Below are positions 1 through 64,000 of a stretch of DNA of 64,000 nt, piece after piece (positions within the stretch are counted from its first letter, which is position 1; each line of letters opens with the position of its first letter). Under the pieces are notes generated by a model. The model saw only the letters and a program-made list of their open reading frames with translations. It was not told the origin of the DNA and made no database searches. Both the position numbers and the translations under genes were made by a program. Origin of the DNA: a virus (lineage: Duplodnaviria; Caudoviricetes); IMG/VR virus record IMGVR_UViG_3300048011_000285, positions 7,113-71,112 of that record; one strand, written 5' to 3'.

Positions 1-1
1 A

Positions 2-1132
2 CAACGTAAATATGAACTGAGTGGTGGGACACGTTCCGATGACTGTGCAGGTTGCTGGAAGACAGAAGATGCAAGTGGAAGTAGTGTACGTACCGAGTAT
101 ACAAAAAACTTTGAAATACTATGGAAACGAAGATTAGAAAAAGCTGTACATCATCCAAAGAAAGCAATACAATTTCATCAAGAGATACAACAACATGATG
201 GTTTTCGTTTTATTGAATTAGAACTTACGAACAAATGTAACATGGCATGTGCATATTGTTGGGAAGGTTCTAGTACACGTTGGCAAAAAGAAACTGGTAA
301 TAGAATGCCAGATACAGATGATGCGATATTTTCAAAAGTAATTGGACTACTTAATGAATACTGGGAAGGTGATTTAGGCAAGAACAACTATGTTAATTTT
401 AGTCTATTGGGCGGCGAACCGTTCTTTACTAATCACATGTATGAATTTTTAGAAGATTTTATCGTTAACCTAAATGACACGAAACGTACAGAACAGCGTA
501 TAGTTGTAACCGTCACTACCAATCTAAACTTTCCAAAACACAAGTTTGATAAATTTATGAAACTCGTAAAGAGAACCCCTAATATTCAATATCAAATGCA
601 GTTGTCAAACGAAGCAGTTGGTAAGCGCAGTGAACTAATACGATGGGGATTGAACTGGAACACTTGGGATAATAATTTAGATGCATTCTTTACAGAATCG
701 AAGAAGCATAAAAATTTAATATTAGGATTTGGTTGCGCACATAATAGTTTAAGTTATCCTTATTTTAAAGAATACCTAAAATACATCAATGAAAAAGTCA
801 TACATCATGATTTTAAAAGAACACTAATATTCCATACGAATTGGGTAGATAATCCAAATCATTTAGCTGTGAATATGATTGATCCTAATATGTCAGATGT
901 TGCACAAGAAATAATCGATTATTTTGAGAATGAGTTTACTGCAAATGTATATCAGAAATCAAAATATACAAATGTATTGCATACATTAAAAAGACATGTA
1001 GAATCCACTGTTAGTGATGAAGATAAAGAGAATGCGTTCAAGCAATTTAAAATACTTGAAGACCGTAGAAAAATTTCATTCGTAGAACAGTTTCCACACT
1101 ATAATAGTATAGTTAAAATCCCGCATAAATAA
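2..1132 (+). CDS. Radical SAM protein with N-terminal Twitch/SPASM-like Cys region (5' truncated by window edge)
   Basis: Frame of the 242 ORF is open from base 2: ...DDCAGCWKTE...FIELELTNKCNMACAYC (CxxxCxxC), then LLGGEPF and VTTN. Confidence 0.85.
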   Translation, partial: QRKYELSGGTRSDDCAGCWKTEDASGSSVRTEYTKNFEILWKRRLEKAVHHPKKAIQFHQEIQQHDGFRFIELELTNKCNMACAYCWEGSSTRWQKETGNRMPDTDDAIFSKVIGLLNEYWEGDLGKNNYVNFSLLGGEPFFTNHMYEFLEDFIVNLNDTKRTEQRIVVTVTTNLNFPKHKFDKFMKLVKRTPNIQYQMQLSNEAVGKRSELIRWGLNWNTWDNNLDAFFTESKKHKNLILGFGCAHNSLSYPYFKEYLKYINEKVIHHDFKRTLIFHTNWVDNPNHLAVNMIDPNMSDVAQEIIDYFENEFTANVYQKSKYTNVLHTLKRHVESTVSDEDKENAFKQFKILEDRRKISFVEQFPHYNSIVKIPHK

Positions 1133-1139
1133 CATATAA

Positions 1140-1147
1140 GATAAATA
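1140..1147 (+). promoter_or_regulatory. Putative T4-like late promoter (GATAAATA)
   Basis: Matches TATAAATA-type consensus, 5 nt before ATG 1153; the same motif recurs in several intergenic gaps. Confidence 0.5.
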
Positions 1148-1152
1148 CTATT

Positions 1153-1356
1153 ATGAAAATAAATGAAATCATATCCGAAACTTTCGCTGGCTCATTTGCC
1201 GGGGTGAACACTTCCTTAGGAGGTGGCGATCCTGCTGCAAGTATATATGCTAAAAAGCCAAAGGGTAAGAAGAAAAAAACTAAAATGGGTTACAGTGCAG
1301 ATGTCGGTAATCTTGCATACAATAAACCAGTCAAAACACAAATGATTAAAAGATAA
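1153..1356 (+). CDS. Small basic hypothetical protein, probable virion/head protein
   Basis: MKINEIISE N-terminus typical of head-processed proteins of large myophages; Lys-rich. Confidence 0.55.
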   Translation: MKINEIISETFAGSFAGVNTSLGGGDPAASIYAKKPKGKKKKTKMGYSADVGNLAYNKPVKTQMIKR

Positions 1357-1367
1357 GGTAGAATAAA

Positions 1368-3065
1368 ATGAAACTGTCACAACTAATCGAGTCTTTTGTA
1401 ATCTCTAATGATGAATTCGAAGATTACCTAAATAGAGCTACGGAACAATTAACACAAGAACTACAGTCAGGTAAGAACCCACGTGACGCAGTTCATGATT
1501 TAGCACTAACATTCGCAGATCAGCACAACAAATCATATGATGCATACACACGTATGTCAGACTCATTATCAGCAAGAATGCATACACTAGAACTAGATGG
1601 TTCAACGTCTACTGAAATAGCTCCTGCCGATATGACGAATGGACCAGAAATGTCTGACATGGGTATGGATGATATGAGCGCAGAACCAGAGATGATGACA
1701 GACCCAATGGGTGACATGGAAATGGAAACTCCAGCACAAGACGAAATGCCAGGTGACAGTGACATGGAAGATTATGCTGCGGTAATGGACAATGAGCCAG
1801 AAATTGAAGAATCAGTAAACGAAGGTACAAAAGGTTGTGCAGATTGTGACTGGATCAAAGATGAAACTGACGGCGACATTGATACCTGTGATGAGTGTGC
1901 GGCAGAAAAGCGCAAGACTAATGAGAGCGGTATTCTTTATAAAGCAGGCAAAAAGAAGTACGGCGAAAAAGGTATGAAAAAGATTCAATCAGCTGCAGGC
2001 AAAGGCGCTTCAGCAGAAGAAATTGGACGTATCAAAGATCAGCATAATAAGAAAAAGAAGACAACTGAAGCATCAGACGCAGATGAGAAAGCACGTCAAC
2101 GTGCATTTGCTAAAGCAGATGAACCAGAACGTGGTGAGAAACCTAAAAAGGTATCTCTAAAGAAAGCACCTTGGGAAGAGTCAGTAAACGAAGGCGATGA
2201 TACAGTTAAAGTAGTCTTTAGAAAATTCGATAATGGTGATGTGATTGCATTGTTCCCAGAAGAAGAACAGGGTCGTGGACTGATTACTTCATACATGGAA
2301 ATTGGTCAGCATGGTGACGCATCTAAGTCATTGATTACTGACTTAGAACCAGCATCAAAAGAAGAATACGCAAAACTAGCCGCTGAACTAAAGCGCATTG
2401 GTTATGATATTGTTATGGCAGAGTCAGTTAATGAAGCGAAAGCATCAGTACTAGATCAACTACAAAGCATTGTAGATGACAAGCAAGCAAAATCAATTAA
2501 GTTTGATGACGGTTCTTCAAAAGTAGACATGTTCACAGCATCAGCTATCACACAAGTACATGCTAAAGTAAACGATGATAACAAAGCTAAAATTGAAAAA
2601 ATGCTTAACACTCGTACAGGTTTAATGAAGATTGCTAAAGTTGCAATGGGCGCATTAAAAGAAGGCAAGCTAGATGAAATTCTTCCAGCAGTAGGCGCCG
2701 TAGCAGGTGGAGTTGCAAGAGCAGCAATGTCAAAAGGCATTAAAGGTGCGGCGACACGTGCGGGTATCAAAGGCGTAGCAAATAAAATGTCAAATAACAA
2801 TGAAGCAAATGACATAGCCGATAGAATTATGCGTACAAGTTCACGTCAATCTTTCTCAGAGTATAATGAGTTCTACAAAGAACTAGACAAAGCGGCAAAG
2901 GAAGGAAAGAAGAAGGGTGATACAATCTCCGTCGGTGGGACTAAAATCAAACTGAAATCAGCTCCTAAGCCAATGGATCAACTTTCAGACGCAGAGATGG
3001 ATAAAATTGATGCATTAGCAATTCGTCTAAGTGAAAAAGGTTGTTCATCAAAATATAAAAAATAA
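1368..3065 (+). CDS. Probable internal head/prohead-core polyprotein with repeated protease cleavage motifs
   Basis: MKLSQLIE start; repeated ESVNE / xxE motifs separating acidic, basic and globular modules. Confidence 0.55.
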   Translation: MKLSQLIESFVISNDEFEDYLNRATEQLTQELQSGKNPRDAVHDLALTFADQHNKSYDAYTRMSDSLSARMHTLELDGSTSTEIAPADMTNGPEMSDMGMDDMSAEPEMMTDPMGDMEMETPAQDEMPGDSDMEDYAAVMDNEPEIEESVNEGTKGCADCDWIKDETDGDIDTCDECAAEKRKTNESGILYKAGKKKYGEKGMKKIQSAAGKGASAEEIGRIKDQHNKKKKTTEASDADEKARQRAFAKADEPERGEKPKKVSLKKAPWEESVNEGDDTVKVVFRKFDNGDVIALFPEEEQGRGLITSYMEIGQHGDASKSLITDLEPASKEEYAKLAAELKRIGYDIVMAESVNEAKASVLDQLQSIVDDKQAKSIKFDDGSSKVDMFTASAITQVHAKVNDDNKAKIEKMLNTRTGLMKIAKVAMGALKEGKLDEILPAVGAVAGGVARAAMSKGIKGAATRAGIKGVANKMSNNNEANDIADRIMRTSSRQSFSEYNEFYKELDKAAKEGKKKGDTISVGGTKIKLKSAPKPMDQLSDAEMDKIDALAIRLSEKGCSSKYKK

Positions 3066-3068
3066 CTA

Positions 3069-3097
3069 TTGACATAAGAACACCTCTGTGTTATATT
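3069..3097 (+). promoter_or_regulatory. Sigma70-type promoter
   Basis: TTGACA-17 nt-TATATT upstream of the replication genes. Confidence 0.7.
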
Positions 3098-3100
3098 AAA

Positions 3101-3128
3101 GGGAACTCAATTAAGAGTTCCTTTTTTT
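3101..3128 (+). terminator. Rho-independent terminator
   Basis: GGAACTC-aattaa-GAGTTCC hairpin followed by a T7 run. Confidence 0.75.
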
Positions 3129-3152
3129 ATAACCTTATGAGGAGATTAACAC

Positions 3153-3413
3153 ATGTCATTAGATAGCATTTCAAGCGAAGAAAAAGCAAAACTGAAGCAA
3201 CTTGTAGACGAAGGATGTTCTGTATTACAAGAAGTAGATGACCTTAAAGGTGGTCTGCGTGATACTGTAAAAGCTATTGCAGAAGAACTAGATATCAAAC
3301 CTGCTGTACTCAACAAAGCAATTTCACTCGCACACAAAGCAAATCTTCAAGGTGCGAAACAAGACTTCGAAGACGTTGAAACTGTACTTGAGACTGTAGG
3401 ACGCACACTATAA
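3153..3413 (+). CDS. dsDNA-binding protein, T4 DsbA/GapR-like
   Basis: 86 aa helical protein (LRDTVKAIAEELDIKPAVLNKAI) directly upstream of the DNA polymerase. Confidence 0.65.
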   Translation: MSLDSISSEEKAKLKQLVDEGCSVLQEVDDLKGGLRDTVKAIAEELDIKPAVLNKAISLAHKANLQGAKQDFEDVETVLETVGRTL

Positions 3414-6212
3414 ATGAGCTATGTAGACGCATACTACAACAAAGATAAAGATATTGTGCAAGTTGTTGAGCGTATCAACGGCAAACGCATTTATCAAGAC
3501 TATCCTGCGTGGCGTACATTCTATGTACGTGACGATAGGGGATCTCATACAAGTATTCACGGCGAGAAAGTACGTCAAGTAAAAGTGAAACGCTTAAAGG
3601 ATATGCATAAAGAGCTACGTATAAACTCAGATAAAAAGATTTATGAAAGTGATATTAAACCTGAGGTTCGCTGTTTAGCAGAGAACTATCTAGGTAAGGA
3701 CTCTCCTGAATTGAATGTAGCGTTTTTCGATATCGAGGTAGACTTTGATGCTGACCGAGGCTTTGCTCCGCCAGAAGATCCGTTCATGCCAATTACAGCG
3801 ATTACAGTTCATCTACAGTGGTTAGACCAACTTGTAACGTTTGTTATCCCGCCTGAAAATATGCGTGATGGTGCAGGACTAGAAGAAGCACAACGTCTGT
3901 GTGATAAATTCGAGAATACATTCTTGTATCTATCAGAAGCAGATATGCTTAACGACTTTCTAGCCCTCATTGAGGATGCAGATGTTCTCAGTGGTTGGAA
4001 CTCTGAGGGTTTCGATATTCCATATACTGTCAATCGTATTATTCGTATTTTAAGTAAATCGCATTTGCGCAAACTATGTTTGTGGGACTTGATGCCGAAG
4101 TCAAAGATGATTGTCAAGTATGGACGTGAACAACAGAGCTACGTGTTATCTGGTCGCATTCACCTTGATTATCTTGAACTGTATCGCAAGTATACATATC
4201 ATGAAATGCATTCATATTCACTTGATGCTATTGGTGAATACGAAGTAGGTGAGAAGAAGATTGCTTATGAAGGTACACTAGATCAGTTGTACAACCAAGA
4301 CTTCTACAAGTTTATTGAATATAATAGACAAGACGTTGCACTACTTGACCAGTTGGATAAGAAGCTACGCTTTATTGATTTAGCAAACGAAATTGCACAC
4401 GACAATACTGTTAACATTCAAACTACGATGGGTGCGGTTGCTGTTACTGAACAAGCCATCATTAACGAAGCACATCGACGGGGTATGGTTGTCCCAGATA
4501 GAAAACGCCGTAGTTGGGATACAGAAGAGGAAGATTATGAGCCCACTCTAGAGGAAGAAGCAGATGCAGAAGCACAGAAAGCTGCAGGCGCATTTGTTGC
4601 TGACCCACAAAAGGGCATACAACGCTGGGTAGCAGGCATTGATATTAACTCACTATATCCTTCTATCATTCGAGCCTTGAATATGTCACCAGAGACTATT
4701 ACTGCACAGCTACGACAAGATTATACAACTGAAATGATTTCATCACGTATTCAAAAAGGTCGTGGCGGAAAGAATAAAGGCTTTGGTGCAGCACAAGCAT
4801 GGGAAGATACATTCTGTACAGAAGAATTCCGTTTCATGAATGAGAAAGATAAAACACATATGATGCATCTTGATATGGAGAACGAAGAGGTTCATCAAGT
4901 ATCAGGCGCAGAAGCATATGATTTGCTTTATAACTCAGGGTTACCTTGGGCTATGAGTGCAAATGGTACTGTCTTCAAGCAAGATGTACAAGGGATCATC
5001 CCTAGCTTGCTAGAGCGTTGGTATGCAGAACGTAAAGTTCTACAGAAGAACATGCGCGAAGTTCGTGAAAAAGGCGGAACTGATGAAGAGATTGCATTCT
5101 GGGATAAACGACAACTTGTTAAAAAGATTAACTTGAACAGTCTGTATGGTGCGATTTTGAATCAGGGTTGTCGCTTTTACGATAAACGCATCGGACAATC
5201 AACTACATTGTCTGGTCGTTGTATCACACGTCACATGGGTGCTAAGACTAATGAAGTTATCGATGGCACGTATGACTATAAAGGCAAGTCTGTAATCTAT
5301 GGCGACACTGACTCTATCTATTATTCAATGTATCCTTCATATCAAAAAGAGATTGATAGCGGTGAGATTGAATGGGATAAAGAAATTGCTCTGACAATGT
5401 ATGATGAAATTGCTGACCAAGTGAATTCAAGTTTCCCTGACTTTATGAAAGAGTTCTTTAACTGTCCACGTAAGCAAGGTGAAATCATTGCAGCGGGCCG
5501 TGAAAACTTAGCAACAATGGCTATCTTCATTAAGAAGAAACGCTATGCTATGTTGATTTACGATGATGATGGTGTACGCCGTGACGTAGATGGTAAGCCT
5601 GGTAAAGTGAAAGCTATGGGACTTGATTTGAAACGTAGTGATACGCCAGACTATATGCAGAAGTTTTTGAGTGAATGTCTACTTACTGTTCTTACTGACG
5701 GCACACAAGATGATCTTATTGAAATGGTAAAAGAATTCAAGAAAGAGTTTCGTGAAAAACCCGGTTGGGAGAAGGGTACTCCTAAGCGTGTTAACAATTT
5801 GACTAAATTCAAGAATGATGTTGCGAAATATAAGAAAGCACAAAATGCTGAATTTAAATTGCGTAGTTCAGAAGATAAGCTACAGAAGCCAAGACTTCCG
5901 GGGCATGTAAGTGCGGCTCTTAATTGGAATACATTGCGTGAAATGAATAGCGACAAATACTCAGTTGAGATTACAGATGGCATGAAAACTATCGTATGTA
6001 AACTCAAAGACAACCCAATGAAGATTACAAGTGTTGCATATCCAATTGATGAGTCTCGCATTCCACAATGGTTTCAAGACTTACCGTTTGATCATGATTT
6101 GATGGAAACAGCAATTATTGACAAGAAGATTGATAATCTTATTGGTGTTCTTAAATGGGACTTGAGTGCGGCAAGCACTAGTGAAACTTTTGATAATTTG
6201 TTTGATTTTTAA
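3414..6212 (+). CDS. DNA polymerase, family B (T4 gp43-like)
   Basis: Exo motifs FFDIEV, GWNSEGFDIPY, YNRQD; pol motifs DINSLYPS, KINLNSLYG, YGDTDS, KKRY. Confidence 0.97.
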   Translation: MSYVDAYYNKDKDIVQVVERINGKRIYQDYPAWRTFYVRDDRGSHTSIHGEKVRQVKVKRLKDMHKELRINSDKKIYESDIKPEVRCLAENYLGKDSPELNVAFFDIEVDFDADRGFAPPEDPFMPITAITVHLQWLDQLVTFVIPPENMRDGAGLEEAQRLCDKFENTFLYLSEADMLNDFLALIEDADVLSGWNSEGFDIPYTVNRIIRILSKSHLRKLCLWDLMPKSKMIVKYGREQQSYVLSGRIHLDYLELYRKYTYHEMHSYSLDAIGEYEVGEKKIAYEGTLDQLYNQDFYKFIEYNRQDVALLDQLDKKLRFIDLANEIAHDNTVNIQTTMGAVAVTEQAIINEAHRRGMVVPDRKRRSWDTEEEDYEPTLEEEADAEAQKAAGAFVADPQKGIQRWVAGIDINSLYPSIIRALNMSPETITAQLRQDYTTEMISSRIQKGRGGKNKGFGAAQAWEDTFCTEEFRFMNEKDKTHMMHLDMENEEVHQVSGAEAYDLLYNSGLPWAMSANGTVFKQDVQGIIPSLLERWYAERKVLQKNMREVREKGGTDEEIAFWDKRQLVKKINLNSLYGAILNQGCRFYDKRIGQSTTLSGRCITRHMGAKTNEVIDGTYDYKGKSVIYGDTDSIYYSMYPSYQKEIDSGEIEWDKEIALTMYDEIADQVNSSFPDFMKEFFNCPRKQGEIIAAGRENLATMAIFIKKKRYAMLIYDDDGVRRDVDGKPGKVKAMGLDLKRSDTPDYMQKFLSECLLTVLTDGTQDDLIEMVKEFKKEFREKPGWEKGTPKRVNNLTKFKNDVAKYKKAQNAEFKLRSSEDKLQKPRLPGHVSAALNWNTLREMNSDKYSVEITDGMKTIVCKLKDNPMKITSVAYPIDESRIPQWFQDLPFDHDLMETAIIDKKIDNLIGVLKWDLSAASTSETFDNLFDF

Positions 6213-6796
6213 TGGCTAAAAGAACACACTTAGAACTAGTACAAAACTTAGGTAGAAATGCTGCATCGGATGAGTGTTATACTCCACCCGATTCAGTTGA
6301 ACCATTGTTGAAGTACTTAGATAAAGATAAGACTTACTATGAAGCAACTAGCGGAAAGTCAGGGCTTATTGTAGAAGGATTTGCCAAGTTTGGTTATAAT
6401 ATCGAACCTAGTAATGGAAAAGATTTCTTTGAATGTGCACCTAGTGATGTGCATGATGGAGTTATCACAAACCCTCCCTACTCACTAAAAGATAAGTTTA
6501 TCCGACATTGTTATGATTTGGGTAAACCGTTTGCTCTATTCTTACCAGTAGCAAGTTTTCAAGGATCAGCACGTGGTAAGATGTTTATGGAGTATGGCAT
6601 GTCAGCACTAGTATACAACAATCGTGTTGACTTCACAGGAGGAGGATCCCCAACATTCGGTAACGCTTGGTTTATACATGGGTTCTTACCACCGAATACA
6701 ATCTATTGGGTAGATAATCCATCTACAGCAAATCCAAGAAAACAAAAAACAGATGATATTGCAGAAAAAACGTTTGACACGTTGTTTGATTTGTGA
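6212..6796 (+). CDS. DNA N6-adenine methyltransferase (small phage type)
   Basis: DECYTP, DFF and ITNPPYS motifs. Confidence 0.8.
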   Translation: MAKRTHLELVQNLGRNAASDECYTPPDSVEPLLKYLDKDKTYYEATSGKSGLIVEGFAKFGYNIEPSNGKDFFECAPSDVHDGVITNPPYSLKDKFIRHCYDLGKPFALFLPVASFQGSARGKMFMEYGMSALVYNNRVDFTGGGSPTFGNAWFIHGFLPPNTIYWVDNPSTANPRKQKTDDIAEKTFDTLFDL

Positions 6797-6802
6797 TATA
6801 GT
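6774..6802 (+). promoter_or_regulatory. Sigma70-type promoter overlapping the MTase 3' end
   Basis: TTGACA-17-TATAGT; GGAG RBS before ATG 6830. Confidence 0.65.
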
Positions 6803-6829
6803 AGAACTAATAAAATATAGGAGAACGCA

Positions 6830-7585
6830 ATGCGTGACATTTTAAAAGATATTGTGAAGCACACACATTCGCTTGGTATCATCCAAGCAGCAAAAGTGAC
6901 AACAGACAGCGAAGCAACAACACTAGATGCGATGGACGATGACCGTACCGTTGTACTACGTGCAAAGCTACATGACCGTGTACCAGAATTTGAAGGCAAG
7001 TTCGGTCTAGGTCGTCTTGGGGTACTAAACGGTTATCTCGGTTATGAAAGCCGCAACAACGAAAATGAAGTCGTGGGTACACATGTAGAGATTAATCGTG
7101 TAGAGCGCAACGGCGAAGAAGTTCCAGCAGAGTTTAACTTTACTATTCCAGGTATTCTGAATTCTACATATCGTGTAATCACCGCAGAACTTGTTGATGC
7201 ACAGATCAAAACAGCAAACTTCAAAGGTGCAAAGTGGGATGTTGAAGTAATGCCAACACAACAAGCAATCAAAGATTTGCAAACTGTTGCGGGTATTCTA
7301 TCAGCATATGATCCATTGTTCACAGTACGTACAGTAGACGGAAATCTACAGTTTACAATTGGTGATGCATCTACAGATAAAGCAGAGATTACATTTGCTC
7401 GTAATGTAGAAGGCGAACTTAAATCGGGTTGGTCATTCCCACTTTCAACAGTGTTGACAATTCTAAAATTAGGTGATACATCATCTATGAGCATTAAAAT
7501 CTCGGATCAAGGTGCAATGGCTATTCATGTCGATAGCGGAATGGGCCTATATGAGTACATTTTACCTGCTAAATCTGGTAATTAA
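6830..7585 (+). CDS. Probable DNA sliding clamp (gp45/PCNA-like)
   Basis: 251 aa, two-domain beta-rich pattern, C-terminal YEYILPA like PCNA/gp45; next to DNA polymerase. Confidence 0.6.
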   Translation: MRDILKDIVKHTHSLGIIQAAKVTTDSEATTLDAMDDDRTVVLRAKLHDRVPEFEGKFGLGRLGVLNGYLGYESRNNENEVVGTHVEINRVERNGEEVPAEFNFTIPGILNSTYRVITAELVDAQIKTANFKGAKWDVEVMPTQQAIKDLQTVAGILSAYDPLFTVRTVDGNLQFTIGDASTDKAEITFARNVEGELKSGWSFPLSTVLTILKLGDTSSMSIKISDQGAMAIHVDSGMGLYEYILPAKSGN

Positions 7586-7627
7586 CCTAAATAAAAGTAT
7601 AACAATATACAAAGGATACAATAATAA

Positions 7628-9190
7628 ATGGTTAAAGACTTAGGTAAAAACAACATCAGTAGCGGTTATGCAGTATTTCTGCCCGCTATTTCTAGCTTCT
7701 ATGTTCGTAAGGTATCACAACATTACGCAGGCACGACAGACATGTTCCCTCCTGAGCGTATCCCTCAGGGATTTGAACATGGACTAGATGGACTAAACAT
7801 CTTAGACAAAGATAAAGGCTATGTGTACTATTCGCATGGTCTTTACTCTGCCGGACATGCAGAACTAGACTTAGAAAAAACTAAAATCGAAGACGGCATG
7901 GTTGTCAATCGTAATAGAGAAGAAACAGTTTTAGTAGGGGATTCAGGAGGGTATCAGATTGGCACCGGTGCTTGGAAACTAGACTGGTCTTCATTCTATG
8001 ATAAAGAAGGGGATTGGGCAAATACACGTCATGGTATTATGGCGTGGCTTGAAGAATATTGTGATTATTCTATGACACTTGATATTCCAGGATGGGCATG
8101 TTTGCCACAGTATCGTGATAAAAACGGTATCAAAAACTGGGATGAATGTGTAGATAAAACAATCTTCAATCACGAATACTTTATCAACAACCGCACACCA
8201 GGCAAGACTAAGTTCTTAAACACTCTACATGGTTCCAATTGGGAAACTAGCGAGAGATGGTACGAGAAAGTCAAGCACTTCAATGATAAGTCAGTATATG
8301 GCGAAAGAGCATTTGAAGGTTATGCGATGGCAGGGGATCATGCGGGTGATGCAGAACTACTACTACGTAGACTTATTCGTTTACGTGATGATGGTTTGCT
8401 CGGACAAGCAAACCAATCAGATGTTTGGATTCATACTCTTGGTATAAGCGTTCTCCCATGGGGTGCTATGTTAACAGCAATCCAACGACAGCTACGAAAG
8501 CATGTTAATCCAAACATCACAATCTCTTTTGATGCAGCGTCTCCCTATATTACTGCATCAAAAGGGTTAGCTTATGACTATCCTGACTTAAATGGCAACG
8601 CTTGGTCTTACAAGACTAAGAAGTTGAATTGGCGTCAAGATATCAGCAATGATAAACAACCCTGGTTGTATGAAGGGGAAATCGGCTCACGTTTGAATAT
8701 GCGAGATATCAATTACATGCAGCCCGGTATGCTAAATCGCAACAAAAAAGAAGCTAAATCAAGTTGGGATAGTCTAAGCTATATTTTAATTCAAGCACAC
8801 AATGCCGAATATCATATTCGTGGTATGCAAGACGCAATACGCAGGTTCGATCACGAATATGAAATGTTACATGATAAATTAGATATCAATAACATGAATT
8901 TGGGTAAAACTAACGTGCTATCCGATGTAGTTCCGGATAGAGTTCTATACTTTGCTAAGTTCGTAGAAGAATTGTTTGATCCCAAGACAACTGACCCAAT
9001 GAAAATGTTGGGCGACTTCAAAGCGTTTCTACGTAAATGTGAAGGTTCCCGTGTTCAGAACATTTCTACAACTCCAGACTTTATGGAGTTCGAAGAAGCA
9101 AATGTAAAGACAGATGAATTCGTAGAAGCAGTTAAGGGCAAGAAGAAAGAATACGAAGAACCTGAAGGAATAGAAGACTTATTCGGATAA
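7628..9190 (+). CDS. tRNA/DNA-guanine transglycosylase (TGT/DpdA-like)
   Basis: GDSGGYQ, MTLDIP, IHTLG and SFDAASP motifs of the TGT fold; adjacent to QueD/FolE/QueE. Confidence 0.75.
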   Translation: MVKDLGKNNISSGYAVFLPAISSFYVRKVSQHYAGTTDMFPPERIPQGFEHGLDGLNILDKDKGYVYYSHGLYSAGHAELDLEKTKIEDGMVVNRNREETVLVGDSGGYQIGTGAWKLDWSSFYDKEGDWANTRHGIMAWLEEYCDYSMTLDIPGWACLPQYRDKNGIKNWDECVDKTIFNHEYFINNRTPGKTKFLNTLHGSNWETSERWYEKVKHFNDKSVYGERAFEGYAMAGDHAGDAELLLRRLIRLRDDGLLGQANQSDVWIHTLGISVLPWGAMLTAIQRQLRKHVNPNITISFDAASPYITASKGLAYDYPDLNGNAWSYKTKKLNWRQDISNDKQPWLYEGEIGSRLNMRDINYMQPGMLNRNKKEAKSSWDSLSYILIQAHNAEYHIRGMQDAIRRFDHEYEMLHDKLDINNMNLGKTNVLSDVVPDRVLYFAKFVEELFDPKTTDPMKMLGDFKAFLRKCEGSRVQNISTTPDFMEFEEANVKTDEFVEAVKGKKKEYEEPEGIEDLFG

Positions 9191-9200
9191 GGAGGTATAT

Positions 9201-9380
9201 ATGACACCCGAAAAGAAACAAGCACGACTAGATAGCCTAAGAAAAAAGCACAGAGAACTTGACAATCATATCAAAAAAGAGTATAACTTACACTTAGATG
9301 TGAATCATTTAAAATCTGAGAAACTACGAATGAAATCAGAGATTTATGCTTTAGAGCGGGAACTTGGAGATAATGGGTAG
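9201..9380 (+). CDS. Small coiled-coil protein, DUF465/YdcH-like (59 aa, not in ORF track)
   Basis: GGAGG RBS; MTPEKKQARLDSLRKKHRELDNHIK...LKSEKLRMKSEI. Confidence 0.7.
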   Translation: MTPEKKQARLDSLRKKHRELDNHIKKEYNLHLDVNHLKSEKLRMKSEIYALERELGDNG

Positions 9381-9828
9381 TTACTATAATTATATGCTAA
9401 CAGAAACTAGGAAAGCAAACATGAAAGACGATATGGAAAAACAAAAACAAAATGCAAAACGTTGGATTTGGGTTACTTTTCAAAAAGAAGGTATTCACAA
9501 GTATCCAGCTGCATTGACAGATCCTGCTCTAGCGACAGGCGATGAATATGATGTATCTTTTTTGGGATATCCGCATCGTCACATGTTTCATTTCCGTGTA
9601 GCAATTAAAGTAACACATAATGACAGAGACATTGAATTCATTCAATTCAAGCGTTGGTTAGAAAACTTGTACAAAGATAATGTTATCGAACTTGATTATA
9701 AATCATGCGAAATGATGTCTGATGATTTGTTTGATCAAATCGTTGCGAAGTATCCAGGGCGTGATATTAAAATCGAAATCTCTGAAGACGGAGAAAACGG
9801 AGCATTAGTAGAATATGACGCTCAGTGA
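9373..9828 (+). CDS. queD: 6-carboxy-tetrahydropterin synthase, QueD-like (T-fold)
   Basis: EGIH, HRHMFH, DRDIEF and SCE motifs; lies in the queuosine-gene cluster. Confidence 0.75.
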   Translation: MGSYYNYMLTETRKANMKDDMEKQKQNAKRWIWVTFQKEGIHKYPAALTDPALATGDEYDVSFLGYPHRHMFHFRVAIKVTHNDRDIEFIQFKRWLENLYKDNVIELDYKSCEMMSDDLFDQIVAKYPGRDIKIEISEDGENGALVEYDAQ

Positions 9829-10339
9829 AGAAATTCAAGCGATGGTTAGGGTAGTACCTGATCATCCACAACCAGGTATTATGTATCAGGACATGGCTAG
9901 TATCTTTAATCATCCTTCAGGATTGACTAAAGTTATTCAAGCATTTCAAGAACAGAATATCATCTACGACAGAATCGTGGGATTAGACGCACGTGGCTTT
10001 CCAATGGCTGGTGCGCTAAGTGCTATTACAGGCAAACCGTTTGTTATGGCACGTAAGAAAGGTAAACTTCCGGGTGAGACTATCTCAACGGAATACGAAT
10101 TAGAATACGGAACAGACGAACTACACCTTCAAACTGACTCAGTGTTAGACGATGACCGTGTTCTAATAATTGATGATGTTATTGCAACTGGTGGGACACT
10201 ACTAGCGGCTACATCATTGATAGAACGAATGAATGGTAACATAGTTGGTATTCATTCGATTATGGACTTGACTTTTTTAGGCGGGTCTGATAAACTGAGA
10301 GCTAAGGGATATCCCGTGTTCTCAATACTAAGTGAATAA
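9815..10339 (+). CDS. apt: Adenine phosphoribosyltransferase
   Basis: PDHPQPGI, LDARGF, ARKKGKLPG, YELEYG, IIDDVIATGGT. Confidence 0.93.
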   Translation: MTLSEEIQAMVRVVPDHPQPGIMYQDMASIFNHPSGLTKVIQAFQEQNIIYDRIVGLDARGFPMAGALSAITGKPFVMARKKGKLPGETISTEYELEYGTDELHLQTDSVLDDDRVLIIDDVIATGGTLLAATSLIERMNGNIVGIHSIMDLTFLGGSDKLRAKGYPVFSILSE

Positions 10340-10357
10340 AATGGCAAAGGAAATTAG

Positions 10358-11425
10358 ATGCTATATCTTATAGACTTGGAGAGTGTTGAATCTCGCTATA
10401 CTAAGCAGTGGAAAACACATCTCCCCACATTGTTACAAAGTAACGGGATTGATGTTACTGTGATTGACGGTCCAACCGACATTCCAGAAGCCACTACACC
10501 CGGTGCTTTTCTTAACTTTGGTGGAACGAACATCTATAAGAGCGCACAATTAGAGAAGATTGCAAAACTTATCTGTGATGGCGAAGTCAAAGATGGGGAT
10601 TACTTTCTTTATACTGATGCGTGGAATCCCACTGTTATCCAGCTGAAATATATGGCAGAATTGCTTGGGATAAAAATCCGAATCGGTGGTTTGTGGCATG
10701 CTGGTAGCTACGATCCACAAGATTTCCTAGGACGTTTAATTGGTAATGCTTCATGGGTTCGTAAAGCGGAAATGAGTATGTACGATTGTTATGATGATAA
10801 CTTTTTTGCTACTAAGTTCCATATTGATTTGTTTACAAATACATTTTGGGACGATGACCGTGATATCGACAGGCAACTACTTCACTCTATTAGACAAGTG
10901 GGTTGGCCTATGGAATACATTGAAGAGGATCTCAGAGAGTATAAGAGTATGGCGAAAGAGGACATCATAGTATTCCCACATCGTATTGCTCCTGAGAAAC
11001 AGCCAGAAGTCTTTGACTATATTGCTGAACAGATGCCAGAGTATCAGTTCATTAAATGTCAAGAATTAAACTTAACAAAGCCAGAATATCACGCTTTGCT
11101 CGGAAGAGCGAAATTAGTGTTTAGTGCTAACTTGCAAGAAACTCTAGGCATTTCTGTCTATGAAGGATTGCAAGTTGGTGCTATCCCTATGGTTCCAGAT
11201 AGTCTCTCGTACAGTGAAATGTGGAGTGATCAATTCAAGTATCCAAGTGAATGGACTTCTTCATTAGATGCAACAAAGAAAAACATTGAAAATATTAAAG
11301 CATATATTCATATGCAAATGTCAAAGAATAGTGACCTAACTTGGACAATGAATGAAGAACTACGTAATGTAGAAAAGTTCTATTCGGGAAATAAACTAGT
11401 AACATATCTTAAAGAAAACACATGA
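10358..11425 (+). CDS. Glycosyltransferase (GT-B / GT4-like)
   Basis: FPHRIAPEK and QETLGISVYEG (E-x7-E) motifs, VPDSLSYSEM. Confidence 0.75.
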   Translation: MLYLIDLESVESRYTKQWKTHLPTLLQSNGIDVTVIDGPTDIPEATTPGAFLNFGGTNIYKSAQLEKIAKLICDGEVKDGDYFLYTDAWNPTVIQLKYMAELLGIKIRIGGLWHAGSYDPQDFLGRLIGNASWVRKAEMSMYDCYDDNFFATKFHIDLFTNTFWDDDRDIDRQLLHSIRQVGWPMEYIEEDLREYKSMAKEDIIVFPHRIAPEKQPEVFDYIAEQMPEYQFIKCQELNLTKPEYHALLGRAKLVFSANLQETLGISVYEGLQVGAIPMVPDSLSYSEMWSDQFKYPSEWTSSLDATKKNIENIKAYIHMQMSKNSDLTWTMNEELRNVEKFYSGNKLVTYLKENT

Positions 11426-11481
11426 TAAATACATATGATAGAGAGTATCCCAGCTTTCTATCATATTTTGGGAGACATAAT

Positions 11482-11784
11482 ATGGCTCGTTACAGAGGTA
11501 TGATTACTAACAATATTAAGTTTGATGCAACAATCAAGGTTCGCCGTTCTATTGACTTGCGCGAATTATCAGACTTTGGTTCAATAACAGATGCAGCACG
11601 AGATTTACCAACAGCAGGTGCAACACATCGCAGATCAACGGGTAGTTCAACTTCAGCGACTCGCGGATATGCAGACTTGCGTGGTATTCATAGTGAAGTA
11701 GTAGTTGATCGCCAAGATATGGGTTTAATTGCTGATACAGCAAGAGACACATTAGGCTATAATGATGAACCTTATCTACACTAA
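11482..11784 (+). CDS. Hypothetical protein, possibly late-expressed
   Basis: GGAG RBS before ATG 11482; GATAAATA at 11424; recurring DxGxI-like motifs. Confidence 0.55.
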   Translation: MARYRGMITNNIKFDATIKVRRSIDLRELSDFGSITDAARDLPTAGATHRRSTGSSTSATRGYADLRGIHSEVVVDRQDMGLIADTARDTLGYNDEPYLH

Positions 11785-11802
11785 TATTTTTTAAATAAAG
11801 TA

Positions 11803-11847
11803 TTGACAATTTAACCCACTTGTAGTATTATATATTATGAGTGGGTT
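11803..11847 (+). promoter_or_regulatory. Sigma70-type promoter with inverted repeat flanking the -10 box
   Basis: TTGACA-17-TATTAT; AACCCACT (11813-20) / AGTGGGTT (11840-47). Confidence 0.6.
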
Positions 11848-11885
11848 TACCATATACACATCTAAAATAAAGGAACATAGTATAA

Positions 11886-12572
11886 ATGACAAAGACTTCC
11901 GAAATAAAGGAACGCTTGATTGAAAATAATATCAGGCATTGGGCAGGTGACAATATTAGTCAAGTCCTACAGCCCGGCGATAAAGACATTCTAATAGATG
12001 AAGCAACAGATGCATTCGAAAATGTACTTGATGCACTTATTATTGATCGTGAAAACGATCCTAACTCGCAAGGCACAGCAAAGCGTTTAGCTAAAATGTA
12101 TTTCAATGAGATTATGGCAGGACGTTATGATACAGCACCTAGCGCAACAGCGTTTCCTAACGACAACGGACATACTTATAAAGGTATGTTGGTAGTTCGT
12201 TCTGAACTTAAATCAATGTGTTCGCATCATCATCAGCCTGTTGCTGGGATTGCATACATAGGTATCATTCCCGGTGAGAAAGTTATTGGACTTTCAAAGT
12301 ATACTCGTATTGCACAATGGTGCGCAAGACGTGGTACACTACAAGAAGAACTGTGCAATGATATCATGCGTGAGATTATAAAGGCAACTGATAGTGAACA
12401 CGTAGGTGTTTACATTCAAGCAACACATGGCTGTTGTGAGAATCGTGGCATTATGGCGCATAGTAGCTTAACACAGACTACAGTTCTTAATGGTGGGTTC
12501 TTAGATGATCCTAGTGTTAAGAAAGAATTCTTCGACAATATCAAACTACAACAGGAGTTTGCTCCACGATGA
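11886..12572 (+). CDS. folE: GTP cyclohydrolase I
   Basis: SMCSHH, GLSKYTR, LQEEL and HGCCENRG motifs. Confidence 0.95.
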   Translation: MTKTSEIKERLIENNIRHWAGDNISQVLQPGDKDILIDEATDAFENVLDALIIDRENDPNSQGTAKRLAKMYFNEIMAGRYDTAPSATAFPNDNGHTYKGMLVVRSELKSMCSHHHQPVAGIAYIGIIPGEKVIGLSKYTRIAQWCARRGTLQEELCNDIMREIIKATDSEHVGVYIQATHGCCENRGIMAHSSLTQTTVLNGGFLDDPSVKKEFFDNIKLQQEFAPR

Positions 12573-13507
12573 TAGAAGCACCAGTTTTTGAAAAGGGATA
12601 TCCGTCACATGAGGCAGTTAACAGAAAGCCAGCTATGAAACTAAGATATTCAGAAGCGTTCTATTCATTACAGGGCGAAGGAAAATTCGTAGGGGTACCT
12701 AGTGTATTCTTACGAACCTTTGGTTGTAATTTACGTTGTCAAAATTTCGGACTAAATAAAGATAGAGAGAAATCAAGGTATAATCCTGAGGTTGAACAAC
12801 TTATTAAGGATGGGGTACATGAGACTGCAAAACGATTTGAAGACTTACCTATTATACACACAGGATGCGACACATATGCTAGTATCTATCCTGAGTTCAA
12901 GCATCTAGTTCACGATTCTACAATCGATGAAGTAGTAGAACATTTGCTATCTCTTACTCCACAGGGCAAATGGACACAAGACGATGGACAAGACATTCAT
13001 TTAATTTTAACAGGTGGCGAACCGTTGTTGGCGTGGCAACGACTATACGTTGAACTTTTTGAGCATCCACGAATGCAGGATTTAAAGAATGTTACATTTG
13101 AAACAAACACTACACAACATCTACATGACGATTTCTACAACTATCTCAACAACCACGACGACCTTACAGTCACTTGGAGTTGCTCCCCAAAACTTAGTGT
13201 TTCAGGAGAACGTTGGGAAGATGCTATTAAACCTGATGTTGCTAGTGAGTACCAGTGTGTTACTGATAGCGACATGTATCTCAAGTTTGTTGTCGCTAGC
13301 CAAGATGATTTTGCAGAAGTCGAAAAAGCTGTTAGTGCTTATCAAGATGCCGGGGTACAATGTCCAGTATATCTTATGCCGCTGGGCGGACGCAGTGAAG
13401 AATATGCTCTCAACGTTAAAGACGTGGCGGAAGCCTGCATGGCGAGAGGATGGCGATTTACACCAAGACTACACATTTCACTCTTCGGAAATGCCTGGGG
13501 AACTTAG
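12569..13507 (+). CDS. queE: 7-carboxy-7-deazaguanine synthase (radical SAM)
   Basis: EAFYSLQGEG, FLRTFGCNLRC, CDT, TGGEP, SPKL, RLHI. Confidence 0.9.
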   Translation: MIEAPVFEKGYPSHEAVNRKPAMKLRYSEAFYSLQGEGKFVGVPSVFLRTFGCNLRCQNFGLNKDREKSRYNPEVEQLIKDGVHETAKRFEDLPIIHTGCDTYASIYPEFKHLVHDSTIDEVVEHLLSLTPQGKWTQDDGQDIHLILTGGEPLLAWQRLYVELFEHPRMQDLKNVTFETNTTQHLHDDFYNYLNNHDDLTVTWSCSPKLSVSGERWEDAIKPDVASEYQCVTDSDMYLKFVVASQDDFAEVEKAVSAYQDAGVQCPVYLMPLGGRSEEYALNVKDVAEACMARGWRFTPRLHISLFGNAWGT

Positions 13508-13573
13508 GCAAAATGAACAACTACGTAGAGCTATGGAAGCTCCAATAGACTATGAAAAGATAAGGAAACGATT

Positions 13574-13756
13574 GTGAAAGATCCAAAAGTAGCAAAATTA
13601 GTCAAGGAATTAGACGACCATATAAAGTCCATTAATAAATTGAATGTAGCTCTTCATAAACAAGGAGTCACATATCGTATTGAAGATGGACATAATGTTG
13701 AAACAGGCGCAAAGATTGTATCTATTCAATATCTTAGACAAACTATTGAATATTAA
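13574..13756 (+). CDS. Hypothetical protein
   Basis: 60 aa ORF in operon, AGGA RBS. Confidence 0.55.
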   Translation: MKDPKVAKLVKELDDHIKSINKLNVALHKQGVTYRIEDGHNVETGAKIVSIQYLRQTIEY

Positions 13757-13770
13757 TAAAGGAAACCACT

Positions 13771-14859
13771 ATGAATCAAAACTATATTTTTACGAGCGAA
13801 AGTGTTAGCGCAGGACATCCAGATAAGGTTGCAGACCAAATCAGTGATGCTCTAGTTGATGCCGGGTTCAAAGCAGGCGATGAAACGACTCGTGTTGCTG
13901 TCGAAACACTTGTAACTACCAATCATGTAACATTGGCGGGCGAAGTAAAAAACTTTAACGTAAGCAAAGATGAAGTTAAAAAAATCGTGCGAAATAAAGT
14001 TAAAGAAATTGGTTATGAGCAAGAAGGGTTTCATTGGGATAATCTAAACATCTATAATGAACTACATGAACAAAGTGCAGACATTGCACTTGGTACAGAT
14101 GATTTTGGTGCAGGGGATCAAGGTATCATGTTTGGCTATGCATGTAATGACAACGATGCATACTTGCCAGCGCCTATTTACTATGCACATGAAGTTCTTA
14201 AAGAACTTAAAAGTCAAAGACAACATGTATTAGGCCCAGATGCTAAATCACAAGTAAGTGTGCAGTATGATGGTGGGCGTGTACAGCGTATCGACCAAGT
14301 TGTTATTTCAACACAACACGGCGAAGGACAAGTAGAGCAAGCAAGAAATATTAGTAAACTTGCTGCAATGAATGTATTAGGAGACTTAGTTGATGAAGAT
14401 ACTGTATGGCATCTTAATCCCACTGGTAATTTTGTTATTGGCGGGCCTGATGGTGACGCTGGTGTTACTGGACGTAAGATTATCGTTGATACTTATGGGG
14501 GCTTTGCTCCCCACGGCGGCGGCGCTTTTAGTGGCAAGGATCCGACAAAAGTAGATCGTAGTGCTGCATATATGGCACGTTGGTTAGCAAAGAACGTAGT
14601 GGCAGATGAAATGGCAGACTGGTGCAATATTCAGTTATCATACGCTATTGGTGTTAAGCAACCAACAAGTATCTATGTAGAATCCAATGGATACAGCAAG
14701 AGCATCGAAAAGTTTATTCGTGAGAATATCGATTTGAGTCCAAAAGGAATCATTGATCGTTTCGATATGTTTAATTTTTATAACTACAGTGAGAACTGTG
14801 TATATGGTCACTTCGGAGATAAAGATGTGTCATGGGAAAAGATTGGATGGGATCTATGA
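13771..14859 (+). CDS. metK: S-adenosylmethionine synthetase
   Basis: FTSESVSAGHPDK, GAGDQG, GGGAFSGKDPTKVDRS. Confidence 0.97.
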   Translation: MNQNYIFTSESVSAGHPDKVADQISDALVDAGFKAGDETTRVAVETLVTTNHVTLAGEVKNFNVSKDEVKKIVRNKVKEIGYEQEGFHWDNLNIYNELHEQSADIALGTDDFGAGDQGIMFGYACNDNDAYLPAPIYYAHEVLKELKSQRQHVLGPDAKSQVSVQYDGGRVQRIDQVVISTQHGEGQVEQARNISKLAAMNVLGDLVDEDTVWHLNPTGNFVIGGPDGDAGVTGRKIIVDTYGGFAPHGGGAFSGKDPTKVDRSAAYMARWLAKNVVADEMADWCNIQLSYAIGVKQPTSIYVESNGYSKSIEKFIRENIDLSPKGIIDRFDMFNFYNYSENCVYGHFGDKDVSWEKIGWDL

Positions 14860-15197
14860 GTTTTTATAAAACAAATGAAGAACAAGAAGTTATTTCAATT
14901 GATGAATTCGCTAACGAATGGTATGATAGAGAAGAATACATCTTTGTTGACATCAGAGAAGAAACCGAAATAGCAGAACAAGGTAGTATTAAGAATGCAT
15001 TCAATATTTCAATGTATGACATTCCAGAAAATATCGATATGGCGCCTACATACATTATATGTATTCTTGTATGTGATAATGGCGCAAGGTCAGAACAGGT
15101 TGTAAAGTACTTAAAGAACAATGACTATAATAACATGTTTGCACTAGAAGGCGGTATTGGAAAATTGTTTGAAGCACTACCGGAAGTGAAGGGATAA
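14856..15197 (+). CDS. Rhodanese-like sulfurtransferase domain protein
   Basis: VDIRE, CDNGARS active-site loop, LEGGI. Confidence 0.85.
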   Translation: MSFYKTNEEQEVISIDEFANEWYDREEYIFVDIREETEIAEQGSIKNAFNISMYDIPENIDMAPTYIICILVCDNGARSEQVVKYLKNNDYNNMFALEGGIGKLFEALPEVKG

Positions 15198-15198
15198 T

Positions 15199-15666
15199 AT
15201 GATTAATATACTAAAACCAAAGACTTGGTTTATGACTGATGAAGAAATCAAGCGCAGCGAAGCAAGACAGATCGAAAATGAAACAAAAATGGAAATGCGT
15301 TTCTCTGAAATTGATTTAGAATTTGGTCGCATTACTCAAGACGAACATGATAAAAAAGTAGCAACCTTAAGTGGTGATCCGTATGTGAAAGTTCTTAATA
15401 TCGATTTAGATGAAAATGCGCCAGGCGCTGGGTTCTTTGAATTAGATTTCAATGAACATTTTGTAGAGTATCTAGCTAATAGTGGGTACGAAGGAGTAGA
15501 ACCAGATGAAATCGTAGACAACTGGTTCAACGACTTGTGTAAAAACATTGTATTAAATGACTTAGAAGATGAAACAGGTGATCCGCGTAGCTTTGATGTA
15601 ACAAGCAAAGAAGGTTTAATCATCAATCGTCTAAAAACTAACGATAACACCGCAGAATATTCTTGA
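15199..15666 (+). CDS. Conserved phage hypothetical protein
   Basis: 155 aa acidic ORF in operon. Confidence 0.6.
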   Translation: MINILKPKTWFMTDEEIKRSEARQIENETKMEMRFSEIDLEFGRITQDEHDKKVATLSGDPYVKVLNIDLDENAPGAGFFELDFNEHFVEYLANSGYEGVEPDEIVDNWFNDLCKNIVLNDLEDETGDPRSFDVTSKEGLIINRLKTNDNTAEYS

Positions 15667-15723
15667 CATAATGTTCGTTCCGTGTTACATTAAATTCGAT
15701 AAAGTTAAATAAAGGTTACATTA

Positions 15724-16725
15724 ATGGCTACATTCATTCTAGTTGATAGTTTCAACATGTATCATCGTGCTAAACACGTTGCGATGCGTGGCGCAGATAT
15801 TGATATGAAAATCGGTATGGCATTTCACATTATGATGAACAGTGTTAAAATGTGTTATCAAAAGTTCAACGCAGACCACGCAGTGTTTTGCCTTGAGGGA
15901 CGTTCATGGCGTAAAGACTTTTATACTCCATATAAAGCACAGCGTAAAGTAGCACAACAAGCTAAGTCTATGCGTGAACAAGAAGAAGATGCAATCATGT
16001 TTGGTGCATACGATGATCTTGTTACATTCTTGCGTGAAAAGACTAACGTGACAATGCTACGCCATCAAGAGGCAGAAGCAGATGATATGATTGCTCTATT
16101 CATTGCATCACATCCCGATGATCATCATATCATTGTAAGTAGCGATAGTGACTATCAGCAACTTATCTGCGATAACGTAACTATCTATGATGGGGTTCAG
16201 AACCGTATCATTACTAAAGATGGCTTCTTTAAAGATGATAAGAACATGACTCCAATCAAAGACAAAAAGACTAAAGAAGTGATGGGTGCTCCCGATCCTG
16301 AATGGTTATTGTTTGAGAAGTGTATCCGTGGAGATACAAGTGATAACATCTTTAGTGCATATCCTGGTTGTCGTAAGAAAGGCACTAAGAATAAAGTAGG
16401 CATGATTGAAGCATTTGAAGATCGTGATACAGGCGGGTTTAGTTGGAATAACTTTATGCTACAGCGTTGGACAGATCACAATGGAGAAGAGCATGTAGTT
16501 CGTGATATGTATGAGCGTAATAAGACACTAATTGACTTGACTGAACAGCCTACAGACTTGAAAGTAAAGTTCATTGAAACTATTGCAGAAGAAAGTACGC
16601 CGAAGCGTGTTAATGGCGTTGGACTTAACTTCCTTAAGTGGTGTGGGATATGGGATTTACAGAACTTAGCTAAAGCACCAGATGAAATGGCAGCTATTCT
16701 CAATAAGGCATACCCACATGCTTAA
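15724..16725 (+). CDS. 5'-3' exonuclease / T4 RNase H-like (FEN family)
   Basis: LVDSFN, WRK..Y..YK..R, EADD, SSDSDYQQL, GDTSDNI. Confidence 0.92.
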   Translation: MATFILVDSFNMYHRAKHVAMRGADIDMKIGMAFHIMMNSVKMCYQKFNADHAVFCLEGRSWRKDFYTPYKAQRKVAQQAKSMREQEEDAIMFGAYDDLVTFLREKTNVTMLRHQEAEADDMIALFIASHPDDHHIIVSSDSDYQQLICDNVTIYDGVQNRIITKDGFFKDDKNMTPIKDKKTKEVMGAPDPEWLLFEKCIRGDTSDNIFSAYPGCRKKGTKNKVGMIEAFEDRDTGGFSWNNFMLQRWTDHNGEEHVVRDMYERNKTLIDLTEQPTDLKVKFIETIAEESTPKRVNGVGLNFLKWCGIWDLQNLAKAPDEMAAILNKAYPHA

Positions 16726-17434
16726 ATATATCTTTGATGTAGATGGTACACTGACACCAAGTAGATGTGCGATTGATCCAAAGTTTCTAAGATTTATGTT
16801 AAGATTTGTAAAAGATAATCCTGTATACTTAGCAACAGGTAGTGATGCACCAAAGACTATTGAGCAAATAGGAAAAGGATTATTTAATTCTGTAGCACGT
16901 TCTTATAACTGCAATGGCAACTCTGTATGGGAGAAAGGTGTAAACGTACATAATAATCCATGGAAGATAAAAGTACCAGCGCATAAAACATTAAGATACT
17001 GGTTAGATAACACACAATTTCCACATCTTACTGGTACTCATATTGAAGAACGTCCAGGTATGGTTAACTTCTCAATCGTAGGACGGGGTGCCAATACTGA
17101 ACAACGTGCAGAGTATGTAAAGTGGGATAAAGAATACAATGAACGTGAAAACATGGCATTGTATATCAATTATAACGATGATGAATTTAAGGATGTAACT
17201 GCAACTGTAGGAGGCGAGACTGGCATTGACATTGCTCCTACTGGATCAGACAAGAGCCAAATACTTAAAGATTTTACAAAGTCCGATATAGTTATATTCT
17301 TCGGTGATGCTATCTTTGATGGCGGAAATGATTATACACTAGCACAAGCAATTAAGAAAAAAGGTGTAGGTAGAGTCCATAAAGTATCTGATTGGGAAGA
17401 AACTTACAAAATATTGACCGATGTATACAGTTGA
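16718..17434 (+). CDS. HAD-superfamily phosphomannomutase-like enzyme
   Basis: FDVDGTLT, ATGS, IEERPGMVNFSIVGR, FFGD..GGND. Confidence 0.85.
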   Translation: MLKYIFDVDGTLTPSRCAIDPKFLRFMLRFVKDNPVYLATGSDAPKTIEQIGKGLFNSVARSYNCNGNSVWEKGVNVHNNPWKIKVPAHKTLRYWLDNTQFPHLTGTHIEERPGMVNFSIVGRGANTEQRAEYVKWDKEYNERENMALYINYNDDEFKDVTATVGGETGIDIAPTGSDKSQILKDFTKSDIVIFFGDAIFDGGNDYTLAQAIKKKGVGRVHKVSDWEETYKILTDVYS

Positions 17435-17915
17435 AATTGTAAAAGATAGATTTTGGATTGTAGAAGACGCAGGAATAAAACTTGGTCTTATCCGTAAGAC
17501 CCAGTCTTCTGACTTTGAAGTTATCATGCAGGATGCTCTAGCTATAGAAACTCTACCATTCGATGCTCTTACTTCAAAGTACGGAAGTAAAATTCTTGAA
17601 TCTAAGCAAGTAAAGAAAATAGAAAGTGTAGAGTACGGAAAAGACTTAGATGATGTAGATGGAGTTCCTATCAAACATCACGGCCATAATAAGCAATGGA
17701 TACAAATATCTGATAAGTCAGTACCAGTATATACTAAAACTGAGAATTCAAAGGTGATGTATGCTGCTGGTTATTACGGGTTAAAGTTCCCTGGAGCTGG
17801 ATGGAAGAACGTATATTGTGTTAAAGCAGAAACATTGAACAACTATGAGTTTATTGGTCCATTCAATTCTAAAACACAATTAGAAGCAGAGATACATCGT
17901 AATAATGTACAGTAA
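17421..17915 (+). CDS. Conserved phage hypothetical protein
   Basis: 164 aa ORF overlapping neighbours in operon. Confidence 0.6.
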   Translation: MYTVEIVKDRFWIVEDAGIKLGLIRKTQSSDFEVIMQDALAIETLPFDALTSKYGSKILESKQVKKIESVEYGKDLDDVDGVPIKHHGHNKQWIQISDKSVPVYTKTENSKVMYAAGYYGLKFPGAGWKNVYCVKAETLNNYEFIGPFNSKTQLEAEIHRNNVQ

Positions 17916-18090
17916 TATAAAAAAATTCATAGCAATTGTCAATCGTGCATCATTAAAAGATGAAAAGCATGTGCGTATGACGACCGCTGACGCGACTAAA
18001 CTGAATACTGAGATTAGTTTATTGTTGCTAGAACTAAAAGAACATGAGCGGCCTGCTCGTATAACAACATTAGACGGAGGAAAATTCTAA
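17905..18090 (+). CDS. Hypothetical protein
   Basis: 61 aa, ends LDGGKF. Confidence 0.55.
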   Translation: MYSNIKKFIAIVNRASLKDEKHVRMTTADATKLNTEISLLLLELKEHERPARITTLDGGKF

Positions 18091-18410
18091 TGCCAGATTT
18101 TAACGCAGTAATGATTATTGGACACTTTGTAGTAAGTGTATTCAATGTACCACTAGGACAACCATTGTATCAGTTCGTACCATTTCCAAATATGGAAATC
18201 TGTCAGGAACACGTACAATATCAAGTTACACCACAAACAGGACATCAAATGAGTCTTGAATATAAAATGTACAAAAATGCACAGTGTGTAACACGCGAAG
18301 AGTTTGAAGCGCAGATGAATGCTCAGAGACAACAGCAAGCTCCTGTTGCTCCACAAGATACGTTGCCTGATACAACTCCAATCATTCCAAAAGGCTGGGA
18401 GCAGAAGTAA
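18090..18410 (+). CDS. Hypothetical protein
   Basis: GGAGG RBS, TAATG coupling, hydrophobic N-terminus. Confidence 0.55.
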   Translation: MPDFNAVMIIGHFVVSVFNVPLGQPLYQFVPFPNMEICQEHVQYQVTPQTGHQMSLEYKMYKNAQCVTREEFEAQMNAQRQQQAPVAPQDTLPDTTPIIPKGWEQK

Positions 18411-18454
18411 AAGATAAATACTAGGTAATAATAAATTATTTAGGAAACTAGTAC

Positions 18455-19318
18455 ATGTCATTTTTAAAAAAAGCAGTAAACTTTATCACAGACGTAATTA
18501 AATCAACATGGATTTATACAAAACTAGAATACATCATCAAACGACCACTCTTATTAATTCTAGTACTACTAGTCTTGGGACTTTCTTATAATCAGGGAAA
18601 TATATATTATGAGCAATATGCTGCAGAATACAAGCGTTTAAATTCTGAAAAGGAAAAAGATGCAGATGATACGTCTGATAATCTGGTATTCAAAAAAGTA
18701 GACGACTTTTTATATACATTGACAGGTTCAGTTGGAGAAGGCGACTGTGATAGAATTTCACCGTTGATGCCTTCAGATTTTACTCTTATTTTAGAAAGCC
18801 CAGGCGGCAATCTAGCAGAAGGATCGTGTCTTGCGGCTCACATTAAATTAAGAAATGTTGTTACTGTTGTTCGTAATACTCCAGTAATGAACGCAGAAGG
18901 CAAAATAATCTATGCGCCAGGCGAAGTAGGTGCAGAGTTAGAAATTGATCACCTAAAGGATAAAGTAGTATGTGCATCAGCATGTGGTTTATTATTCTTA
19001 GGTGGCGATAGACGATATCTTATTGGAGATGTTTGGTTCGGTATTCACGGTCCAGGTACTCCAGCAGAATTTATCGGCAGAATGAATCCAATGCAAGCTG
19101 AATCCGGTGCATACCGCACTGCTTCTAACTTGTTAGGATTACTAGAGCAACTGGGCGTTGAAGATCCGGAAGTTCGTAAACTATTTGTTCAGATACCAAA
19201 TCAAACAATGTATTGGTTAAAGCCAAGAGACTTTGAGATTAAACCAAATCTTATTAAACTAGCTACTAACTATGTAGATTTTTGGGATCTAACAACAGCG
19301 ACATTGGATCCAATCTAA
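18455..19318 (+). CDS. Membrane-anchored ClpP/crotonase-fold protein (COG3904-like)
   Basis: N-terminal TM helix; ESPGG, CASACGLLFLGG and GIH motifs. Confidence 0.7.
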   Translation: MSFLKKAVNFITDVIKSTWIYTKLEYIIKRPLLLILVLLVLGLSYNQGNIYYEQYAAEYKRLNSEKEKDADDTSDNLVFKKVDDFLYTLTGSVGEGDCDRISPLMPSDFTLILESPGGNLAEGSCLAAHIKLRNVVTVVRNTPVMNAEGKIIYAPGEVGAELEIDHLKDKVVCASACGLLFLGGDRRYLIGDVWFGIHGPGTPAEFIGRMNPMQAESGAYRTASNLLGLLEQLGVEDPEVRKLFVQIPNQTMYWLKPRDFEIKPNLIKLATNYVDFWDLTTATLDPI

Positions 19319-19342
19319 GTCGCTCTAACGGAGGACTAAAAT

Positions 19343-20383
19343 ATGCTAAAGAGTTTCTTTGCAACGTCCGACCGCGCTTTATATGCTTGGCTAATGCTTG
19401 CTTGGCTACTATTCATCGGTTGGTATAACGTACAAATTCTCGTATACTACAACGCATGGAACCGAGAGTTCTATGACGCAATCCAAACACTACAAGAAGA
19501 AAGATTTTGGCAACTGTTCTGGAGTTTTGATCTAGCACGGTTCATTGATTTTTTAACTTTTAATATGGATGAAACAACAACAGTTCCAAGTTTCTTAGAA
19601 ATCTTGCTTATCTATGTGCCAATGGCAACGTATGCAACATGGCAAACACAGCGTTACACATTTGCTTGGCGTGAAGCCAATACATTCTACTATCTACGCA
19701 GATGGGAAACATCGACTGCAAAGATTGAAGGTGGTTCACAGCGTATCCAAGAAGACTTAATGATTTTCGGTAAGACACTGCAATCTCTATTCACTGGCTT
19801 TGTAAACAAGATTTTCATTCTTGCTGCATTTATCCCAGTATTATGGACACTAAGTGAAGGTCTACCTATCTGGAACGGTCAAATCATTCCTGGCTTCCTA
19901 GTATGGGCTGCACTAACTATGAGTATCGGTGGCACACTATTGTCATTTTTACTAGGTATTAAACTACCAGGACTAGAATATAGAAATCAAGTTGTTGAAG
20001 CTAAGTTTCGTAAGAAGCTAGTATATTCAGAAGATGATTTCAGTGAACGTCTAACCGCAGACTTGTTCCCAATGTTTGCATCAGTTAAGCGCAACTACTA
20101 TCGTCTATTCAACTACTACATGGGCTTTGGTGTATGGCAAACAGGCTTCTCACTACTAGCAGGTAACGTTGCTATCATCGTACTAGCACCAAGTTACTTC
20201 GCACAGTTGATTACATTCGGTGTTCTTATTCAGGTGCTTAATGCATTTGGTCGAGTAGAGGGTGCTTTGACATTCTTTATCGATAGATGGACAACAATTG
20301 TTGACTTTCAGTCAGTTATCAAACGTTTGAATGAATTCAATCGTGTACTTGATGATGCTGAAAAAGAAGCAGAAGCAGCGTAA
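19343..20383 (+). CDS. SbmA/BacA-family peptide transporter
   Basis: MLKSFF start, WREA, EGGSQRIQED, LPGLEYRNQVVEAKFRKKLV..ED; multiple TM helices. Confidence 0.85.
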   Translation: MLKSFFATSDRALYAWLMLAWLLFIGWYNVQILVYYNAWNREFYDAIQTLQEERFWQLFWSFDLARFIDFLTFNMDETTTVPSFLEILLIYVPMATYATWQTQRYTFAWREANTFYYLRRWETSTAKIEGGSQRIQEDLMIFGKTLQSLFTGFVNKIFILAAFIPVLWTLSEGLPIWNGQIIPGFLVWAALTMSIGGTLLSFLLGIKLPGLEYRNQVVEAKFRKKLVYSEDDFSERLTADLFPMFASVKRNYYRLFNYYMGFGVWQTGFSLLAGNVAIIVLAPSYFAQLITFGVLIQVLNAFGRVEGALTFFIDRWTTIVDFQSVIKRLNEFNRVLDDAEKEAEAA

Positions 20384-20397
20384 AATAGATTGGACGG

Positions 20398-21618
20398 CTA
20401 CTTAGTCGTCCAATATTCTTCCCACTCTGGGAAGTAATCAAATACACGCTTTCCAAAGATTTCATCTAATCTATCAGTGTATCTACAAAAATTATCCCAT
20501 TCATCTTGATTTCGTTCTTTCGCAGATAGCATCGCTACTGTGAAATCTCCTACCTCATGAGCTGCATGTAGTTCATCATCTGGTAGTGTTGCTACAAAAT
20601 CATTCCATTCTTGCAAATATCTGTCTTTTAATTCTTGTGGTAAGTTAATTGGGTTTAACATATCAGGTCGTAATACTTCACACATACTGTATTTGTTAGG
20701 GGTCGAGAACGTCTTGAAGTCATTGTATATTTCAATTAAACGTGCGCTTTGCATATTAGATACTGTAATTACAGGGTTAATAGATGCTTGCGGTAGTCCT
20801 TCTTTAAGAGATAGAATGTTCTTAATAACTCTATCCCAATCACCGCCTTCTCTAAAGTAATTATAAAAAGATGCAGAACCATCGATACTGAACTTTAGAC
20901 TAATACTATTGTATGGTTTCAGAATATCAATAACATCATACCCTTTCCACTTGCCTGCAATAGAACCGTTACTAGTTGTAATAAGATTAATCTTATGTGC
21001 ATGAGGTGCAAACTTAATTAAACATTCATAAAATTCACGTTGAAAGAAAGGTTCACCACCGGTGATTTCTAGTTCTAAGAATTCTCCATCATCTAATTTT
21101 TCAATATATGGGATCATTGTATCTAAATCTAAGAACTGTGCATAACTCGTATCATGCTCTAAATGATTTATATCAAATGTTTTTAAATCAGGATTATTAC
21201 GTACAGTCTTTGTCCACAATGTACTGTATTCTGCACTACAATGTCTACATGCATAATTGCATACATTACTAAATCTAAACTCTACACGATGTAGCTTGTT
21301 CATCTTACCAGTAACTGAATCAACATTATCTATATACCAAGTATCTGGTTTATCGCTTAACTTAATACGATTACGATAACTAGTCGCGCCTTTGTCCTCC
21401 ATGTGCTTACAGTCATTGCATTGTGGTAATGGCCACTCACCATTACGCAACATTAATCGTTGTCTGTTAAGTTCTGGATCATTCATTACATCTTCAAACG
21501 TTTTATGTTTCTCATACGTGCCTTCAACAGCACGATAGCACATGTCAGTTCTGTTATGTTTAAAATTTAACCCTGCCATACCCATATGACATGACAATGG
21601 TTCTTTTTTCTGCGACAT
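20398..21618 (-). CDS. Radical SAM protein with N-terminal Twitch-like domain
   Basis: CNYACRHC, ITGGEPF, SIDG; N-terminal C..C..CNDC. Confidence 0.88.
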   Translation of the reverse strand: MSQKKEPLSCHMGMAGLNFKHNRTDMCYRAVEGTYEKHKTFEDVMNDPELNRQRLMLRNGEWPLPQCNDCKHMEDKGATSYRNRIKLSDKPDTWYIDNVDSVTGKMNKLHRVEFRFSNVCNYACRHCSAEYSTLWTKTVRNNPDLKTFDINHLEHDTSYAQFLDLDTMIPYIEKLDDGEFLELEITGGEPFFQREFYECLIKFAPHAHKINLITTSNGSIAGKWKGYDVIDILKPYNSISLKFSIDGSASFYNYFREGGDWDRVIKNILSLKEGLPQASINPVITVSNMQSARLIEIYNDFKTFSTPNKYSMCEVLRPDMLNPINLPQELKDRYLQEWNDFVATLPDDELHAAHEVGDFTVAMLSAKERNQDEWDNFCRYTDRLDEIFGKRVFDYFPEWEEYWTTK

Positions 21619-21733
21619 TAATACACCTCATTTATGTTCTTATATGTATTTATATACGTAGATAATCAGAGATATTAGATAAATATACGTAACGATATAT
21701 AAAATATGTTTATTTTGAGGAAGACACATAAGA

Positions 21734-22021
21734 ATGGCAAGACCAAAACCTACTATTATCTTAGAACATACTGACAACAAGACATACCGTAGTGAGCAAG
21801 TACTCAAAGCGGATGCTGTCTATGCAGTATTCTACAAGGGAGAAGCTATCAACTTGCGTTCCCTTAATTCATTAGTTAACTTCCCAGGACCGAAGTATAA
21901 GAAATGCTCCTTCTCTAATCCAGGGCACGCAATCAATTTGGCTGAACGTTTGAACGACCTATTCAAATGTGATGATTTCGAAGTTTTTATTTTAACCAAG
22001 GGTAATAAACTAGAACCCTAA
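21734..22021 (+). CDS. Conserved phage hypothetical protein
   Basis: MARPKP...GPKYKK.SFSNPGHA; GAGG RBS. Confidence 0.65.
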   Translation: MARPKPTIILEHTDNKTYRSEQVLKADAVYAVFYKGEAINLRSLNSLVNFPGPKYKKCSFSNPGHAINLAERLNDLFKCDDFEVFILTKGNKLEP

Positions 22022-22024
22022 CTT

Positions 22025-22375
22025 ATGACTAAACTAGAACTAATAAAATATTTAAACGATAACACTAAAGGCAGGAAAGCTGGCAGAAAAGAGTTTAAAA
22101 TGAATGATATCTTTATCAGTTCAACAAGAGATTCAACAAACTTTCGTTTGACCCGTTACGGTAAGGATGTAATTGAGAAACATTTTAGAGCATATAAAAT
22201 TAATCTAACAACAAAAAATGTAGAAGTAGGAGCAAAGATTATAACAATTGATCGTTATATGAATTCTCCTTACTACCTAAATAACTCTACACTCATAGTA
22301 TACGAAGAAGGTGTAGCGGCTGAGCTACTATTAATAGATGGCGACTTCGATCTTTGGGTCGAAAACAAGACTTGA
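22025..22375 (+). CDS. Hypothetical protein
   Basis: 116 aa ORF in operon. Confidence 0.6.
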   Translation: MTKLELIKYLNDNTKGRKAGRKEFKMNDIFISSTRDSTNFRLTRYGKDVIEKHFRAYKINLTTKNVEVGAKIITIDRYMNSPYYLNNSTLIVYEEGVAAELLLIDGDFDLWVENKT

Positions 22376-22406
22376 CTTTTTACAGAATATAGAGTAACAT
22401 ACATAG

Positions 22407-23669
22407 ATGACTGATAGAGGAACTAAATGTAAATACTTCTGGAACCACGTTGCACTGTTCAACGGGAAAACTGCTACCCCATGTTGTAGATATGACAGTA
22501 GTACTAAGAATGGCAAGACCCCCACTGTTGACATGAAAAAGCCATTTACTACGTTTACAGAATCTATACATTCACAAGAATGGGAAACTCTACGTGACAA
22601 TGCTGAAAAGGGAATAAAAGAACCGGGGTGTTGGAAATGTTATGCAGATGAAGAAAAAGGAAACGATTCTTTACGTCTGGTAGCAAACAGAATGTGGGAA
22701 GATGAACCTGTTGAACCGAAACTTCGGTATCTTGAAATAAATCTAGGAAATTTCTGCAATCTAGCATGTAACATTTGTTGTTCTGATAACAGTAATCTTT
22801 GGTATAAAGATGATAAAGAACTGAGTAAAACACCAGAATATCGTAGAGGAACATACCAACCAGACCACGAAAAAGGCATCAGTCTAAATTATGATGATTA
22901 TAAGAATGTAAAACTAATTAAGTTTGTTGGCGGTGAACCGATGATTCATCCAAAGTTTATAACATTATTAGACTTCTTAATCGAAAATGAATTACATAAC
23001 ACAATAGAGATACAAGTATTCACTAACGCAAGTTGGATGCCAAAAGAAAAAGTAATCTCACGTTTGAAAAAGTTCGCAGTCTCAACTATCAGTTTAAGTG
23101 TAGATGGTATAGGACAGGTAAACGACTACTCTCGTTGGCCTAGTAAATGGACAGTTGTTCATGAATCAGTAAAAGAGTGGATCAAAACATCACACGAAAA
23201 TGATAACTTCTTTGTAAGATGGGAGCCTACTATATCCATTTACAACTCTAATCATATCCCTGCAATGGTATGTTGGTGGATAGAAACCACTATGTCAGTT
23301 ACCGGGCTTCCAATGGAAGATGCGCTATACGATCCTCAATCGGACGATATTAATATTATCTTCAATAATGTACTTTGGCCATTGTACATGAAGCCCAACT
23401 TATTGCCTACTAGTGACCGGGAATGTGAAAGAATTGATAACGCTATGTCTAAGATATACAATCGCCATATAGATGTTTCAAGAGACTTTTCTAAACTTAT
23501 GTTACGCAAGCTAGAGCAGAGATTAGAACAAGCAAAAAGGTTTATTTCACCTGATACGGATAAAGAAAGTCTAGATACATTCCTCAAGTTCACAAATGAT
23601 TTGGATAAATTGAGAAATAATAACTTTGCTGAACAACTTCCCATGTTATTTTCTGCATTAAAAACTTGA
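22407..23669 (+). CDS. Radical SAM protein with N-terminal Twitch domain
   Basis: CKYFW..PCC..GCWKC, then CNLACNIC, VGGEP, SVDG. Confidence 0.88.
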   Translation: MTDRGTKCKYFWNHVALFNGKTATPCCRYDSSTKNGKTPTVDMKKPFTTFTESIHSQEWETLRDNAEKGIKEPGCWKCYADEEKGNDSLRLVANRMWEDEPVEPKLRYLEINLGNFCNLACNICCSDNSNLWYKDDKELSKTPEYRRGTYQPDHEKGISLNYDDYKNVKLIKFVGGEPMIHPKFITLLDFLIENELHNTIEIQVFTNASWMPKEKVISRLKKFAVSTISLSVDGIGQVNDYSRWPSKWTVVHESVKEWIKTSHENDNFFVRWEPTISIYNSNHIPAMVCWWIETTMSVTGLPMEDALYDPQSDDINIIFNNVLWPLYMKPNLLPTSDRECERIDNAMSKIYNRHIDVSRDFSKLMLRKLEQRLEQAKRFISPDTDKESLDTFLKFTNDLDKLRNNNFAEQLPMLFSALKT

Positions 23670-23706
23670 CAAACTAGACGAATCACACTACAGTAATTAA
23701 GTAATC
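23666..23706 (+). promoter_or_regulatory. Repeated early promoter, copy 1
   Basis: TTGACA-17(CGAATCA)-TACAGT-AATTAAGTAATCA. Confidence 0.75.
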
Positions 23707-23724
23707 AAAAAGAGGAACTTAATT

Positions 23725-23862
23725 ATGTATACTGTTGAATATGGCTACTACAACTATCCCAAAAAGACAAAAGAATTCAAAACATATGAAAGCGCAAAGA
23801 AGTTCTTCTATTATATTGGAAAGCGTAACGGTGTAAAGAAAGTAAATCTAACTGTTCGATAA
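23725..23862 (+). CDS. Small early hypothetical protein (45 aa, not in ORF track)
   Basis: GAGG RBS; MYTVEYGYYNYPKKTKEFKTYESAKKFF...; has its own promoter. Confidence 0.65.
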   Translation: MYTVEYGYYNYPKKTKEFKTYESAKKFFYYIGKRNGVKKVNLTVR

Positions 23863-23865
23863 AAC

Positions 23866-23906
23866 TTGACAAATACACAAACCATGCTATATTAATTAAG
23901 TAATCA
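23866..23906 (+). promoter_or_regulatory. Repeated early promoter, copy 2
   Basis: TTGACA-16-TATATT-AATTAAGTAATCA. Confidence 0.75.
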
Positions 23907-23923
23907 ACAAAAGAGAGAATCAC

Positions 23924-24112
23924 ATGTTTGACAATTTTTACAACGATATGATCAACTTCACTAATGAAAATGAAAACAAGAACCCAGACGGATCTGTTAA
24001 CTGGAACTTTGTTGATGCTGATATGTTTGAGAAATATCAAGTCATTCTAGATGGTGAAACATACTCTGAATACTTTAACAAAGCCGCTGATATTGTCGAA
24101 AGTGCTGTTTAA
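23924..24112 (+). CDS. Small early hypothetical protein
   Basis: 62 aa with NWNFVDAD motif; has its own promoter. Confidence 0.65.
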   Translation: MFDNFYNDMINFTNENENKNPDGSVNWNFVDADMFEKYQVILDGETYSEYFNKAADIVESAV

Positions 24113-24116
24113 AAAC

Positions 24117-24158
24117 TTGACAAATCTCGCGAATCACGCTATAGTAATTAAGTAATCA
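24117..24158 (+). promoter_or_regulatory. Repeated early promoter, copy 3
   Basis: TTGACA-17(CGAATCA)-TATAGT-AATTAAGTAATCA. Confidence 0.75.
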
Positions 24159-24174
24159 AACAAAGGAATACAAT

Positions 24175-25305
24175 ATGTCTGCAAAAGTTTCAACACACGA
24201 TATGGATGTTCGTCTAGTTCGCCCGAGTGATATTCGAACAGAAATTAACTACGCTATGAATCGTAAGCGTCCGGTCTTCATCTGGGGTCCCCCCGGTATC
24301 GGTAAATCTGAGATTGTTGATTCAATCACACAAGAGCGTTCAGGTTACATGATTGACATGCGGCTTGCTCTTATGGAACCCACTGACTTGCGTGGTATCC
24401 CAGTACCGAATATGAATACAGGCTTGATGGAATGGCTTCCGCCTGCTGACTTGCCTACTCAAGAACTTGCTGATCAATTCGAATGTGTTGTACTATTTCT
24501 TGATGAAATGAATCAAGCACCACAGTCTGTACAAGCTGCTGCGTATCAGCTAATTCTTAATCGTCGGTTGGGTAACTACAAACTTCCTGATAATGTTCTA
24601 ATCGTTGCCGCAGGCAATCGTGAAAGTGATCGTGGCGTTGCGTATCGTATGCCCAGTCCGCTTGCTAATCGTTTCGTTCACCTTGAAATGACAACTGACT
24701 TTGAAGATTGGCAGACTTGGGCTTTGCAAAACAATATAGATGCTGAGGTTGTGGGCTACGTTACTGCAAACAAAATGGATCTAATGAACTTTGATCCTCG
24801 CACTGCATCACGTGCTTTTGCTACTCCTCGTTCATGGACGTTTGTGTCACAAATGCTTCCGATGGAAGGTGAGCAAATCTCAGATAGTCGCTTGCACGAT
24901 TTGATTGCAGGTACTGTTGGTGATGGTATCGCTACTAAATTCATGGCGCACCGTGCAATCTCAGGCAAACTTCCTAATCCAACAGATATCTTGAATGGCA
25001 CTGTTAAAACATTGGGTAAAGAAGGTAGTGAAATCTCTGCGATGTTCTCACTGACTGCTTCACTTTGCTACGAACTGCGTGACTTTGTTGATCGTAATGG
25101 CAAGGACAAAATGGACGAGTTGTACAAAATGGCTGACAACTTCTTCCGTTTCATGATGGATAACTTCGAAACAGAAATGACCGTACTTGGTGGTCGTACC
25201 GCACTGAAAGTTTACAAACTCCCACTTGAGCCGCGTAAAGTTCCTTGCATCGAGGAGTTCTTTAAGAAGTATGGTAAACTAATTATCGAGGCACATAACG
25301 CTTAA
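24175..25305 (+). CDS. MoxR-like AAA+ ATPase
   Basis: Walker A GPPGIGKS, Walker B LFLDE, AAGNR, LANRF, TPRSW. Confidence 0.92.
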   Translation: MSAKVSTHDMDVRLVRPSDIRTEINYAMNRKRPVFIWGPPGIGKSEIVDSITQERSGYMIDMRLALMEPTDLRGIPVPNMNTGLMEWLPPADLPTQELADQFECVVLFLDEMNQAPQSVQAAAYQLILNRRLGNYKLPDNVLIVAAGNRESDRGVAYRMPSPLANRFVHLEMTTDFEDWQTWALQNNIDAEVVGYVTANKMDLMNFDPRTASRAFATPRSWTFVSQMLPMEGEQISDSRLHDLIAGTVGDGIATKFMAHRAISGKLPNPTDILNGTVKTLGKEGSEISAMFSLTASLCYELRDFVDRNGKDKMDELYKMADNFFRFMMDNFETEMTVLGGRTALKVYKLPLEPRKVPCIEEFFKKYGKLIIEAHNA

Positions 25306-25328
25306 TTGCAGACTAAGCGTTAGTACTG

Positions 25329-25369
25329 GAGGGAGGAGTATTGACTTCTCCCTCTTTTTATAGTATAAT
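25329..25369 (+). terminator. Rho-independent terminator overlapping a sigma70 promoter
   Basis: GAGGGAGGAGT-attg-ACTTCTCCCTC-TTTTT; TTGACT(25341)-17-TATAAT(25364). Confidence 0.75.
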
Positions 25370-25376
25370 AAGAATA

Positions 25377-26744
25377 ATGATATATCAAACATTTAAACAA
25401 ACTGCAAAAAGATTTCCAAATAAGGATGCACTTATTTGCGGTGACAAAACATACACATATTCAGAACTAGCGACTAGTGTTGATAACTTGATTGCTGTAC
25501 TTAGTACGGCATTTATGCCAAATGAGCGTGTACTATTTGCGAGTGAACGTTGGCATAACTATGTGAGAATGGTATTAGCATGTGATGCTTTAGGTGTCAC
25601 ATTTATGCCAACGTACTATGATTTACCCAAAGCAGTTATCGATGATATATCAAAAGCAAGCAAGCCGGACCATATCATTCTAAATGAAAATGATGCTATT
25701 AATCTTAAACCGCATAATAAGGGATTAGTTTGCGTTAAGGGAAAAGAATACGTTTACACTGTTCTATTCACTAGCGGTACTACAGGAGCGCCTAAGGCTG
25801 TCGCACATAGTAACAAGGCGTGTTATGATGCTTGTATTCAAAACATTGACATATTCAACATGAGTACAGACGATGTTATTTTAGCTCAACTCCCGCCGCC
25901 GACAGTAGCAGGATTATATCTATTCCCACTACCAGCACTTATGGTAGGTGCTACAGTTGTCATGGAAGCATTTAATCCGAGGCGCTTCGCAGAAATAAAT
26001 CTAACATATAAACCAACTGTTGGTATTATTGTTCCTGCTATGATTGTTGCTATGAATAGAGTGCGTAGTTGGCATGAACTTGATATGTCACATTGGCGTG
26101 AACTAAGTGTCGGTAGTACAATTATCCCAGAAGAAATGTTAAACATGTTATTTGACAAGGGTGTTCCAGTCATACGTGATTTATACGGATGCACTGAAAC
26201 TCATGTACCTCCGTTTACATATCTAATCGAACCAGATACTCAACACAAGCTACAATTAGAGTGTACTCCAAACTATCAATACAAACTTGATAGATACGGA
26301 GTTATGTGGATCAAAGGATCTCCCGTAATGATGTATTATCTTAATGATGATGCAAAGTTTGACGAGAATGGATATTGGTGCACCGGTGATGTATTTGAAC
26401 GCAGATACAATAAACTATTCTATAAATCACGGCAGAAAGATTTGATTAAAGTGAATAGTTATAATGTATCTCCAGTATCAATTGAAAATGCAATCATGGT
26501 ATTCCCAGATATAGAGGAAGTATGTGTGACGTTTCGAAGCAGGGAAATGTTGGGAGAAGTTGAGATCGTAGCATTGGTAAAGGTAGAAAAAGAGATAAAT
26601 ATAAGTGAACTACAATTATCTATCAAAGATAAATTATTCCCTTATGAAATCCCCAAAGAAATAATCATTGTTGATGAACCACTGACCAGGAATCAAATGG
26701 GGAAAATTCAACGGGAAGCTAACAGAGAGAAATTTGTAACATGA
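25377..26744 (+). CDS. AMP-dependent acyl-CoA/acyl-AMP ligase (ANL superfamily)
   Basis: FTSGTTGAPK, YGCTE, TGD, RQKDLIK, GKI. Confidence 0.9.
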   Translation: MIYQTFKQTAKRFPNKDALICGDKTYTYSELATSVDNLIAVLSTAFMPNERVLFASERWHNYVRMVLACDALGVTFMPTYYDLPKAVIDDISKASKPDHIILNENDAINLKPHNKGLVCVKGKEYVYTVLFTSGTTGAPKAVAHSNKACYDACIQNIDIFNMSTDDVILAQLPPPTVAGLYLFPLPALMVGATVVMEAFNPRRFAEINLTYKPTVGIIVPAMIVAMNRVRSWHELDMSHWRELSVGSTIIPEEMLNMLFDKGVPVIRDLYGCTETHVPPFTYLIEPDTQHKLQLECTPNYQYKLDRYGVMWIKGSPVMMYYLNDDAKFDENGYWCTGDVFERRYNKLFYKSRQKDLIKVNSYNVSPVSIENAIMVFPDIEEVCVTFRSREMLGEVEIVALVKVEKEINISELQLSIKDKLFPYEIPKEIIIVDEPLTRNQMGKIQREANREKFVT

Positions 26745-28438
26745 AATCACAGGTAAAAAAGATTATTATTTTAGGTGGTGGAGCCGCCGGATGGTTTACT
26801 GCTGGTTATCTCAAAACAAAAAATCCTGAAATTGATATTACCCTTATTGAGAGCAAGAAGATCGGTATCATTGGAGTTGGAGAATCTACAATCCCACAGT
26901 TAGGTGATTTCTTTGCAGAAATGGGTATCGAAGAACGTGATTGGATGTCCAGTACAAATTCACTATATAAACTAGGTAATAAATTTGTTGGCTGGAACAT
27001 TGAAGGTAAACGTCACCACGTATCAAATCATTGGTGGTGTTCTAAGTTTGATGAACAGTACTTTACATTTTCTTTTGCTATGCCAGAGAACCAACTAACA
27101 CGTTCATATTATCATCAAATCAAAACAGACGATTACTTCAACAATTCTAAAGGCGATCCGGGAGTAGATGATAAATGGAATGACTATTGGTTACACCTTG
27201 AACGTCAAGGTCGTAGAAACTGGTGGGAAATGTCAGAGGATATGTGCGAACAAACCTTCCTGATGGACCACAATAAAGCGCCATTTGATATGGATGACAA
27301 TCAACTAGTAGGTGATTGGCAAGCAAAGACATATCACGTAGATGCAGAACGGTTTCCAGAAGTAGTACGTGATAGAGTTGCAATACCAAAAGGTGTTAAA
27401 CACATTTGGGGGCATGTTGCTGATATTGTAAAATCAGAAGATGGATACATTGAAAAACTTGTACTAGAAGATGGCTCAGAGCATGAAGCGGACTTGTTCT
27501 GCGATGCTACAGGCTTTAACCGTATCCTGACAGGTACAATGGACAACGGTTGGCACGACTACGAGCATATCTTTACACGTGATGCTATCGTGGCGCCAGT
27601 TAAGTATAAAGACGTTAAAACAGAAATGCGTCCGTATACACAGTCGTATGCACAAGATGAAGGGTGGAATTTCATCATCACTCTATACAATCGTATGGGG
27701 TCAGGTTATATTTTTGATCGTACAGAAATTTCACCAGAAGACGCTATGGTGAAGTTTAAAAAGTATTGGGAAGGGCACGAGTTTATCAAAGAGCCACGAC
27801 ACATTTCTTGGGAGTCCGGTCGTATGGAAACTCCTTGGAATAAGAACGTTGTTGGTATCGGTATGGCAGGAGCGTTTGTTGAGCCAATGGAAGCCAACTC
27901 ATTATACGTAGCACAGGCATGTATTCAGTTAACTAACCGTATTATCAATCGTGCGAAAGAAGAAAATGCTATTATTACACCATCACAAATTCACGCATAT
28001 AACAAAAATATGAGTAAACTAGAAGACGGTATTGCTGACTTTGTTGCGTATCACTTTACACTGTCCGACCGAGAAGATACACCGTTCTGGCGTAAACAAA
28101 AACAATATGGTATTAACCATAATCACAAAGAAGCGTGTTGGGAACATTACCGTCGTCCTGTGAACTATGTAGGTAACGGCGTATACCCAGACTTTATGTG
28201 GGCCATGCTTGCTGTGTATATGAACAAGTTTGATGATAGCGTAAAACTAAACACCATCAAACCTGAACTAGTAGAAAAAGCAAATATGACTTGGGACTTC
28301 ATTCATAAGTCAAGTAAAGAGAATGGTCGTTACGCACCACACGCATATGATTGGCATCGTAAATTTTTATTCGACGGCAAATCACACGAAAAAGTATTGG
28401 AGGAAGCACTTGCTAAAATATCTAGAAACATTGTTTGA
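26741..28438 (+). CDS. Flavin-dependent tryptophan-halogenase-family protein
   Basis: GGGAAG, GVGESTIP, YKLGNKF (catalytic Lys position), DATGF, FVEPMEAN. Confidence 0.88.
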   Translation: MKSQVKKIIILGGGAAGWFTAGYLKTKNPEIDITLIESKKIGIIGVGESTIPQLGDFFAEMGIEERDWMSSTNSLYKLGNKFVGWNIEGKRHHVSNHWWCSKFDEQYFTFSFAMPENQLTRSYYHQIKTDDYFNNSKGDPGVDDKWNDYWLHLERQGRRNWWEMSEDMCEQTFLMDHNKAPFDMDDNQLVGDWQAKTYHVDAERFPEVVRDRVAIPKGVKHIWGHVADIVKSEDGYIEKLVLEDGSEHEADLFCDATGFNRILTGTMDNGWHDYEHIFTRDAIVAPVKYKDVKTEMRPYTQSYAQDEGWNFIITLYNRMGSGYIFDRTEISPEDAMVKFKKYWEGHEFIKEPRHISWESGRMETPWNKNVVGIGMAGAFVEPMEANSLYVAQACIQLTNRIINRAKEENAIITPSQIHAYNKNMSKLEDGIADFVAYHFTLSDREDTPFWRKQKQYGINHNHKEACWEHYRRPVNYVGNGVYPDFMWAMLAVYMNKFDDSVKLNTIKPELVEKANMTWDFIHKSSKENGRYAPHAYDWHRKFLFDGKSHEKVLEEALAKISRNIV

Positions 28439-29210
28439 TAAAATATCATACGAGAGAAGAATGCATATTCAGTGGTCGTTTAATGCTATTGTAACTGCAA
28501 TTGCGGTCCCATACTGTATATATACAGAACAATATGCTATTCTGGGATGGGGATTTTTGTGGGCATATCTAGTAATGTGTATCGGTGCAAATGCAGGATT
28601 CCATAGATGGGCATCGCATCATAGCTGGAAACCAAGTGAACCAATTAAATGGGTTATGATGACAATGTTTATGTTTGGATCTCCGGGATCCCCACTAGTG
28701 ACTGTTTTATTCCACAGATATCATCATAAACATAGTGACCATGAAGACGATCCGCATTCACCACATGTAATTGGTTGGTTTAGAGGTGCTACAGGTCGCT
28801 TCCAAAAGTCAGGCGGATATCTATCTTCTGGCAGAGATATGTTTAAAGAGCCAAGTGTAGTATTCTATCACAGACACTACTGGAAGTTCCAAGCCGTTAT
28901 ATATCTGTCTGCATTATTAATTGGTGGTCCTCTATTTTTTGCAATCTTTATCTGTTTCAGTGGTTTCTACAATGCAACTATTGCAGGACATATTTTAGAT
29001 GGGGTTCTATCGCATTATAAGTGGTTAGGTTATCGTTGGTTTGAAACTAAAGATCAGTCGAATAATAATCCTATCTTTGCGTGGTTGAGCGGTGGTGAAG
29101 CATGGCACAATAATCATCATGCAAGGCCCGGTAGATGGTACTTTGGACATAAGTGGTGGGAATTTGATCCTGCTGGTTTTCTAATCTGGGCGGTGTTAAA
29201 ACGTATTTAA
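28410..29210 (+). CDS. Membrane acyl-CoA/acyl-lipid desaturase (Delta9-like); start uncertain
   Basis: His boxes HRWASH, HRYHH, HNNHH; DPHSP; WWEFD. Confidence 0.9.
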   Translation: MLKYLETLFDKISYERRMHIQWSFNAIVTAIAVPYCIYTEQYAILGWGFLWAYLVMCIGANAGFHRWASHHSWKPSEPIKWVMMTMFMFGSPGSPLVTVLFHRYHHKHSDHEDDPHSPHVIGWFRGATGRFQKSGGYLSSGRDMFKEPSVVFYHRHYWKFQAVIYLSALLIGGPLFFAIFICFSGFYNATIAGHILDGVLSHYKWLGYRWFETKDQSNNNPIFAWLSGGEAWHNNHHARPGRWYFGHKWWEFDPAGFLIWAVLKRI

Positions 29211-29810
29211 ATGTTACTTAAAAATTTTACAGGTGCAGACAAAATAGAGTTTTCTTTACATCAAGTAGATGAAAGCAATATAGTAGAATTCAAAGAATTC
29301 CTCGTTAAATGTGGCGAAGACGGCGGTCCTAATAATTCATCATTAAAAGCTATTAAGTTTTGTAAATGGGGATCAGAGGAAGCGTGGTGGTTCGTAAAAC
29401 ATAAAGATACTATTGTATCTATGTGCGGTGCGCATTATCTTCCTCATATATCTCCAAAATGCTATATGATAGCGTATCGTGTATATACTCTTAAAGCATG
29501 GAGAGACACCGCATCATCTACTAAAGACCATAAAATGCTTAATGAATTTCATCACGGTGCAGTACAACCGTTTGCAGTAGAATGGTGTTTATCACGTGGT
29601 GCCGACACAATTGTTACTACGGTGAATACTGAGAAGAACCTAGAACAAGATCCCAACGGATTAGATTACAAGTTTTCCAGAGTAGCAAGAATCGTATTTC
29701 CACGTGGAGGGAAATATACATTGCTACATAAAGACTTTCTGTTATATAACAAATATCAGGATGTATGGAAGCTGAACTACAAAGACTTTAGAACAATGGA
29801 ACCCCTATGA
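29211..29810 (+). CDS. Hypothetical protein, possible GNAT-fold acyltransferase
   Basis: Beta-strand pattern WWFVK..IVSMCG..YRVYTLKAWR resembles the GNAT core. Confidence 0.4.
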   Translation: MLLKNFTGADKIEFSLHQVDESNIVEFKEFLVKCGEDGGPNNSSLKAIKFCKWGSEEAWWFVKHKDTIVSMCGAHYLPHISPKCYMIAYRVYTLKAWRDTASSTKDHKMLNEFHHGAVQPFAVEWCLSRGADTIVTTVNTEKNLEQDPNGLDYKFSRVARIVFPRGGKYTLLHKDFLLYNKYQDVWKLNYKDFRTMEPL

Positions 29811-30958
29811 CTGTTTATATTGAAAACATATCCGCTTTTACACCGTTTGGCAATTTAGAACAAACCTGGAAATCTATTATCAATAATAAAATTGCGTATG
29901 GTCCTATAACTAAATTCGATCCAAATGCAAGTCGTTATACTAGAAGTAAAGTTGCAGGAGAGTTTCACTTCAATGCAGAAGAATATCCGATTATAACAGA
30001 AGCAGAACGTGATAGACTACCAGAGCATATGCAGTGGGCATTAGCATTATCAAGTGACTTGATTGGCGATAGAGAGCTACCAAGTGAAAGAACAAGTGTT
30101 ATTGTATCTCCGGGATTTTCCATGTACTTAGAAAGTCTAAGGGCAAACAGAGAAAATACAGACAATAGCTATACATTCTGTCCTAACATGATTGCACACA
30201 ATATCAATATCAAATATGGGTACACAGGACCTAGTACAATGACCATGAGTGCATGTAGTACAGGCATATACAGTATTATTCTAGGGTGTATGCTTATTGA
30301 AACAGGACAAGCAGATTATGTTATTGCTGGGTCAGTTGACCAATGTATCAGCGAAGATGCATTTAAACAGATGGGCAAATTACGTGCATTATCTACGAAG
30401 TATAATAGTAATCCCACTGTAGCAAGTAGACCTTGGGATAAAAAACGTGATGGTCTAGTTCTGAGTGAAGGCGGGGCGCTATTTTTGTTAACTAAAGAAA
30501 AAACAGAAAACACACTATGTGAAATAGAAAAGTATGTAATGACAAACGATGCGTATCAAGTTGTTGCGCCGCATCCTGAGGGTAAACATATTGAAAGATG
30601 TATGTCACAATGCATCGACAGTAAGCCAGATTTAATTAATGCACACGCAACATCCACACCTATGGGCGATGTTGTAGAGTTAGATGCAATTAATAGATTA
30701 GGTATGAAAGATGTCTACATAACTGCAAATAAATCACAACTTGGACATATGATGGGCGCTGCTGGTGCAGTAGAGACAGCAATAAGTGCCATGAGTTTAG
30801 TTAATAACACTATAACACCATCACTAAATATTGATATACTAGAAGATAGATATAAACCAAAGTATGTGACTACTGCAACAAAACATGGCATAAATTCTGT
30901 TCTATGTAATAGCTTTGGATTTGGTGGCACTAATGCAAGTATACTATTAACAAAATGA
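29807..30958 (+). CDS. fabF: Beta-ketoacyl-ACP synthase II
   Basis: Catalytic C-H-H: SACST, AHATST, GHMMGAAG; RDGLVLSEG; NSFGFGGTN. Confidence 0.9.
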   Translation: MTVYIENISAFTPFGNLEQTWKSIINNKIAYGPITKFDPNASRYTRSKVAGEFHFNAEEYPIITEAERDRLPEHMQWALALSSDLIGDRELPSERTSVIVSPGFSMYLESLRANRENTDNSYTFCPNMIAHNINIKYGYTGPSTMTMSACSTGIYSIILGCMLIETGQADYVIAGSVDQCISEDAFKQMGKLRALSTKYNSNPTVASRPWDKKRDGLVLSEGGALFLLTKEKTENTLCEIEKYVMTNDAYQVVAPHPEGKHIERCMSQCIDSKPDLINAHATSTPMGDVVELDAINRLGMKDVYITANKSQLGHMMGAAGAVETAISAMSLVNNTITPSLNIDILEDRYKPKYVTTATKHGINSVLCNSFGFGGTNASILLTK

Positions 30959-31353
30959 CATTTCAAGATTTATTTAAAAACAACCCTAACATATGGATGC
31001 CAATAGCAGACATGTTAGACAATGTTTTAACATCAGGGATAAACGATAGATTTACACGCGCTGAACGTGAATACATGTTTGCACACTTTTCAAAAGAAAA
31101 TAGTTGCGACTTTTGCTATGAACATCATATAGATTTCGCATATGATTTAGGTTATAACAATAGTATTACAGTCAAAGACTTGATGGACGAAGACGCATTA
31201 GAAAATATATTTTGGATCAAAAATATTGCACTGTTAGTCAATACTGCGATAAAAGAGTATGATATAAAACAAATTAATTCAGAAAATAAAAAACTGAAGA
31301 ATACAACTATAAAAGAATACGGTTATAACTATAAAAAGAATATACGGAGTTAA
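30955..31353 (+). CDS. AhpD/carboxymuconolactone-decarboxylase-like protein
   Basis: RE..F..FS..NSCDFCYEHH (CxxCxxxH). Confidence 0.6.
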   Translation: MTFQDLFKNNPNIWMPIADMLDNVLTSGINDRFTRAEREYMFAHFSKENSCDFCYEHHIDFAYDLGYNNSITVKDLMDEDALENIFWIKNIALLVNTAIKEYDIKQINSENKKLKNTTIKEYGYNYKKNIRS

Positions 31354-31355
31354 AA

Positions 31356-32081
31356 ATGAAAAACATAGGCATCGATAACTTAAATGAAGTTATAGAAAAT
31401 CTAATTTATTTACCTCTCAATATCAGTAATCCACCTGAAGGATGCATTGACGGGATAGAAGAAATAACAGATGACATGATGAAGTGGGACGAATTCAGAT
31501 CCTGTAACCTTATCCCCCTTGCTATCGACTACAGAGAAAAAGATGTCATTGAATGGGTGCCAAAATTTATTGATAAATTTCCAAAACTAAAGACTTGGCT
31601 AGAACAAGAAGTTTTTACTAAGGTAGGTTTTGGTAGAACACTGATAATCGTTACAGACCCAGATGAAACAAATGCTCCCCATATAGATGCGGCGCGGGAT
31701 ACATTCGTAGATATATTAAATCATAAACTGCGATATGTATTACAAGGAAACGTAAGTGACTTAGTTTTCATTTCTAAGGATAATACGACTGTTATCCCAG
31801 AAATCGACAAACCTTATATTATGAATGGTAAGTGGCCACATATGATGCACAATACATACGATAAAAGAAAATACACATTAGCTATTGGTGCACCTTGGGA
31901 GCCAAGCATTGACGATGAACAATATAGAAACCTAATAACAGATGCTTATAGTAAATTTAATAAAAATTATATTGGGTCAACTGGCATTGAGCTACCAGAA
32001 AACTGGAAGGAAATGTTTGAGGACTATGATAAAAATAAATCAAACCATGTCGATGCCAAAGATTTTATTGAAAAAACTTGA
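31356..32081 (+). CDS. Fe(II)/2OG-type DSBH oxygenase-like protein
   Basis: PHID...PHMMHN...RKY (HxD...H...R). Confidence 0.55.
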   Translation: MKNIGIDNLNEVIENLIYLPLNISNPPEGCIDGIEEITDDMMKWDEFRSCNLIPLAIDYREKDVIEWVPKFIDKFPKLKTWLEQEVFTKVGFGRTLIIVTDPDETNAPHIDAARDTFVDILNHKLRYVLQGNVSDLVFISKDNTTVIPEIDKPYIMNGKWPHMMHNTYDKRKYTLAIGAPWEPSIDDEQYRNLITDAYSKFNKNYIGSTGIELPENWKEMFEDYDKNKSNHVDAKDFIEKT

Positions 32082-32105
32082 CAAAATCTATAACTATGCT
32101 ATACT
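32078..32105 (+). promoter_or_regulatory. Sigma70-type promoter
   Basis: TTGACA-16-TATACT with extended TG. Confidence 0.6.
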
Positions 32106-32137
32106 AGTATAGTAGTTGGAAATAAAGGACGAATCAT

Positions 32138-32578
32138 ATGGAAAATGAAGAACTAGATGAATTAATAAAAACTTATATTTACGAAAGTCCGGACAAAGAA
32201 GTTTCAACATCTGATAGTTGGGTAGATACATCTGATTATCATATTGACACAGTAGATAATACAATAGATTTATCTGGTATTCTGACAAGTAGTAATACCG
32301 GTACTATTACCGGTAATAGTACCGGTACTATTACCCTTAATTCAAACCATATTACAGCAGATACATTTGAAGATTTTAATGATATAAGTTTAGACGTTAA
32401 TGGCAAAACACGAAAAATTTCAGAGTTGTTTACTATTGTAGATGCAATTGAGAAACGTCTTGGTGTCTTACAGCCAGATCCGAAACTATTAGAAAAATAC
32501 GAAGTACTTCAAGGATTGTATGAACAATACAAAGCGGCAGAAGCAATGCTATATGAAGATGATACAGAAGAAGAATGA
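32138..32578 (+). CDS. Conserved phage hypothetical protein
   Basis: Low-complexity T/S region then IEKRLGVL.P..LLEKY..L..LYEQYK. Confidence 0.65.
   Translation: MENEELDELIKTYIYESPDKEVSTSDSWVDTSDYHIDTVDNTIDLSGILTSSNTGTITGNSTGTITLNSNHITADTFEDFNDISLDVNGKTRKISELFTIVDAIEKRLGVLQPDPKLLEKYEVLQGLYEQYKAAEAMLYEDDTEEE
32296..32335. repeat. Inverted triplication / overlapping perfect palindromes
   Basis: GGTACTATTACC-GGTAATAGTACC-GGTACTATTACC; 32 bp perfect palindrome at 32296-32327. Confidence 0.9.
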
Positions 32579-32706
32579 TACCTGAATTCGAAATAGTTGA
32601 TAACTGGGACGAAATGTTTGAGGACTATGAAAAGGTAATACATACAGCTATATCTGATTATTGGAAAAAGATGCTCCAAAAGAGTTTTAAACACTTGACA
32701 AACTGA
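32575..32706 (+). CDS. Small ORF (43 aa), possible remnant paralogous to the 3' end of 31356..32081
   Basis: DNWDEMFEDYEK vs ENWKEMFEDYDK; 20 bp identical DNA. Confidence 0.4.
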   Translation: MIPEFEIVDNWDEMFEDYEKVIHTAISDYWKKMLQKSFKHLTN

Positions 32707-32723
32707 AACGCAGATGCTATATT
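32695..32723 (+). promoter_or_regulatory. Sigma70-type promoter
   Basis: TTGACA-17-TATATT with extended TG. Confidence 0.7.
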
Positions 32724-32755
32724 ATTAGAGTAAGTTAGACAAAAAGGCGAATCAT

Positions 32756-34093
32756 ATGCAAATCGAACCTAAGAAAATTGTAACAGAAGACGATTTTAAC
32801 TCTGTGCTAGATGATCTACTCAAAGAAAATGGTATCGAGGTTGATGAAAATTCAGAAGAGCCTGTAGTATTCGAATACACTGATCAAGAAGTTAAAGAAA
32901 TGATTGTATCAGGTCGTGTTCGCATGTTGATTAAGCATCCGTTTTTCGGTACTCTCGCTACACGACTGAAACTAGTCGAAGCTGAGTGGTGTCCTACTGC
33001 CGCAGTTGATGGTAAACACTTCTATTATAACTGTGATTTCTTTCGCACACTAACTAGTGAAGAAATTGACTTTGTTGTAGGCCATGAAGTATTTCATTGT
33101 GTATATGAACACTGTGGTGAAAATGGTCGTCTGATGGATTATAAAGATGAAAATCGTGATCCTAAGCTATGGAATATTGCTGCTGATTATAAAGTTAATC
33201 AAGGTTGTGTAGAAGCTAAAATCGGTACAATGCCTAAGATGGCATTGTTTGATCGTAAGTATTACAAATCATACACTGAAGAGATTTATGCTGATCTATT
33301 TCAACAGAAAAAAGATGGGAAAGACTTTAGCGGCACTGAAACGCTTGATGAACATATGTTCGGAGATGGTGAAGGTTCTGATAAAGACGGCAAGAATGAT
33401 CCTACTGGTCGTAAAGCACCTATCAAAATTTCTAAGGAAGAAGCAAAAGCTATCAAGGATCAGATGAAACAAGCTGTTCTGCAAGCTGCACAATCATCGG
33501 GTGCAGGCAATCTGCCGGGTGATATCAAACGTATCATCAAAGATATGACAGAACCAAAGATGGATTGGCGTGAGCATTTGAACCTAGCAGTTCAATCATC
33601 ACTCAAATCTGACTTCACATGGATGCGCCAATCTCGCAAGTCACGTTCACTTGGTATCTATCTACCGGGGACTGACAACGACTATCAAGTTGACGCTGCG
33701 ATTGGTATTGATGTTTCGGGCTCTATCTCACACGATATGATACGTGATTTTATGGGAGAAATCTCAGGCATCATGGATCAGTTTCAAGATTTTCGTTTGC
33801 GTGTATGGACTTTCGATACTCAAGTGTATACAGAATCATACAAAGAATTCACCCCTATGAATGCTGATGAAATCAAAGATTATGAAATCATTGGTTGTGG
33901 CGGCACTGATTTTGAATGTAACTACAACTTCATGGAAGAAAACGATATTGTTCCTGACAAATTCATTATGTTTACAGATGGTTATCCGTTTGGTTCATGG
34001 GGCAATGAAGCATACTGTGATTCACTATTCGTAATTCATGGATCAAATCATATCATCCCACCGTTCGGTGACCATACATACTACTCTAACTAA
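32756..34093 (+). CDS. DUF2201-like metallopeptidase plus C-terminal vWA domain (MoxR partner)
   Basis: HEVFH (HExxH), WNIAAD, MIDAS DVSGS, GGTDF, FTDGY. Confidence 0.88.
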   Translation: MQIEPKKIVTEDDFNSVLDDLLKENGIEVDENSEEPVVFEYTDQEVKEMIVSGRVRMLIKHPFFGTLATRLKLVEAEWCPTAAVDGKHFYYNCDFFRTLTSEEIDFVVGHEVFHCVYEHCGENGRLMDYKDENRDPKLWNIAADYKVNQGCVEAKIGTMPKMALFDRKYYKSYTEEIYADLFQQKKDGKDFSGTETLDEHMFGDGEGSDKDGKNDPTGRKAPIKISKEEAKAIKDQMKQAVLQAAQSSGAGNLPGDIKRIIKDMTEPKMDWREHLNLAVQSSLKSDFTWMRQSRKSRSLGIYLPGTDNDYQVDAAIGIDVSGSISHDMIRDFMGEISGIMDQFQDFRLRVWTFDTQVYTESYKEFTPMNADEIKDYEIIGCGGTDFECNYNFMEENDIVPDKFIMFTDGYPFGSWGNEAYCDSLFVIHGSNHIIPPFGDHTYYSN

Positions 34094-34109
34094 AAGTATA
34101 AATATCACT

Positions 34110-34649
34110 ATGAGCGATACACTACTCTTGAATGCCGACGGGGCGCCTTTGAGCATCACTCCACTTTCAACCCTCACGTGGCAAGAAAGTATCAAACTTA
34201 TCTGGCTAGATAAAATAAATGTCCTAGAATGGCATGAAGATTGGGAGGTTCGATCTCCCAATCATACTTTGCTTGTACCAGCAGTCATATCAGTACGCGA
34301 CTATGTTAAGAGTGCAGGTGACGTTAATTTCTCTCGTAAGAATATCTTTATAAGAGATAATCACAAATGTCAGTACTGCTTAGAGACATTCAAAACATCG
34401 GAACTTACCCTAGACCACGTTATTCCTAGATCCAGAGGTGGAAAAACAAGTTGGACAAACATCGTAAGTGCATGTAAAAAATGTAATCATGCAAAAGCAA
34501 ACAGAATGGATATTCGACCAGTAAGGATGCCGAAACAACCTAATCTTTATCAGATGATCGGAAATAAGAATTTTACACTATCAATTAGATATGAAATCTG
34601 GCTTAAATACCTTAACTGGCCAGAAGAATTTGTTCGCAGAGTAGCATAA
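34110..34649 (+). CDS. HNH endonuclease
   Basis: RDNHKCQYC, TLDHVIPRSRGG, WTNIVSACKKCN; TATAAATA at 34097. Confidence 0.92.
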   Translation: MSDTLLLNADGAPLSITPLSTLTWQESIKLIWLDKINVLEWHEDWEVRSPNHTLLVPAVISVRDYVKSAGDVNFSRKNIFIRDNHKCQYCLETFKTSELTLDHVIPRSRGGKTSWTNIVSACKKCNHAKANRMDIRPVRMPKQPNLYQMIGNKNFTLSIRYEIWLKYLNWPEEFVRRVA

Positions 34650-34662
34650 CAACAAAAAAGTG

Positions 34663-34691
34663 TTGACAATCACAAAATAATTTAGTATAAT
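34663..34691 (+). promoter_or_regulatory. Consensus sigma70 promoter
   Basis: TTGACA-17-TATAAT exact. Confidence 0.8.
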
Positions 34692-34763
34692 AGTATTATG
34701 ATTAGATATGTTCTATTCATATTATATATAATTAAATGACATCAACCTATAGGAGAATATAAA

Positions 34764-35003
34764 ATGTCAGAAGAAACTCAAGTAGAAGCACAAGCTGAAG
34801 CTCCAGCAGTAACAGTTAATGATTTGGCTAACGTATATGCAGTAATCGATCTTGCATCAAAGCGTGGTGCATTTCAAGCTGGTGAACTTTCAGCAGTAGG
34901 CGCAGTTGCTAATAAAATCAAATCATTTATTGATTTTGTACAAGCACAACAGGCAGAGCAGGCAGAGGGCGAAGCACCAGCAGAAGCTCCTGCAGAAGGT
35001 TAA
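34764..35003 (+). CDS. Conserved phage hypothetical protein
   Basis: IDLASKRGAF motif; AGGAG RBS. Confidence 0.7.
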   Translation: MSEETQVEAQAEAPAVTVNDLANVYAVIDLASKRGAFQAGELSAVGAVANKIKSFIDFVQAQQAEQAEGEAPAEAPAEG

Positions 35004-35006
35004 GTA

Positions 35007-35645
35007 ATGGCTTTTCTAAAACATGTCGGTAGACACGAAGGTACCGGACAACGTTTGAGTGTTGTCTTCCTTCAGCTACCAGATGATAAAGAAAACGCAC
35101 TTGTTGTGTATAGTGATTCATTACCGGATCGATACCATGATGATTTCATGCAGGCGGTAGAATCACCAGAAGGACAAGCATCAGCAAACTTGTATGAAGT
35201 ACTGGGTCGTAAAGTATTCTGGCATGGTACTACTATGTTAGAGACATTACACAAAGAAGGACATTTAGTAAAGATTCCAACAGGGTCAATTATCATGACA
35301 CCTAACTCTAATACTAATGTTCCGCTAAATGATATTCTTGCACAAATGGATACCGATGAAATCGAAATCCCAGCAACGAATGATACAACACAAACTCCAG
35401 CAGATTCACAAGTTGATGCAAATGTAGCAGAATCGCAACAAGACGAGAACAAAGCTATTGCACAAAATCTTATGATTCAAGCAAATCTTCTACAACAAGA
35501 TGCAGATGCAAAACGTAAGGAAGCATACACATATGATCCTTCGCTTGCACCAAAGACAGAAGCAAAGCCGAAAGTACGTGTTACTAAAGCTAAAACATCA
35601 GACGCACCAAAGAAGCGTGGTCGTCCGAAGAAGTCTGAGGCGTAA
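35007..35645 (+). CDS. Hypothetical protein with C-terminal AT-hook-like KRGRP
   Basis: 212 aa ORF ending KKRGRPKK. Confidence 0.65.
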   Translation: MAFLKHVGRHEGTGQRLSVVFLQLPDDKENALVVYSDSLPDRYHDDFMQAVESPEGQASANLYEVLGRKVFWHGTTMLETLHKEGHLVKIPTGSIIMTPNSNTNVPLNDILAQMDTDEIEIPATNDTTQTPADSQVDANVAESQQDENKAIAQNLMIQANLLQQDADAKRKEAYTYDPSLAPKTEAKPKVRVTKAKTSDAPKKRGRPKKSEA

Positions 35646-35918
35646 ATGTCAATAAAGCGTAATAGTATACTAGATCGTATTAAGCAGGAACGTGAACGTC
35701 AAGTTGATATTCCTGGTAGCGAATTCGATGCAAACAACTCTCCGAATGATTGGATTGCGATTGCAACTTATTATCTTGCGCAAGAGACTAGACGTGCTAC
35801 TATGCTTGAAGCACCAAGTTCGTATGATTTCGAAAAAGAACTAATCAAGGCGGCGGCAGTTATTGTCGCCGCTCTTGAACATACAGAAGTAATGAAAGAC
35901 AACGATGGGTTATCGTAA
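35646..35918 (+). CDS. Hypothetical protein (MazG-like helical pattern)
   Basis: ERERQ...KELIKAAAVIVAALE. Confidence 0.5.
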   Translation: MSIKRNSILDRIKQERERQVDIPGSEFDANNSPNDWIAIATYYLAQETRRATMLEAPSSYDFEKELIKAAAVIVAALEHTEVMKDNDGLS

Positions 35919-36235
35919 TGGAATTTGATAGAGACGGTGAGTTTGATAGACTAATGGAAGAAATCTTCCCTATGAGTATCCCAGCACAGTTTGTTAAGTC
36001 AATCATTGTTAAGATGAAAAATGGTCAAGACATTGAGCTAACTGGAGATGAACTACTGCATCCACTGCCGATGGCAGAGAATATGGGGTGGGATAAACTT
36101 GCATCACACTTCGAACAAATTGATGATATCGAAGTACAAATTGATGTAGATGGTATCAAAGAAAGTGTAGTTACAAACGTACAAACTATTCTTTCAAATC
36201 ATTTCAATGATGAATCGGGGAAAACAATTGGTTAG
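35918..36235 (+). CDS. Hypothetical protein
   Basis: 105 aa acidic ORF, translationally coupled. Confidence 0.6.
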   Translation: MEFDRDGEFDRLMEEIFPMSIPAQFVKSIIVKMKNGQDIELTGDELLHPLPMAENMGWDKLASHFEQIDDIEVQIDVDGIKESVVTNVQTILSNHFNDESGKTIG

Positions 36236-36743
36236 TATGATTTTTGCCTGTGATAAAGCAGGGGGCATTGGTTTTAAAAACGGTCTTCCTTGGCCTCATA
36301 TATCAGAAGATTTACAACATTTTAAACATATAACTGAAGACAACGTAGTAGTTATGGGTAGCAATACTTGGAACAGTCTTGGTGGTCTAGCACCACTTAA
36401 AGGTCGTATTAACTATGTGATTACTGCGAATGACTTGTCAAATTTCACAGGAGCTTTTGACTGCTATAACTATACACAGTACTCAATGGAAAACATTATT
36501 ACTGCAATTGATTTTAGGCATCCAGGTAAGGAAACTATTATCATTGGCGGTAAGAAAATTTATGATGAAGCATACAAATATTGTAGTACAATATACATGA
36601 CAAGGATTATGGATACATATAAATGTGATACAGTAGTAGATGTTGATATGTATCTAGATAATTTTGCATGTCGTTCTACACGTGCCGAGATAGGTAATCA
36701 GCATAAACCATCCATTTCAATTGAACGTTGGGAAAGAACATGA
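36228..36743 (+). CDS. folA: Dihydrofolate reductase
   Basis: GIG..NGLPW..SEDL.HFK.IT, VMG..TW.S, PLKGR, IGG. Confidence 0.92.
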   Translation: MVSMIFACDKAGGIGFKNGLPWPHISEDLQHFKHITEDNVVVMGSNTWNSLGGLAPLKGRINYVITANDLSNFTGAFDCYNYTQYSMENIITAIDFRHPGKETIIIGGKKIYDEAYKYCSTIYMTRIMDTYKCDTVVDVDMYLDNFACRSTRAEIGNQHKPSISIERWERT

Positions 36744-37615
36744 GTAGTCACAACTGGAACGAAGATATGTACCTAGACTTATTGCACACTGTGTTACATA
36801 CAGGTGAGCAACGAGGACAAGAACGTACAGGAGTTGGTACACGGGCACGATTTATGTCATGGTTAGATTTTGACTTGCGCCTTGGGTTTCCGCTACTAAC
36901 AACTAAGAAAGTAGCTTTCAAAAGTGTACTAAGTGAACTTCTATGGTTTATCGAAGGTTCACAGAATGAACGTAGACTAGCAGAAATTCATTACGGCAAA
37001 CCGCGTACTGAATTGAGAGACAAGAAAACTATTTGGACTGCTAATGCAGACAACCAAGGTAAAGCACTTGGTCATTACAACAGTGAAGATAATAAAGACT
37101 TAGGTCCCGTCTATGGTGTACAATGGCGCAACTGGAACGGAGTAGATCAATTAGCTAATCTCATTGAAGGGATTAAAAATGATCCTCAGGGACGTAGACA
37201 TATTTTAAGTGCTTGGAATGTATCTGACTTAGATCAGATGGCTCTGCCACCGTGTCATACTATGTCACAGTTTTATGTGAATAACGAAGGTGAACTAAGC
37301 TGTAATCTATATCAACGTAGTGCAGACTTGTTCTTAGGTGTTCCATTTAACATTGCAAGCTATGCTCTATTAACACATATGATTGCACACGTTTGCGGAT
37401 TGAAAGTTGGGGATTACTATCACACTATTGGTGATGGTCACATCTATAATAATCACGTAGATGCAGTTAACGAACAACTAACACGTGAAGCTACGAAGTT
37501 TCCTAAACTAAAGATTATCGGTGAGCATAAATCTATTGATGATTTTACTATGGATAGTTTCGAGATTGTGGGTTACGATCCACTTCCATTCATTAAAGCG
37601 CCAATGGCAATCTAA
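36740..37615 (+). CDS. thyA: Thymidylate synthase
   Basis: RTGVGT, ELLWF, YGVQWR, MALPPCH, YQRSAD.FLGVPFN, HIY.NH. Confidence 0.97.
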   Translation: MSSHNWNEDMYLDLLHTVLHTGEQRGQERTGVGTRARFMSWLDFDLRLGFPLLTTKKVAFKSVLSELLWFIEGSQNERRLAEIHYGKPRTELRDKKTIWTANADNQGKALGHYNSEDNKDLGPVYGVQWRNWNGVDQLANLIEGIKNDPQGRRHILSAWNVSDLDQMALPPCHTMSQFYVNNEGELSCNLYQRSADLFLGVPFNIASYALLTHMIAHVCGLKVGDYYHTIGDGHIYNNHVDAVNEQLTREATKFPKLKIIGEHKSIDDFTMDSFEIVGYDPLPFIKAPMAI

Positions 37616-37616
37616 T

Positions 37617-38672
37617 TTATTCTACTAAATTTAGACCGTCTATAACATCCCCATCAATGACCATATCAACAGGATGTTTTTCACCATAGAATTCATTCTG
37701 TTCCCAACACTGGTCTTCTTCATTCCAATCAAACCAAGGGCTAACTGCTAATACGTAGTTAGTCCTTTTGTATCCTGGCATTGGCTTTGCTACATATGGA
37801 CGATGCGTCACATATGTATCCCAAACATACCAATTTCCGGGAGTAAATGACTTTGTTCCATAATCTTCAATTTCGATACCATATGCATTCTCTGGATTAT
37901 CAAGTGCTAAATTTATACGAAGTTCGTAAAACCAGCTTTCATCTCTGTGCCATAGGAATTTGTTTGCAGTCTCTTGTGTTGCTTTATCATCGATGCCTTT
38001 AATCTGCGCAATGCGACTACGCACCGGAGAGGACTTAATTCTGTCCCTGAGTGTGCCTAAATATTCATGCCCAGAACATTCACTCCAATTTCTAAATCCC
38101 CATGTGTCTGGGTACGTGTCTTTGTTGATGCGTTCGCCCACGTCTTTTCTATCTTCATGCGTAGATAAAAGTTCATTTAGTACAGTATCATCAATTATAC
38201 CATGTTGATGTAAATATCTAAACCCATGATGCATCCCAAACTCCTGGGTCTCACTCCACAAGTCTTTATCTAGACGTTTTTCCATAATCTTTTCAAATAA
38301 TGAAAAGTTCTTCATAAACAGTTCATCTGGAATGTTATTTCTAGGATACCCTAATGTCTGTGCATTCTTTGGAATATTGTCATATCTATATGTAGGATTA
38401 GTCACCAAACTCAATCCACCATAGTTAGAACTTCTAGCAAATTTACCTTGATATATGTTTAGAAACCCATACCAACCATACTTTACGAATGCGTCTTCGA
38501 TACTATCTCTTAGCGTGTCCACATCTAATTTCGTATCTTCAAATTCGAACAATACACCTTCTTTGCTTGGTTTCATTGTTTTAGCATATTTGTCAGTATC
38601 CAGAGTTTCTGCAATCCAGGCATGGACTGCTTTTCTATCTGGACAATCTTTTATGTAAAATCTTTTCTTCAT
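37617..38672 (-). CDS. Hypothetical protein, DSBH/Fe-2OG oxygenase-like C-terminus
   Basis: WHRD...YVWDT...HRP...RTN pattern. Confidence 0.5.
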   Translation of the reverse strand: MKKRFYIKDCPDRKAVHAWIAETLDTDKYAKTMKPSKEGVLFEFEDTKLDVDTLRDSIEDAFVKYGWYGFLNIYQGKFARSSNYGGLSLVTNPTYRYDNIPKNAQTLGYPRNNIPDELFMKNFSLFEKIMEKRLDKDLWSETQEFGMHHGFRYLHQHGIIDDTVLNELLSTHEDRKDVGERINKDTYPDTWGFRNWSECSGHEYLGTLRDRIKSSPVRSRIAQIKGIDDKATQETANKFLWHRDESWFYELRINLALDNPENAYGIEIEDYGTKSFTPGNWYVWDTYVTHRPYVAKPMPGYKRTNYVLAVSPWFDWNEEDQCWEQNEFYGEKHPVDMVIDGDVIDGLNLVE

Positions 38673-39844
38673 TTTTTATAACTCACATCTCCGGGATAGA
38701 TAGGAACCATTGCGCCGGGCGCACGTTTTGGAATTTTACTATCTGCACTGGATACGCAACTGTCACTGATACATACCTTAGGTGCATCGAATAGTTTAAA
38801 CCCACTCTCAATATACCCTAGAGGCTCGTCAGAACAACTGTAAGAGCGTTTGATAGACCCATCAGGTTCACGTATGATGATACCCTTAAATCCACTAGTA
38901 CAATCCCAACCTTTAAACTTGTTAAAGTTAAACGCATTAAAGCGTTCTGCTTGGTCCATGTAGTACTTGTCGCCTTTACTATCTTCGAACTCAACTTGCA
39001 TGATAGGTGGGACGTTCTTATCATCGCCGTTAATCATATCCATCTTATACATAGAACCTGTACGCGGCTTTGGACGCATTGCTTTAATAGTATTCGCTTT
39101 TTCAATAGTATCAGTGTACGCACGTTGTGGCATACCATTCTGCATCATCTTTAGTTGTTCGTCTGTATATCCGTCTACAACACGTGATGCAGTAGGATCT
39201 GACTGTGGTTTTAGAGTAACATTGATTCCACGTTTGTGAAAGTACATTGCGTTATCCCAATCTCTATCAAACCAGTCTGGTACAAGAACCATATTAATTG
39301 TTACTTGCACATCATGTTCCATACAGAATAAAAGTTTGTCAGCGAATTCTTCTTGCTTTGCATACTCACTGTGAAATGATGCAGTAATACTAGCACGATG
39401 AAATTTTGCAACAATGTCACAATATTTCTGAAACCAATCCATTTTACGTGCCATATTTGTTGTCATATGCACAGAGGTATAATTAGTGTTATCAACATCA
39501 TCAGCCAAATGCTGCAAAATATCCAGATATCCTGGATGAAAAGTAGGCTCACCGCCAGAAAGACTAAAATGAAAACTATTAAAACTGTTATCACGTGCTT
39601 GCCTCTTAATTTCATCTATAGTTGCTAGACACAATTCTGTTGGTCTATGATCTTTTCTATCGCTTCTGGCATAAGGCCAGCAGTACGAACACTTGTAGTT
39701 ACAGAAACGTCCTAATAACCAAGACACTGAAAACAAGTCTCTGTATAAAAGTGTTCGTTGACCTACCTTGACGATATCATCATACGGTGTTGCGGTAAAA
39801 TCATACTGCGACCAATAGTCTGCGTCTTTTTTAATATCTGTCAT
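38669..39844 (-). CDS. Radical SAM protein with C-terminal Cys cluster
   Basis: CNYKCSYC, SGGEPT, SFHSE, FKGWDC..C..C..C. Confidence 0.88.
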   Translation of the reverse strand: MTDIKKDADYWSQYDFTATPYDDIVKVGQRTLLYRDLFSVSWLLGRFCNYKCSYCWPYARSDRKDHRPTELCLATIDEIKRQARDNSFNSFHFSLSGGEPTFHPGYLDILQHLADDVDNTNYTSVHMTTNMARKMDWFQKYCDIVAKFHRASITASFHSEYAKQEEFADKLLFCMEHDVQVTINMVLVPDWFDRDWDNAMYFHKRGINVTLKPQSDPTASRVVDGYTDEQLKMMQNGMPQRAYTDTIEKANTIKAMRPKPRTGSMYKMDMINGDDKNVPPIMQVEFEDSKGDKYYMDQAERFNAFNFNKFKGWDCTSGFKGIIIREPDGSIKRSYSCSDEPLGYIESGFKLFDAPKVCISDSCVSSADSKIPKRAPGAMVPIYPGDVSYKK

Positions 39845-39869
39845 TTTTATCTCTTTATTAAGTACATAC

Positions 39870-41291
39870 TTATTTATATTTTTTCATTGCGTTATATAGT
39901 TCTGGTAGTTGACGTTCCATATTCTCATCACGTATATCATCTAGTTTGCCATTGTAATCCCAGAACTTCTTATTGTTCTCTTCAGTAAACCAATCTTCTC
40001 CGTACATAAAGTTAATGTTAGTATCAAGTAGTTGATCCATTTTTTGATTTGCCCATTCAACATTTGCAGGTTTAACAAATCCAATTGCCATTGGATTCTT
40101 CTTAGCTAAACTATGAAAGTCAATCGTATGTACAATATTATTTTTAAAATCTGTTCTAAATTCTTCCCAACTATCTCTTACTTGGTCTTTCACTTCTTTG
40201 GGTAAAAAACGTGTACTTAGTTCAAAAGGCCTATGAATTGGGTGTATGTTTACGAATGGTTTTGGATTGTTTTTCATCATTGGAGAAATGATTGCAAAAT
40301 CTTGTTCAATTTTCCATTTAAGAAAATCAGGAACATGAAATGCATTCAATGAACCGATTGTAAAAGCAATCCATGCTCTAAAGTTTAATGTTTCTGTACC
40401 GACTTCATCTAACTTTTTTAAATTCTTTTCAATCAACTTTGACTTTAGTGGATTGCGTACATACTCTAGTGTGTCACCGATGCCATCCATTGAAATACCG
40501 AACTGCACTTCTTTGAAGTTTTTCCATAGTTCTAACGCACGTGGTTGAATGTTTGTAAGATTAGTGTTATACTCTAATGTCATGTTCTTCGCATGACCTG
40601 TTTCTAAACAATAATTTAAGAACTCGTAATGTTTTTCAATGATAAGTGGCTCGCCGCCTACTAAGTATACATGTTGCATACCCGACACGTTTTCTTTTAA
40701 GTTTTCCCAAAAGTGGTCGTCCATTACCCAATCATAATCAGGTGCTGTAAACTTACCCTTTTTGTTTTTAACCATTTCGACTATGCCATGAGTGTCTTTA
40801 AATTTATTTGTATTCCACATCTTAACATAGTCATCGTACCAAGCACTAGAGTCCATTGGAGAACACATACGACATTTTAAATTACAGAAGTTACCCAAAC
40901 GAATATCATAATACGTTTGTTTGATATGTTCTAAATCAATCGTTCCATCTTCCGATGTGTGCTTTACAGCATCTTCCCAAGTAATGTGTTTAGCAAAACG
41001 TTCACCGTCGTTGATACGTCTAGATTTCATACCTGCTTTTTCTTCACGTATACAACGTACACATTCAGGATGCCATTCTCCATCTAACATAGTCTTGCGA
41101 ATTTCTTTAGCAAGAGGAGAGTTAATAGCATCAGTGATATTGTCACGATGCAAGTTATAATTCTTACCGTCTTCCTTCTTATATATTCCTCGTGTTGGTC
41201 CCTGATTAGCATGACAACAAACTCTCAAGTCACCGTTTGCACGTGTTGAAATATTAATCCAAGGGAGAATACAAAATGTCTTACTTTCCAT
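39870..41291 (-). CDS. Radical SAM protein with N-terminal Twitch domain
   Basis: FCILPW..RVCC..ECVRC; CNLKCRMC; VGGEP; YNTN. Confidence 0.9.
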   Translation of the reverse strand: MESKTFCILPWINISTRANGDLRVCCHANQGPTRGIYKKEDGKNYNLHRDNITDAINSPLAKEIRKTMLDGEWHPECVRCIREEKAGMKSRRINDGERFAKHITWEDAVKHTSEDGTIDLEHIKQTYYDIRLGNFCNLKCRMCSPMDSSAWYDDYVKMWNTNKFKDTHGIVEMVKNKKGKFTAPDYDWVMDDHFWENLKENVSGMQHVYLVGGEPLIIEKHYEFLNYCLETGHAKNMTLEYNTNLTNIQPRALELWKNFKEVQFGISMDGIGDTLEYVRNPLKSKLIEKNLKKLDEVGTETLNFRAWIAFTIGSLNAFHVPDFLKWKIEQDFAIISPMMKNNPKPFVNIHPIHRPFELSTRFLPKEVKDQVRDSWEEFRTDFKNNIVHTIDFHSLAKKNPMAIGFVKPANVEWANQKMDQLLDTNINFMYGEDWFTEENNKKFWDYNGKLDDIRDENMERQLPELYNAMKKYK

Positions 41292-42504
41292 TTTTCTTTA
41301 TCTCCGTATCTTCAAAGTTCTGTTTGCCATTTCCTCTGAAATCTAGTTCTTTTCCGCAAGTCTTACCACAAATCCAAAGACGATTATCAGACCCTGTTTT
41401 CCAACTATCTACTAAGTCATTGTTAAAGTATGGAGTTTTTAATATATCGAATATGCCATGATTTGCTAAATCATTAAAGCCTTCTCCATATCGTTCCCAC
41501 ATATTTTCATTATCTTGTATGCGAGTTGGTGTAGCAGAATCGTGTCCAATCTTACTGTAGTAATGTCCTTGCCAACAGCATGGCCATACTTTTCCCTGAT
41601 AATCAACAAAGATACTTTTATCTCTTGCTGTTTGACATTCTATCTCTGTATTTTTAACATAATTATCAAATGTCTTATGTTTCTTGATTACAGCATCAAC
41701 CTTTTCAGTTGTATTAGCTTGTTTCTTTGGAGCAGCAAGAATAGTCTCCAGGGCGTTATCTTTTTTAATCTGATCTACGTCCTGTTTCTTCTTTTGTGCT
41801 ACATGCTGTTTAGCAACAAACGTTAACTCAGTACGCTTGACGATTTGTTCTACTTCTTCACCGTCATAATGTGTTGGGATTACATAGCGATTAGATTTCT
41901 TATATCTAAACTTCCAAAAACCCATGTCTTCTGCTAATTGCTTTGCTTCATCAATTTGATGCTCATTGTGCGCAAACCCAATGTAATCCCATCTTGCTCT
42001 ACCACCTTCTGCAATAAATGCTTTAGCGTTTCGCATAATTATATTCCATTTAGAATTCACACGATATAGATGATTAGTATCTTCTAGTCCATCAATAGCA
42101 AAGATAACTTTATCTGGCTTTTTCATAATCTGTGCTAGTTCACGCCACCAGTCTTCTGTCTGTGCTGAACCATTTGTACTTAGTGTGAGTTGTCGTACTC
42201 CTGCATCTTTATACATGCGAATTACTTCAAGTAAGTATGGATACATAATTGGATCGCCATAATTACCATTGATGAAAACATGATTAGGAAGAAACGGCTT
42301 CATATCTTCAAGCATCTTTTCTAATACGCGAGGGTCGGTGTCAGTTAAATCTAAATCATCACGTTTTTTTAAGTTTTTACCGTTGCCATCCATACCAGTT
42401 GTTCTACCACACATCGGACATAACAAGTTACATCTAGAAGTCAATTCTAAATGTAACACACCAATCCTAAAGTCGATATACTTTAAGTTCTCTGATTTCG
42501 CCAT
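41281..42504 (-). CDS. Radical SAM/SPASM protein
   Basis: CNLLCPMC, GNYGDP, IDGL; C-terminal C..G.VWPCC..ICGKTC. Confidence 0.9.
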   Translation of the reverse strand: MAKSENLKYIDFRIGVLHLELTSRCNLLCPMCGRTTGMDGNGKNLKKRDDLDLTDTDPRVLEKMLEDMKPFLPNHVFINGNYGDPIMYPYLLEVIRMYKDAGVRQLTLSTNGSAQTEDWWRELAQIMKKPDKVIFAIDGLEDTNHLYRVNSKWNIIMRNAKAFIAEGGRARWDYIGFAHNEHQIDEAKQLAEDMGFWKFRYKKSNRYVIPTHYDGEEVEQIVKRTELTFVAKQHVAQKKKQDVDQIKKDNALETILAAPKKQANTTEKVDAVIKKHKTFDNYVKNTEIECQTARDKSIFVDYQGKVWPCCWQGHYYSKIGHDSATPTRIQDNENMWERYGEGFNDLANHGIFDILKTPYFNNDLVDSWKTGSDNRLWICGKTCGKELDFRGNGKQNFEDTEIKKNGK

Positions 42505-44081
42505 TTCATAAATGCTTCCACTGGCATATTGTTATATGCATGATTTAATTCTTCTACTTTCATGCCACGTGTAGGGGAACCATCCCAATCTGCACTGTGT
42601 ACTCTCATTTGATTATTTCGTTTAGAAATATCATTCATTACGTTAGAATAGACTTCTCTGCGTTCTTCATACGATAGAATCCACATTGTATAACGAGTAG
42701 TAATATAGTTACTACTCCACAGTACGTCATCAAAATTCTCATCTGGTTCTTCGATTATATTTAATAATGAACTCCAGTCTCTAATCATATTTGTTTGTGT
42801 ATAAGTTGTATTATTGTTTCTTACACGTTCAAAGAACTCATACCACTCTTCCATGCTAGGAAAGATACGTAAAATACTTGCTTCGTATGCATCTTTCGCA
42901 CGTTGTCTTTCGCTTTGCCAATTCTCTGATGCATAATCAAAGTCTTCGTAAATTGATAATAGTCCTATATCTTTATCATAATACATTTCTTTCAAAAAGT
43001 CAAGATACATATCAAAGTTTTTTGGATCCCATTCTTCATTTACCCATTTACGCACATCTAATGCATTCTGAGAAATGTCAAAGTAATTTACGTTTACATC
43101 TTCTGCTACTGTATCTGAATGCCAGTTACGCATAAACGCAAATGTCTTAAATCCTGCTGCTACTGAATACAGATTACGTAGTGGCTTTTTACTAGGGACC
43201 ATCTGAATATCATTAACACTTTCTGTGTTTAAAATCCACATGGCATGCGGTGAACGTTCTACTGTAAATTGTTGGTAACGTAAGAATTTTGACTTTGAAT
43301 CATTCTCATCTAGCGTAGTATCCCAAAATTTAAACTTTGCACAATCTTCTCTAAAGTATTTTTTAAATTCTTCTTGTTCTTCTTTAATTTCTGGGTATAG
43401 ATATGTTTTTGTTTCTCTTGCTCCATCGTCAAAGTTAGGAACTGATAGACCATTCTTCAAGCTAACGTCAATAAAGTTCCAGCCAAAGCCAGTACGTTTA
43501 ATAGTTTCCTGAGCTGGTCCAGGTGCTAGATACTTAGGTGTATGACTATCGTGAAAGTTTTCAGCACTACGAATAGCTTGTCTTACTTCTTGTGGTTTGA
43601 CCCCAAAGTCTCCAAACTCTGGTTCACCTAATTCTTTCCACATCTTATAGTTGATAACAAAACATTGTTCATGCAATCTAAACCAACGGTCTTTGTGCTG
43701 TTCATCAAGAATATGTCCCATTACTAGAAACTTATTTTCTTGCGCATTTGGTAGATACTCATGATTGCAATATTCTCTGAATAAGCTCCAACCATGCTCT
43801 AGTGGCTTCCATGCATCATACATAATATTACCGTATGCTTGGATTACTACTAAATCAATATCAGATTCTTTTGTGTCTGTCTTAACTGCCTGTAGGATCT
43901 TATCTACACTATCTTCTTCGTAGATAGGATGTTTAAAAAAACTATAATTATTTCTTAGGAAGTTATATGTATTAGCTCTCATAAACTCACTGATTTCACC
44001 ATCGCCGATTGTTTTAGATGTGTCTAGTACTGCACATCTAATTTGTGGCAAGAAGTTGTAAGAACGTTGTTGTTTCTTCAT
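42483..44081 (-). CDS. Large hypothetical protein within the rSAM array
   Basis: 532 aa intact ORF coupled to neighbours; no confident motif. Confidence 0.65.
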   Translation of the reverse strand: MKKQQRSYNFLPQIRCAVLDTSKTIGDGEISEFMRANTYNFLRNNYSFFKHPIYEEDSVDKILQAVKTDTKESDIDLVVIQAYGNIMYDAWKPLEHGWSLFREYCNHEYLPNAQENKFLVMGHILDEQHKDRWFRLHEQCFVINYKMWKELGEPEFGDFGVKPQEVRQAIRSAENFHDSHTPKYLAPGPAQETIKRTGFGWNFIDVSLKNGLSVPNFDDGARETKTYLYPEIKEEQEEFKKYFREDCAKFKFWDTTLDENDSKSKFLRYQQFTVERSPHAMWILNTESVNDIQMVPSKKPLRNLYSVAAGFKTFAFMRNWHSDTVAEDVNVNYFDISQNALDVRKWVNEEWDPKNFDMYLDFLKEMYYDKDIGLLSIYEDFDYASENWQSERQRAKDAYEASILRIFPSMEEWYEFFERVRNNNTTYTQTNMIRDWSSLLNIIEEPDENFDDVLWSSNYITTRYTMWILSYEERREVYSNVMNDISKRNNQMRVHSADWDGSPTRGMKVEELNHAYNNMPVEAFMKWRNQRT

Positions 44082-44878
44082 TGTGTAACTTTATTCCAAC
44101 TGTTTAATATTAAATCTTCGAATTCTTTTCCGCCATATTGGCCATGAACAATCATATGAACACGAACTTCGTCTGTATCATTCATCACCGCGTGTTTGTG
44201 TCCTACATTCATTTTAAACATTTTGCCTGGCTTCCACGGAACATAAGCATTGTCATCAATCATCTTAAAGTAGCAATGCTCTGGGTTGTTCAACGATATA
44301 TTTAGCGGTCCTAATTTGTCGTGTTCATAATCAGTGTGCGGAGTAATATAACCTCCTGGCTCAAGATACATATATCTAACTCTATCAAATGTATGATAGC
44401 CAGGAATAGATTTGATCATCTCTACAGTTGTCGGACATTTATCAGCAATCTCTGTCCAACCATATGCTTTACGTGCTTCGTGTTCATCTTTGTATGTAAA
44501 GCCTGCTGCGATTACATCTTTGCTGTCCCAATGTTGAGATACATGCTTATGTAACCCATGTAGCGTCAGGGAGCGCCATCCTCTGTGTCCGTAGTCATCA
44601 GGGTTGTTCTCATCGTAATCGTTCTTTCTATGTTGAATTGCTTCATCATATACAGACATTGCCTCATCATAGCATTTCTTCCAGTCGAACTCTGGGACAT
44701 CTAATTCAAGCCATGGAATACCTGACTCATGCGTCACCCACTTTGATTTTCTAAAACGTGCTGTTGGAGGGAATGTAGGCTCATTTATCATAGCATCTAC
44801 AAATGCGGCTGGCATCGTATCAAAGCTATAACTATTTCTATCTTTAAAATGTTCTTCTATTGTTTTTGGGTATTCCAT
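44078..44878 (-). CDS. Aspartyl/asparaginyl beta-hydroxylase-like Fe/2OG oxygenase
   Basis: LEPGGYITPHTD, HAVMN..E.RVHMI. Confidence 0.85.
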   Translation of the reverse strand: MEYPKTIEEHFKDRNSYSFDTMPAAFVDAMINEPTFPPTARFRKSKWVTHESGIPWLELDVPEFDWKKCYDEAMSVYDEAIQHRKNDYDENNPDDYGHRGWRSLTLHGLHKHVSQHWDSKDVIAAGFTYKDEHEARKAYGWTEIADKCPTTVEMIKSIPGYHTFDRVRYMYLEPGGYITPHTDYEHDKLGPLNISLNNPEHCYFKMIDDNAYVPWKPGKMFKMNVGHKHAVMNDTDEVRVHMIVHGQYGGKEFEDLILNSWNKVTQ

Positions 44879-45534
44879 TATGCCAATCTCCCGAATGCCC
44901 ATTTACGTTCTTCGCACCACCAACATTTACCACAATGTCCAGTACCTGGGTCTTCTATGTTTTCAAAATAATTACTAGTAGGATCGTATTCACAACTTCT
45001 AGTAATCGGATAAAGTTCTTCAAGTAAATTTGCTTCTTTATACATTTCTGCAATTTTTAGTTTATCAGAATTAAACCATGGCGTATAAAATGTATTATTA
45101 TGATGCATATATGGATTGTTGCCTGGTGTTCTGTTTGTTTCTGTAACTGGTAATACAAATGTATCTGTGACTTCTTTTGGAGGGTTTGATGTTATACCAG
45201 TATATATAATTCCTGTTGTGTTGCTATCTAAGTATACCTGTAACTTAGGAAATAATTCTTCACGTGTTTGTATTTCACAGTAACTAATATGATGTTCAAT
45301 ATTACTATTACCAGTTAACTGAATAATTTTCTCTACTACATTTACTGCCGCGTGAACATTATATCGTGATCTCTGATTATTACCAGTAGTAAAGATATGT
45401 ATTGTATCTTCTTTTTCTCGCATTAAATGATAAAGCAAAATAGAACTATCTGCTCCTCCGCTACAACTCACTCCGATCGGACCAGAGTAGATATCTAGAT
45501 TTATACCAGCTGGAGAAATAGAGTAATTAATCAT
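44878..45534 (-). CDS. QueC-like PP-loop ATPase
   Basis: SGGADS PP-loop; TRSC..HCGKCWWCEER Zn motif. Confidence 0.75.
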   Translation of the reverse strand: MINYSISPAGINLDIYSGPIGVSCSGGADSSILLYHLMREKEDTIHIFTTGNNQRSRYNVHAAVNVVEKIIQLTGNSNIEHHISYCEIQTREELFPKLQVYLDSNTTGIIYTGITSNPPKEVTDTFVLPVTETNRTPGNNPYMHHNNTFYTPWFNSDKLKIAEMYKEANLLEELYPITRSCEYDPTSNYFENIEDPGTGHCGKCWWCEERKWAFGRLA

Positions 45535-47089
45535 CGGTGTCCAACTCCTGTTGATTAACATGGAATCCGTTATCTTCTAACTCTTTTAATAGTCTATCAT
45601 CGAACTCGCCATCCCAGTCATCACCTGCTTCTGGAGTCCAATCTAATAACGGTGCCATCTCAGGGAACACATCTCTGAAGTTTGTATCTCTGATAGCGTC
45701 CATCTTTTCAATATATTCAATAAATTCTGGCATACGTTCACGTGACCAGTCGCCGCTATTCATAAACGACAGCATACCACGAAGGCGTTTCACACCATAA
45801 GCGGCATGTAACCACTCGTCTTTTCTGACTTGTGATTCAGTTACACCATCACATTTTTCCCAATTATCTTCAAGCCATTCAATGAATGTATCAAACTTTG
45901 CAGTACACATTTGTTTGAACCAGTTAGGAAGAACTTTAACATTTAGATGCGGTGGGTGATAAACAAAGTGATAGTTAATCATACCTGCACCTAGAGGCCA
46001 TAAGTTAATCTTCTTAAAGTTTTGTTCAATTTTCCACTTGACAAAATCAGGAAGATAGTATATGTTTAATGCTTGCACAGCACATGCTACTGTTACTTCT
46101 ACGTTAGGACCTGTGTTGTCTAACACATGAAACATATCCACAGTATGTTGCCATGTTGACGGGAAACGAATATAATCATTCATCTCACCTATTGAGTCAA
46201 CTGAATAGTGAAAACGTACACGCTTGAATAGTTTCCACAAGTCAAACAAACGCTGTGGCATCTCTAAGCCATTGGAGTTATAGCGAAGTTCAATCTGCGG
46301 AGCATATCCTCTACGAACAACTTCTTCAAGTAACGTATAATGTTCTTCGATGATTGTTGCTTCACCACCAGCAAAATACAATTGCTTCATGTGTGGGATT
46401 TGTTCATATAACTGTTCCCAGAATGCTTCATTCTTTTTATGCCAGTTGTAACTTGCGCCATCAATCTGGCCTTTGTTACCCCATTGCATTGTTTCTTTTA
46501 ATGATTCGTTTTCAATCTTAGGATGTAACTTCAACCAGTCTTTTACCCACATTGAACTATCATGCGGCGAACACATAATACATTTCAAGTTACACTTTGA
46601 CCCAAGACGTAAATCTAAGTAACGGATCTTCGGAGGGATTGAACCATCGTCGGCTGTCTCAGCGAGAATTTCTTTCATATCTACACGTCTTGACCAGTAT
46701 TCTGTTTCCCAGAAACGTTTGGACATGTGACCCGCATCTTCTTCGTTGTAGCACTTTAAACATGATGCCGGCTTCTTATTGTTAAGCATCTGTGTGCGTA
46801 CATTCTTCATGTATTCATTGTTCCAACTTGACATTAAGTCAGTGTGGTTCAAGTTTGCAGGTTTTCCATCAGCATTCTTCAAAACACCAACTTCACCGCC
46901 GTGTTTCTTATCATTAGTTGCGCCAACACTTGATGCATTCGCAGTACAGCAAACTCGCATATGTCCATTTGGACGAGTAGACAAGTGTACCCAAGGAAGT
47001 AAACAAAATGTATCACTAGGTGCGTGTGGTACCCTCTTACGAAACTCTGCTAAATTATTATTAAGTTCTTCTGATTTGTCGTCGGACAT
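45527..47089 (-). CDS. Radical SAM protein with N-terminal Twitch domain
   Basis: FCLLPW..RVCC..SCLKC; CNLKCIMC; AGGE; GGAG RBS at 47089 start. Confidence 0.9.
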   Translation of the reverse strand: MSDDKSEELNNNLAEFRKRVPHAPSDTFCLLPWVHLSTRPNGHMRVCCTANASSVGATNDKKHGGEVGVLKNADGKPANLNHTDLMSSWNNEYMKNVRTQMLNNKKPASCLKCYNEEDAGHMSKRFWETEYWSRRVDMKEILAETADDGSIPPKIRYLDLRLGSKCNLKCIMCSPHDSSMWVKDWLKLHPKIENESLKETMQWGNKGQIDGASYNWHKKNEAFWEQLYEQIPHMKQLYFAGGEATIIEEHYTLLEEVVRRGYAPQIELRYNSNGLEMPQRLFDLWKLFKRVRFHYSVDSIGEMNDYIRFPSTWQHTVDMFHVLDNTGPNVEVTVACAVQALNIYYLPDFVKWKIEQNFKKINLWPLGAGMINYHFVYHPPHLNVKVLPNWFKQMCTAKFDTFIEWLEDNWEKCDGVTESQVRKDEWLHAAYGVKRLRGMLSFMNSGDWSRERMPEFIEYIEKMDAIRDTNFRDVFPEMAPLLDWTPEAGDDWDGEFDDRLLKELEDNGFHVNQQELDTDD

Positions 47090-47120
47090 ATTAACTCCAA
47101 TACTTGTATTATATACGTAT

Positions 47121-48137
47121 TTATCTTTTAGTTTTAGCTGTCTCAATGTCAGCTATACAACTGCACCAATCCCACTTACAGACTGTAGGTTCAACTGGAA
47201 ATAGTATCTCATGCGGAAAATCAATATGACCGTGATTACATTCATGATTACAACTGCTTCCGGACGTTATATTTCCGTCCATTGTAATCACAATTGTTTC
47301 AAGTCCTATATTACATTTCCAACCCTTCCAAGTGTTTTTACCTGTACGCATTAATTCGTTTGGTGTTACTTCTACAGTCTCTTTATTATTCTTAAATTTT
47401 AACTTTTTAGCAAACATGTTTTTTTGTTCATCGTCTGATAAATTGTTGATTGTCCAAACAGGTATATCATCAAATTTAAGTATATCATCTAGATATTCGT
47501 TGTCATATTTAAATGCCTCATGTGAACCTAAGGTCTTGCGTAAAGTTTTAATTATCACACTATTGCACATAGAATTGTTATAAAAATATTCTGCGGCTTC
47601 TCTGCATTTATCAAGATACAATGGATAGAGACATACTTGTATTGTATGAAATACTCCGTGTTCTCTAAGAATACTTGACACATCACAAATATGATTTATG
47701 TCTGCACTTTCTGGGTGATAACTTATGACAATATCATCTAAGAACGGTGACGCTTTTGCCCACCAATTTAAAGTTCTTGATCCATTAGTTAATATACGAA
47801 TTCTGTTATCAGGATCATATTCTTTGAGCCTTGAAATGAAAGGTATAAAATCTTTCCACACAGTTGGTTCACCGCCTAGCAAGTTCCATAGTAATTGCTT
47901 GCCTAAACTTTTATAATGTATAGTTGCAACTCTGCAAAACTCCAATGTAGTATCTATGGACTTCCATTGTACACTACCATCATTAGCATAATCATCACAG
48001 TATGTACAGCTATAGTTACATACATTTCCCATATTCCAATCAATCGTAACGAAATCAACATCGGACGAACTCACTAGTTCATCATACCGATTAAGTAGAC
48101 TGGTATCTGGTTCTGTAATGAACTTTATTTCTTGCAT
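47121..48137 (-). CDS. Radical SAM protein with C-terminal Cys cluster (paralog of 38669)
   Basis: CNYSCTYC, LGGEPT, SYH.E, WKGWKC..C..C..CSC. Confidence 0.88.
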   Translation of the reverse strand: MQEIKFITEPDTSLLNRYDELVSSSDVDFVTIDWNMGNVCNYSCTYCDDYANDGSVQWKSIDTTLEFCRVATIHYKSLGKQLLWNLLGGEPTVWKDFIPFISRLKEYDPDNRIRILTNGSRTLNWWAKASPFLDDIVISYHPESADINHICDVSSILREHGVFHTIQVCLYPLYLDKCREAAEYFYNNSMCNSVIIKTLRKTLGSHEAFKYDNEYLDDILKFDDIPVWTINNLSDDEQKNMFAKKLKFKNNKETVEVTPNELMRTGKNTWKGWKCNIGLETIVITMDGNITSGSSCNHECNHGHIDFPHEILFPVEPTVCKWDWCSCIADIETAKTKR

Positions 48138-49225
48138 TATTTGAACTGTTCAGCAAACGCATCAAACTCTTTGCCACACTTTTGAGAACATACCATCGGC
48201 TTACCAGTATGTGTATTAGGTTTGCCCCAACTATCAACTAAGTTCTTAGAAAAATAATCATTCTCTAGTACTGCTTTAAGACCATGTATCTTGGCATTGA
48301 ATACATCTTTGCCACCACTCTGTTGAATTAGCTCCCAGACTTGATTCTGTCCAGGCTTCTGCCACCACTTATACATGTTACCTGCAACCCAACAACATGG
48401 AAGAACTAGACCTTCGGCACTCAAATACATATTCTTTTCTTTAGCAACCTTACAGCTAATCTCTACATTATCAAAATATTGTTCTAGTGAACCGTGCTTT
48501 TCTTTCAGTTCAGTAATCTTATCCAATGCTTTATTCTGATACTTAACTTCTTTTGGCTTCGCAAGCAACTGTTGCTTTTCACCTTTGCGGTTCATAGCTT
48601 GATGTTCCTCTTTGCCTGCTACTTTCATAGTAGAAAAAAATCGCCCAGTCTTCTTTGGAATAAACTTACGAAAGCCTACTTTCTCAGCAAGCGCACGTGC
48701 CTCTTCTACTTGGTGTTCGTTGTGTTCAAAGATCAAATAATCCCATTCTGCTTTACCGCCTGCTTCGATAAATGCAAGCGCATTTTCCCAAGCGATGTCC
48801 CAGTTAACACCTTGACGATATAAGTGATTAGTATCACCCAGTCCGTCAAATGAGAACTTTAGATAACTCCAGTTACCAAGTGTCTTTGCAAGTTCACGCC
48901 ACCAATCAGGCTTCTTAGCGCCTGCATTAGTATTCATACCAAGAGTAAGCTCTTTCTTACATGAACGGAAATACTGAAATACTTCTAGTGTATCTTTAGC
49001 AACGATAGGGTCACCAAAGTTACCACACATATAAATTCTGTCAAGTTGCTTGACAAACTCTGGTGGCATAATTTGTTGTACATCTTCAAGCGACAATTCA
49101 TGCAACCCTAGATTTGGATTGTCTGCTCCGCCATTTTGATTTCTATCACACATAGGACATGTCGCTTGACACTTCTCTGTGATTTCTAAATGAACAACTC
49201 TTACGTCTTCATATCCGTATATCAT
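48137..49225 (-). CDS. Radical SAM/SPASM protein (paralog of 41281)
   Basis: CQATCPMC, GNFGDP, FDGL..TNHLYR, LPCCW..VCSQKC. Confidence 0.9.
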   Translation of the reverse strand: MIYGYEDVRVVHLEITEKCQATCPMCDRNQNGGADNPNLGLHELSLEDVQQIMPPEFVKQLDRIYMCGNFGDPIVAKDTLEVFQYFRSCKKELTLGMNTNAGAKKPDWWRELAKTLGNWSYLKFSFDGLGDTNHLYRQGVNWDIAWENALAFIEAGGKAEWDYLIFEHNEHQVEEARALAEKVGFRKFIPKKTGRFFSTMKVAGKEEHQAMNRKGEKQQLLAKPKEVKYQNKALDKITELKEKHGSLEQYFDNVEISCKVAKEKNMYLSAEGLVLPCCWVAGNMYKWWQKPGQNQVWELIQQSGGKDVFNAKIHGLKAVLENDYFSKNLVDSWGKPNTHTGKPMVCSQKCGKEFDAFAEQFK

Positions 49226-50420
49226 TGTAATCCTCTTTTATAAAATCCCATATTTCTGGGACGTAATCCTTAATATGTTGATTTCGAACTTTATCGATAA
49301 TCTTTGTATGTCTTGCTAAATGAATTGGATCTAATTCGTCTTCGTCTTCATATATTTTTTCTAATACAGGTAACACTTTATTTTTAATTTGTGTCCTAGA
49401 TAAGTCTTCATGAATATCCATATTCTCTATTAGTTTAATCATAACAGGTATACGCTTTTTTCGTATAATCTTTGGTATAGATTTACAACTTAATGCTTCT
49501 GGATACATCAGTAATTCAGGGCGAATATACACTCCTTTATTATTACTCCATACTATAGAATCAATAAGATTGAAAAAGTTGTATGCTTGTATAGTATAGC
49601 TTATTTCACCGTACAAAGCAAGGTTGTTATAAGCTATTATATTCTTATTTATTGATTTAAATTTTACTGGATGCCTGATGTATTCAACTACCTTATCAAT
49701 ACCATCAATACTGTAATTAAATGTTATTTGATTGAACTTAGAAATCTTTTCTATAAATCTTTTGTTATCATTTGTTAAGTTTGTAGTAAAGTGTATAGGA
49801 ACATTAAGCATGCCACGTTCAATGAGAATGTCAAGAAACTTATCTACTTCTGGCATAATAGTTGGTTCGCCACCAAGAAACTTAACTCGCTTGCCCTTCT
49901 CTGCATTCTCTAATAAGAACTCTATGTTCTCTTGTATGGCCAATGTATTTGTTGCATCGATATTACCAGCGCCCATAATAGATTCCATTATAGCGTTATT
50001 CTTTATCTCTTTTTGTAATTGAGAACTACAAGCAGGCCCACACATTCTACATGCTAGATTACACAAATTGCCCGGACGTATATCTAAATCAATAGGAGAA
50101 CCATACTGATTGCCATTATCTATATTAGGTAAGATATTTTCACCCTGGTATAATTTAGCAAATCTAATTCTATCGCTTGTTCCGCCACTATCTTCAAGTG
50201 AGAAGCATTTCACACAAATATCTGGGCGTTTGTTATTTAAGAATTCAGTTCTTATATTTCTTAGATGCTCATTTGTCCATCTAGTTTTCAAATTAGTTTC
50301 AGTATCTGGTGTTGCCACTGTGTGTTCTGTTGTCATACAGCATACACGTTCTCCCTCATTGCTATGTACATACATATGTACAAAGGGAGCATAACAGAAA
50401 TTATTAGGCAACTCAGACAA
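49209..50420 (-). CDS. Radical SAM protein with N-terminal Twitch domain
   Basis: FCYAPF..VCC..ICVKC; CNLACRMC; LGGEP. Confidence 0.9.
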   Translation of the reverse strand: MSELPNNFCYAPFVHMYVHSNEGERVCCMTTEHTVATPDTETNLKTRWTNEHLRNIRTEFLNNKRPDICVKCFSLEDSGGTSDRIRFAKLYQGENILPNIDNGNQYGSPIDLDIRPGNLCNLACRMCGPACSSQLQKEIKNNAIMESIMGAGNIDATNTLAIQENIEFLLENAEKGKRVKFLGGEPTIMPEVDKFLDILIERGMLNVPIHFTTNLTNDNKRFIEKISKFNQITFNYSIDGIDKVVEYIRHPVKFKSINKNIIAYNNLALYGEISYTIQAYNFFNLIDSIVWSNNKGVYIRPELLMYPEALSCKSIPKIIRKKRIPVMIKLIENMDIHEDLSRTQIKNKVLPVLEKIYEDEDELDPIHLARHTKIIDKVRNQHIKDYVPEIWDFIKEDYNDIRI

Positions 50421-51830
50421 TTATTTTCTCCCAATTACCATATATCTGTCATACTTTTCTAAGTTAAGTGTACCTTTGAAGATTATTTCTGAAAGATTTA
50501 GTTTTTCTACCCAATCTTTTTCACTTGAAATTATATTTACAACAGTTTCATCATCATGCTCTACAAAATTATTGTTTTGCATAATGACAAGAGTTCCTTT
50601 TGGGATGCTAGAGAACCATTCATCAAAATTTTTAATGTGTTCGCAACTAGTATTTATTACACATGTAGGAGCATCAATCTCATGTAGCGTTTCAGTTCGT
50701 TCAAATGTAGTGGCATCGCTGTACTTGTAATGATTGATTGGAAGAGTTTGTGTTTCATACTTTAATCCACGTACATCACTTACGAAACTCTTAAAGCGCA
50801 TACCGTCCATGATGTATTCTTTGTTTAGTGTGTCTGCTGGATTATCTGTGCTTGGGTCTATGTCGAAACTATATACGTGTTTGATATTTTTAACTCTTTC
50901 AAACAACAATGCGCTCAACACACCATACCAACCTGCACAAACATATACGTTTTCGCCCAAGTCAATTTCTAGTGCATTTACCATATCAACTAACCAAGCC
51001 TTTGAACGCAGTTGTCCACGTGAGAATGCATCAGTCAATGCTTGTCCTTCGAAACGATTAATCATTTTTTTCATGTTAGTTGGGATAAAGAATTTGTTAC
51101 CCGTAATAAAATCAACTGTTTCTGCTATTTTCGTTTTCATCAGTGTATTAGATTTAAGTAAAGCAATCTCTGCACAGTTTGGATTAATAGCTTGTAGTAC
51201 TTTGAACATCAAAAATAAATCAGGTTCTGCTTCAACTGCAATGATGTTCTTTAGCGCATCTAAGATTTCTTTTGTAGGGTCTGGCAATGAAGCTACTAAT
51301 CTGAATAAAAGCTCGGTCTGTAACATAACGAAACGATTAGTACCACATGCATTCTTCAACGCACTTAACACTTCACTTTCACCTAATGAATGTTCAATTA
51401 CATTGAATAGAACAAAGATGTTATCACGTGAGAAATCACCGTCACCACATGTGATGTTCTTTAGGTTATCAATAAAGTCTGTTTCATCTGGGTACAATCC
51501 GTGTAGTACTCTGAATACAAGATACAGCTTTTGTCTGTCTGGCTTATCTACTGCCATAAAGTTTCGTAGAGCATCTAGTGCATCTTCGTCTTGTGCAATT
51601 ACATTCAAGACTTTGAATAAAACAAATACATTATCGTCTTCTGTGCGTTCATACACAAGGTTCATTAGCGCACGAATTGTTTCACTGTATTCTCTGCCTA
51701 AGAGTACCTGTGCAAGTGTAAAGATACTACTAAGCTCTTCTGTATTAACTACACGCTCTAGTTCTTTTACATGAGGGTATGTTTCGCCATATAATAAACT
51801 TAGCCTGTCTGCGATTTGATATGGTTTCAT
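50421..51830 (-). CDS. Class I SAM-dependent methyltransferase-like protein with N-terminal helical repeats
   Basis: SKAWL, AGWYG, SFDID, INTSCEH; repeated LF.V/L...L..LKN units. Confidence 0.65.
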   Translation of the reverse strand: MKPYQIADRLSLLYGETYPHVKELERVVNTEELSSIFTLAQVLLGREYSETIRALMNLVYERTEDDNVFVLFKVLNVIAQDEDALDALRNFMAVDKPDRQKLYLVFRVLHGLYPDETDFIDNLKNITCGDGDFSRDNIFVLFNVIEHSLGESEVLSALKNACGTNRFVMLQTELLFRLVASLPDPTKEILDALKNIIAVEAEPDLFLMFKVLQAINPNCAEIALLKSNTLMKTKIAETVDFITGNKFFIPTNMKKMINRFEGQALTDAFSRGQLRSKAWLVDMVNALEIDLGENVYVCAGWYGVLSALLFERVKNIKHVYSFDIDPSTDNPADTLNKEYIMDGMRFKSFVSDVRGLKYETQTLPINHYKYSDATTFERTETLHEIDAPTCVINTSCEHIKNFDEWFSSIPKGTLVIMQNNNFVEHDDETVVNIISSEKDWVEKLNLSEIIFKGTLNLEKYDRYMVIGRK

Positions 51831-51831
51831 A

Positions 51832-52764
51832 TTATTTGTATCCTATCTTTAAGTAGTATTGTTTTTCACCGTATGTGATAACACCTGTATATAATTCAAA
51901 ACTCATAGGGAATTGTTTATTAAAGTTTTGTGAACTTGCAAAAGGTTTCGGCACATCACCTGTTTCACCAACTAACACAAGTCTACGCATGTCTGGAATC
52001 ATCCTGTACCAATCTTTATAGTTCTTCAAGTAACTAATATTAGTATTGATTAATGTTCCGGGTATCTCTACGAATGGATCGCTTAAATCGCCGTCCGGTA
52101 ATTGTGTGATAAATGTATGTTCATCATATCCTATATTAAATAAGTCTTGTGTCGTTGCTTTAAAGCGCCAATCTGCAAGTAGTTCCTTACTCATCATCTC
52201 ATCTGCTAAGAATTGACAGATACCATTAATATCAAATGAGCGAATATTCTCGAATCTAAGTCTAGTATCAAATAGCATTGCTGGAAGAATTCCCATGCCA
52301 CCACCAAGAACATAAATCGCGCCAAGATACTTTTCACCGAATGCATGTTGCATCTGTTGTGAAATCCAACTATACACTTTCGCATTTTCTTTGTTGACAA
52401 AAGATGAAATGTCAACGTTTGGGTATGAGTAAATGATTTCTTTTAGTCTGTCTGTTAGCTTATCATCAATTGGCGGAGTAATATGAGTCAAGAAGTCCAT
52501 TGCTTGTCGATAGTTACCTAGCTGTTGTGCAACATTCTCTTTTGAATATGTCACTGCCATATCTTGATAATTATACTCAAGTTTTGCTAACGGCTTTTCA
52601 CGTCTACGACTAACACGCTTGTAGTTGATTGTTTCAGTAATCTCTGGTTCTTCGTCCAGTTCTTCTTGTTCAATAAAATCCGTTACACCAACTTCATCAT
52701 ATAATTCGTCATTCTTTTTGATGTTTGCAGCCCTACGATTTCTTCGATCACGTATATTACTCAT
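51832..52764 (-). CDS. Class I SAM-dependent methyltransferase-like protein (paralog)
   Basis: VLGGGMG, IRSFDIN, RFKA, LINT. Confidence 0.6.
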   Translation of the reverse strand: MSNIRDRRNRRAANIKKNDELYDEVGVTDFIEQEELDEEPEITETINYKRVSRRREKPLAKLEYNYQDMAVTYSKENVAQQLGNYRQAMDFLTHITPPIDDKLTDRLKEIIYSYPNVDISSFVNKENAKVYSWISQQMQHAFGEKYLGAIYVLGGGMGILPAMLFDTRLRFENIRSFDINGICQFLADEMMSKELLADWRFKATTQDLFNIGYDEHTFITQLPDGDLSDPFVEIPGTLINTNISYLKNYKDWYRMIPDMRRLVLVGETGDVPKPFASSQNFNKQFPMSFELYTGVITYGEKQYYLKIGYK

Positions 52765-55700
52765 TGTTATCTTCCTTAAATTTTTCTTCTAGCCATGCAA
52801 AGTCGTTAATTTTTCCTAACATGTCATCATCATCTGCATGTTTAGTACCCCAAGCGCGTCCGGCATTAGCTCCTGCAATTGCGTATGTTCCGAACTCTCT
52901 ATCAGCTCCTTTAGTACACCATGCTTCTAAGCGTTCATCATCTTCGTCTTGCTTATTGCGATGAATAATACTAGATGCAAGTTTAGTACACTCACGGAAA
53001 GCAGACTTCCAAGTATTGAATGGGTCTGTATTAAACGCTGTATAGTTAGCTGGTGTTGGCATCGGCTTAAACTTCTCAGAGATAGATGTTGTAAAGTCAA
53101 TACGCCAATCTTTTGCATCACGCAATAGTTGTGTTGGGAATAGTTTTAATCCACCATACCCATAAATCAAATCATTAACTGGGTTCTTAGACTTCCAAGT
53201 GTGCACCGTGTCTTCATCCCATACGCTTGGGAAGTATTCAAAGTTGAACTCTTCTAACAGCAATGCATCAGCATCGATTACATAAAACATACGAGTGTCA
53301 GCTAAGTTTGCTGCGGCTTGGTGAGCATTGAAGATACCTTTAACTCCGTGTACACGCTTTGCATGTGGAACACGCTCTAATAGTTTAGCATAATGTTCGT
53401 CTGCCAGCTTCTCTTGATAGCTCAACATGATAACATCATATGGTATATCTCTTGTTGCTGCTTTGACTTTCTTAACTGGTTTCTTGTTCTTAAAGTTCAT
53501 CTTGCGTAACTTATCAGCATCGGGCTTCAATTCTTTAATAGCACTTGCAGGAATAAGTTTTAGACCACCGAACTGGTGAATATATCCCGTATAAGGACTT
53601 TCCTTAGGCCATAGATGAAAGTGTGACTTGTGGTGTCGGTCAACATAAAACGTTCTATCAAAGTCATCAATCATTTCTACGTCATTGTCCAATGCCCAGA
53701 AATATCCAGTCTTTGTCATCTTTGCTGCTTTTTGATATGCTGACGCAAGATCCTTTGCATCAATCACATCAATGTTTTTATGTTCTGTAAATTTAGCAGT
53801 ATTCTCTGCATACATACCTTCATCAAAATAGAATGCAGGGTGTCCTGTAACACGTGATGCTACTTGATCTACACGAATAATATTCTTAAATCTATCGAAT
53901 GAGAAATCTTCTTCATTGGGATTGAACTCTGCTAGATGCGGTCTATGTACAAGATATACTCCTGCGTCTGCTTCGCCTTCACTCTTAAACGCAAATACGT
54001 TTTCAATACTATGGATGTCTGGATAGTAGTCAAAATCAAATTCATCTACTAGTTCTACAACTGTATCTACAACCCAATAGAATACATGCTTCTTAGCTTG
54101 CGTATACGCTTTATATGGGTCACGTGTGTAATACTTTTTGATATTGTGCTTATCTGGGATACGTGCTACAACTTCATCATGATAGATAACATTCTCTGGA
54201 TGATAGTCTACGTTAGATAGAGCAAGTCCGCCATGTCCCAACTCTACTCCCTTGCGAGATGTAAACTTCCAAATATGAGTAGGGCCAGTGTCATACAAGT
54301 CTGGATAGAAATCATCAATCGTAGTATCTGTTAATTGTAAGTCCGGGTTAACCATCCAGAATATGTTAGATGTTGCAAGCGTAACTGCTTCTTCAACTGT
54401 ACGTGCTTCGATACGCTCTGGTGATGACAGATTGCCTACAATTTTATCTACGTCTTTCTGTTTCTCTATATCATATTTAATAGGAACCAAACGTACGCCA
54501 TTGCGTACTGTTTTGCCGCTCGGTAGTTCTACATTGAAGTTATGAACATATGTTCTATCGTATAATTGTGGGATATAATCTGTGACTTGATCAGATACAT
54601 CATTGTGTATCATCCATACCATTTCAGTATCACAATTCTTAACTCTATCTAGGTCTAATAAATCATTTACTATAACTATATCATAACGTTCTGGTTTAAC
54701 TGCGGTTGTCACTTGATATAATGCTTTACGTCTAAAGTCAAATCGTTGATACTTATATTCTTCAAACAAATTATAATCTTTTCTGAATAGGCCCAACCCG
54801 TGATATTCTAGTGCATTATCTTCCCAGTCAGTTTTTTGCCACACAACAATCTGTTGACGGTCTTCTTCTGTCATTGAGAATTCAAACTCGTAGTCAAAGT
54901 TAAAGTCTGTTACAGTTGTATCACTTGTAATTACATAGTAGTAATTGCACTTTGAATGCTTCTGTGCATACTCATGTAGTTCAGTAAGTGTTTTAGTTTC
55001 AAATGACTTAATACGTGGGAAACGATGTGACAAGTCAGCTAGATTGTTCTTACCAAAGCCACGATCCCAGAAGAAAATATCATAGTCTGGAACTGTTGCT
55101 GCAATTGTATCGTGGAACTTTAGATTGTATTCATCGTATTCACTCGCAACAAACACAACGCCTTTCTCAAATACGTGTGCGCTTGCCAAATCATATAAGT
55201 CTGGATAGAAATCAAACTTGTCGTTTAATTGGACTGCTGGATCAACAATGACAAAAGGGTAAGTTTTCAAATCATTCAGTCCGCCCTTCAACGTACTAGA
55301 TGAAACAATAGGAGTTTCTTTTAATGTGCCTATCACTTCGTCTGGATCTTTTTGCTTTTCTTCATCTGCGTTAACTGGTACAAGTCTAATACCGTTGCGC
55401 ACTTCTACGCCACGTGATGTTTTAACTTTAAAGTTGTGAATGAACTCACGGTCATACGAGAATGGATAATGTTCTAATGTGAAATCTTCAACGTCTTCGT
55501 GTACTAACCAATACATATCTGCGTCAACATCATGATCCAGCTTATGCATATCTTTTGTACGAATAACAGGAAACTCTAGGTCACGTGCAATAGGATCTTT
55601 CTCATACACTGCTTTACGTCTAAAGTTAAAGATAGCATATTCACGTTCTTTGAACATAGGCCCATCTTTTGGAAATAGACCCACACCATGATACTCTCTG

Positions 55701-56416
55701 ACTAGTTCTGTCTTTGGATTCTCTTTCTGCCACACAACAACTTTTTGATTTTCTTTATCAAGTCCAAACGCAAATGAATAGTCAAAGTCAAATGTATCAA
55801 AAATCTCTGTATTTGGATGCACTAGATAATAAAAATCAGTACGTGCTTCTTTACGACACAATTCATGCACATCGATATTAGTATCTCCGTGAACTAAGTT
55901 TATACCTGGAAAACGTTCTTTTAATTTTTTAAAGTTTGCTTTTCCATAATCTTTTTCCCAGTAAAATATATCATATGATTCTGTAGTTGGTTTATACTCT
56001 ACTTTATCAGTAGTATGTTCTTTAAAGTCACCAGTCAAGTAATATGCATCTTGTATATACTGGACTTCTTTATTCTTTACATCACTAGTTTTGAACAGTT
56101 TAACACCAACAACTGAACGAAAAACATTACGTTCTTCTGCATTCCAAACATGTACTACATTTTCGTCCCAACTATCGGTTTGAAAATCGAAATCGAAATC
56201 TTCATCGACACATACATCTGGATCAATAATCCAGAAGTGTTTTGTGTTTGCAATAGAGGCAATTTTACTAATTGCTTTATCAATCTTTGGATCACTCCAA
56301 TCCTCTAGATTGATTTTAACCATGCGAAAGTTAGGATATTTTTTATGTATCCTATCCAAACGTTCATTAGTTTCTCTATCTGATTTGTAAGTTAGATAAA
56401 AACCGTCGTATGCCAT
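52757..56416 (-). CDS. Giant protein of ~10 tandem glycosyltransferase(GT-A)-like modules
   Basis: Repeated W/Y-x-V-D...FDF.Y.P..D...H.W/F...G..L.P units; last unit has VIDAD. Confidence 0.7.
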   Translation of the reverse strand: MAYDGFYLTYKSDRETNERLDRIHKKYPNFRMVKINLEDWSDPKIDKAISKIASIANTKHFWIIDPDVCVDEDFDFDFQTDSWDENVVHVWNAEERNVFRSVVGVKLFKTSDVKNKEVQYIQDAYYLTGDFKEHTTDKVEYKPTTESYDIFYWEKDYGKANFKKLKERFPGINLVHGDTNIDVHELCRKEARTDFYYLVHPNTEIFDTFDFDYSFAFGLDKENQKVVVWQKENPKTELVREYHGVGLFPKDGPMFKEREYAIFNFRRKAVYEKDPIARDLEFPVIRTKDMHKLDHDVDADMYWLVHEDVEDFTLEHYPFSYDREFIHNFKVKTSRGVEVRNGIRLVPVNADEEKQKDPDEVIGTLKETPIVSSSTLKGGLNDLKTYPFVIVDPAVQLNDKFDFYPDLYDLASAHVFEKGVVFVASEYDEYNLKFHDTIAATVPDYDIFFWDRGFGKNNLADLSHRFPRIKSFETKTLTELHEYAQKHSKCNYYYVITSDTTVTDFNFDYEFEFSMTEEDRQQIVVWQKTDWEDNALEYHGLGLFRKDYNLFEEYKYQRFDFRRKALYQVTTAVKPERYDIVIVNDLLDLDRVKNCDTEMVWMIHNDVSDQVTDYIPQLYDRTYVHNFNVELPSGKTVRNGVRLVPIKYDIEKQKDVDKIVGNLSSPERIEARTVEEAVTLATSNIFWMVNPDLQLTDTTIDDFYPDLYDTGPTHIWKFTSRKGVELGHGGLALSNVDYHPENVIYHDEVVARIPDKHNIKKYYTRDPYKAYTQAKKHVFYWVVDTVVELVDEFDFDYYPDIHSIENVFAFKSEGEADAGVYLVHRPHLAEFNPNEEDFSFDRFKNIIRVDQVASRVTGHPAFYFDEGMYAENTAKFTEHKNIDVIDAKDLASAYQKAAKMTKTGYFWALDNDVEMIDDFDRTFYVDRHHKSHFHLWPKESPYTGYIHQFGGLKLIPASAIKELKPDADKLRKMNFKNKKPVKKVKAATRDIPYDVIMLSYQEKLADEHYAKLLERVPHAKRVHGVKGIFNAHQAAANLADTRMFYVIDADALLLEEFNFEYFPSVWDEDTVHTWKSKNPVNDLIYGYGGLKLFPTQLLRDAKDWRIDFTTSISEKFKPMPTPANYTAFNTDPFNTWKSAFRECTKLASSIIHRNKQDEDDERLEAWCTKGADREFGTYAIAGANAGRAWGTKHADDDDMLGKINDFAWLEEKFKEDNNE

Positions 56417-56443
56417 ACTTACCCTATAGTTATAATTTCTTAT

Positions 56444-56472
56444 ATTATAACAGATTAATCGTCTGTTGTAAA
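56444..56472 (-). promoter_or_regulatory. Sigma70-type promoter for the GT-repeat gene
   Basis: TTTACA-17-TATAAT on the minus strand. Confidence 0.55.
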
Positions 56473-57987
56473 GACTTTAATTCCATAATGTTTAGAAAAA
56501 TCTTCTGCATCTTTCAAGTCATTGACGATAGGTTGACCTTTAATGTTCAACGATGTATTTACTAAGATTGGACAACCAGTCTTTTCTTTGAACTTTGTTA
56601 GTAGTTCATGTAGTCCAGGATGCGTTTCTTTAGTTACAGTCTGCACACGTGACGTGCCGTCTTTGTGTATGATAGCAGGAAACTGTTCTGGATACTTGCA
56701 CTTGGCAACGAACTGCATATAGGGACTTGCAGTGATATTCTCTGGCATTTCAAAGTAATCATGCACGTCTTCTTCTAGTATCATAGGAGCAAACGGTCTG
56801 AACTTCTGTCTACGTTTGATTTCATTCATTCTGTCTTTGATAGTGTCGCCACGAGGATCAGCAGTTAAAGTACGATTGCCTAATGCTCTCGGACCAAACT
56901 CTGCACGTCCATTTGCGATACCAATGATATCACCGTTAAGTAACGCTTCTAGTGATTTCTCTACTGGATACGTACCTTCAATGTTATGACCTAGATATGC
57001 AGTCTCCCAGTTAATACGTTCTTTAAAGAACATCTGTGATGCACCAATACAACTACCAGCATCACCAGGGTTTGGCATGATCCATACATTATCATAGTTG
57101 TGAGTGATGTTGCTGTTAGCACTACAGTTAAGTGCGCAACCGCCCATAATAACCAAGTTCTTACTATCTACTTTTTCTTTAGCATCCTCAATAATAGCAG
57201 CAAGCATTTGCTCGTATACGTATTGTGTAGCTGCCGCTAAGTCAAACATATCTTGCTCAGTAGTTAGTTCTGGCAAGAACCATTTACAACCACGGTGTAA
57301 GTTCTTTTGAAAATTCACTAAGATATAATATTCTAAATTACTATTGTTTAAAATGATTTTAAATTCATCGTATATGTGTGCGATTAATGACTTGCCATTA
57401 ACACGTCTGTGTAAGTCGCCATAGGCTGCCATACCCATAAGGATATATTCGTCCTCTTGTGGCTTTAGGCCTAGACGTTGTGTCATTGCACTATAGAATA
57501 ATCCAACTGAGTTTGGGTAACCTTGACTATACTTTTGTGTTAAATCGTCACCTTTACCTTCCCATATTGTTAATGTCTCATACTCGCCCATACTATCAAT
57601 AACAACAACTGCTGCATCATCAAATCCACTAGTGAAATATCCACTTGCGGCATGCGTGTAGTGATGCTTTTGATATTTAATTTTGATGCCATCTAATTCT
57701 GTAAACTTCTTTAAATAGTTTACTGGCAGTTCATCTAAATCAAATGCTAATTCAAATTGACCAGCAGTGAATTGTCTAAACTTCTTTAGTATAGGCTTTT
57801 CGTACCAAGCAATAACATCTGGTTTTCCATATGACAAAGCCTCCTGAATAATTTCTGTATTCAGTAGTGGATCATTTTTAATCTTAGAATAGCGTTCACT
57901 ATGACTGGCGAAAAGAATTTCACCATCTTTAATAACGCTAACTGCCGCGTCATGATTCAGCGCGCCAGATATACCCAGTACAATCAT
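56455..57987 (-). CDS. Carbamoyltransferase (NodU/CmcH/TobZ family)
   Basis: HDAA, SERY, HHYTHA, MGMAAYG, GGCALN, GDAG, EFGPRALG.R, RPFAP, H.DGTSRVQ, NTSLN. Confidence 0.95.
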   Translation of the reverse strand: MIVLGISGALNHDAAVSVIKDGEILFASHSERYSKIKNDPLLNTEIIQEALSYGKPDVIAWYEKPILKKFRQFTAGQFELAFDLDELPVNYLKKFTELDGIKIKYQKHHYTHAASGYFTSGFDDAAVVVIDSMGEYETLTIWEGKGDDLTQKYSQGYPNSVGLFYSAMTQRLGLKPQEDEYILMGMAAYGDLHRRVNGKSLIAHIYDEFKIILNNSNLEYYILVNFQKNLHRGCKWFLPELTTEQDMFDLAAATQYVYEQMLAAIIEDAKEKVDSKNLVIMGGCALNCSANSNITHNYDNVWIMPNPGDAGSCIGASQMFFKERINWETAYLGHNIEGTYPVEKSLEALLNGDIIGIANGRAEFGPRALGNRTLTADPRGDTIKDRMNEIKRRQKFRPFAPMILEEDVHDYFEMPENITASPYMQFVAKCKYPEQFPAIIHKDGTSRVQTVTKETHPGLHELLTKFKEKTGCPILVNTSLNIKGQPIVNDLKDAEDFSKHYGIKVFTTDD

Positions 57988-57994
57988 TTAATTC

Positions 57995-58108
57995 TCACTT
58001 ATAGATAAACGGATCACGTTTACGTAATTCCTCTAAACGCTTTTTCAGTTCCTTGCGTCTTTTATACTCTGCCCAAGGCCAAGTAATAACTTCCCAAATC
58101 TTTCTCAT
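57995..58108 (-). CDS. Small carbamoyltransferase-associated protein (37 aa, ends RDPFIYK; not in ORF track)
   Basis: MRKIWEVITWPWAEYKRRKELKKRLEELRKRDPFIYK; TAATG-coupled to the upstream gene. Confidence 0.65.
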   Translation of the reverse strand: MRKIWEVITWPWAEYKRRKELKKRLEELRKRDPFIYK

Positions 58109-58839
58109 TATCCTTCTCCGTTTCTTGTTTTTTCAATGTCTTCAAATAGAATTGTAGACCAGTCTTCGTGTGCATCCTCATCTGGATGCATATAACGCTC
58201 ATCACCTTCTTGTTTAAAATACATTTGGTTCTCATGCATATATGTAAAGAAAGTCTGTTGTTCATAGATATGTGACATATCTAACTGTGTAAGAACATTA
58301 CCCATATCAGCTTGTTCGCATAATTCAGTAAACTTAGTTGGCTCTAATAGATTGGGAGTCAAGTTTAATGAATTAAAAATAATATACTCTAAACCAGCAT
58401 TCTTAAAGAAATTCTGTAGTGTAAGAATATGAATTAAGTATTGATGAAAATCATATACTGGTGACCAGAAATGTTTCATGTACAGTGTGTTAAACAAATC
58501 GATATCTCTGTTTGTTTGCTCGTCAAGCATAATATTACCGTGATACTCATGTGCAGGTACATTATGAATTAATGTATTTGTTGCTTCGATAAAGTGTTCG
58601 CGTCTACTTGGTGCAGTCATACCAATTGCGCAAAACGGCTTCTTACCTTCTGTTAGTAAGTCGCTTACTGTTGTAATAGTATTACGCACAATGTATTGAT
58701 TGCTAACTCCGCGTTGTGCCTCTGAGATCGTATCACTACGTTCAAAGCCTAGCTTCTCTGCTAGTTCAAAAGGCCATGCTTTATCTTTTAGTGCAAGTCC
58801 AGTCCCGTATGTAAAGCTACATCCATTTGCATATAACAT
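58108..58839 (-). CDS. SGNH/GDSL hydrolase-like protein
   Basis: NGCSFTYG (block I), GVSN, C-terminal HP...H. Confidence 0.7.
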   Translation of the reverse strand: MLYANGCSFTYGTGLALKDKAWPFELAEKLGFERSDTISEAQRGVSNQYIVRNTITTVSDLLTEGKKPFCAIGMTAPSRREHFIEATNTLIHNVPAHEYHGNIMLDEQTNRDIDLFNTLYMKHFWSPVYDFHQYLIHILTLQNFFKNAGLEYIIFNSLNLTPNLLEPTKFTELCEQADMGNVLTQLDMSHIYEQQTFFTYMHENQMYFKQEGDERYMHPDEDAHEDWSTILFEDIEKTRNGEG

Positions 58840-58859
58840 ATTATTATTCCTCTAATTTA

Positions 58860-59465
58860 CTACTTCTCATTATACTCGAAACAACCCAACAATGCAAGTC
58901 TTTGTTTTGTACCGATGTTTTCTACTTTATGTTCCCAATTACTATTAAGATACCAGACTTCGCCAGGTTGCATTAATTGCTTGACCACTCCGTTCTTTGT
59001 CTTCATATGCATAGTTTGTTCACCATCGACAACTACAGAAAATCTGTCTTTACCGGGTTGGTCAATATGATATGTTAAATCGTCATCCTTTTGAATTGTT
59101 GCATATCGTAATCTACATATTGCAGAATTTAACATATACGCAAGTTCTTCATATACTGAATTAAATTCCTCCCGTAATTGAATATAATTACTTTCAGTAT
59201 TCTCATCACTTGGCAACTTGTACTGAATATCATACTGGTTATAATTAACAACATCCCTGTCATCAACAGTGTTGACTTCTATAGGAAGTTGTGTTAATCT
59301 TAGTTGCTTTGCAGTATCCAATGACGGTGGTGTGTTTTTGAACTCTTTTCGTAATAGCTCAAGTGCCGATTCAGTTACGTTTCCATAATATCTAAATAAT
59401 GGATATTTCAATCTCTTTTTCACTATCATTTTTTGACTGTTATAATTTTGTATAATATTATTCAT
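58860..59465 (-). CDS. Asp/Asn beta-hydroxylase-like Fe/2OG oxygenase
   Basis: YHID, MQPGEVWYLN...HKVEN....R. Confidence 0.75.
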   Translation of the reverse strand: MNNIIQNYNSQKMIVKKRLKYPLFRYYGNVTESALELLRKEFKNTPPSLDTAKQLRLTQLPIEVNTVDDRDVVNYNQYDIQYKLPSDENTESNYIQLREEFNSVYEELAYMLNSAICRLRYATIQKDDDLTYHIDQPGKDRFSVVVDGEQTMHMKTKNGVVKQLMQPGEVWYLNSNWEHKVENIGTKQRLALLGCFEYNEK

Positions 59466-59631
59466 ATGTTCCTCATTAACTGCTAAGATAAATATATTTA
59501 TGCAATAAAAAATTATTACAAACAGTTTCCCAAAGAGGAAATATGTTTATTATGGCAGATCATTGAAATATTTTAAGATAAATAGAAGAGCTAAGAAATA
59601 ATTAACTATTTCATGAAAGTAGGAATTACAA

Positions 59632-60552
59632 GTGAACACAAAAATATTAAACTATTATGAAGTTCTTCCTGAGGACAATACATTTGTTGACATTATGGCA
59701 GACATAACTCATAAATGCAACATGACATGTAAGAACTGTTATATACCTAACCGCGATGTCCCAGACATGGATTTAGAAAAATTTAAAGATTTCATGTCAC
59801 GGATTGCCGGTAGATGTATGATTAGAATTGTTGGAGCAGAACCAACAATGAATCCGCTGTGTGAAGAGTACATTAAGGCAGTCTTTGAGAATGGACATAG
59901 ATGTATTCTTCTGACAAACGGTTTAAGGTTATCACATAAAAATTACGTAAATAAATTACACAATGCTGGACTAAGACATATATACCTAAGTCTTAACGGA
60001 GTTGACAATGATGATTGGTACGAGTCTATAGATGAAATGAGATGTGCTAATAAAAAAATAAAAGCATTACAAAATATCCGTGAGCGTAAATTTATATTAG
60101 ATACAGGAACTATTATTGTTCCGGATGTGAATGAAGATGCGCCAGGTGCGTTATTAGAATTGTTTGACAGAGAAAATATTAATAATGCTCTCATGAGAAT
60201 TAAGAATGTTGGTCAATTAGGTAGATTTCAAACAGAAGCCGACGACAATGTAAAAATGGATCAACTAGTTAAACTATGTTCAGAACAAATGAACATCAGC
60301 GAAGACTATATAAATAGTTTCAGAGATAAAAAATTATACGGAATATACGAAGAAAAGAATTCTATACTATTTCCTTTACGTGAGGGTAATAAAATATTAA
60401 ACAGAGGCAGATGGGTTAAGATTACAAATTGGGATACAGACAACGAAATCGGTATACCAGATCCTAACTCGCCAAGGCGTGGGCGCATTACAAAAGATTT
60501 TATGCTTGCACCAACATACGAACACATTAAATTAAACGAAGGTGGATACTAA
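59632..60552 (+). CDS. Radical SAM protein (MoaA-like core, no SPASM)
   Basis: CNMTCKNC, VGAEPT, LTNG, SLNG. Confidence 0.88.
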   Translation: MNTKILNYYEVLPEDNTFVDIMADITHKCNMTCKNCYIPNRDVPDMDLEKFKDFMSRIAGRCMIRIVGAEPTMNPLCEEYIKAVFENGHRCILLTNGLRLSHKNYVNKLHNAGLRHIYLSLNGVDNDDWYESIDEMRCANKKIKALQNIRERKFILDTGTIIVPDVNEDAPGALLELFDRENINNALMRIKNVGQLGRFQTEADDNVKMDQLVKLCSEQMNISEDYINSFRDKKLYGIYEEKNSILFPLREGNKILNRGRWVKITNWDTDNEIGIPDPNSPRRGRITKDFMLAPTYEHIKLNEGGY

Positions 60553-60554
60553 AA

Positions 60555-60791
60555 ATGAGTAAGACTAGAGAAACACTTAAAAAAATTGCTATGGACAGGG
60601 TCGATATCGAATTGACAGATGAAATTATTAATTCCGGTACTTCCTTTAAGGATCTAGGGGTAGATTCTTTGGATTCTATTGAAATTATTGTTTCAATAGA
60701 GGATGAATTAGATATTGAATTATCAGATGAAACGCTAGACGCTGTAACTAATATCAAAGAATTAGCAGACTATTTGTCAGAATTTGACTGA
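60555..60791 (+). CDS. acpP: Acyl carrier protein
   Basis: 78 aa acidic; DLGVDSLD phosphopantetheine site; IEDELDIEL.DE. Confidence 0.92.
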   Translation: MSKTRETLKKIAMDRVDIELTDEIINSGTSFKDLGVDSLDSIEIIVSIEDELDIELSDETLDAVTNIKELADYLSEFD

Positions 60792-61792
60792 TGTTATTAC
60801 CGTTAATTGACGGTATAGAAGTTGATTTAAATGATGATTTAGATTTATATTTTTTCCATGAATACGTACAATGGAAAAACTATAGCTTCAATCGTGTAGA
60901 CAAAAAGGGCATACGAGAAAAAATTAATTTTTCAGAATTCCAAAAGGTATATATGCAAAGAGCGAATACTGGTGGATGGAATTTTGCAGAAGAAGATGTA
61001 TACAATTTTGACGATACACGTTTTGAATTGCCGAATGAGTGCAAGACCATGTGCATTAGCAAAAAAGACAATGATTATGAAACACTTATAATACAACTTG
61101 CAAGTTTAAGTGGACATAGCAGTAGATTAACACAGCCTTTTAGCAATACATCCGAAAGCATTTACAACACGAATGCAGATATTATTGTAGTAAACGAAGA
61201 CCCACTTCGCTTTCCAGAATTTTTATACCCCTCGCATTATATGCTAGGGTGCAGTGAACGATTACACTCTATGAAATTAATGGCAGATGATGTTAGAAGA
61301 ATTATCACTGAAAAGGGAAAGCAATATAAGAAAATTGTAGTATATAGTGACAGTAAACATGCTGGGTCTGGATTGAGTTTTGCAATTGAACTAAGTGATA
61401 TTGTTACTCATTGTTTTACAGTACACGGAACAAACACGCATGATTTTAATGAAAGCCCTATTGTCAAAGATTATCTAGAAAATTACAAGACAGGTTGGCA
61501 TACAAGTCCTGTACAATGGATGCACATTGTAAAATGCTATCAATATACAAATCACTTTGAAATACCAGATCATGTATTAAATCCATTAAAGCATATCAAA
61601 AATTATAATATAAAAGTTGATTACTACCATGGCAAGTACGATGATGAATATAGGCCATTTTTGAAATACGCACAGGAATTAGATACAGGAATAAGTTATC
61701 ATGAAGTTGACTATAGAACAAAATACGAAACTCATAATATTAGAAATCATATAGATAGAAAAATTTTACCCGGATATATCAATGAAATTTGA
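60791..61792 (+). CDS. Hypothetical protein, alpha/beta-hydrolase-like (paralog A)
   Basis: VYSDSKHAGS elbow-like motif, YHGKYD, C-terminal THNIR. Confidence 0.5.
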   Translation: MLLPLIDGIEVDLNDDLDLYFFHEYVQWKNYSFNRVDKKGIREKINFSEFQKVYMQRANTGGWNFAEEDVYNFDDTRFELPNECKTMCISKKDNDYETLIIQLASLSGHSSRLTQPFSNTSESIYNTNADIIVVNEDPLRFPEFLYPSHYMLGCSERLHSMKLMADDVRRIITEKGKQYKKIVVYSDSKHAGSGLSFAIELSDIVTHCFTVHGTNTHDFNESPIVKDYLENYKTGWHTSPVQWMHIVKCYQYTNHFEIPDHVLNPLKHIKNYNIKVDYYHGKYDDEYRPFLKYAQELDTGISYHEVDYRTKYETHNIRNHIDRKILPGYINEI

Positions 61793-62804
61793 ATTTTACA
61801 ATCAATTATGGGACTTTGACGATGATGTAGAGCTATACTTTCTACATGAAAAAATACTCCAATACACATATTCCACCATCAAAAATGACAGTAATAAAAA
61901 AATTGATAGGTTCTCACGAATATACAAGACTGATTTTATTAATATATTAGAACAACGTGCAGAAACAGGCACTATAGAGTTTGCTAGACCATTGGTACAA
62001 AGCTACAACGATGAGTTATTTGAGAATGTATCAGATGATTATACAATGTGTTGGAAGCGAACTAACATAGAACACGACACATTGATTATTCATTTGACAA
62101 GTTTTGCAGGACACGAAGGTCGATTGTCTTCCCCTCTCACAAATGTAAGTGAAAAGATTATTAATTTAGACACAGATTTATTGATTGTAAATGAAGATCC
62201 ATTCAGAATGCCAGAAATTCTATACCCAAGTAATATGGTACTTGGTGTAAGTAATAAATGTGATAGCATAAAATCAACATGTAACCAGATTAGAAAATAT
62301 ATTAATAAAGAATACAAACATGTTATTCTCTACGCAGATAGTAAACATGCTGGATCTGTTGTTAGCATCGCATCAGAATTGCAAGATTTAAATATTCGTG
62401 TGTTAACAACAGGCGGACAATCTACATATAACTGGGAAACATCTCCATGGGTTAAAGGTTATCTGAAATGGTTTAATAGACCCGAATATCTAAAACATCA
62501 ATATATGCCTATCACAGGAGTTGTACTTATGCATATTGTAAAGTGTTATAAATTCAAACAAATGAATATAGACAAGCGTATAACAGACCCATACAAGTTC
62601 TTAAATGATTATGATATACCGGTTGATTTCTTATATGGAAAATATGATACAGATTATCTAGGATTTAAAAACTATGTCGAAAGATTGAAAATAAACAACT
62701 TAACCATGCACGAAATTGACTACAAGATTTCTAGTTTGCAAACACATAACATTCGACCTTATGTTGATAGATTTGTACTAAAAGATTACATAGAAAACTT
62801 ATAA
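61782..62804 (+). CDS. Hypothetical protein, alpha/beta-hydrolase-like (paralog B)
   Basis: Shares NEDP.R.PE.LYPS, DSKHAGS, MHIVKCY, GKYD, THNIR with 60791. Confidence 0.5.
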   Translation: MKFEFYNQLWDFDDDVELYFLHEKILQYTYSTIKNDSNKKIDRFSRIYKTDFINILEQRAETGTIEFARPLVQSYNDELFENVSDDYTMCWKRTNIEHDTLIIHLTSFAGHEGRLSSPLTNVSEKIINLDTDLLIVNEDPFRMPEILYPSNMVLGVSNKCDSIKSTCNQIRKYINKEYKHVILYADSKHAGSVVSIASELQDLNIRVLTTGGQSTYNWETSPWVKGYLKWFNRPEYLKHQYMPITGVVLMHIVKCYKFKQMNIDKRITDPYKFLNDYDIPVDFLYGKYDTDYLGFKNYVERLKINNLTMHEIDYKISSLQTHNIRPYVDRFVLKDYIENL

Positions 62805-63740
62805 GTCACTTAACTGTGGAAATATTAATCTTCTTGCTACTAACTCATTAATATCTTTACCATTATGGGCTAAGATTCCGGTATGAAATGAGAAGGGATC
62901 AATATTGTTAAAATCTTTAGGTACGCTTCTAATGTCTCTGCCTTTTAAATTATTTAATATGTCAATAGGATTACGGTTGCTATTAACAAGTTCATCACGT
63001 TCGGCAAGTAATTCTTTTTCCGCAACGCTTTTTAACCCAGGTATGCCAGACCATAAGTCAAACTCACACAATCTGTCTTTGAATACATTTCGTAGTGTAT
63101 TTTTATATTTTACATATTGTAACTTTTGTATGTCACCGAATAACATTTCTGTTTTATAAAATTTACTAAACCCATGGTCGAAGTCATTTGGTGGTATAAC
63201 GTATTCAATCATATTCGTTATAGGGTTAGTAAAACTAAATCTCCCAACAGTTGGCCACAATACGATTACTTTTAAAGGTAAACATTCTCTTGTTGCTAAC
63301 CACATTGCATTGTGAAATACCACATCGGGTCCGCAGCCGCCAACTCCCCAGTTTATTACCTGCCTACCAGTTAATTTACTCAAGTATTCGCCTATCGTAT
63401 GTTCATACTCTATGCCAACTCCTTGAACGTGAGAACACCCTAGTATCACAATCTTATCTGAAAAATCATAATCATCTGTCATATCATATTGATTGTTTTC
63501 AATGTTAGGGACCCGCATCCCTATATTATTAAAAGAATAATCGATAGGATCAGTTTTAAATCTCCAGTTTTTAAAAAGTCCTGTATATTTAGGATTATCA
63601 AGGTTCGCTTTATATCCTTCTATACTGTCGCTTCCATTAAATGGTTCGGATATTGGATGCCAGTCTTTTGGATCCAGGCTTCTAAAGTTACTGTAAAATA
63701 CGCTGTTATCAAGTTGGGTCATATGAATATTTATGTTCAT
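62799..63740 (-). CDS. SGNH hydrolase-like protein; start uncertain
   Basis: YSFNNIGMR, LGCSHVQGVG, INWGVGG, RD...H.G. Confidence 0.65.
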   Translation of the reverse strand: MNINIHMTQLDNSVFYSNFRSLDPKDWHPISEPFNGSDSIEGYKANLDNPKYTGLFKNWRFKTDPIDYSFNNIGMRVPNIENNQYDMTDDYDFSDKIVILGCSHVQGVGIEYEHTIGEYLSKLTGRQVINWGVGGCGPDVVFHNAMWLATRECLPLKVIVLWPTVGRFSFTNPITNMIEYVIPPNDFDHGFSKFYKTEMLFGDIQKLQYVKYKNTLRNVFKDRLCEFDLWSGIPGLKSVAEKELLAERDELVNSNRNPIDILNNLKGRDIRSVPKDFNNIDPFSFHTGILAHNGKDINELVARRLIFPQLSDL

Positions 63741-63747
63741 TATTTTC

Positions 63748-63788
63748 TTGACAAATCTGCGAATCATGCTATATTAATTAAGTAATCA
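63748..63788 (+). promoter_or_regulatory. Repeated early promoter, copy 4
   Basis: TTGACA-16(CGAATCA)-TATATT-AATTAAGTAATCA. Confidence 0.75.
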
Positions 63789-63805
63789 GAGAGAAAGAGA
63801 ATCAT

Positions 63806-64000
63806 ATGTTTAGAATCCCTAGTTTTTATAAAGACACTGTAGACTTCACAACTGCTTGGAACACAATAACAAACTTTGGTCGTGGTGATGCACTTGAAGG
63901 CATGAATGCTATGCAACGTGTTTGGGAAGAGCATTGTGCATCGGGCAATGAAGACGATGAATTCTTTGAGAATTACGAATACGAAGCGAATGCTTACAAC
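63806..64000 (+). CDS. Small early hypothetical protein (3' truncated)
   Basis: MFRIPSFYKDTVDFTTAWNTI... open to window end; follows early promoter and GAGA RBS. Confidence 0.6.
   Translation, partial: MFRIPSFYKDTVDFTTAWNTITNFGRGDALEGMNAMQRVWEEHCASGNEDDEFFENYEYEANAYN

Follow-up and report, generated by a model that had tools for sequence, protein, structure and literature searches.

The window, which is the whole stretch of 64,000 nucleotides analysed here, carries a block of 7-deazaguanine genes directly after replication genes (Table 1). The source record spans 71,112 bases and is a fragment, its completeness being estimated at 17%, so the absence of a gene from this record is little informative. 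The original prediction had named TGT-like, QueD-like, apt, GT-B, folE, queE and metK genes; all of them were present in their places on the + strand. Two labels were altered, QueD-like in this block and QueC-like for a distant gene. Three additional ORFs that had gone unnamed were also observed, namely a 120-aa ORF, a 60-aa ORF and a gene for a rhodanese-domain protein. Searches of Pfam, PHROG and NCBIfam with the 120-aa ORF gave no family match, and a homolog was found in 1 of 80 related viral loci.

Table 1. Features of the modification locus and of the distant PP-loop gene (coordinates refer to the window).
Feature	Coordinates	Strand	Evidence
B-family (T4-type) DNA polymerase, marker of the replication module hosting the modification genes	3414..6212	+	Pfam DNA_pol_B E 2.1e-36; phrog_262 E 1.7e-196
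194-aa protein	6212..6796	+	phrog_799 (DNA methyltransferase) E 3.1e-32, partial (profile positions 210-391 of 458)
251-aa conserved replication-module protein (clamp-like)	6830..7585	+	phrog_12062 (function unknown) E 1.9e-43
520-aa divergent TGT-superfamily (DpdA-like) transglycosylase	7628..9190	+	AF2 model, Foldseek, VIA
DpdL homolog, QueD-paralogous T-fold protein	9364..9828	+	Motif; phrog_17812 E 3.4e-33; phiST gp040 match
Adenine phosphoribosyltransferase (APRT), inserted between dpdL and the glycosyltransferase	9815..10339	+	NF002636 181.3 bits vs 125; NF002634 178.3 vs 170
GT4-like GT-B glycosyltransferase, 355 aa	10358..11425	+	AF2 model, Foldseek, VIA
120-aa ORF between glycosyltransferase and folE	11422..11784	+	
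GTP cyclohydrolase I (FolE), first deazaguanine-pathway step	11886..12572	+	PF01227 E 8.3e-39; phrog_2197 E 2.1e-45
QueE-like radical SAM enzyme (CDG synthase)	12569..13507	+	phrog_2076 E 4.1e-54
60-aa ORF	13574..13756		
S-adenosylmethionine synthetase (MetK)	13771..14859	+	TIGR01034 418.9 bits vs 309.4
Rhodanese-domain protein	14832..15197	+	PF00581 E 2.4e-10
155-aa conserved protein closing the module, immediately before the RNase H/5'-3' exonuclease gene	15199..15666	+	phrog_13349 E 5.4e-19
RNase H/5'-3' exonuclease gene	15724..16725		
PP-loop protein gene	44878..45561	opposite	Pfam QueC E 6.2e-7

Because the 80 viral loci are interrelated, their counts are not independent events; the counts are also bounded by locus length. 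The TGT-like gene is present in all 80 by selection, the clamp-like gene in 79, polB in 76, dpdL in 69, the glycosyltransferase gene in 62, folE in 42 and queE in 34, with the conserved order PolB, clamp-like, TGT-like, DpdL, glycosyltransferase, FolE, QueE and RNase H. The 155-aa protein was found in 30 of the 80 loci and in all 29 that span the module. Placement of the block beside a polymerase and a clamp held for the polymerase, which is of the B family by both Pfam and PHROG. The 251-aa protein, in contrast, fell into no named family in Pfam or PHROG and a PDB sequence search gave no match; it is possibly a sliding clamp, a label whose sole source is the depositor annotation of a homologous Phosso gene (37% identity, E 1e-53), and in PA5oct the corresponding gene carries a structural-protein annotation. 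The 194-aa protein, for which a Pfam search gave no match, is found in 7 of the 80 loci and ends in ...FDTLFDL, akin to the polymerase tail ...FDNLFDF.

The 520-aa protein was modelled with AF2 (pLDDT 76.1, pTM 0.80, residues about 476-507 with low confidence). Every one of the top 50 Foldseek matches was a tRNA-guanine transglycosylase (E 3.4e-6 and probability 1.00 for the best), and VIA matched the model to 1iq8_A at Z 18.1 (307 aligned, rmsd 5.1) and to 6h62_A at Z 17.9. The TGT/DpdA-like call was thus upheld for the fold but not for the sequence family, as no model of Pfam, PHROG, NCBIfam or PADLOC, including every TGT or DpdA sequence model, matched the protein. Profile comparison of the family with DpdA proteins gave low probabilities throughout (ACP17 5.8%, X1 0.4%, phiST 20.6%). 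The motifs GDSGG[YF]Q and SFD[CAS][AS] are kept in 79 of 79 locus homologs. The protein is predicted to exchange guanine in DNA for deazaguanine. A queuosine- or archaeosine-like role on tRNA would agree with the nearest solved structures, but is very unlikely given that 79 of the 80 loci have the gene fixed between the polymerase and clamp-like genes on one side and RNase H on the other, and that the protein tail in the window's clade (...EDLFG) resembles that of the DNA polymerase. According to the cited account, the phage deazaguanine systems studied so far all insert the base into DNA via DpdA-family proteins (PMC10516641). In addition, DNA of the related phage PA5oct resists five restriction enzymes, a pattern read in the END nuclease preprint as a modified G of unassigned structure (PMC12191111).

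The T-fold gene that follows had been labelled QueD-like. Its motif L-GYP-HRH-M-F fits the signature LxxxHRHxF in place of CxxxHGH, a search with the PTPS model gave no match, and the protein shares 31% identity (E 3e-17) with phiST gp040; QueD identity was therefore rejected in favour of a DpdL-type QueD paralog. The LxxxHRHxF motif is kept in 67 of 67 DpdL locus homologs. Alignment with homologs begins at about residue 30, so the true start probably lies downstream of the TTG at 9364. Cui, Hutinet et al. have described this signature and proposed the QueD paralog as a decarboxylase that converts 7-carboxy-7-deazaguanine (CDG) to 7-deazaguanine (NAR 2023, PMC10516641). The presence of DpdL therefore predicts 7-deazaguanine (DG) as the base scaffold, as in the Cellulophaga phage phiST, with no requirement for QueC. 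The block does lack QueC, QueF and Gat-QueC, as was noted originally, but this is no anomaly since the known DpdL pathway expects that pattern; in the cited account, DpdL-type gene sets are defined by the missing QueC (PMC10516641). All of five related records, of which two are 99-100% complete, encode canonical QueD at another genomic site, and QueC was found in none of the five. FolE and QueE are present in most of the 29 module-spanning loci (FolE in 22, QueE in 28). In the window, FolE scores under the NCBIfam cut-offs, and the QueE-like protein gives weak NCBIfam QueE matches (E 6.8e-14 to 2.7e-9), all under cut-off.

A distant gene, about 31 kb away, had been regarded as QueC-like. If it completed the preQ0 pathway, the DNA would carry dPreQ0 or a derivative, and its Pfam QueC score (29.6 bits vs a cut-off of 22) favours this. 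However, its TIGR00364 score of 25.4 bits is below the cut-off of 150.3 and about equal to its scores with asparagine synthase and TilS models, and the gene lies on the other strand within a radical SAM/SPASM cluster and has no homolog among the 80 loci. It was rejected as QueC and is taken as a generic PP-loop protein, and the preQ0 route is the least probable of the readings considered here.

The glycosyltransferase model (pLDDT 85.7, pTM 0.84) has a GT4-like GT-B fold, with matches to BshA in Foldseek (6n1x, E 5.6e-9) and to 6kih_A (Z 24.4, rmsd 3.2, 316 aligned) and 6n1x_A (Z 23.5) in VIA. The E-x7-E motif is formed by E261 and E269, both invariant in the alignment. Pfam Glycos_transf_1 matches the window protein at E 0.017 vs 8e-12 for the homolog in Xanthomonas X1. 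All 51 related viral loci that leave 1500 nt or more of room have the gene, starting no further than 1600 nt behind dpdL. All 38 loci that extend 6500 nt or more past the TGT-like gene contain dpdL, and the 29 module-spanning loci all hold both genes. Among cultured phages, a glycosyltransferase match was found in 18 of 28 records having a DpdL match, and the gene recurs with DpdA/DpdL genes in shuffled order in PA5oct, ACP17, Phosso, BUCT-ZZ01 (two glycosyltransferases) and Xanthomonas X1. Genome assemblies revealed the glycosyltransferase next to a homolog of the window's TGT-like protein in 22 of 25 loci seeded with the glycosyltransferase; 13 of the 22, alphaproteobacterial, gave no FolE, QueE or DpdL match within 8 kb. 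These results support the glycosyltransferase as an integral and conserved partner of DpdL and the transglycosylase, and the proposal that it belongs to the module, for which co-occurrence with DpdA genes had been suggested as a check, was borne out.

The solved structures closest to the glycosyltransferase belong to enzymes that act on small molecules (BshA, MshA, sucrose-phosphate synthase and BGluT), which counts against a sugar on the base; they include tetrahydrobiopterin glucosyltransferase (5zer_A, Z 19.7; 9v0l, Foldseek E 9.1e-7). T4 DNA alpha-glucosyltransferase ranks lower (1y6f_A, Z 16.9, rmsd 4.4, 297 aligned). The DNA could hold plain 2'-deoxy-7-deazaguanosine (dDG), with the glycosyltransferase acting on a small molecule (a pterin or an intermediate), on a protein, or on the free base to give a protective or transport form stripped before insertion. 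In favour of this, 7-deazaguanine has no hydroxyl acceptor, and phiST, with DpdL and DpdA3 and no homolog of this glycosyltransferase, is reported to show complete dDG substitution (PMC10516641). Against it, the glycosyltransferase adjoins DpdL without exception in the 51 loci above, and the 13 alphaproteobacterial loci have no FolE, QueE or DpdL match nearby and therefore no pterin pathway at hand. Furthermore, E. coli given dpdL and dpdA of ACP17 alone produced no dDG, and the authors suspected a missing enzyme (PMC10516641). That outcome also weighs against the main reading, in which DpdL makes 7-deazaguanine. On balance, plain dDG is regarded as rather unlikely.

APRT, MetK and the rhodanese are clade-specific add-ons. 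APRT was found in 3 of the 80 loci (L007-L009), MetK in the same three and the rhodanese in 2, so the suggestion that APRT and MetK are partners of the module does not hold in general. MetK is present in the related records G001, G006 and G007 and missing from G002 and G008. More plausibly, the three proteins meet the SAM, adenine and Fe-S needs of QueE and the phage's many other radical SAM enzymes rather than taking part in base chemistry. A phosphoribosyltransferase also recurs in sister clades, in PA5oct and in BUCT-ZZ01, but it is of the xanthine/guanine type and distinct from APRT; it lies in the module in 17 of the 29 spanning loci, where a HIT (12/29) or MazG (7/29) hydrolase often comes next. 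Such an enzyme could convert CDG or DG to a ribonucleotide, as happens in the biosynthesis of tubercidin, whose clusters are described as combining CDG, a phosphoribosyltransferase and a decarboxylase without QueC (preprint 10.64898/2026.04.15.718813); host kinases and reductase would then supply a dNTP to the polymerase, and the TGT-like protein would be secondary. This nucleotide-pool route is improbable, however. The xanthine/guanine-type enzyme was not found in the window's record, a 17% fragment, which holds solely the adenine-type APRT, and in a 99%-complete relative with TGT-like, DpdL and glycosyltransferase genes (G002) a PF00156 search gave no match. The TGT-like gene, in turn, is universal in the family, with all 80 loci by selection and 22 of the 25 loci seeded with the glycosyltransferase.

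Overall, gene families, folds and synteny support the original assignment of a 7-deazaguanine DNA-modification module beside replication genes. We consider it reasonably probable that this is a DpdL-type module of a giant, uncultured phage (roughly 350-400 kb) with the glycosyltransferase as integral partner, an estimate that covers module identity and partnership and not a sugar-bearing base. In the route that we infer, FolE would open GTP, canonical QueD, supplied by the host or encoded elsewhere in the genome, would form CPH4, and QueE would yield CDG. DpdL would remove the carboxyl group of CDG, as proposed in the literature, to give 7-deazaguanine, and the divergent TGT-fold enzyme would put it in place of guanine in phage DNA, at the replication fork or behind it. 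The glycosyltransferase may transfer a sugar from an NDP-sugar to deazaguanine, on DNA or as the free base before insertion; we hold this step only tentatively, at somewhat less than even chances. Literature searches turned up no account of a glycosylated 7-deazaguanine in DNA, in agreement with the initial view that it is not known as a described base. We hypothesize its occurrence, and if the sugar reading is true, phage DNA may carry a sugar-bearing purine not described before.

The alpha- and beta-glucosyltransferases of T4 act on 5-hydroxymethylcytosine in DNA. They resemble the window enzyme as phage GT-B enzymes in a DNA-modification context, but many GT4 enzymes outscore T4 alpha-glucosyltransferase as structural match. 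The acceptor also differs: the thymidylate synthase of the window is a true one (338.8 bits vs a cut-off of 327), therefore no hydroxymethyl-pyrimidine acceptor is evident, and no hydroxymethylase was seen within the window. The dDG system of phiST shares FolE, QueE, DpdL with LxxxHRHxF and the lack of QueC in its published description (PMC10516641). It also has a very divergent TGT-fold transglycosylase beside replication genes, and canonical QueD in the genome, which on the window's side is seen in relatives only. Unlike the window, phiST lacks the glycosyltransferase, its transglycosylase has 259 aa and aligns to the 520-aa family over 42 columns (the 20.6% probability above), and its cluster has MazG and a kinase-like ATPase where the window has APRT, MetK and rhodanese. 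The PA5oct group of Pseudomonas jumbo phages (Wroclawvirus) shows identities of 36% for the TGT-like protein, 44-45% for the glycosyltransferase and 59% for DpdL, with the gene order behind the polymerase unchanged and QueE and RNase H coming next, and its DNA was found experimentally to resist restriction at sites containing G; its block differs in holding a xanthine/guanine-type phosphoribosyltransferase and a short-chain dehydrogenase fragment and no APRT or MetK. In huimycin and dapiramicin tailoring, a GT-B enzyme is likewise coupled genetically to FolE, QueD and QueE and acts on a 7-deazaguanine-derived base, but huimycin is described as a free actinomycete secondary metabolite made from preQ0, with neither transglycosylase nor DNA in that account (PMC7439116). 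The GT4-type HuiG is reported to attach GlcNAc to the 2-amino group of the 7-deazapurine (PMC7439116; preprint 10.64898/2026.04.15.718813), which provides a precedent for an N-glycosylated deazaguanine.

The block at 3414-16725, in which every gene lies on the + strand, holds the genes in the order given in the table, and its gene set largely agrees with the original prediction of a 7-deazaguanine module: it belongs to the DpdL-type 7-deazaguanine systems already in print. Cui, Hutinet et al. have described DpdL as a paralog of QueD without the catalytic Cys, defined by the signature LxxxHRHxF in place of the CxxxHGH of QueD, and have reported DpdL-type sets consisting of DpdA, FolE, QueD and QueE without QueC (PMC10516641). 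The gene at 9364-9828 had been labeled QueD-like. Its product carries Leu at the catalytic Cys site within the motif LGYPHRHMF, an instance of the signature retained in all 67 of the 67 homologs covering the site, and gave no match to PTPS (PF01242) at E up to 10. It is 31% identical to gp040 of the Cellulophaga phage phiST (E 3e-17) and 53% identical to the ACP17 gene that its authors named dpdL (E 6e-36, tblastn). Judged by sequence, the gene is a DpdL homolog and not QueD; a role as decarboxylase of 7-carboxy-7-deazaguanine (CDG) is only proposed, as DpdL has been suggested to convert CDG to 7-deazaguanine, an activity unproven in the literature (PMC10516641). The companions expected of a DpdL-type set, namely FolE, QueE and a TGT-like gene, are in the block. 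The protein Atlas gave leads only, to PTPS for DpdL (score 0.93) and to Glycos_transf_1 clusters for the glycosyltransferase (GT).

The absence of QueC, QueF and Gat-QueC is expected because DpdL-type sets are defined without QueC, and from such a set the predicted scaffold is therefore 7-deazaguanine, the base that replaces all guanine in phiST (Table 1, PMC10516641). Canonical QueD was not found in the 71,112-base fragment; it is present elsewhere in the genome in five of five related records, and QueC in none of the five. The distant gene that had been called QueC-like encodes a PP-loop protein scoring 25.4 bits with TIGR00364, below the cut-off of 150.3, and 29.6 bits with Pfam QueC, split over two short stretches. 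It sits within a radical SAM/SPASM cluster, has homologs in 0 of 80 related loci, and its role in the deazaguanine pathway was dropped.

Features of the window, with positions in related loci where a locus is named
Feature	Position	Strand	Remark
T4-type B-family DNA polymerase	3414-6212	+	
Polymerase tail	6191-6212		...FDNLFDF
194-aa protein	6212-6796	+	
Tail of 194-aa protein	6775-6796		...FDTLFDL
251-aa conserved protein	6830-7585	+	clamp-like
520-aa TGT-like protein (transglycosylase)	7628-9190	+	
Transglycosylase tail	9169-9190		...EDLFG
DpdL, 154 aa	9364-9828	+	
APRT	9815-10339	+	
GT, 355 aa	10358-11425	+	
120-aa ORF		+	
FolE		+	
QueE-like radical SAM enzyme		+	
MetK	13771-14859	+	
Rhodanese	14832-15197	+	
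155-aa protein		+	
RNase H/5'-3' exonuclease		+	
Phosphomannomutase, eukaryote-type	16682-17434		directly downstream of module
SbmA/BacA-like transporter	19343-20383		PF05992, E 6.3e-77
AMP-binding enzyme	25341-26744		
Tryptophan halogenase	26741-28438		
Fatty-acid desaturase	28323-29210		
Ketoacyl synthase	29807-30958		
DUF2201 metallopeptidase/VWA-like protein and HNH endonuclease	32756-34649		adjacent genes
Asp/Asn beta-hydroxylase-like protein	44078-44902		
PP-loop protein	44878-45561		formerly QueC-like
Carbamoyltransferase	56455-57987		
Island, Pelagibacterium mangrovi	L104:6083-9029		
Island, Shimia ponticola	L108:7489-10554		ABC-3C defence genes and second GT also present
Two GT genes, Synechococcus phage BUCT-ZZ01	L093:4001-5344 and 6992-8158		flank DpdA-like and DpdL genes
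~174-aa family, e.g.	L017:11943-12455		ahead of DpdL; 23/29 spanning loci
~81-aa family, e.g.	L017:13509-13766		DpdL-GT gap; 19/29 spanning loci
~158-aa family, e.g.	L017:15613-16089		invariant HDHPW; ahead of PRTase; 19/29 spanning loci

The record of 71,112 bases is estimated to be 17% complete, which implies a phage of roughly 350-400 kb; of two complete records that are close or related, one measures 342,607 and the other 353,233 bases. Megablast of the module block against 50,697 phage records and a PADLOC scan of 13 proteins both gave zero matches, and sequence and profile searches of the PDB with the TGT-like, DpdL, GT and clamp-like proteins and with alignments A1 to A4 gave nothing meaningful. 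A scan of 6000-16000 yielded 36 promoter-like sites (33.7 in shuffled sequence) and five terminator-like ones (5.0 in shuffled sequence); no operon structure is claimed.

The label TGT/DpdA-like for the 520-aa product is borne out by its fold. A model built from a 34-homolog alignment (pLDDT 76.1, pTM 0.80) had tRNA-guanine transglycosylases as all of its best 50 Foldseek matches in the PDB (best E 3.4e-6, probability 1.00), VIA-align placed it on the TIM-barrel fold of that enzyme with Z 17.3-18.1 across about 300 aligned residues, and in a viral structure library it matched phage proteins labelled tRNA guanine transglycosylase or queuine tRNA-ribosyltransferase. Two Asp-bearing motifs, GDSGG[YF]Q and SFD[CAS][AS], which may correspond to the catalytic-aspartate motifs of TGT, are invariant in 34 of 34 sequences in A1, the alignment of TGT-like homologs, and in 79 of 79 locus homologs. 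The protein matched no Pfam (including PF01702 at E up to 10), PHROG, NCBIfam or PADLOC Dpd model, and no such match was found in the whole 71,112-base record. The accepted DpdA proteins of phiST, ACP17, X1 and BUCT-ZZ01 were likewise unmatched by the same models, and the sequence-model test thus has little power here. Profile comparison of A1 with DpdA proteins (hhalign) gave low probabilities throughout, at 5.8% for ACP17, 20.6% over 42 columns for phiST (CGPG_00065, gp042) and 0.4% for X1; a BFVD fold search listed one phiST protein (E 3.3e-3). No DpdA subfamily, DpdA3 included, is assigned to the protein. The family is large, with at least 1963 related proteins. Its member in the window is predicted to exchange guanine in DNA for 7-deazaguanine, in the context of its fixed place in the replication module and of the modified G of phage PA5oct. 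The authors of the PA5oct study have interpreted the pattern in which its DNA resists five restriction enzymes as modified G and noted QueE and PTPS genes, and the base is not named in the excerpted text (PMC12191111). Iyer et al. have also listed a deazaguanine synthesis and incorporation system for PA5oct (PMC7824862).

The embedded gene that had been labeled GT-B does encode a protein predicted to have that fold. Its model (pLDDT 85.7) has two Rossmann domains, with VIA Z of 24.4 to sucrose-phosphate synthase (6kih_A) and 23.5 to BshA (6n1x_A) among 163 chains at Z >= 8, and Foldseek returned 354 matches at E <= 0.001 with GT4 enzymes on top (BshA, E 5.6e-9). Residues E261 and E269 in the C-terminal domain are invariant in A2, the alignment of GT homologs. 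They form the E-x7-E motif of GT-B/GT4-like glycosyltransferases. Of 52 locus homologs, 49 contain a match to this pattern, two of these matches lying at another sequence. With Pfam Glycos_transf_1 (cut-off 26.4 bits) the GT reaches only 15.1 bits, and the homologs of X1 and BUCT-ZZ01, at 45.5 and 26.5 bits, exceed the threshold. The search for GT relatives scored at least 8000 proteins.

The distribution of the GT ties it to the module. Eighty viral loci encoding relatives of the transglycosylase were searched with the proteins of the window, and the conserved order was polymerase, 251-aa protein, transglycosylase, DpdL, GT, FolE, QueE, 155-aa protein and RNase H. DpdL was found in 38 of the 38 loci with >= 6500 nt downstream of the transglycosylase, and both DpdL and GT in all 29 module-spanning loci. 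Where >= 1500 nt of room was available, the GT started <= 1600 nt past DpdL in 51/51 viral loci; as these are mutually related, they do not amount to 51 separate occurrences. Other lineages, in which the gene order is shuffled, supply independent support: transglycosylase, GT, DpdL, phosphoribosyltransferase (PRTase) and QueE in PA5oct; QueD, FolE, DpdA, GT, DpdL and QueE in ACP17; FolE, GT, DpdA, DpdL and QueE in Xanthomonas X1; and QueE, PRTase, QueD, FolE, GT, DpdA-like, DpdL and GT in the cyanophage BUCT-ZZ01. Phosso, from another lineage with reshuffled order, also holds the GT alongside module genes. The twin GTs of BUCT-ZZ01 may point to a disaccharide, or to a choice between two sugars, in that phage. 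Among cultured-phage records, 28 have a DpdL match, and 18 of these also match the GT; the ten without it include the five Cellulophaga records.

The pairing extends to prokaryote genome assemblies. In 25 loci seeded from the GT, a transglycosylase homolog adjoins it in 22 (E 1e-13 to 1e-75), the remaining three being short or cut contigs. No DpdL, FolE or QueE match lies within 8 kb in 13 of these 22, from Pelagibacterium, Devosia, Azospirillum, Rhizobiaceae, Shimia, Sulfitobacter, Thalassobius and Roseobacter assemblies. The two islands that were annotated (L104 and L108) have resolvase or integrase genes on either side, and the gene immediately before the GT gives a weak match to a Vut_1/YhhQ-like transporter (E of 1.7e-4 and 3.4e-5, both under the Pfam cut-off). 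Because 13 of the assembly loci pair the two genes without DpdL, the tightest partner of the GT is the transglycosylase rather than DpdL, which favours the deazaguanine scaffold or DNA over a pathway intermediate as the acceptor. The distances of the TGT-like and GT proteins are correlated (Mantel r 0.62, 0/999 permutations), which speaks of joint inheritance only, shared descent being sufficient. Co-occurrence of the GT with the DpdA-like transglycosylase, put forward earlier as a check, is seen in the viral and the assembly loci. A hydroxymethyl-pyrimidine was also considered as the sugar acceptor and was dropped because the thymidylate synthase encoded in the window is a true one, accompanied by DHFR.

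A further feature links the transglycosylase to the polymerase. The C-terminal tail acidic/polar-x-[LM]-F-[DGA]-[FLG] occurs in exactly three of the 155 window ORFs of >= 60 aa, a count that is not unbiased since the pattern was written after the tails were seen. The polymerase tail is conserved family-wide; that of the transglycosylase is confined to this clade (loci L004-L009), and the sister clade has acidic tails without the motif. T4-type polymerases bind the sliding clamp via their extreme C-terminus. The tail of the polymerase, the 194-aa protein and the transglycosylase may be a clamp-binding tail; if binding of the T4 type holds here, the polymerase-like tail would bring the transglycosylase to the clamp and, through it, onto DNA. 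For the 251-aa protein, the name clamp comes from the depositor of Phosso, who gave it to a gene with 37% identity.

That phage DNA of this kind carries a sugar-bearing deazaguanine is a reasonable hypothesis, to which we give somewhat less than an even chance. A fuller form of it, likewise given less than an even chance, is that a GT4 glycosyltransferase and a transglycosylase of a new DpdA-like family, inherited together, would jointly make the 7-deazaguanine in DNA with its sugar, linked for example through N2 or C7. Mobile islands of Alphaproteobacteria from sea and soil would have acquired these two genes as well, there with a YhhQ-like importer as neighbour in place of the biosynthetic genes. 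Within this clade of phages, the polymerase-like tail would tether the transglycosylase to the sliding clamp, coupling modification to replication. What is new is a conserved GT and an unnamed transglycosylase family in an otherwise published DpdL-type system.

Biosynthetic genes are unusually dense for a phage at 20398-31353 and 37617-60552, where some 13 radical SAM proteins, a number of them with SPASM domains, accompany the halogenase, AMP-binding enzyme, ketoacyl synthase, desaturase, beta-hydroxylase-like protein, PP-loop protein and carbamoyltransferase of the table. The set resembles a cluster for tailoring peptides or natural products. In related records, 9-17 radical SAM matches were counted. 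APRT and MetK, which the original prediction had counted as partners of the module, are not general: they are confined to the same 3 of 80 loci (L007-L009), with rhodanese in 2 of 80, and are local additions, probably peripheral to the base chemistry. APRT scores above cut-off with NF002636 (181.3 against 125) and NF002634 (178.3 against 170). Salvage of adenine from spent SAM would be the simpler reading for it, because it travels with MetK in a window so rich in radical SAM genes; radical SAM matches number 17 and 15 in records with MetK and 11 and 9 in those without, which does not discriminate.

A different PRTase is found in the module of other family members, PA5oct and BUCT-ZZ01. The best NCBIfam match of the sister PRTase was xanthine phosphoribosyltransferase in 8 of 8 tested, with every score below cut-off. 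Of the 29 spanning loci, 17 contain this xanthine-type PRTase, frequently accompanied by a hydrolase of the HIT (12) or MazG (7) type; the window lacks all three. In G002, a relative of 99% completeness, there is no PRTase of any kind; because of this, and of the lack of the xanthine type in the window, PRTase is a frequent accessory and not a requirement. It could recycle guanine freed by base exchange. It could also yield a deazapurine nucleotide, in the manner of the tubercidin clusters, which according to a preprint start from CDG (10.64898/2026.04.15.718813). The sister-clade loci L012-L083 have three conserved module families without a counterpart in the window and without a Pfam or PDB match (table). 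The phosphomannomutase downstream of the module (PF03332, E 4.6e-25; 6 of 80 loci) could feed a sugar-nucleotide donor, and other loci have UDP-glucose/GDP-mannose dehydrogenase or oxidoreductases within the module.

To our knowledge, the sugar-decorated DNA bases known so far are all pyrimidines, and the base considered here, if present, would be the first purine of DNA known to be glycosylated. As a new DNA base class, a glycosylated deazapurine would bear on restriction, on CRISPR and glycosylase-based defence, and on nanopore base-calling of environmental phage DNA. Cultured phages with the same genes, namely PA5oct, Paride, ACP17, Phosso, BUCT-ZZ01 and Xanthomonas X1, make a direct test possible. 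Involvement of the GT may also account for the report that dpdL and dpdA of ACP17 yielded no 2'-deoxy-7-deazaguanosine in E. coli (PMC10516641). The 7-deazaguanines described in DNA carry one of eight small side chains (PMC10516641), and the main text of that paper, supplements aside, has zero occurrences of 'glycosyl'. The literature searched on DpdA, DpdL or deazaguanine together with glycosylation, PA5oct, Wroclawvirus or PRTase describes no sugar-bearing deazaguanine in DNA, in agreement with the earlier statement that a glycosylated 7-deazaguanine is not a described base. A chemical precedent exists in a metabolite: in huimycin, according to part of the report, the GT4-type enzyme HuiG transfers GlcNAc onto the 2-amino group of a 7-deazapurine (PMC7439116).

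What the first reader, a model, noticed from the sequence alone, without database searches (positions are those of the whole stretch)
25377..32081. Phage-encoded natural-product-like acyl-tailoring cluster (ligase, halogenase, desaturase, GNAT-like, FabF, AhpD-like, oxygenase)
Seen: seven tightly coupled genes behind their own consensus promoter: acyl-AMP/CoA ligase, flavin halogenase-family enzyme, His-box desaturase, possible GNAT, FabF with intact C-H-H triad, AhpD-like CxxCxxxH protein and HxD..H oxygenase. A cognate ACP lies at 60555. Known: ligase+desaturase+ACP (JamABC-type) and ligase+KS+ACP+halogenase (xanthomonadin/aryl-polyene type) are bacterial secondary-metabolite logics; single halogenases and desaturases are known phage genes. 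Inference: the phage builds a dedicated modified, possibly halogenated and unsaturated, acyl chain and transfers it to a virion protein, glycan or host lipid. I know of no characterised phage pathway of this kind. No KR, DH or PPTase is visible here, so the host may supply them.
Basis: partly seen in the sequence, partly recalled or inferred. Interest (0 to 1): 0.88.

Follow-up and report, generated by a model that had tools for sequence, protein, structure and literature searches.

The report
Jumbo-phage acyl-tailoring gene cluster
A lineage of giant marine phages carries a conserved operon (acid-activating ligase, halogenase, desaturase, GNAT-fold transferase, chain-extending ketosynthase) plus its own acyl carrier proteins, which looks like a small natural-product pathway of a kind not described for phages.

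Summary
All seven genes exist at the stated coordinates. Six enzyme assignments hold up by Pfam, PDB sequence matches or predicted folds; the AhpD-like call for gene 6 remains a weak lead. The contig is a fragment (CheckV estimate 17%) of a jumbo phage related to Sinorhizobium phage Phosso and Agrobacterium phage Atu_ph07.

Only five genes form a conserved core: ligase, halogenase, one or two SCD-type desaturases, a GNAT-fold protein and a FabF-like ketosynthase. This core sits between a MoxR ATPase and its VWA partner in 13 of 13 related IMG/VR contigs. The two flanking genes are adjacent in Phosso, so the block is an insertion. Genes 6 and 7 belong to a variable 3' tail.

A complete 342.6-kb relative encodes three ACPs and an AcpS-type PPTase. 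It has no malonyl transferase, FabA-type dehydratase, rubredoxin or flavin reductase, and no SDR above the Pfam cut-off. The ACP at 60555 is real but belongs to a separate radical-SAM/ACP/hydrolase-like module, so "cognate" is not shown.

The closest known logic is the bacterial jamABC(D)/polyyne cassettes, by gene content only and not by orthology.

Best reading (about 0.5): one carrier-templated pathway makes an unsaturated, possibly halogenated acyl product. The product and its target are unknown.

The parts
24175..25305 (+). MoxR-type AAA ATPase: conserved left flank of the insertion, not part of the pathway
   Evidence: AAA_5/AAA hits. 83-99% identical in the 13 related loci. 42% identical to the Phosso AAA-ATPase, which is directly followed by the VWA gene there.
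25328..25369 (+). Hairpin plus T-run (25328-25355) overlapping a sigma70-like TTGACT-17-TATAAT (25341-25369), 8 nt before the ligase ATG
   Evidence: This is a consensus match only. The short distance to the ATG would imply a leaderless or very short leader.
25377..26744 (+). ANL-superfamily adenylating ligase (455 aa), core gene 1
   Evidence: AMP-binding 5.3e-41 plus the C-terminal domain. Best PDB match FadD13, 7e-25. The A3 TSGTTG motif and the A10 GK lysine are conserved in 8 of 8 unique sequences. All NCBIfam hits are below their cut-offs.
26741..28438 (+). Flavin-dependent halogenase of the Trp_halogenase family (565 aa), core gene 2
   Evidence: PF04820 6.5e-90; phrog_2928 1.5e-93. PDB: Thal 9.8e-59, VirX1 1.3e-54. 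GGGxxGW, Lys77 (YKLGNKF) and EPME are conserved in 9 of 9 sequences; the WxWxIP motif reads W-x-F-x-I-[T/S/P]. There is one copy per genome.
28461..29210 (+). Membrane SCD/Delta9-type di-iron desaturase (249 aa from the likely start; the ORF opens at 28323), core gene 3
   Evidence: PF00487 5.5e-10. Alignment to SCD1 4ymk, 3.3e-9, with HRWASH, HRYHH and HNNHH. Most relatives carry two paralogues, one on each side of g4.
29211..29810 (+). GNAT-fold protein of a phage-restricted family (199 aa), core gene 4
   Evidence: No Pfam, PHROG or NCBIfam hit. GNAT fold. Only 9 homologue clusters among 5.8 billion proteins. 116 remote hits in 1.84 billion representatives, one of them fused to an ANL N-domain.
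29807..30958 (+). FabF-like beta-ketoacyl synthase (383 aa), core gene 5
   Evidence: Cys/His/His, the KSQxGH lysine and GFGGTN are conserved in 9 of 9 sequences. It forms a discrete clade: 95 listed clusters at 59-91% identity, then a drop to 32-36% for cellular FabF.
30955..31353 (+). g6: small CxxCxxHH protein, possibly AhpD/CMD-like; variable tail
   Evidence: Weak leads only. A 78%-identical orthologue in L004 keeps the motif. Not found at E 1e-6 in the other 12 loci.
31356..32081 (+). g7: 2OG/Fe(II)-oxygenase-fold protein with an HxD...H triad; variable tail
   Evidence: The family occurs in 49 other viral loci, none with a ligase or KS. It is contiguous with the cluster on one 9671-nt contig of an independent run.
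32756..34093 (+). DUF2201 metallopeptidase-like/VWA protein: conserved right flank
   Evidence: 44% identical to the Phosso gene that directly follows the AAA-ATPase.
59632..60552 (+). Radical SAM enzyme immediately upstream of the ACP
   Evidence: PF04055 4.2e-15. Weak, sub-threshold resemblance to TrsS, MoaA and Tes. The orthologue is adjacent to the ACP in G001.
60555..60791 (+). Acyl carrier protein (78 aa)
   Evidence: PP-binding 1.4e-13. The DSL serine is invariant in 4 phage ACPs. 60% identical to the G001 ACP at about 245 kb and 51% to the one at about 115 kb.
60791..62804 (+). Two paralogous 333- and 340-aa proteins (60791-61792 and 61782-62804) with invariant Ser (HAGSG), Asp and His; possibly alpha/beta-hydrolase-like
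   Evidence: Alignment A5. Atlas leads only. No Pfam or PDB sequence match. A homologue directly follows the KS in L014/L002 and follows the ACP in G001.

Best explanation
The five core genes are one translationally coupled operon. A lineage of marine jumbo phages acquired it as an insertion between its MoxR and VWA genes. I read it as a small thioester-templated pathway that works as follows.

1. The ANL ligase adenylates a carboxylic acid, most likely a fatty or other hydrophobic acid, and loads it onto a phage ACP or CoA.
2. The membrane SCD-type desaturase(s) introduce one or more unsaturations.
3. The flavin-dependent halogenase installs a halogen.
4. The FabF-like KS adds one malonyl-derived C2 unit. 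No KR or DH is present, so the extended product would keep a beta-keto group unless host FAS enzymes act on it.
5. The GNAT-fold protein passes the acyl group to an amine acceptor. Alternatively it primes the KS, as GNAT loading domains do.

The phage supplies the ACPs and an AcpS-type PPTase. The host must supply malonyl transfer, reduced flavin and the desaturase's electron donor. The variable genes after the KS (g6, g7, an extra desaturase, a hydrolase-like protein) act as lineage-specific tailoring or release steps.

Shown: gene identities, intact catalytic motifs, co-conservation, the phage context, and phage-encoded ACPs and PPTase.

Inferred: the substrate, the order of steps, the use of the ACP, the halogenation itself, the acceptor and the biological role.
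For: - Tight coupling: overlaps or gaps of 0-22 nt between genes.
- Synteny MoxR-ligase-halogenase-[desaturase]-g4-[desaturase]-KS-VWA in 13 of 13 IMG/VR loci. The KS and VWA genes are seen in 11 of 13; the other two contigs end before them.
- The 13 loci give 7-8 distinct sequences per gene.
- Catalytic residues are conserved in every orthologue.
- dN/dS is about 0.04-0.17 where it could be computed.
- ATPase and VWA genes are adjacent in Phosso, so the block is an insertion.
- The complete relative G001 (342,607 bp, terminal repeats) has 3 ACPs, 1 PPTase, 1 KS and 1 halogenase.
- The KS forms a discrete clade well separated from cellular FabF. g4 has no close relative in 185,579 species genomes. 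Both argue for a dedicated function rather than a recent host copy.
- One remote g4 homologue (P0212) is fused behind an ANL N-domain, which links ligase and GNAT.
- A homologue of the ACP's neighbour gene follows the KS directly in L014/L002.
- Bacterial cassettes with the same logic exist: FAAL + SCD-type desaturases + ACP, with or without a PKS/KS and an alpha/beta hydrolase (PMC8406139 passages).
- JamD shows that a flavin halogenase can act on such a chain (PMC12645471 passage).
- The variable enzyme-rich 3' tail resembles the diversification seen in biosynthetic clusters.
Against: - No ACP lies in the cluster. The nearest is 28 kb away here, and its orthologue is about 160 kb away in G001.
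- By sequence the halogenase is closest to free-substrate tryptophan halogenases, not to carrier-dependent ones. Its WxWxIP motif is degenerate.
- The ligase is not FAAL-like: 455 aa, and only a 199-residue match at E 1.6e-5 to a cassette FAAL.
- The phage desaturases form their own clade (support 95/94) and are not nested among cassette desaturases. SCD-type enzymes usually act on acyl-CoA or lipids (established knowledge, recalled).
- The complete relative has no MAT, FabA/Z, rubredoxin, Fer2 ferredoxin or flavin reductase, and no SDR above the cut-off. Much therefore rests on host enzymes accepting phage intermediates.
- The GNAT assignment rests on fold only and is tied with ordinary acetyl-CoA N-acetyltransferases.
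- The fusion protein is a single sequence from one contig.
Confidence: 0.5

Rival explanations
1. Independent auxiliary metabolic genes. The ligase (fatty-acid scavenging), KS (host FAS elongation) and desaturase (membrane fluidity) each plug separately into host lipid metabolism to remodel the membrane during infection. The halogenase and GNAT are unrelated passengers.
For: - The KS is FabF-like with a full decarboxylating triad.
- The desaturase is the housekeeping SCD/DesC type.
- The ligase's best family hits are long-chain fatty-acid-CoA ligases, all below their cut-offs.
- No KR, DH or MAT is present, so host FAS would have to be involved in any case.
- Single halogenase genes are common in cyanophages: 20 of 153 in PMC10452541 (table passage).
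Against: - Gene order and translational coupling, including the halogenase and g4, are invariant in 13 of 13 loci.
- The KS is only 32-36% identical to any cellular FabF, and its clade is discrete.
- The phage encodes its own ACPs and PPTase.
- An ANL-g4 fusion exists.
- There are up to three divergent desaturase subtypes per genome, and four across the lineage.
Confidence: 0.2
2. Aryl-starter route. The halogenase acts first on a free aromatic compound (indole, tryptophan-derived or phenolic acid). The ligase then activates the halogenated aryl acid, the KS extends it once, and the GNAT makes an amide. The desaturases act on a lipid partner or acceptor rather than on the same chain.
For: - The best structural relatives of the halogenase are tryptophan 5-, 6- and 7-halogenases and VirX1 (E 1e-59 to 1e-54). 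It also has their long C-terminal part (565 aa).
- Among the ligase's PDB hits are feruloyl-CoA and 4-coumarate-CoA ligases (about 1e-22) and MenE-type families.
Against: - The alignment to Thal stops at query residue 471. The halogenase's C-terminal part was therefore not compared with the tryptophan halogenases, and I tested none of their substrate-binding residues.
- This route gives no role to the one or two desaturases that are always interleaved with the other genes.
- No chorismate-derived aryl-acid gene was seen among the window ORFs I scanned against family libraries; not every ORF was scanned.
Confidence: 0.15
3. Artefact: the block is bacterial DNA mis-joined to a phage contig, or the record is a mis-binned cellular fragment.
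For: One homologue of g4 (P0008) is deposited under the label 'bacterium' on a 166-kb contig.
Against: - The insertion lies between the same phage genes in 13 contigs from different metagenome records. One of these is a 342.6-kb genome with direct terminal repeats.
- Identical or near-identical contigs span the junctions in independent runs.
- GC is 0.35-0.41 across the block, against 0.32-0.41 in the window.
- No close g4 or halogenase relative was found in 185,579 species genomes.
Confidence: 0.02

Closest known systems
Bacterial alkyne/polyyne cassettes: jamABC (with JamD halogenase in jamaicamide), and the cay/pgn/cepacin-type polyyne core
   Same: The gene logic matches: an acid-activating ligase, one to three SCD-type (PF00487) membrane desaturases, an ACP, often an alpha/beta hydrolase and a downstream KS/PKS. 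Three such cassettes were seen among the 7 plasmid hits to the phage desaturase that I inspected. Their core composition is given in PMC8406139 (passages read). JamD is a flavin halogenase that brominates the terminal alkyne (PMC12645471, passage).
   Different: - The ligase is a short ANL enzyme, not a FAAL.
- The ACP is not in the cluster.
- No rubredoxin was found.
- The phage desaturases form a separate clade at 27-32% identity.
- A stand-alone FabF-like KS and a GNAT-fold protein are integral parts.
- The carrier is a phage genome.
Xanthomonadin / aryl-polyene clusters (recalled; not examined with any tool here)
   Same: Ligase, ACP, FabF-like KS and a Trp-halogenase-family enzyme in one pathway.
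   Different: Those pathways need KR and DH enzymes and a KS/CLF pair for iterative polyene building. The complete phage relative has one KS, no FabA/Z and no SDR above the cut-off. Those clusters have no desaturases.
VirX1 and other single cyanophage flavin-dependent halogenases
   Same: A viral Trp_halogenase-family enzyme: PDB 6qgm matches at 1.3e-54 and phrog_2928 at 1.5e-93. Halogenase-like genes occur in 20 of 153 cyanophages (PMC10452541, table passage).
   Different: Those are lone genes with no pathway context. Here the gene is fixed inside a five-gene operon, and its second motif is W-x-F-x-I-[T/S/P].
Acyl-ACP-dependent GNAT-fold N-acyltransferases such as FeeM (N-acyl amino acid synthase)
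   Same: GNAT fold of similar size. FeeM 2g0b appears among the matches (Foldseek rank 48, E 2.9e-5; VIA Z 10.2). g4 sits in a ligase/KS/ACP context.
   Different: FeeM is tied with dozens of ordinary acetyl-CoA N-acetyltransferases (Z 10-11). No sequence-family membership was found, and neither donor nor acceptor is known.
Phage-borne biosynthetic gene clusters surveyed by Dragos et al. (bioRxiv 10.1101/2020.10.01.322628)
   Same: Specialised-metabolite genes carried by phages.
   Different: In the passages I read, that survey states that BGCs are extremely rare in virion-derived genomes and that 99.3% of prophage BGCs are bacteriocins. The exceptions it names are a partial NRPS-like cluster, ectoine, a type 3 PKS and a homoserine lactone. 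Nothing like this ligase-halogenase-desaturase-GNAT-KS set is mentioned. Its supplementary datasets could not be seen.

Membership tests
ANL adenylating enzymes (AMP-binding, PF00501) | Pfam domain above the gathering score, plus the A3 (T/S)SG(T/S)TGxPK and A10 lysine motifs | tested here: met
   141.1 bits against a cut-off of 29.9. TSGTTGxPKAV and the GK lysine are present in 8 of 8 unique sequences.
Fatty acyl-AMP ligase (JamA-type, FAAL) | Specific similarity to the FAALs of alkyne/polyyne cassettes, and the FAAL size and insertion | tested here: not met
   455 aa against 572-596 aa. The best match to a cassette FAAL is E 1.6e-5 over 199 residues at 26% identity. The NCBIfam best hits are FACS and MenE types, all below their cut-offs.
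Flavin-dependent halogenase (Trp_halogenase, PF04820) | GxGxxG flavin motif, the catalytic lysine (K79 equivalent) and the conserved glutamate | tested here: met
   302.6 bits against a cut-off of 21. GGGxxGW, YK77LGNKF and EPME are conserved in 9 of 9 sequences and aligned to Thal.
Flavin-dependent halogenase (Trp_halogenase, PF04820) | WxWxIP motif | tested here: not met
   The motif reads GW-N/T/A-F-I/V-I-T/S/P. The second Trp is Phe in 9 of 9 sequences, and Pro is kept in only 2 of 9. The consequence for activity is unknown.
Beta-ketoacyl-ACP synthase II (FabF) | Both KS Pfam domains and the Cys-His-His triad | tested here: met
   ACSTG, H(A/G)TST and KSQxGH are present in 9 of 9 sequences.
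Beta-ketoacyl-ACP synthase II (FabF) | Equivalog-level score (NCBIfam TIGR03150 cut-off 493.75) | tested here: not met
   251.7 bits. Identity to cellular FabF is 32-36%. The protein is FabF-like but not an equivalog.
SCD/DesC-type membrane desaturase (PF00487) | Pfam domain above the cut-off and three His boxes (HxxxxH, HxxHH, HxxHH) | tested here: met
   39.9 bits against a cut-off of 29.7. HRWASH, HRYHH and HNNHH align to SCD1 4ymk.
jamABC alkyne cassette | Ligase, desaturase and ACP genes co-localised (the criterion used in PMC8406139, methods passage) | tested here: not met
   The ligase and desaturase are adjacent, but the nearest ACP is 28 kb away in the window and 33-160 kb away in G001.
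jamABC alkyne cassette | Desaturase orthologous to JamB-type cassette desaturases | tested here: inconclusive
   In a 22-sequence tree, the 12 phage desaturases form one clade (95/94) outside a mixed group of 6 cassette and 4 solo desaturases. No authentic JamB sequence was available to me.
Polyyne core cassette | Desaturase triad plus thioesterase plus rubredoxin | tested here: not met
   No rubredoxin in 5 of 5 records, including the complete genome. There are two desaturases in most clusters and a third type elsewhere in G001. The thioesterase is only a hydrolase-like candidate.
Aryl-polyene / xanthomonadin type II PKS-like | KR and DH for iterative polyene formation | tested here: not met
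   PF13561 and PF07977 gave no match. PF00106 gave only a 21.4-bit sub-threshold hit in G001.
GNAT superfamily | GNAT fold | tested here: met
   Model pLDDT 89.3. 313 PDB matches at E <= 1e-3, with the listed top matches being GNAT-type acyl/acetyltransferases. VIA Z 10-11.2 over 130-163 residues.
GNAT superfamily | Sequence-family membership or a recognisable acyl-CoA-binding motif | tested here: inconclusive
   No Pfam, NCBIfam or PHROG hit even at E <= 5. The residues after strand 4 form a low-confidence insertion (pLDDT 69). I did not analyse the motif further.
AhpD / carboxymuconolactone decarboxylase (CMD) | Family-level sequence or fold match plus the CxxC...H motif | tested here: inconclusive
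   The motif is present and conserved in 2 of 2 sequences. The only other support is TIGR04030 at E 1.2e-3 (19 bits against a cut-off of 233) and Atlas scores below 0.9.
2OG/Fe(II)-dependent oxygenase | Double-stranded beta-helix fold with an HxD...H iron triad | tested here: met
   Model pLDDT 91.9. Proline hydroxylases, AspH and PHD2 match at E 1e-6 to 1e-4. H109, D111 and H162 are invariant in 23 sequences.
Acyl carrier protein | PP-binding domain with the DSL serine | tested here: met
   51.3 bits against a cut-off of 20.8. D37-S38-L39 are invariant in 4 phage ACPs.

The most novel reading that the evidence does not exclude
During infection these marine jumbo phages synthesise a halogenated, highly unsaturated (alkenyl, alkynyl or polyyne-like) beta-keto acyl amide on their own carrier proteins. 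This would be a phage-made JamABCD/polyyne-type reactive lipid. It would act as a diffusible toxin or signal against competing microbes or grazers, or as a covalent lipid tag on a host or phage target. That would make a lytic jumbo phage a genuine natural-product producer, with a diversifying tailoring region.
Probability: 0.12. Interest if true: 0.92.

Novelty: new variant of a known kind. Interest (0 to 1): 0.72.

Why it matters
In the survey passages I read, phage-borne specialised metabolism is known almost only as prophage bacteriocins. Phage halogenases, desaturases and ACPs have been noted as isolated genes.

Here a multi-enzyme, carrier-protein-linked pathway is fixed in a widespread lineage of marine jumbo phages:
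- KS-clade homologues lie on contigs up to 338 kb, some from Tara Oceans data.
- Near-identical DNA occurs in 18 runs from about 14 studies.

If the cluster makes a discrete product, it would extend natural-product biosynthesis to virulent phages. It would give viral halogenases a native context and substrate. It would also supply new enzymes: a short ANL ligase, four subtypes of compact desaturase, a new GNAT family and a minimal stand-alone KS. The question is directly testable by heterologous expression.

Tried and rejected
- A megablast of 24000-34000 against 50,697 phage records found nothing. A tblastn with the KS found only 27-40% identical FabF-like genes in unrelated or contaminated records.
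- Two genome-contig scans, with the g4 alignment and the halogenase alignment, returned no confirmed relative. These scans rest on short exact peptide patterns, so they exclude only close relatives.
- Complex prediction with g4 (A1) and the ACP (A4) scored 0.01 and the verdict was "no answer". This says nothing either way.
- PDB profile searches gave nothing usable for g4, g7, d1/d2 or g6.
- Pfam at E <= 5 gave nothing useful for g4, g6, d1, d2, g8 or the L014 genes. The EF-hand hit at the C-terminus of g7 (20.6 bits against a cut-off of 25.4) was not pursued.
- I considered that g7 belongs to the pathway. Its family is widespread in other viral contigs without a ligase or KS (0 of 48 scored loci), so I treat it as an accessory gene.
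- I considered that the phage desaturases derive from polyyne cassettes. The tree does not show this.
- Short-sided joints in run X12 (24837->32982 and 25176->32987, sides of 20-21 letters) might be relatives that lack the cluster. They fall below the tool's own reliability guide, so I do not use them.
- The RNA-library run X20 has two contigs inside the halogenase gene (0-1 differences). The tool warns that DNA can be present in such libraries, and most of the cluster has no cover. I do not claim expression.
- Literature searches found no description of such a phage cluster. The library holds only CC-licensed PMC papers and bioRxiv.

Full report
**What is there**

The window is bases 7113-71112 of a 71,112-bp virus record. 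CheckV estimates the record at 17% of a genome.

It encodes a T4-type DNA polymerase (phrog_262, 1.7e-196). Its closest isolates are the jumbo phages Sinorhizobium phage Phosso (49% identity, 469 kb) and Agrobacterium phage Atu_ph07 (45%), followed by Xanthomonas, Yersinia and Cronobacter jumbo phages. The MoxR-type ATPase is 50% identical to that of Pseudomonas phage PA5oct and 42% to Phosso's. The carrier is therefore a jumbo phage.

Near-identical DNA is held by 18 public runs (half or more of the sampled words) from about 14 studies. These are labelled seawater, marine or, in one study, freshwater metagenomes; four rows may be the source sample.

**The seven genes**

The details are in the observation check. 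In brief:

| Gene | Assignment | Main support |
|---|---|---|
| ligase | ANL adenylating enzyme | |
| halogenase | Trp_halogenase-family flavin enzyme, closest to Thal, PyrH, RebH, PrnA and the cyanophage enzyme VirX1 | |
| desaturase | SCD/Delta9-type di-iron enzyme, three His boxes | |
| g4 | GNAT fold only; no sequence family | |
| KS | FabF-like, full Cys-His-His triad | |
| g7 | 2OG/Fe(II)-oxygenase fold, invariant HxD...H | |
| g6 | conserved CxxCxxHH; AhpD/CMD only as a weak lead | |

The halogenase keeps the flavin motif, the catalytic lysine and the glutamate. Its WxWxIP motif reads W-x-F-x-I-[T/S/P] in all nine sequences compared.

A sigma70-like TTGACT-17-TATAAT and an overlapping hairpin plus T-run precede the ligase. 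Similar 11-of-12 matches stand before several neighbouring genes. The overall count of such sites is not clearly above the shuffles, so this is a sequence match only.

**Conservation and boundaries**

A scan of IMG/VR with the g4 alignment gave 13 loci on 13 contigs.

- All 13 loci show MoxR, ligase, halogenase, g4 and at least one desaturase.
- KS, VWA and the HNH gene follow in the 11 loci whose contigs extend that far.
- Six loci (L006-L011) share identical proteins at these genes, so there are 7-8 distinct sequences per gene.
- Most relatives carry two desaturase paralogues on either side of g4. The window and L003 carry a single desaturase of a different subtype. L004 has one after the KS.
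- A tree resolves four deep phage subtypes within one phage clade (95/94).
- In L003, L005, L012 and L015 the KS is followed directly by the VWA gene.

The conserved unit therefore has five gene types. What follows the KS varies:

| Genome or locus | Genes after the KS |
|---|---|
| this window | g6, g7, g8 |
| L004 | a desaturase, then g6 |
| L014 | a homologue of the ACP-neighbour gene, then a 273-aa ORF |
| L013 | a 151-aa ORF |

A 9671-nt contig from an independent run carries MoxR through g7 in one piece and then skips the 617 nt that hold g8.

In Phosso the ATPase is followed directly by the VWA homologue (44% identity). The cluster is therefore an insertion into a conserved gene pair.

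Rough dN/dS is 0.04-0.17 where it could be computed, similar to the MoxR gene. dS is saturated, and the halogenase value could not be computed.

**Carrier proteins and missing parts**

The ORF at 60555-60791 is a genuine ACP. It lies in its own module of a radical SAM enzyme, the ACP and two paralogous 333- and 340-aa proteins. These two proteins have invariant Ser, Asp and His, and the Atlas leads point to alpha/beta hydrolases.

The complete relative G001 (342,607 bp, direct terminal repeats, CheckV 100%) gave the following.

| Searched for in G001 | Result |
|---|---|
| ACP | three, at about 34, 115 and 245 kb |
| PPTase | one AcpS-type, 137-aa ORF |
| KS | one |
| halogenase | one |
| ANL ligase | one full-length, plus a 239-aa ANL-like ORF |
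| malonyl-CoA:ACP transacylase (PF00698) | none |
| SDR (PF13561; PF00106) | none; one 21.4-bit hit below the cut-off |
| FabA/Z | none |
| rubredoxin | none |
| Fer2 ferredoxin | none |
| flavin reductase | none |

The orthologue of the window's rSAM-ACP-hydrolase-like module is at about 245 kb in G001, some 160 kb from the cluster at about 82-88 kb. "Cognate" is therefore not shown.

One genomic link between the two modules exists. A homologue of the ACP's neighbour gene directly follows the KS in L014/L002.

**How distinct the parts are**

- The KS search lists 95 clusters at 59-91% identity, on contigs up to 338 kb and some from Tara data. The next rows drop to 32-36% identity for cellular FabF, apart from one fragment.
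- g4 has nine homologue clusters among 5.8 billion proteins and 116 remote profile hits in 1.84 billion representatives.
- I scanned ten of these remote hits with Pfam. One, P0212 (578 aa, a single sequence on a 23-kb contig), joins an ANL N-domain to a g4-like C-domain. This is a modest gene-fusion (Rosetta-stone) link between ligase and GNAT.
- Neither g4 nor the halogenase has a close relative in one genome for each of 185,579 prokaryote species, within the limits of the pattern scan.

**Comparison with known systems**

A tblastn of the desaturase against plasmids matched 68 records. I opened seven of them.

Three lie in ligase-desaturase-ACP cassettes:
- Streptomyces goshikiensis: thioesterase, FAAL, two desaturases, ACP, a third desaturase, alpha/beta hydrolase, rubredoxin, P450.
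- Burkholderia gladioli BSR3: FAAL, two desaturases, ACP, methyltransferase, PKS, ACP, P450, hydrolase.
- Polaromonas JS666: FAAL, desaturase, ACP, CFA-synthase-like protein, desaturase, KS-domain protein.

The other four are solitary lipid desaturases.

These cassettes match the jamABC alkyne and polyyne core described in PMC8406139 (passages). JamD is cited there-adjacent as a flavin halogenase that brominates the terminal alkyne (PMC12645471, passage).

The phage cluster shares this logic but not orthology:
- desaturase identities are 27-32%, and the phage enzymes form their own clade;
- the ligase is not FAAL-like;
- there is no rubredoxin.

The xanthomonadin/aryl-polyene comparison fails for lack of a KR and a DH.

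**Most likely mechanism**

I read the core as one thioester-templated pathway: activate an acid, desaturate it, halogenate it, extend it once, and transfer or release it. The phage supplies the ACPs and the PPTase. The host supplies malonyl transfer and reductants. The 3' tail gives lineage-specific tailoring.

I hold "one coupled pathway" at roughly 0.75 and the specific sequence of steps at about 0.5 or less.

The main rivals are:
- independent lipid-remodelling auxiliary genes (0.2);
- an aryl-starter route in which the halogenase acts on a free aromatic compound (0.15).

An assembly artefact is effectively excluded.

**What is not known**

The substrate, the halide, which ACP is used, the acceptor, the timing of expression and the host are all unknown. 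Two RNA-library contigs fall inside the halogenase gene, but this does not establish transcription.

**Literature**

Five searches found no description of such a phage cluster. What I read:

- 10.1101/2020.10.01.322628 (passages): BGCs are extremely rare in virion-derived genomes, and nearly all are bacteriocins.
- PMC13573597 (passages): notes ACP modules in freshwater flavobacterial jumbophages.
- PMC10452541 (passages): tabulates lone halogenase-like and ACP genes in cyanophages.
- PMC9828172 and bioRxiv 10.1101/291195: seen only in a search listing.

The VirX1 paper, the cyanophage desaturase literature, GNAT loading domains of the curacin type and xanthomonadin biosynthesis are recalled, not read here.

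Noticed in passing
window 20398-21618(-), 22407-23669(+), 38669-42504(-), 45527-50420(-), 59632-60552(+): At least ten radical SAM genes lie in one 64-kb window. Five score above the cut-off of NCBIfam NF033640, 'N-terminal twitch-domain radical SAM'. Interleaved with them on the minus strand are an Asp/Asn beta-hydroxylase-like gene (44078-44902), a QueC-like gene (44878-45561), a Nol-like carbamoyltransferase (56455-57987), a cupin, a DUF6071 protein and a 1219-aa protein with no family. This looks like a second, larger modification or biosynthesis island, and it is syntenic in G001.
   Followed up: partly
window 19343-20383 (+): An SbmA/BacA-family inner-membrane transporter homologue (PF05992, 6.3e-77) is encoded by the phage. 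L001 has a 36%-identical homologue.
   Followed up: no
L053, L062, L068-L071, L074 and other loci: The g7-type 2OG oxygenase family occurs in 49 other viral loci. In 17 of the 48 loci scored, it lies within a few kb of one to four SCD-type desaturase paralogues (L053 has four). It sometimes lies near homologues of window genes 62799-63767(-), the 58860 cupin, the 22407 rSAM or g8. This suggests a recurring viral oxygenase/desaturase toolkit that is independent of the ligase-KS cluster.
   Followed up: partly
window 32076-32692: One independent metagenome contig (run X17, about 97% identical) joins 32075 directly to 32693. It thus lacks the 146-aa Thr/Gly/Asn-rich ORF g8 (32138-32578) and its promoter-like site.
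   Followed up: no
window 23666-23893, 24117-24145, 25341-25369, 32078-32105, 32695-32723 (+): Near-consensus sigma70-type promoters (10-11 of 12 matches, several with an extended -10 TG) recur in the intergenic gaps ahead of plus-strand genes. This would fit transcription of the region by host RNA polymerase.
   Followed up: no
G001 (L075 7029-7778; G001:C1:43884-44459): Near the first of G001's three ACPs lie a nitroreductase-family flavoprotein (PF00881, 2.5e-5), a MotA/ExbB-like protein and, about 10 kb away, a truncated 239-aa ANL-like ORF. This may be a further carrier-protein module and a candidate flavin reductase for the halogenase.
   Followed up: no
P0212 (578 aa, metagenome protein): A natural fusion of an ANL N-terminal domain with a g4-like GNAT-fold domain. 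It is a single sequence on a 23-kb contig, and its genomic context could not be fetched.
   Followed up: partly
window 16682-17434, 36207-37615: The phage encodes a eukaryotic-type phosphomannomutase (PF03332, 4.6e-25) and an adjacent DHFR and thymidylate synthase pair. These are ordinary for large phages.
   Followed up: no
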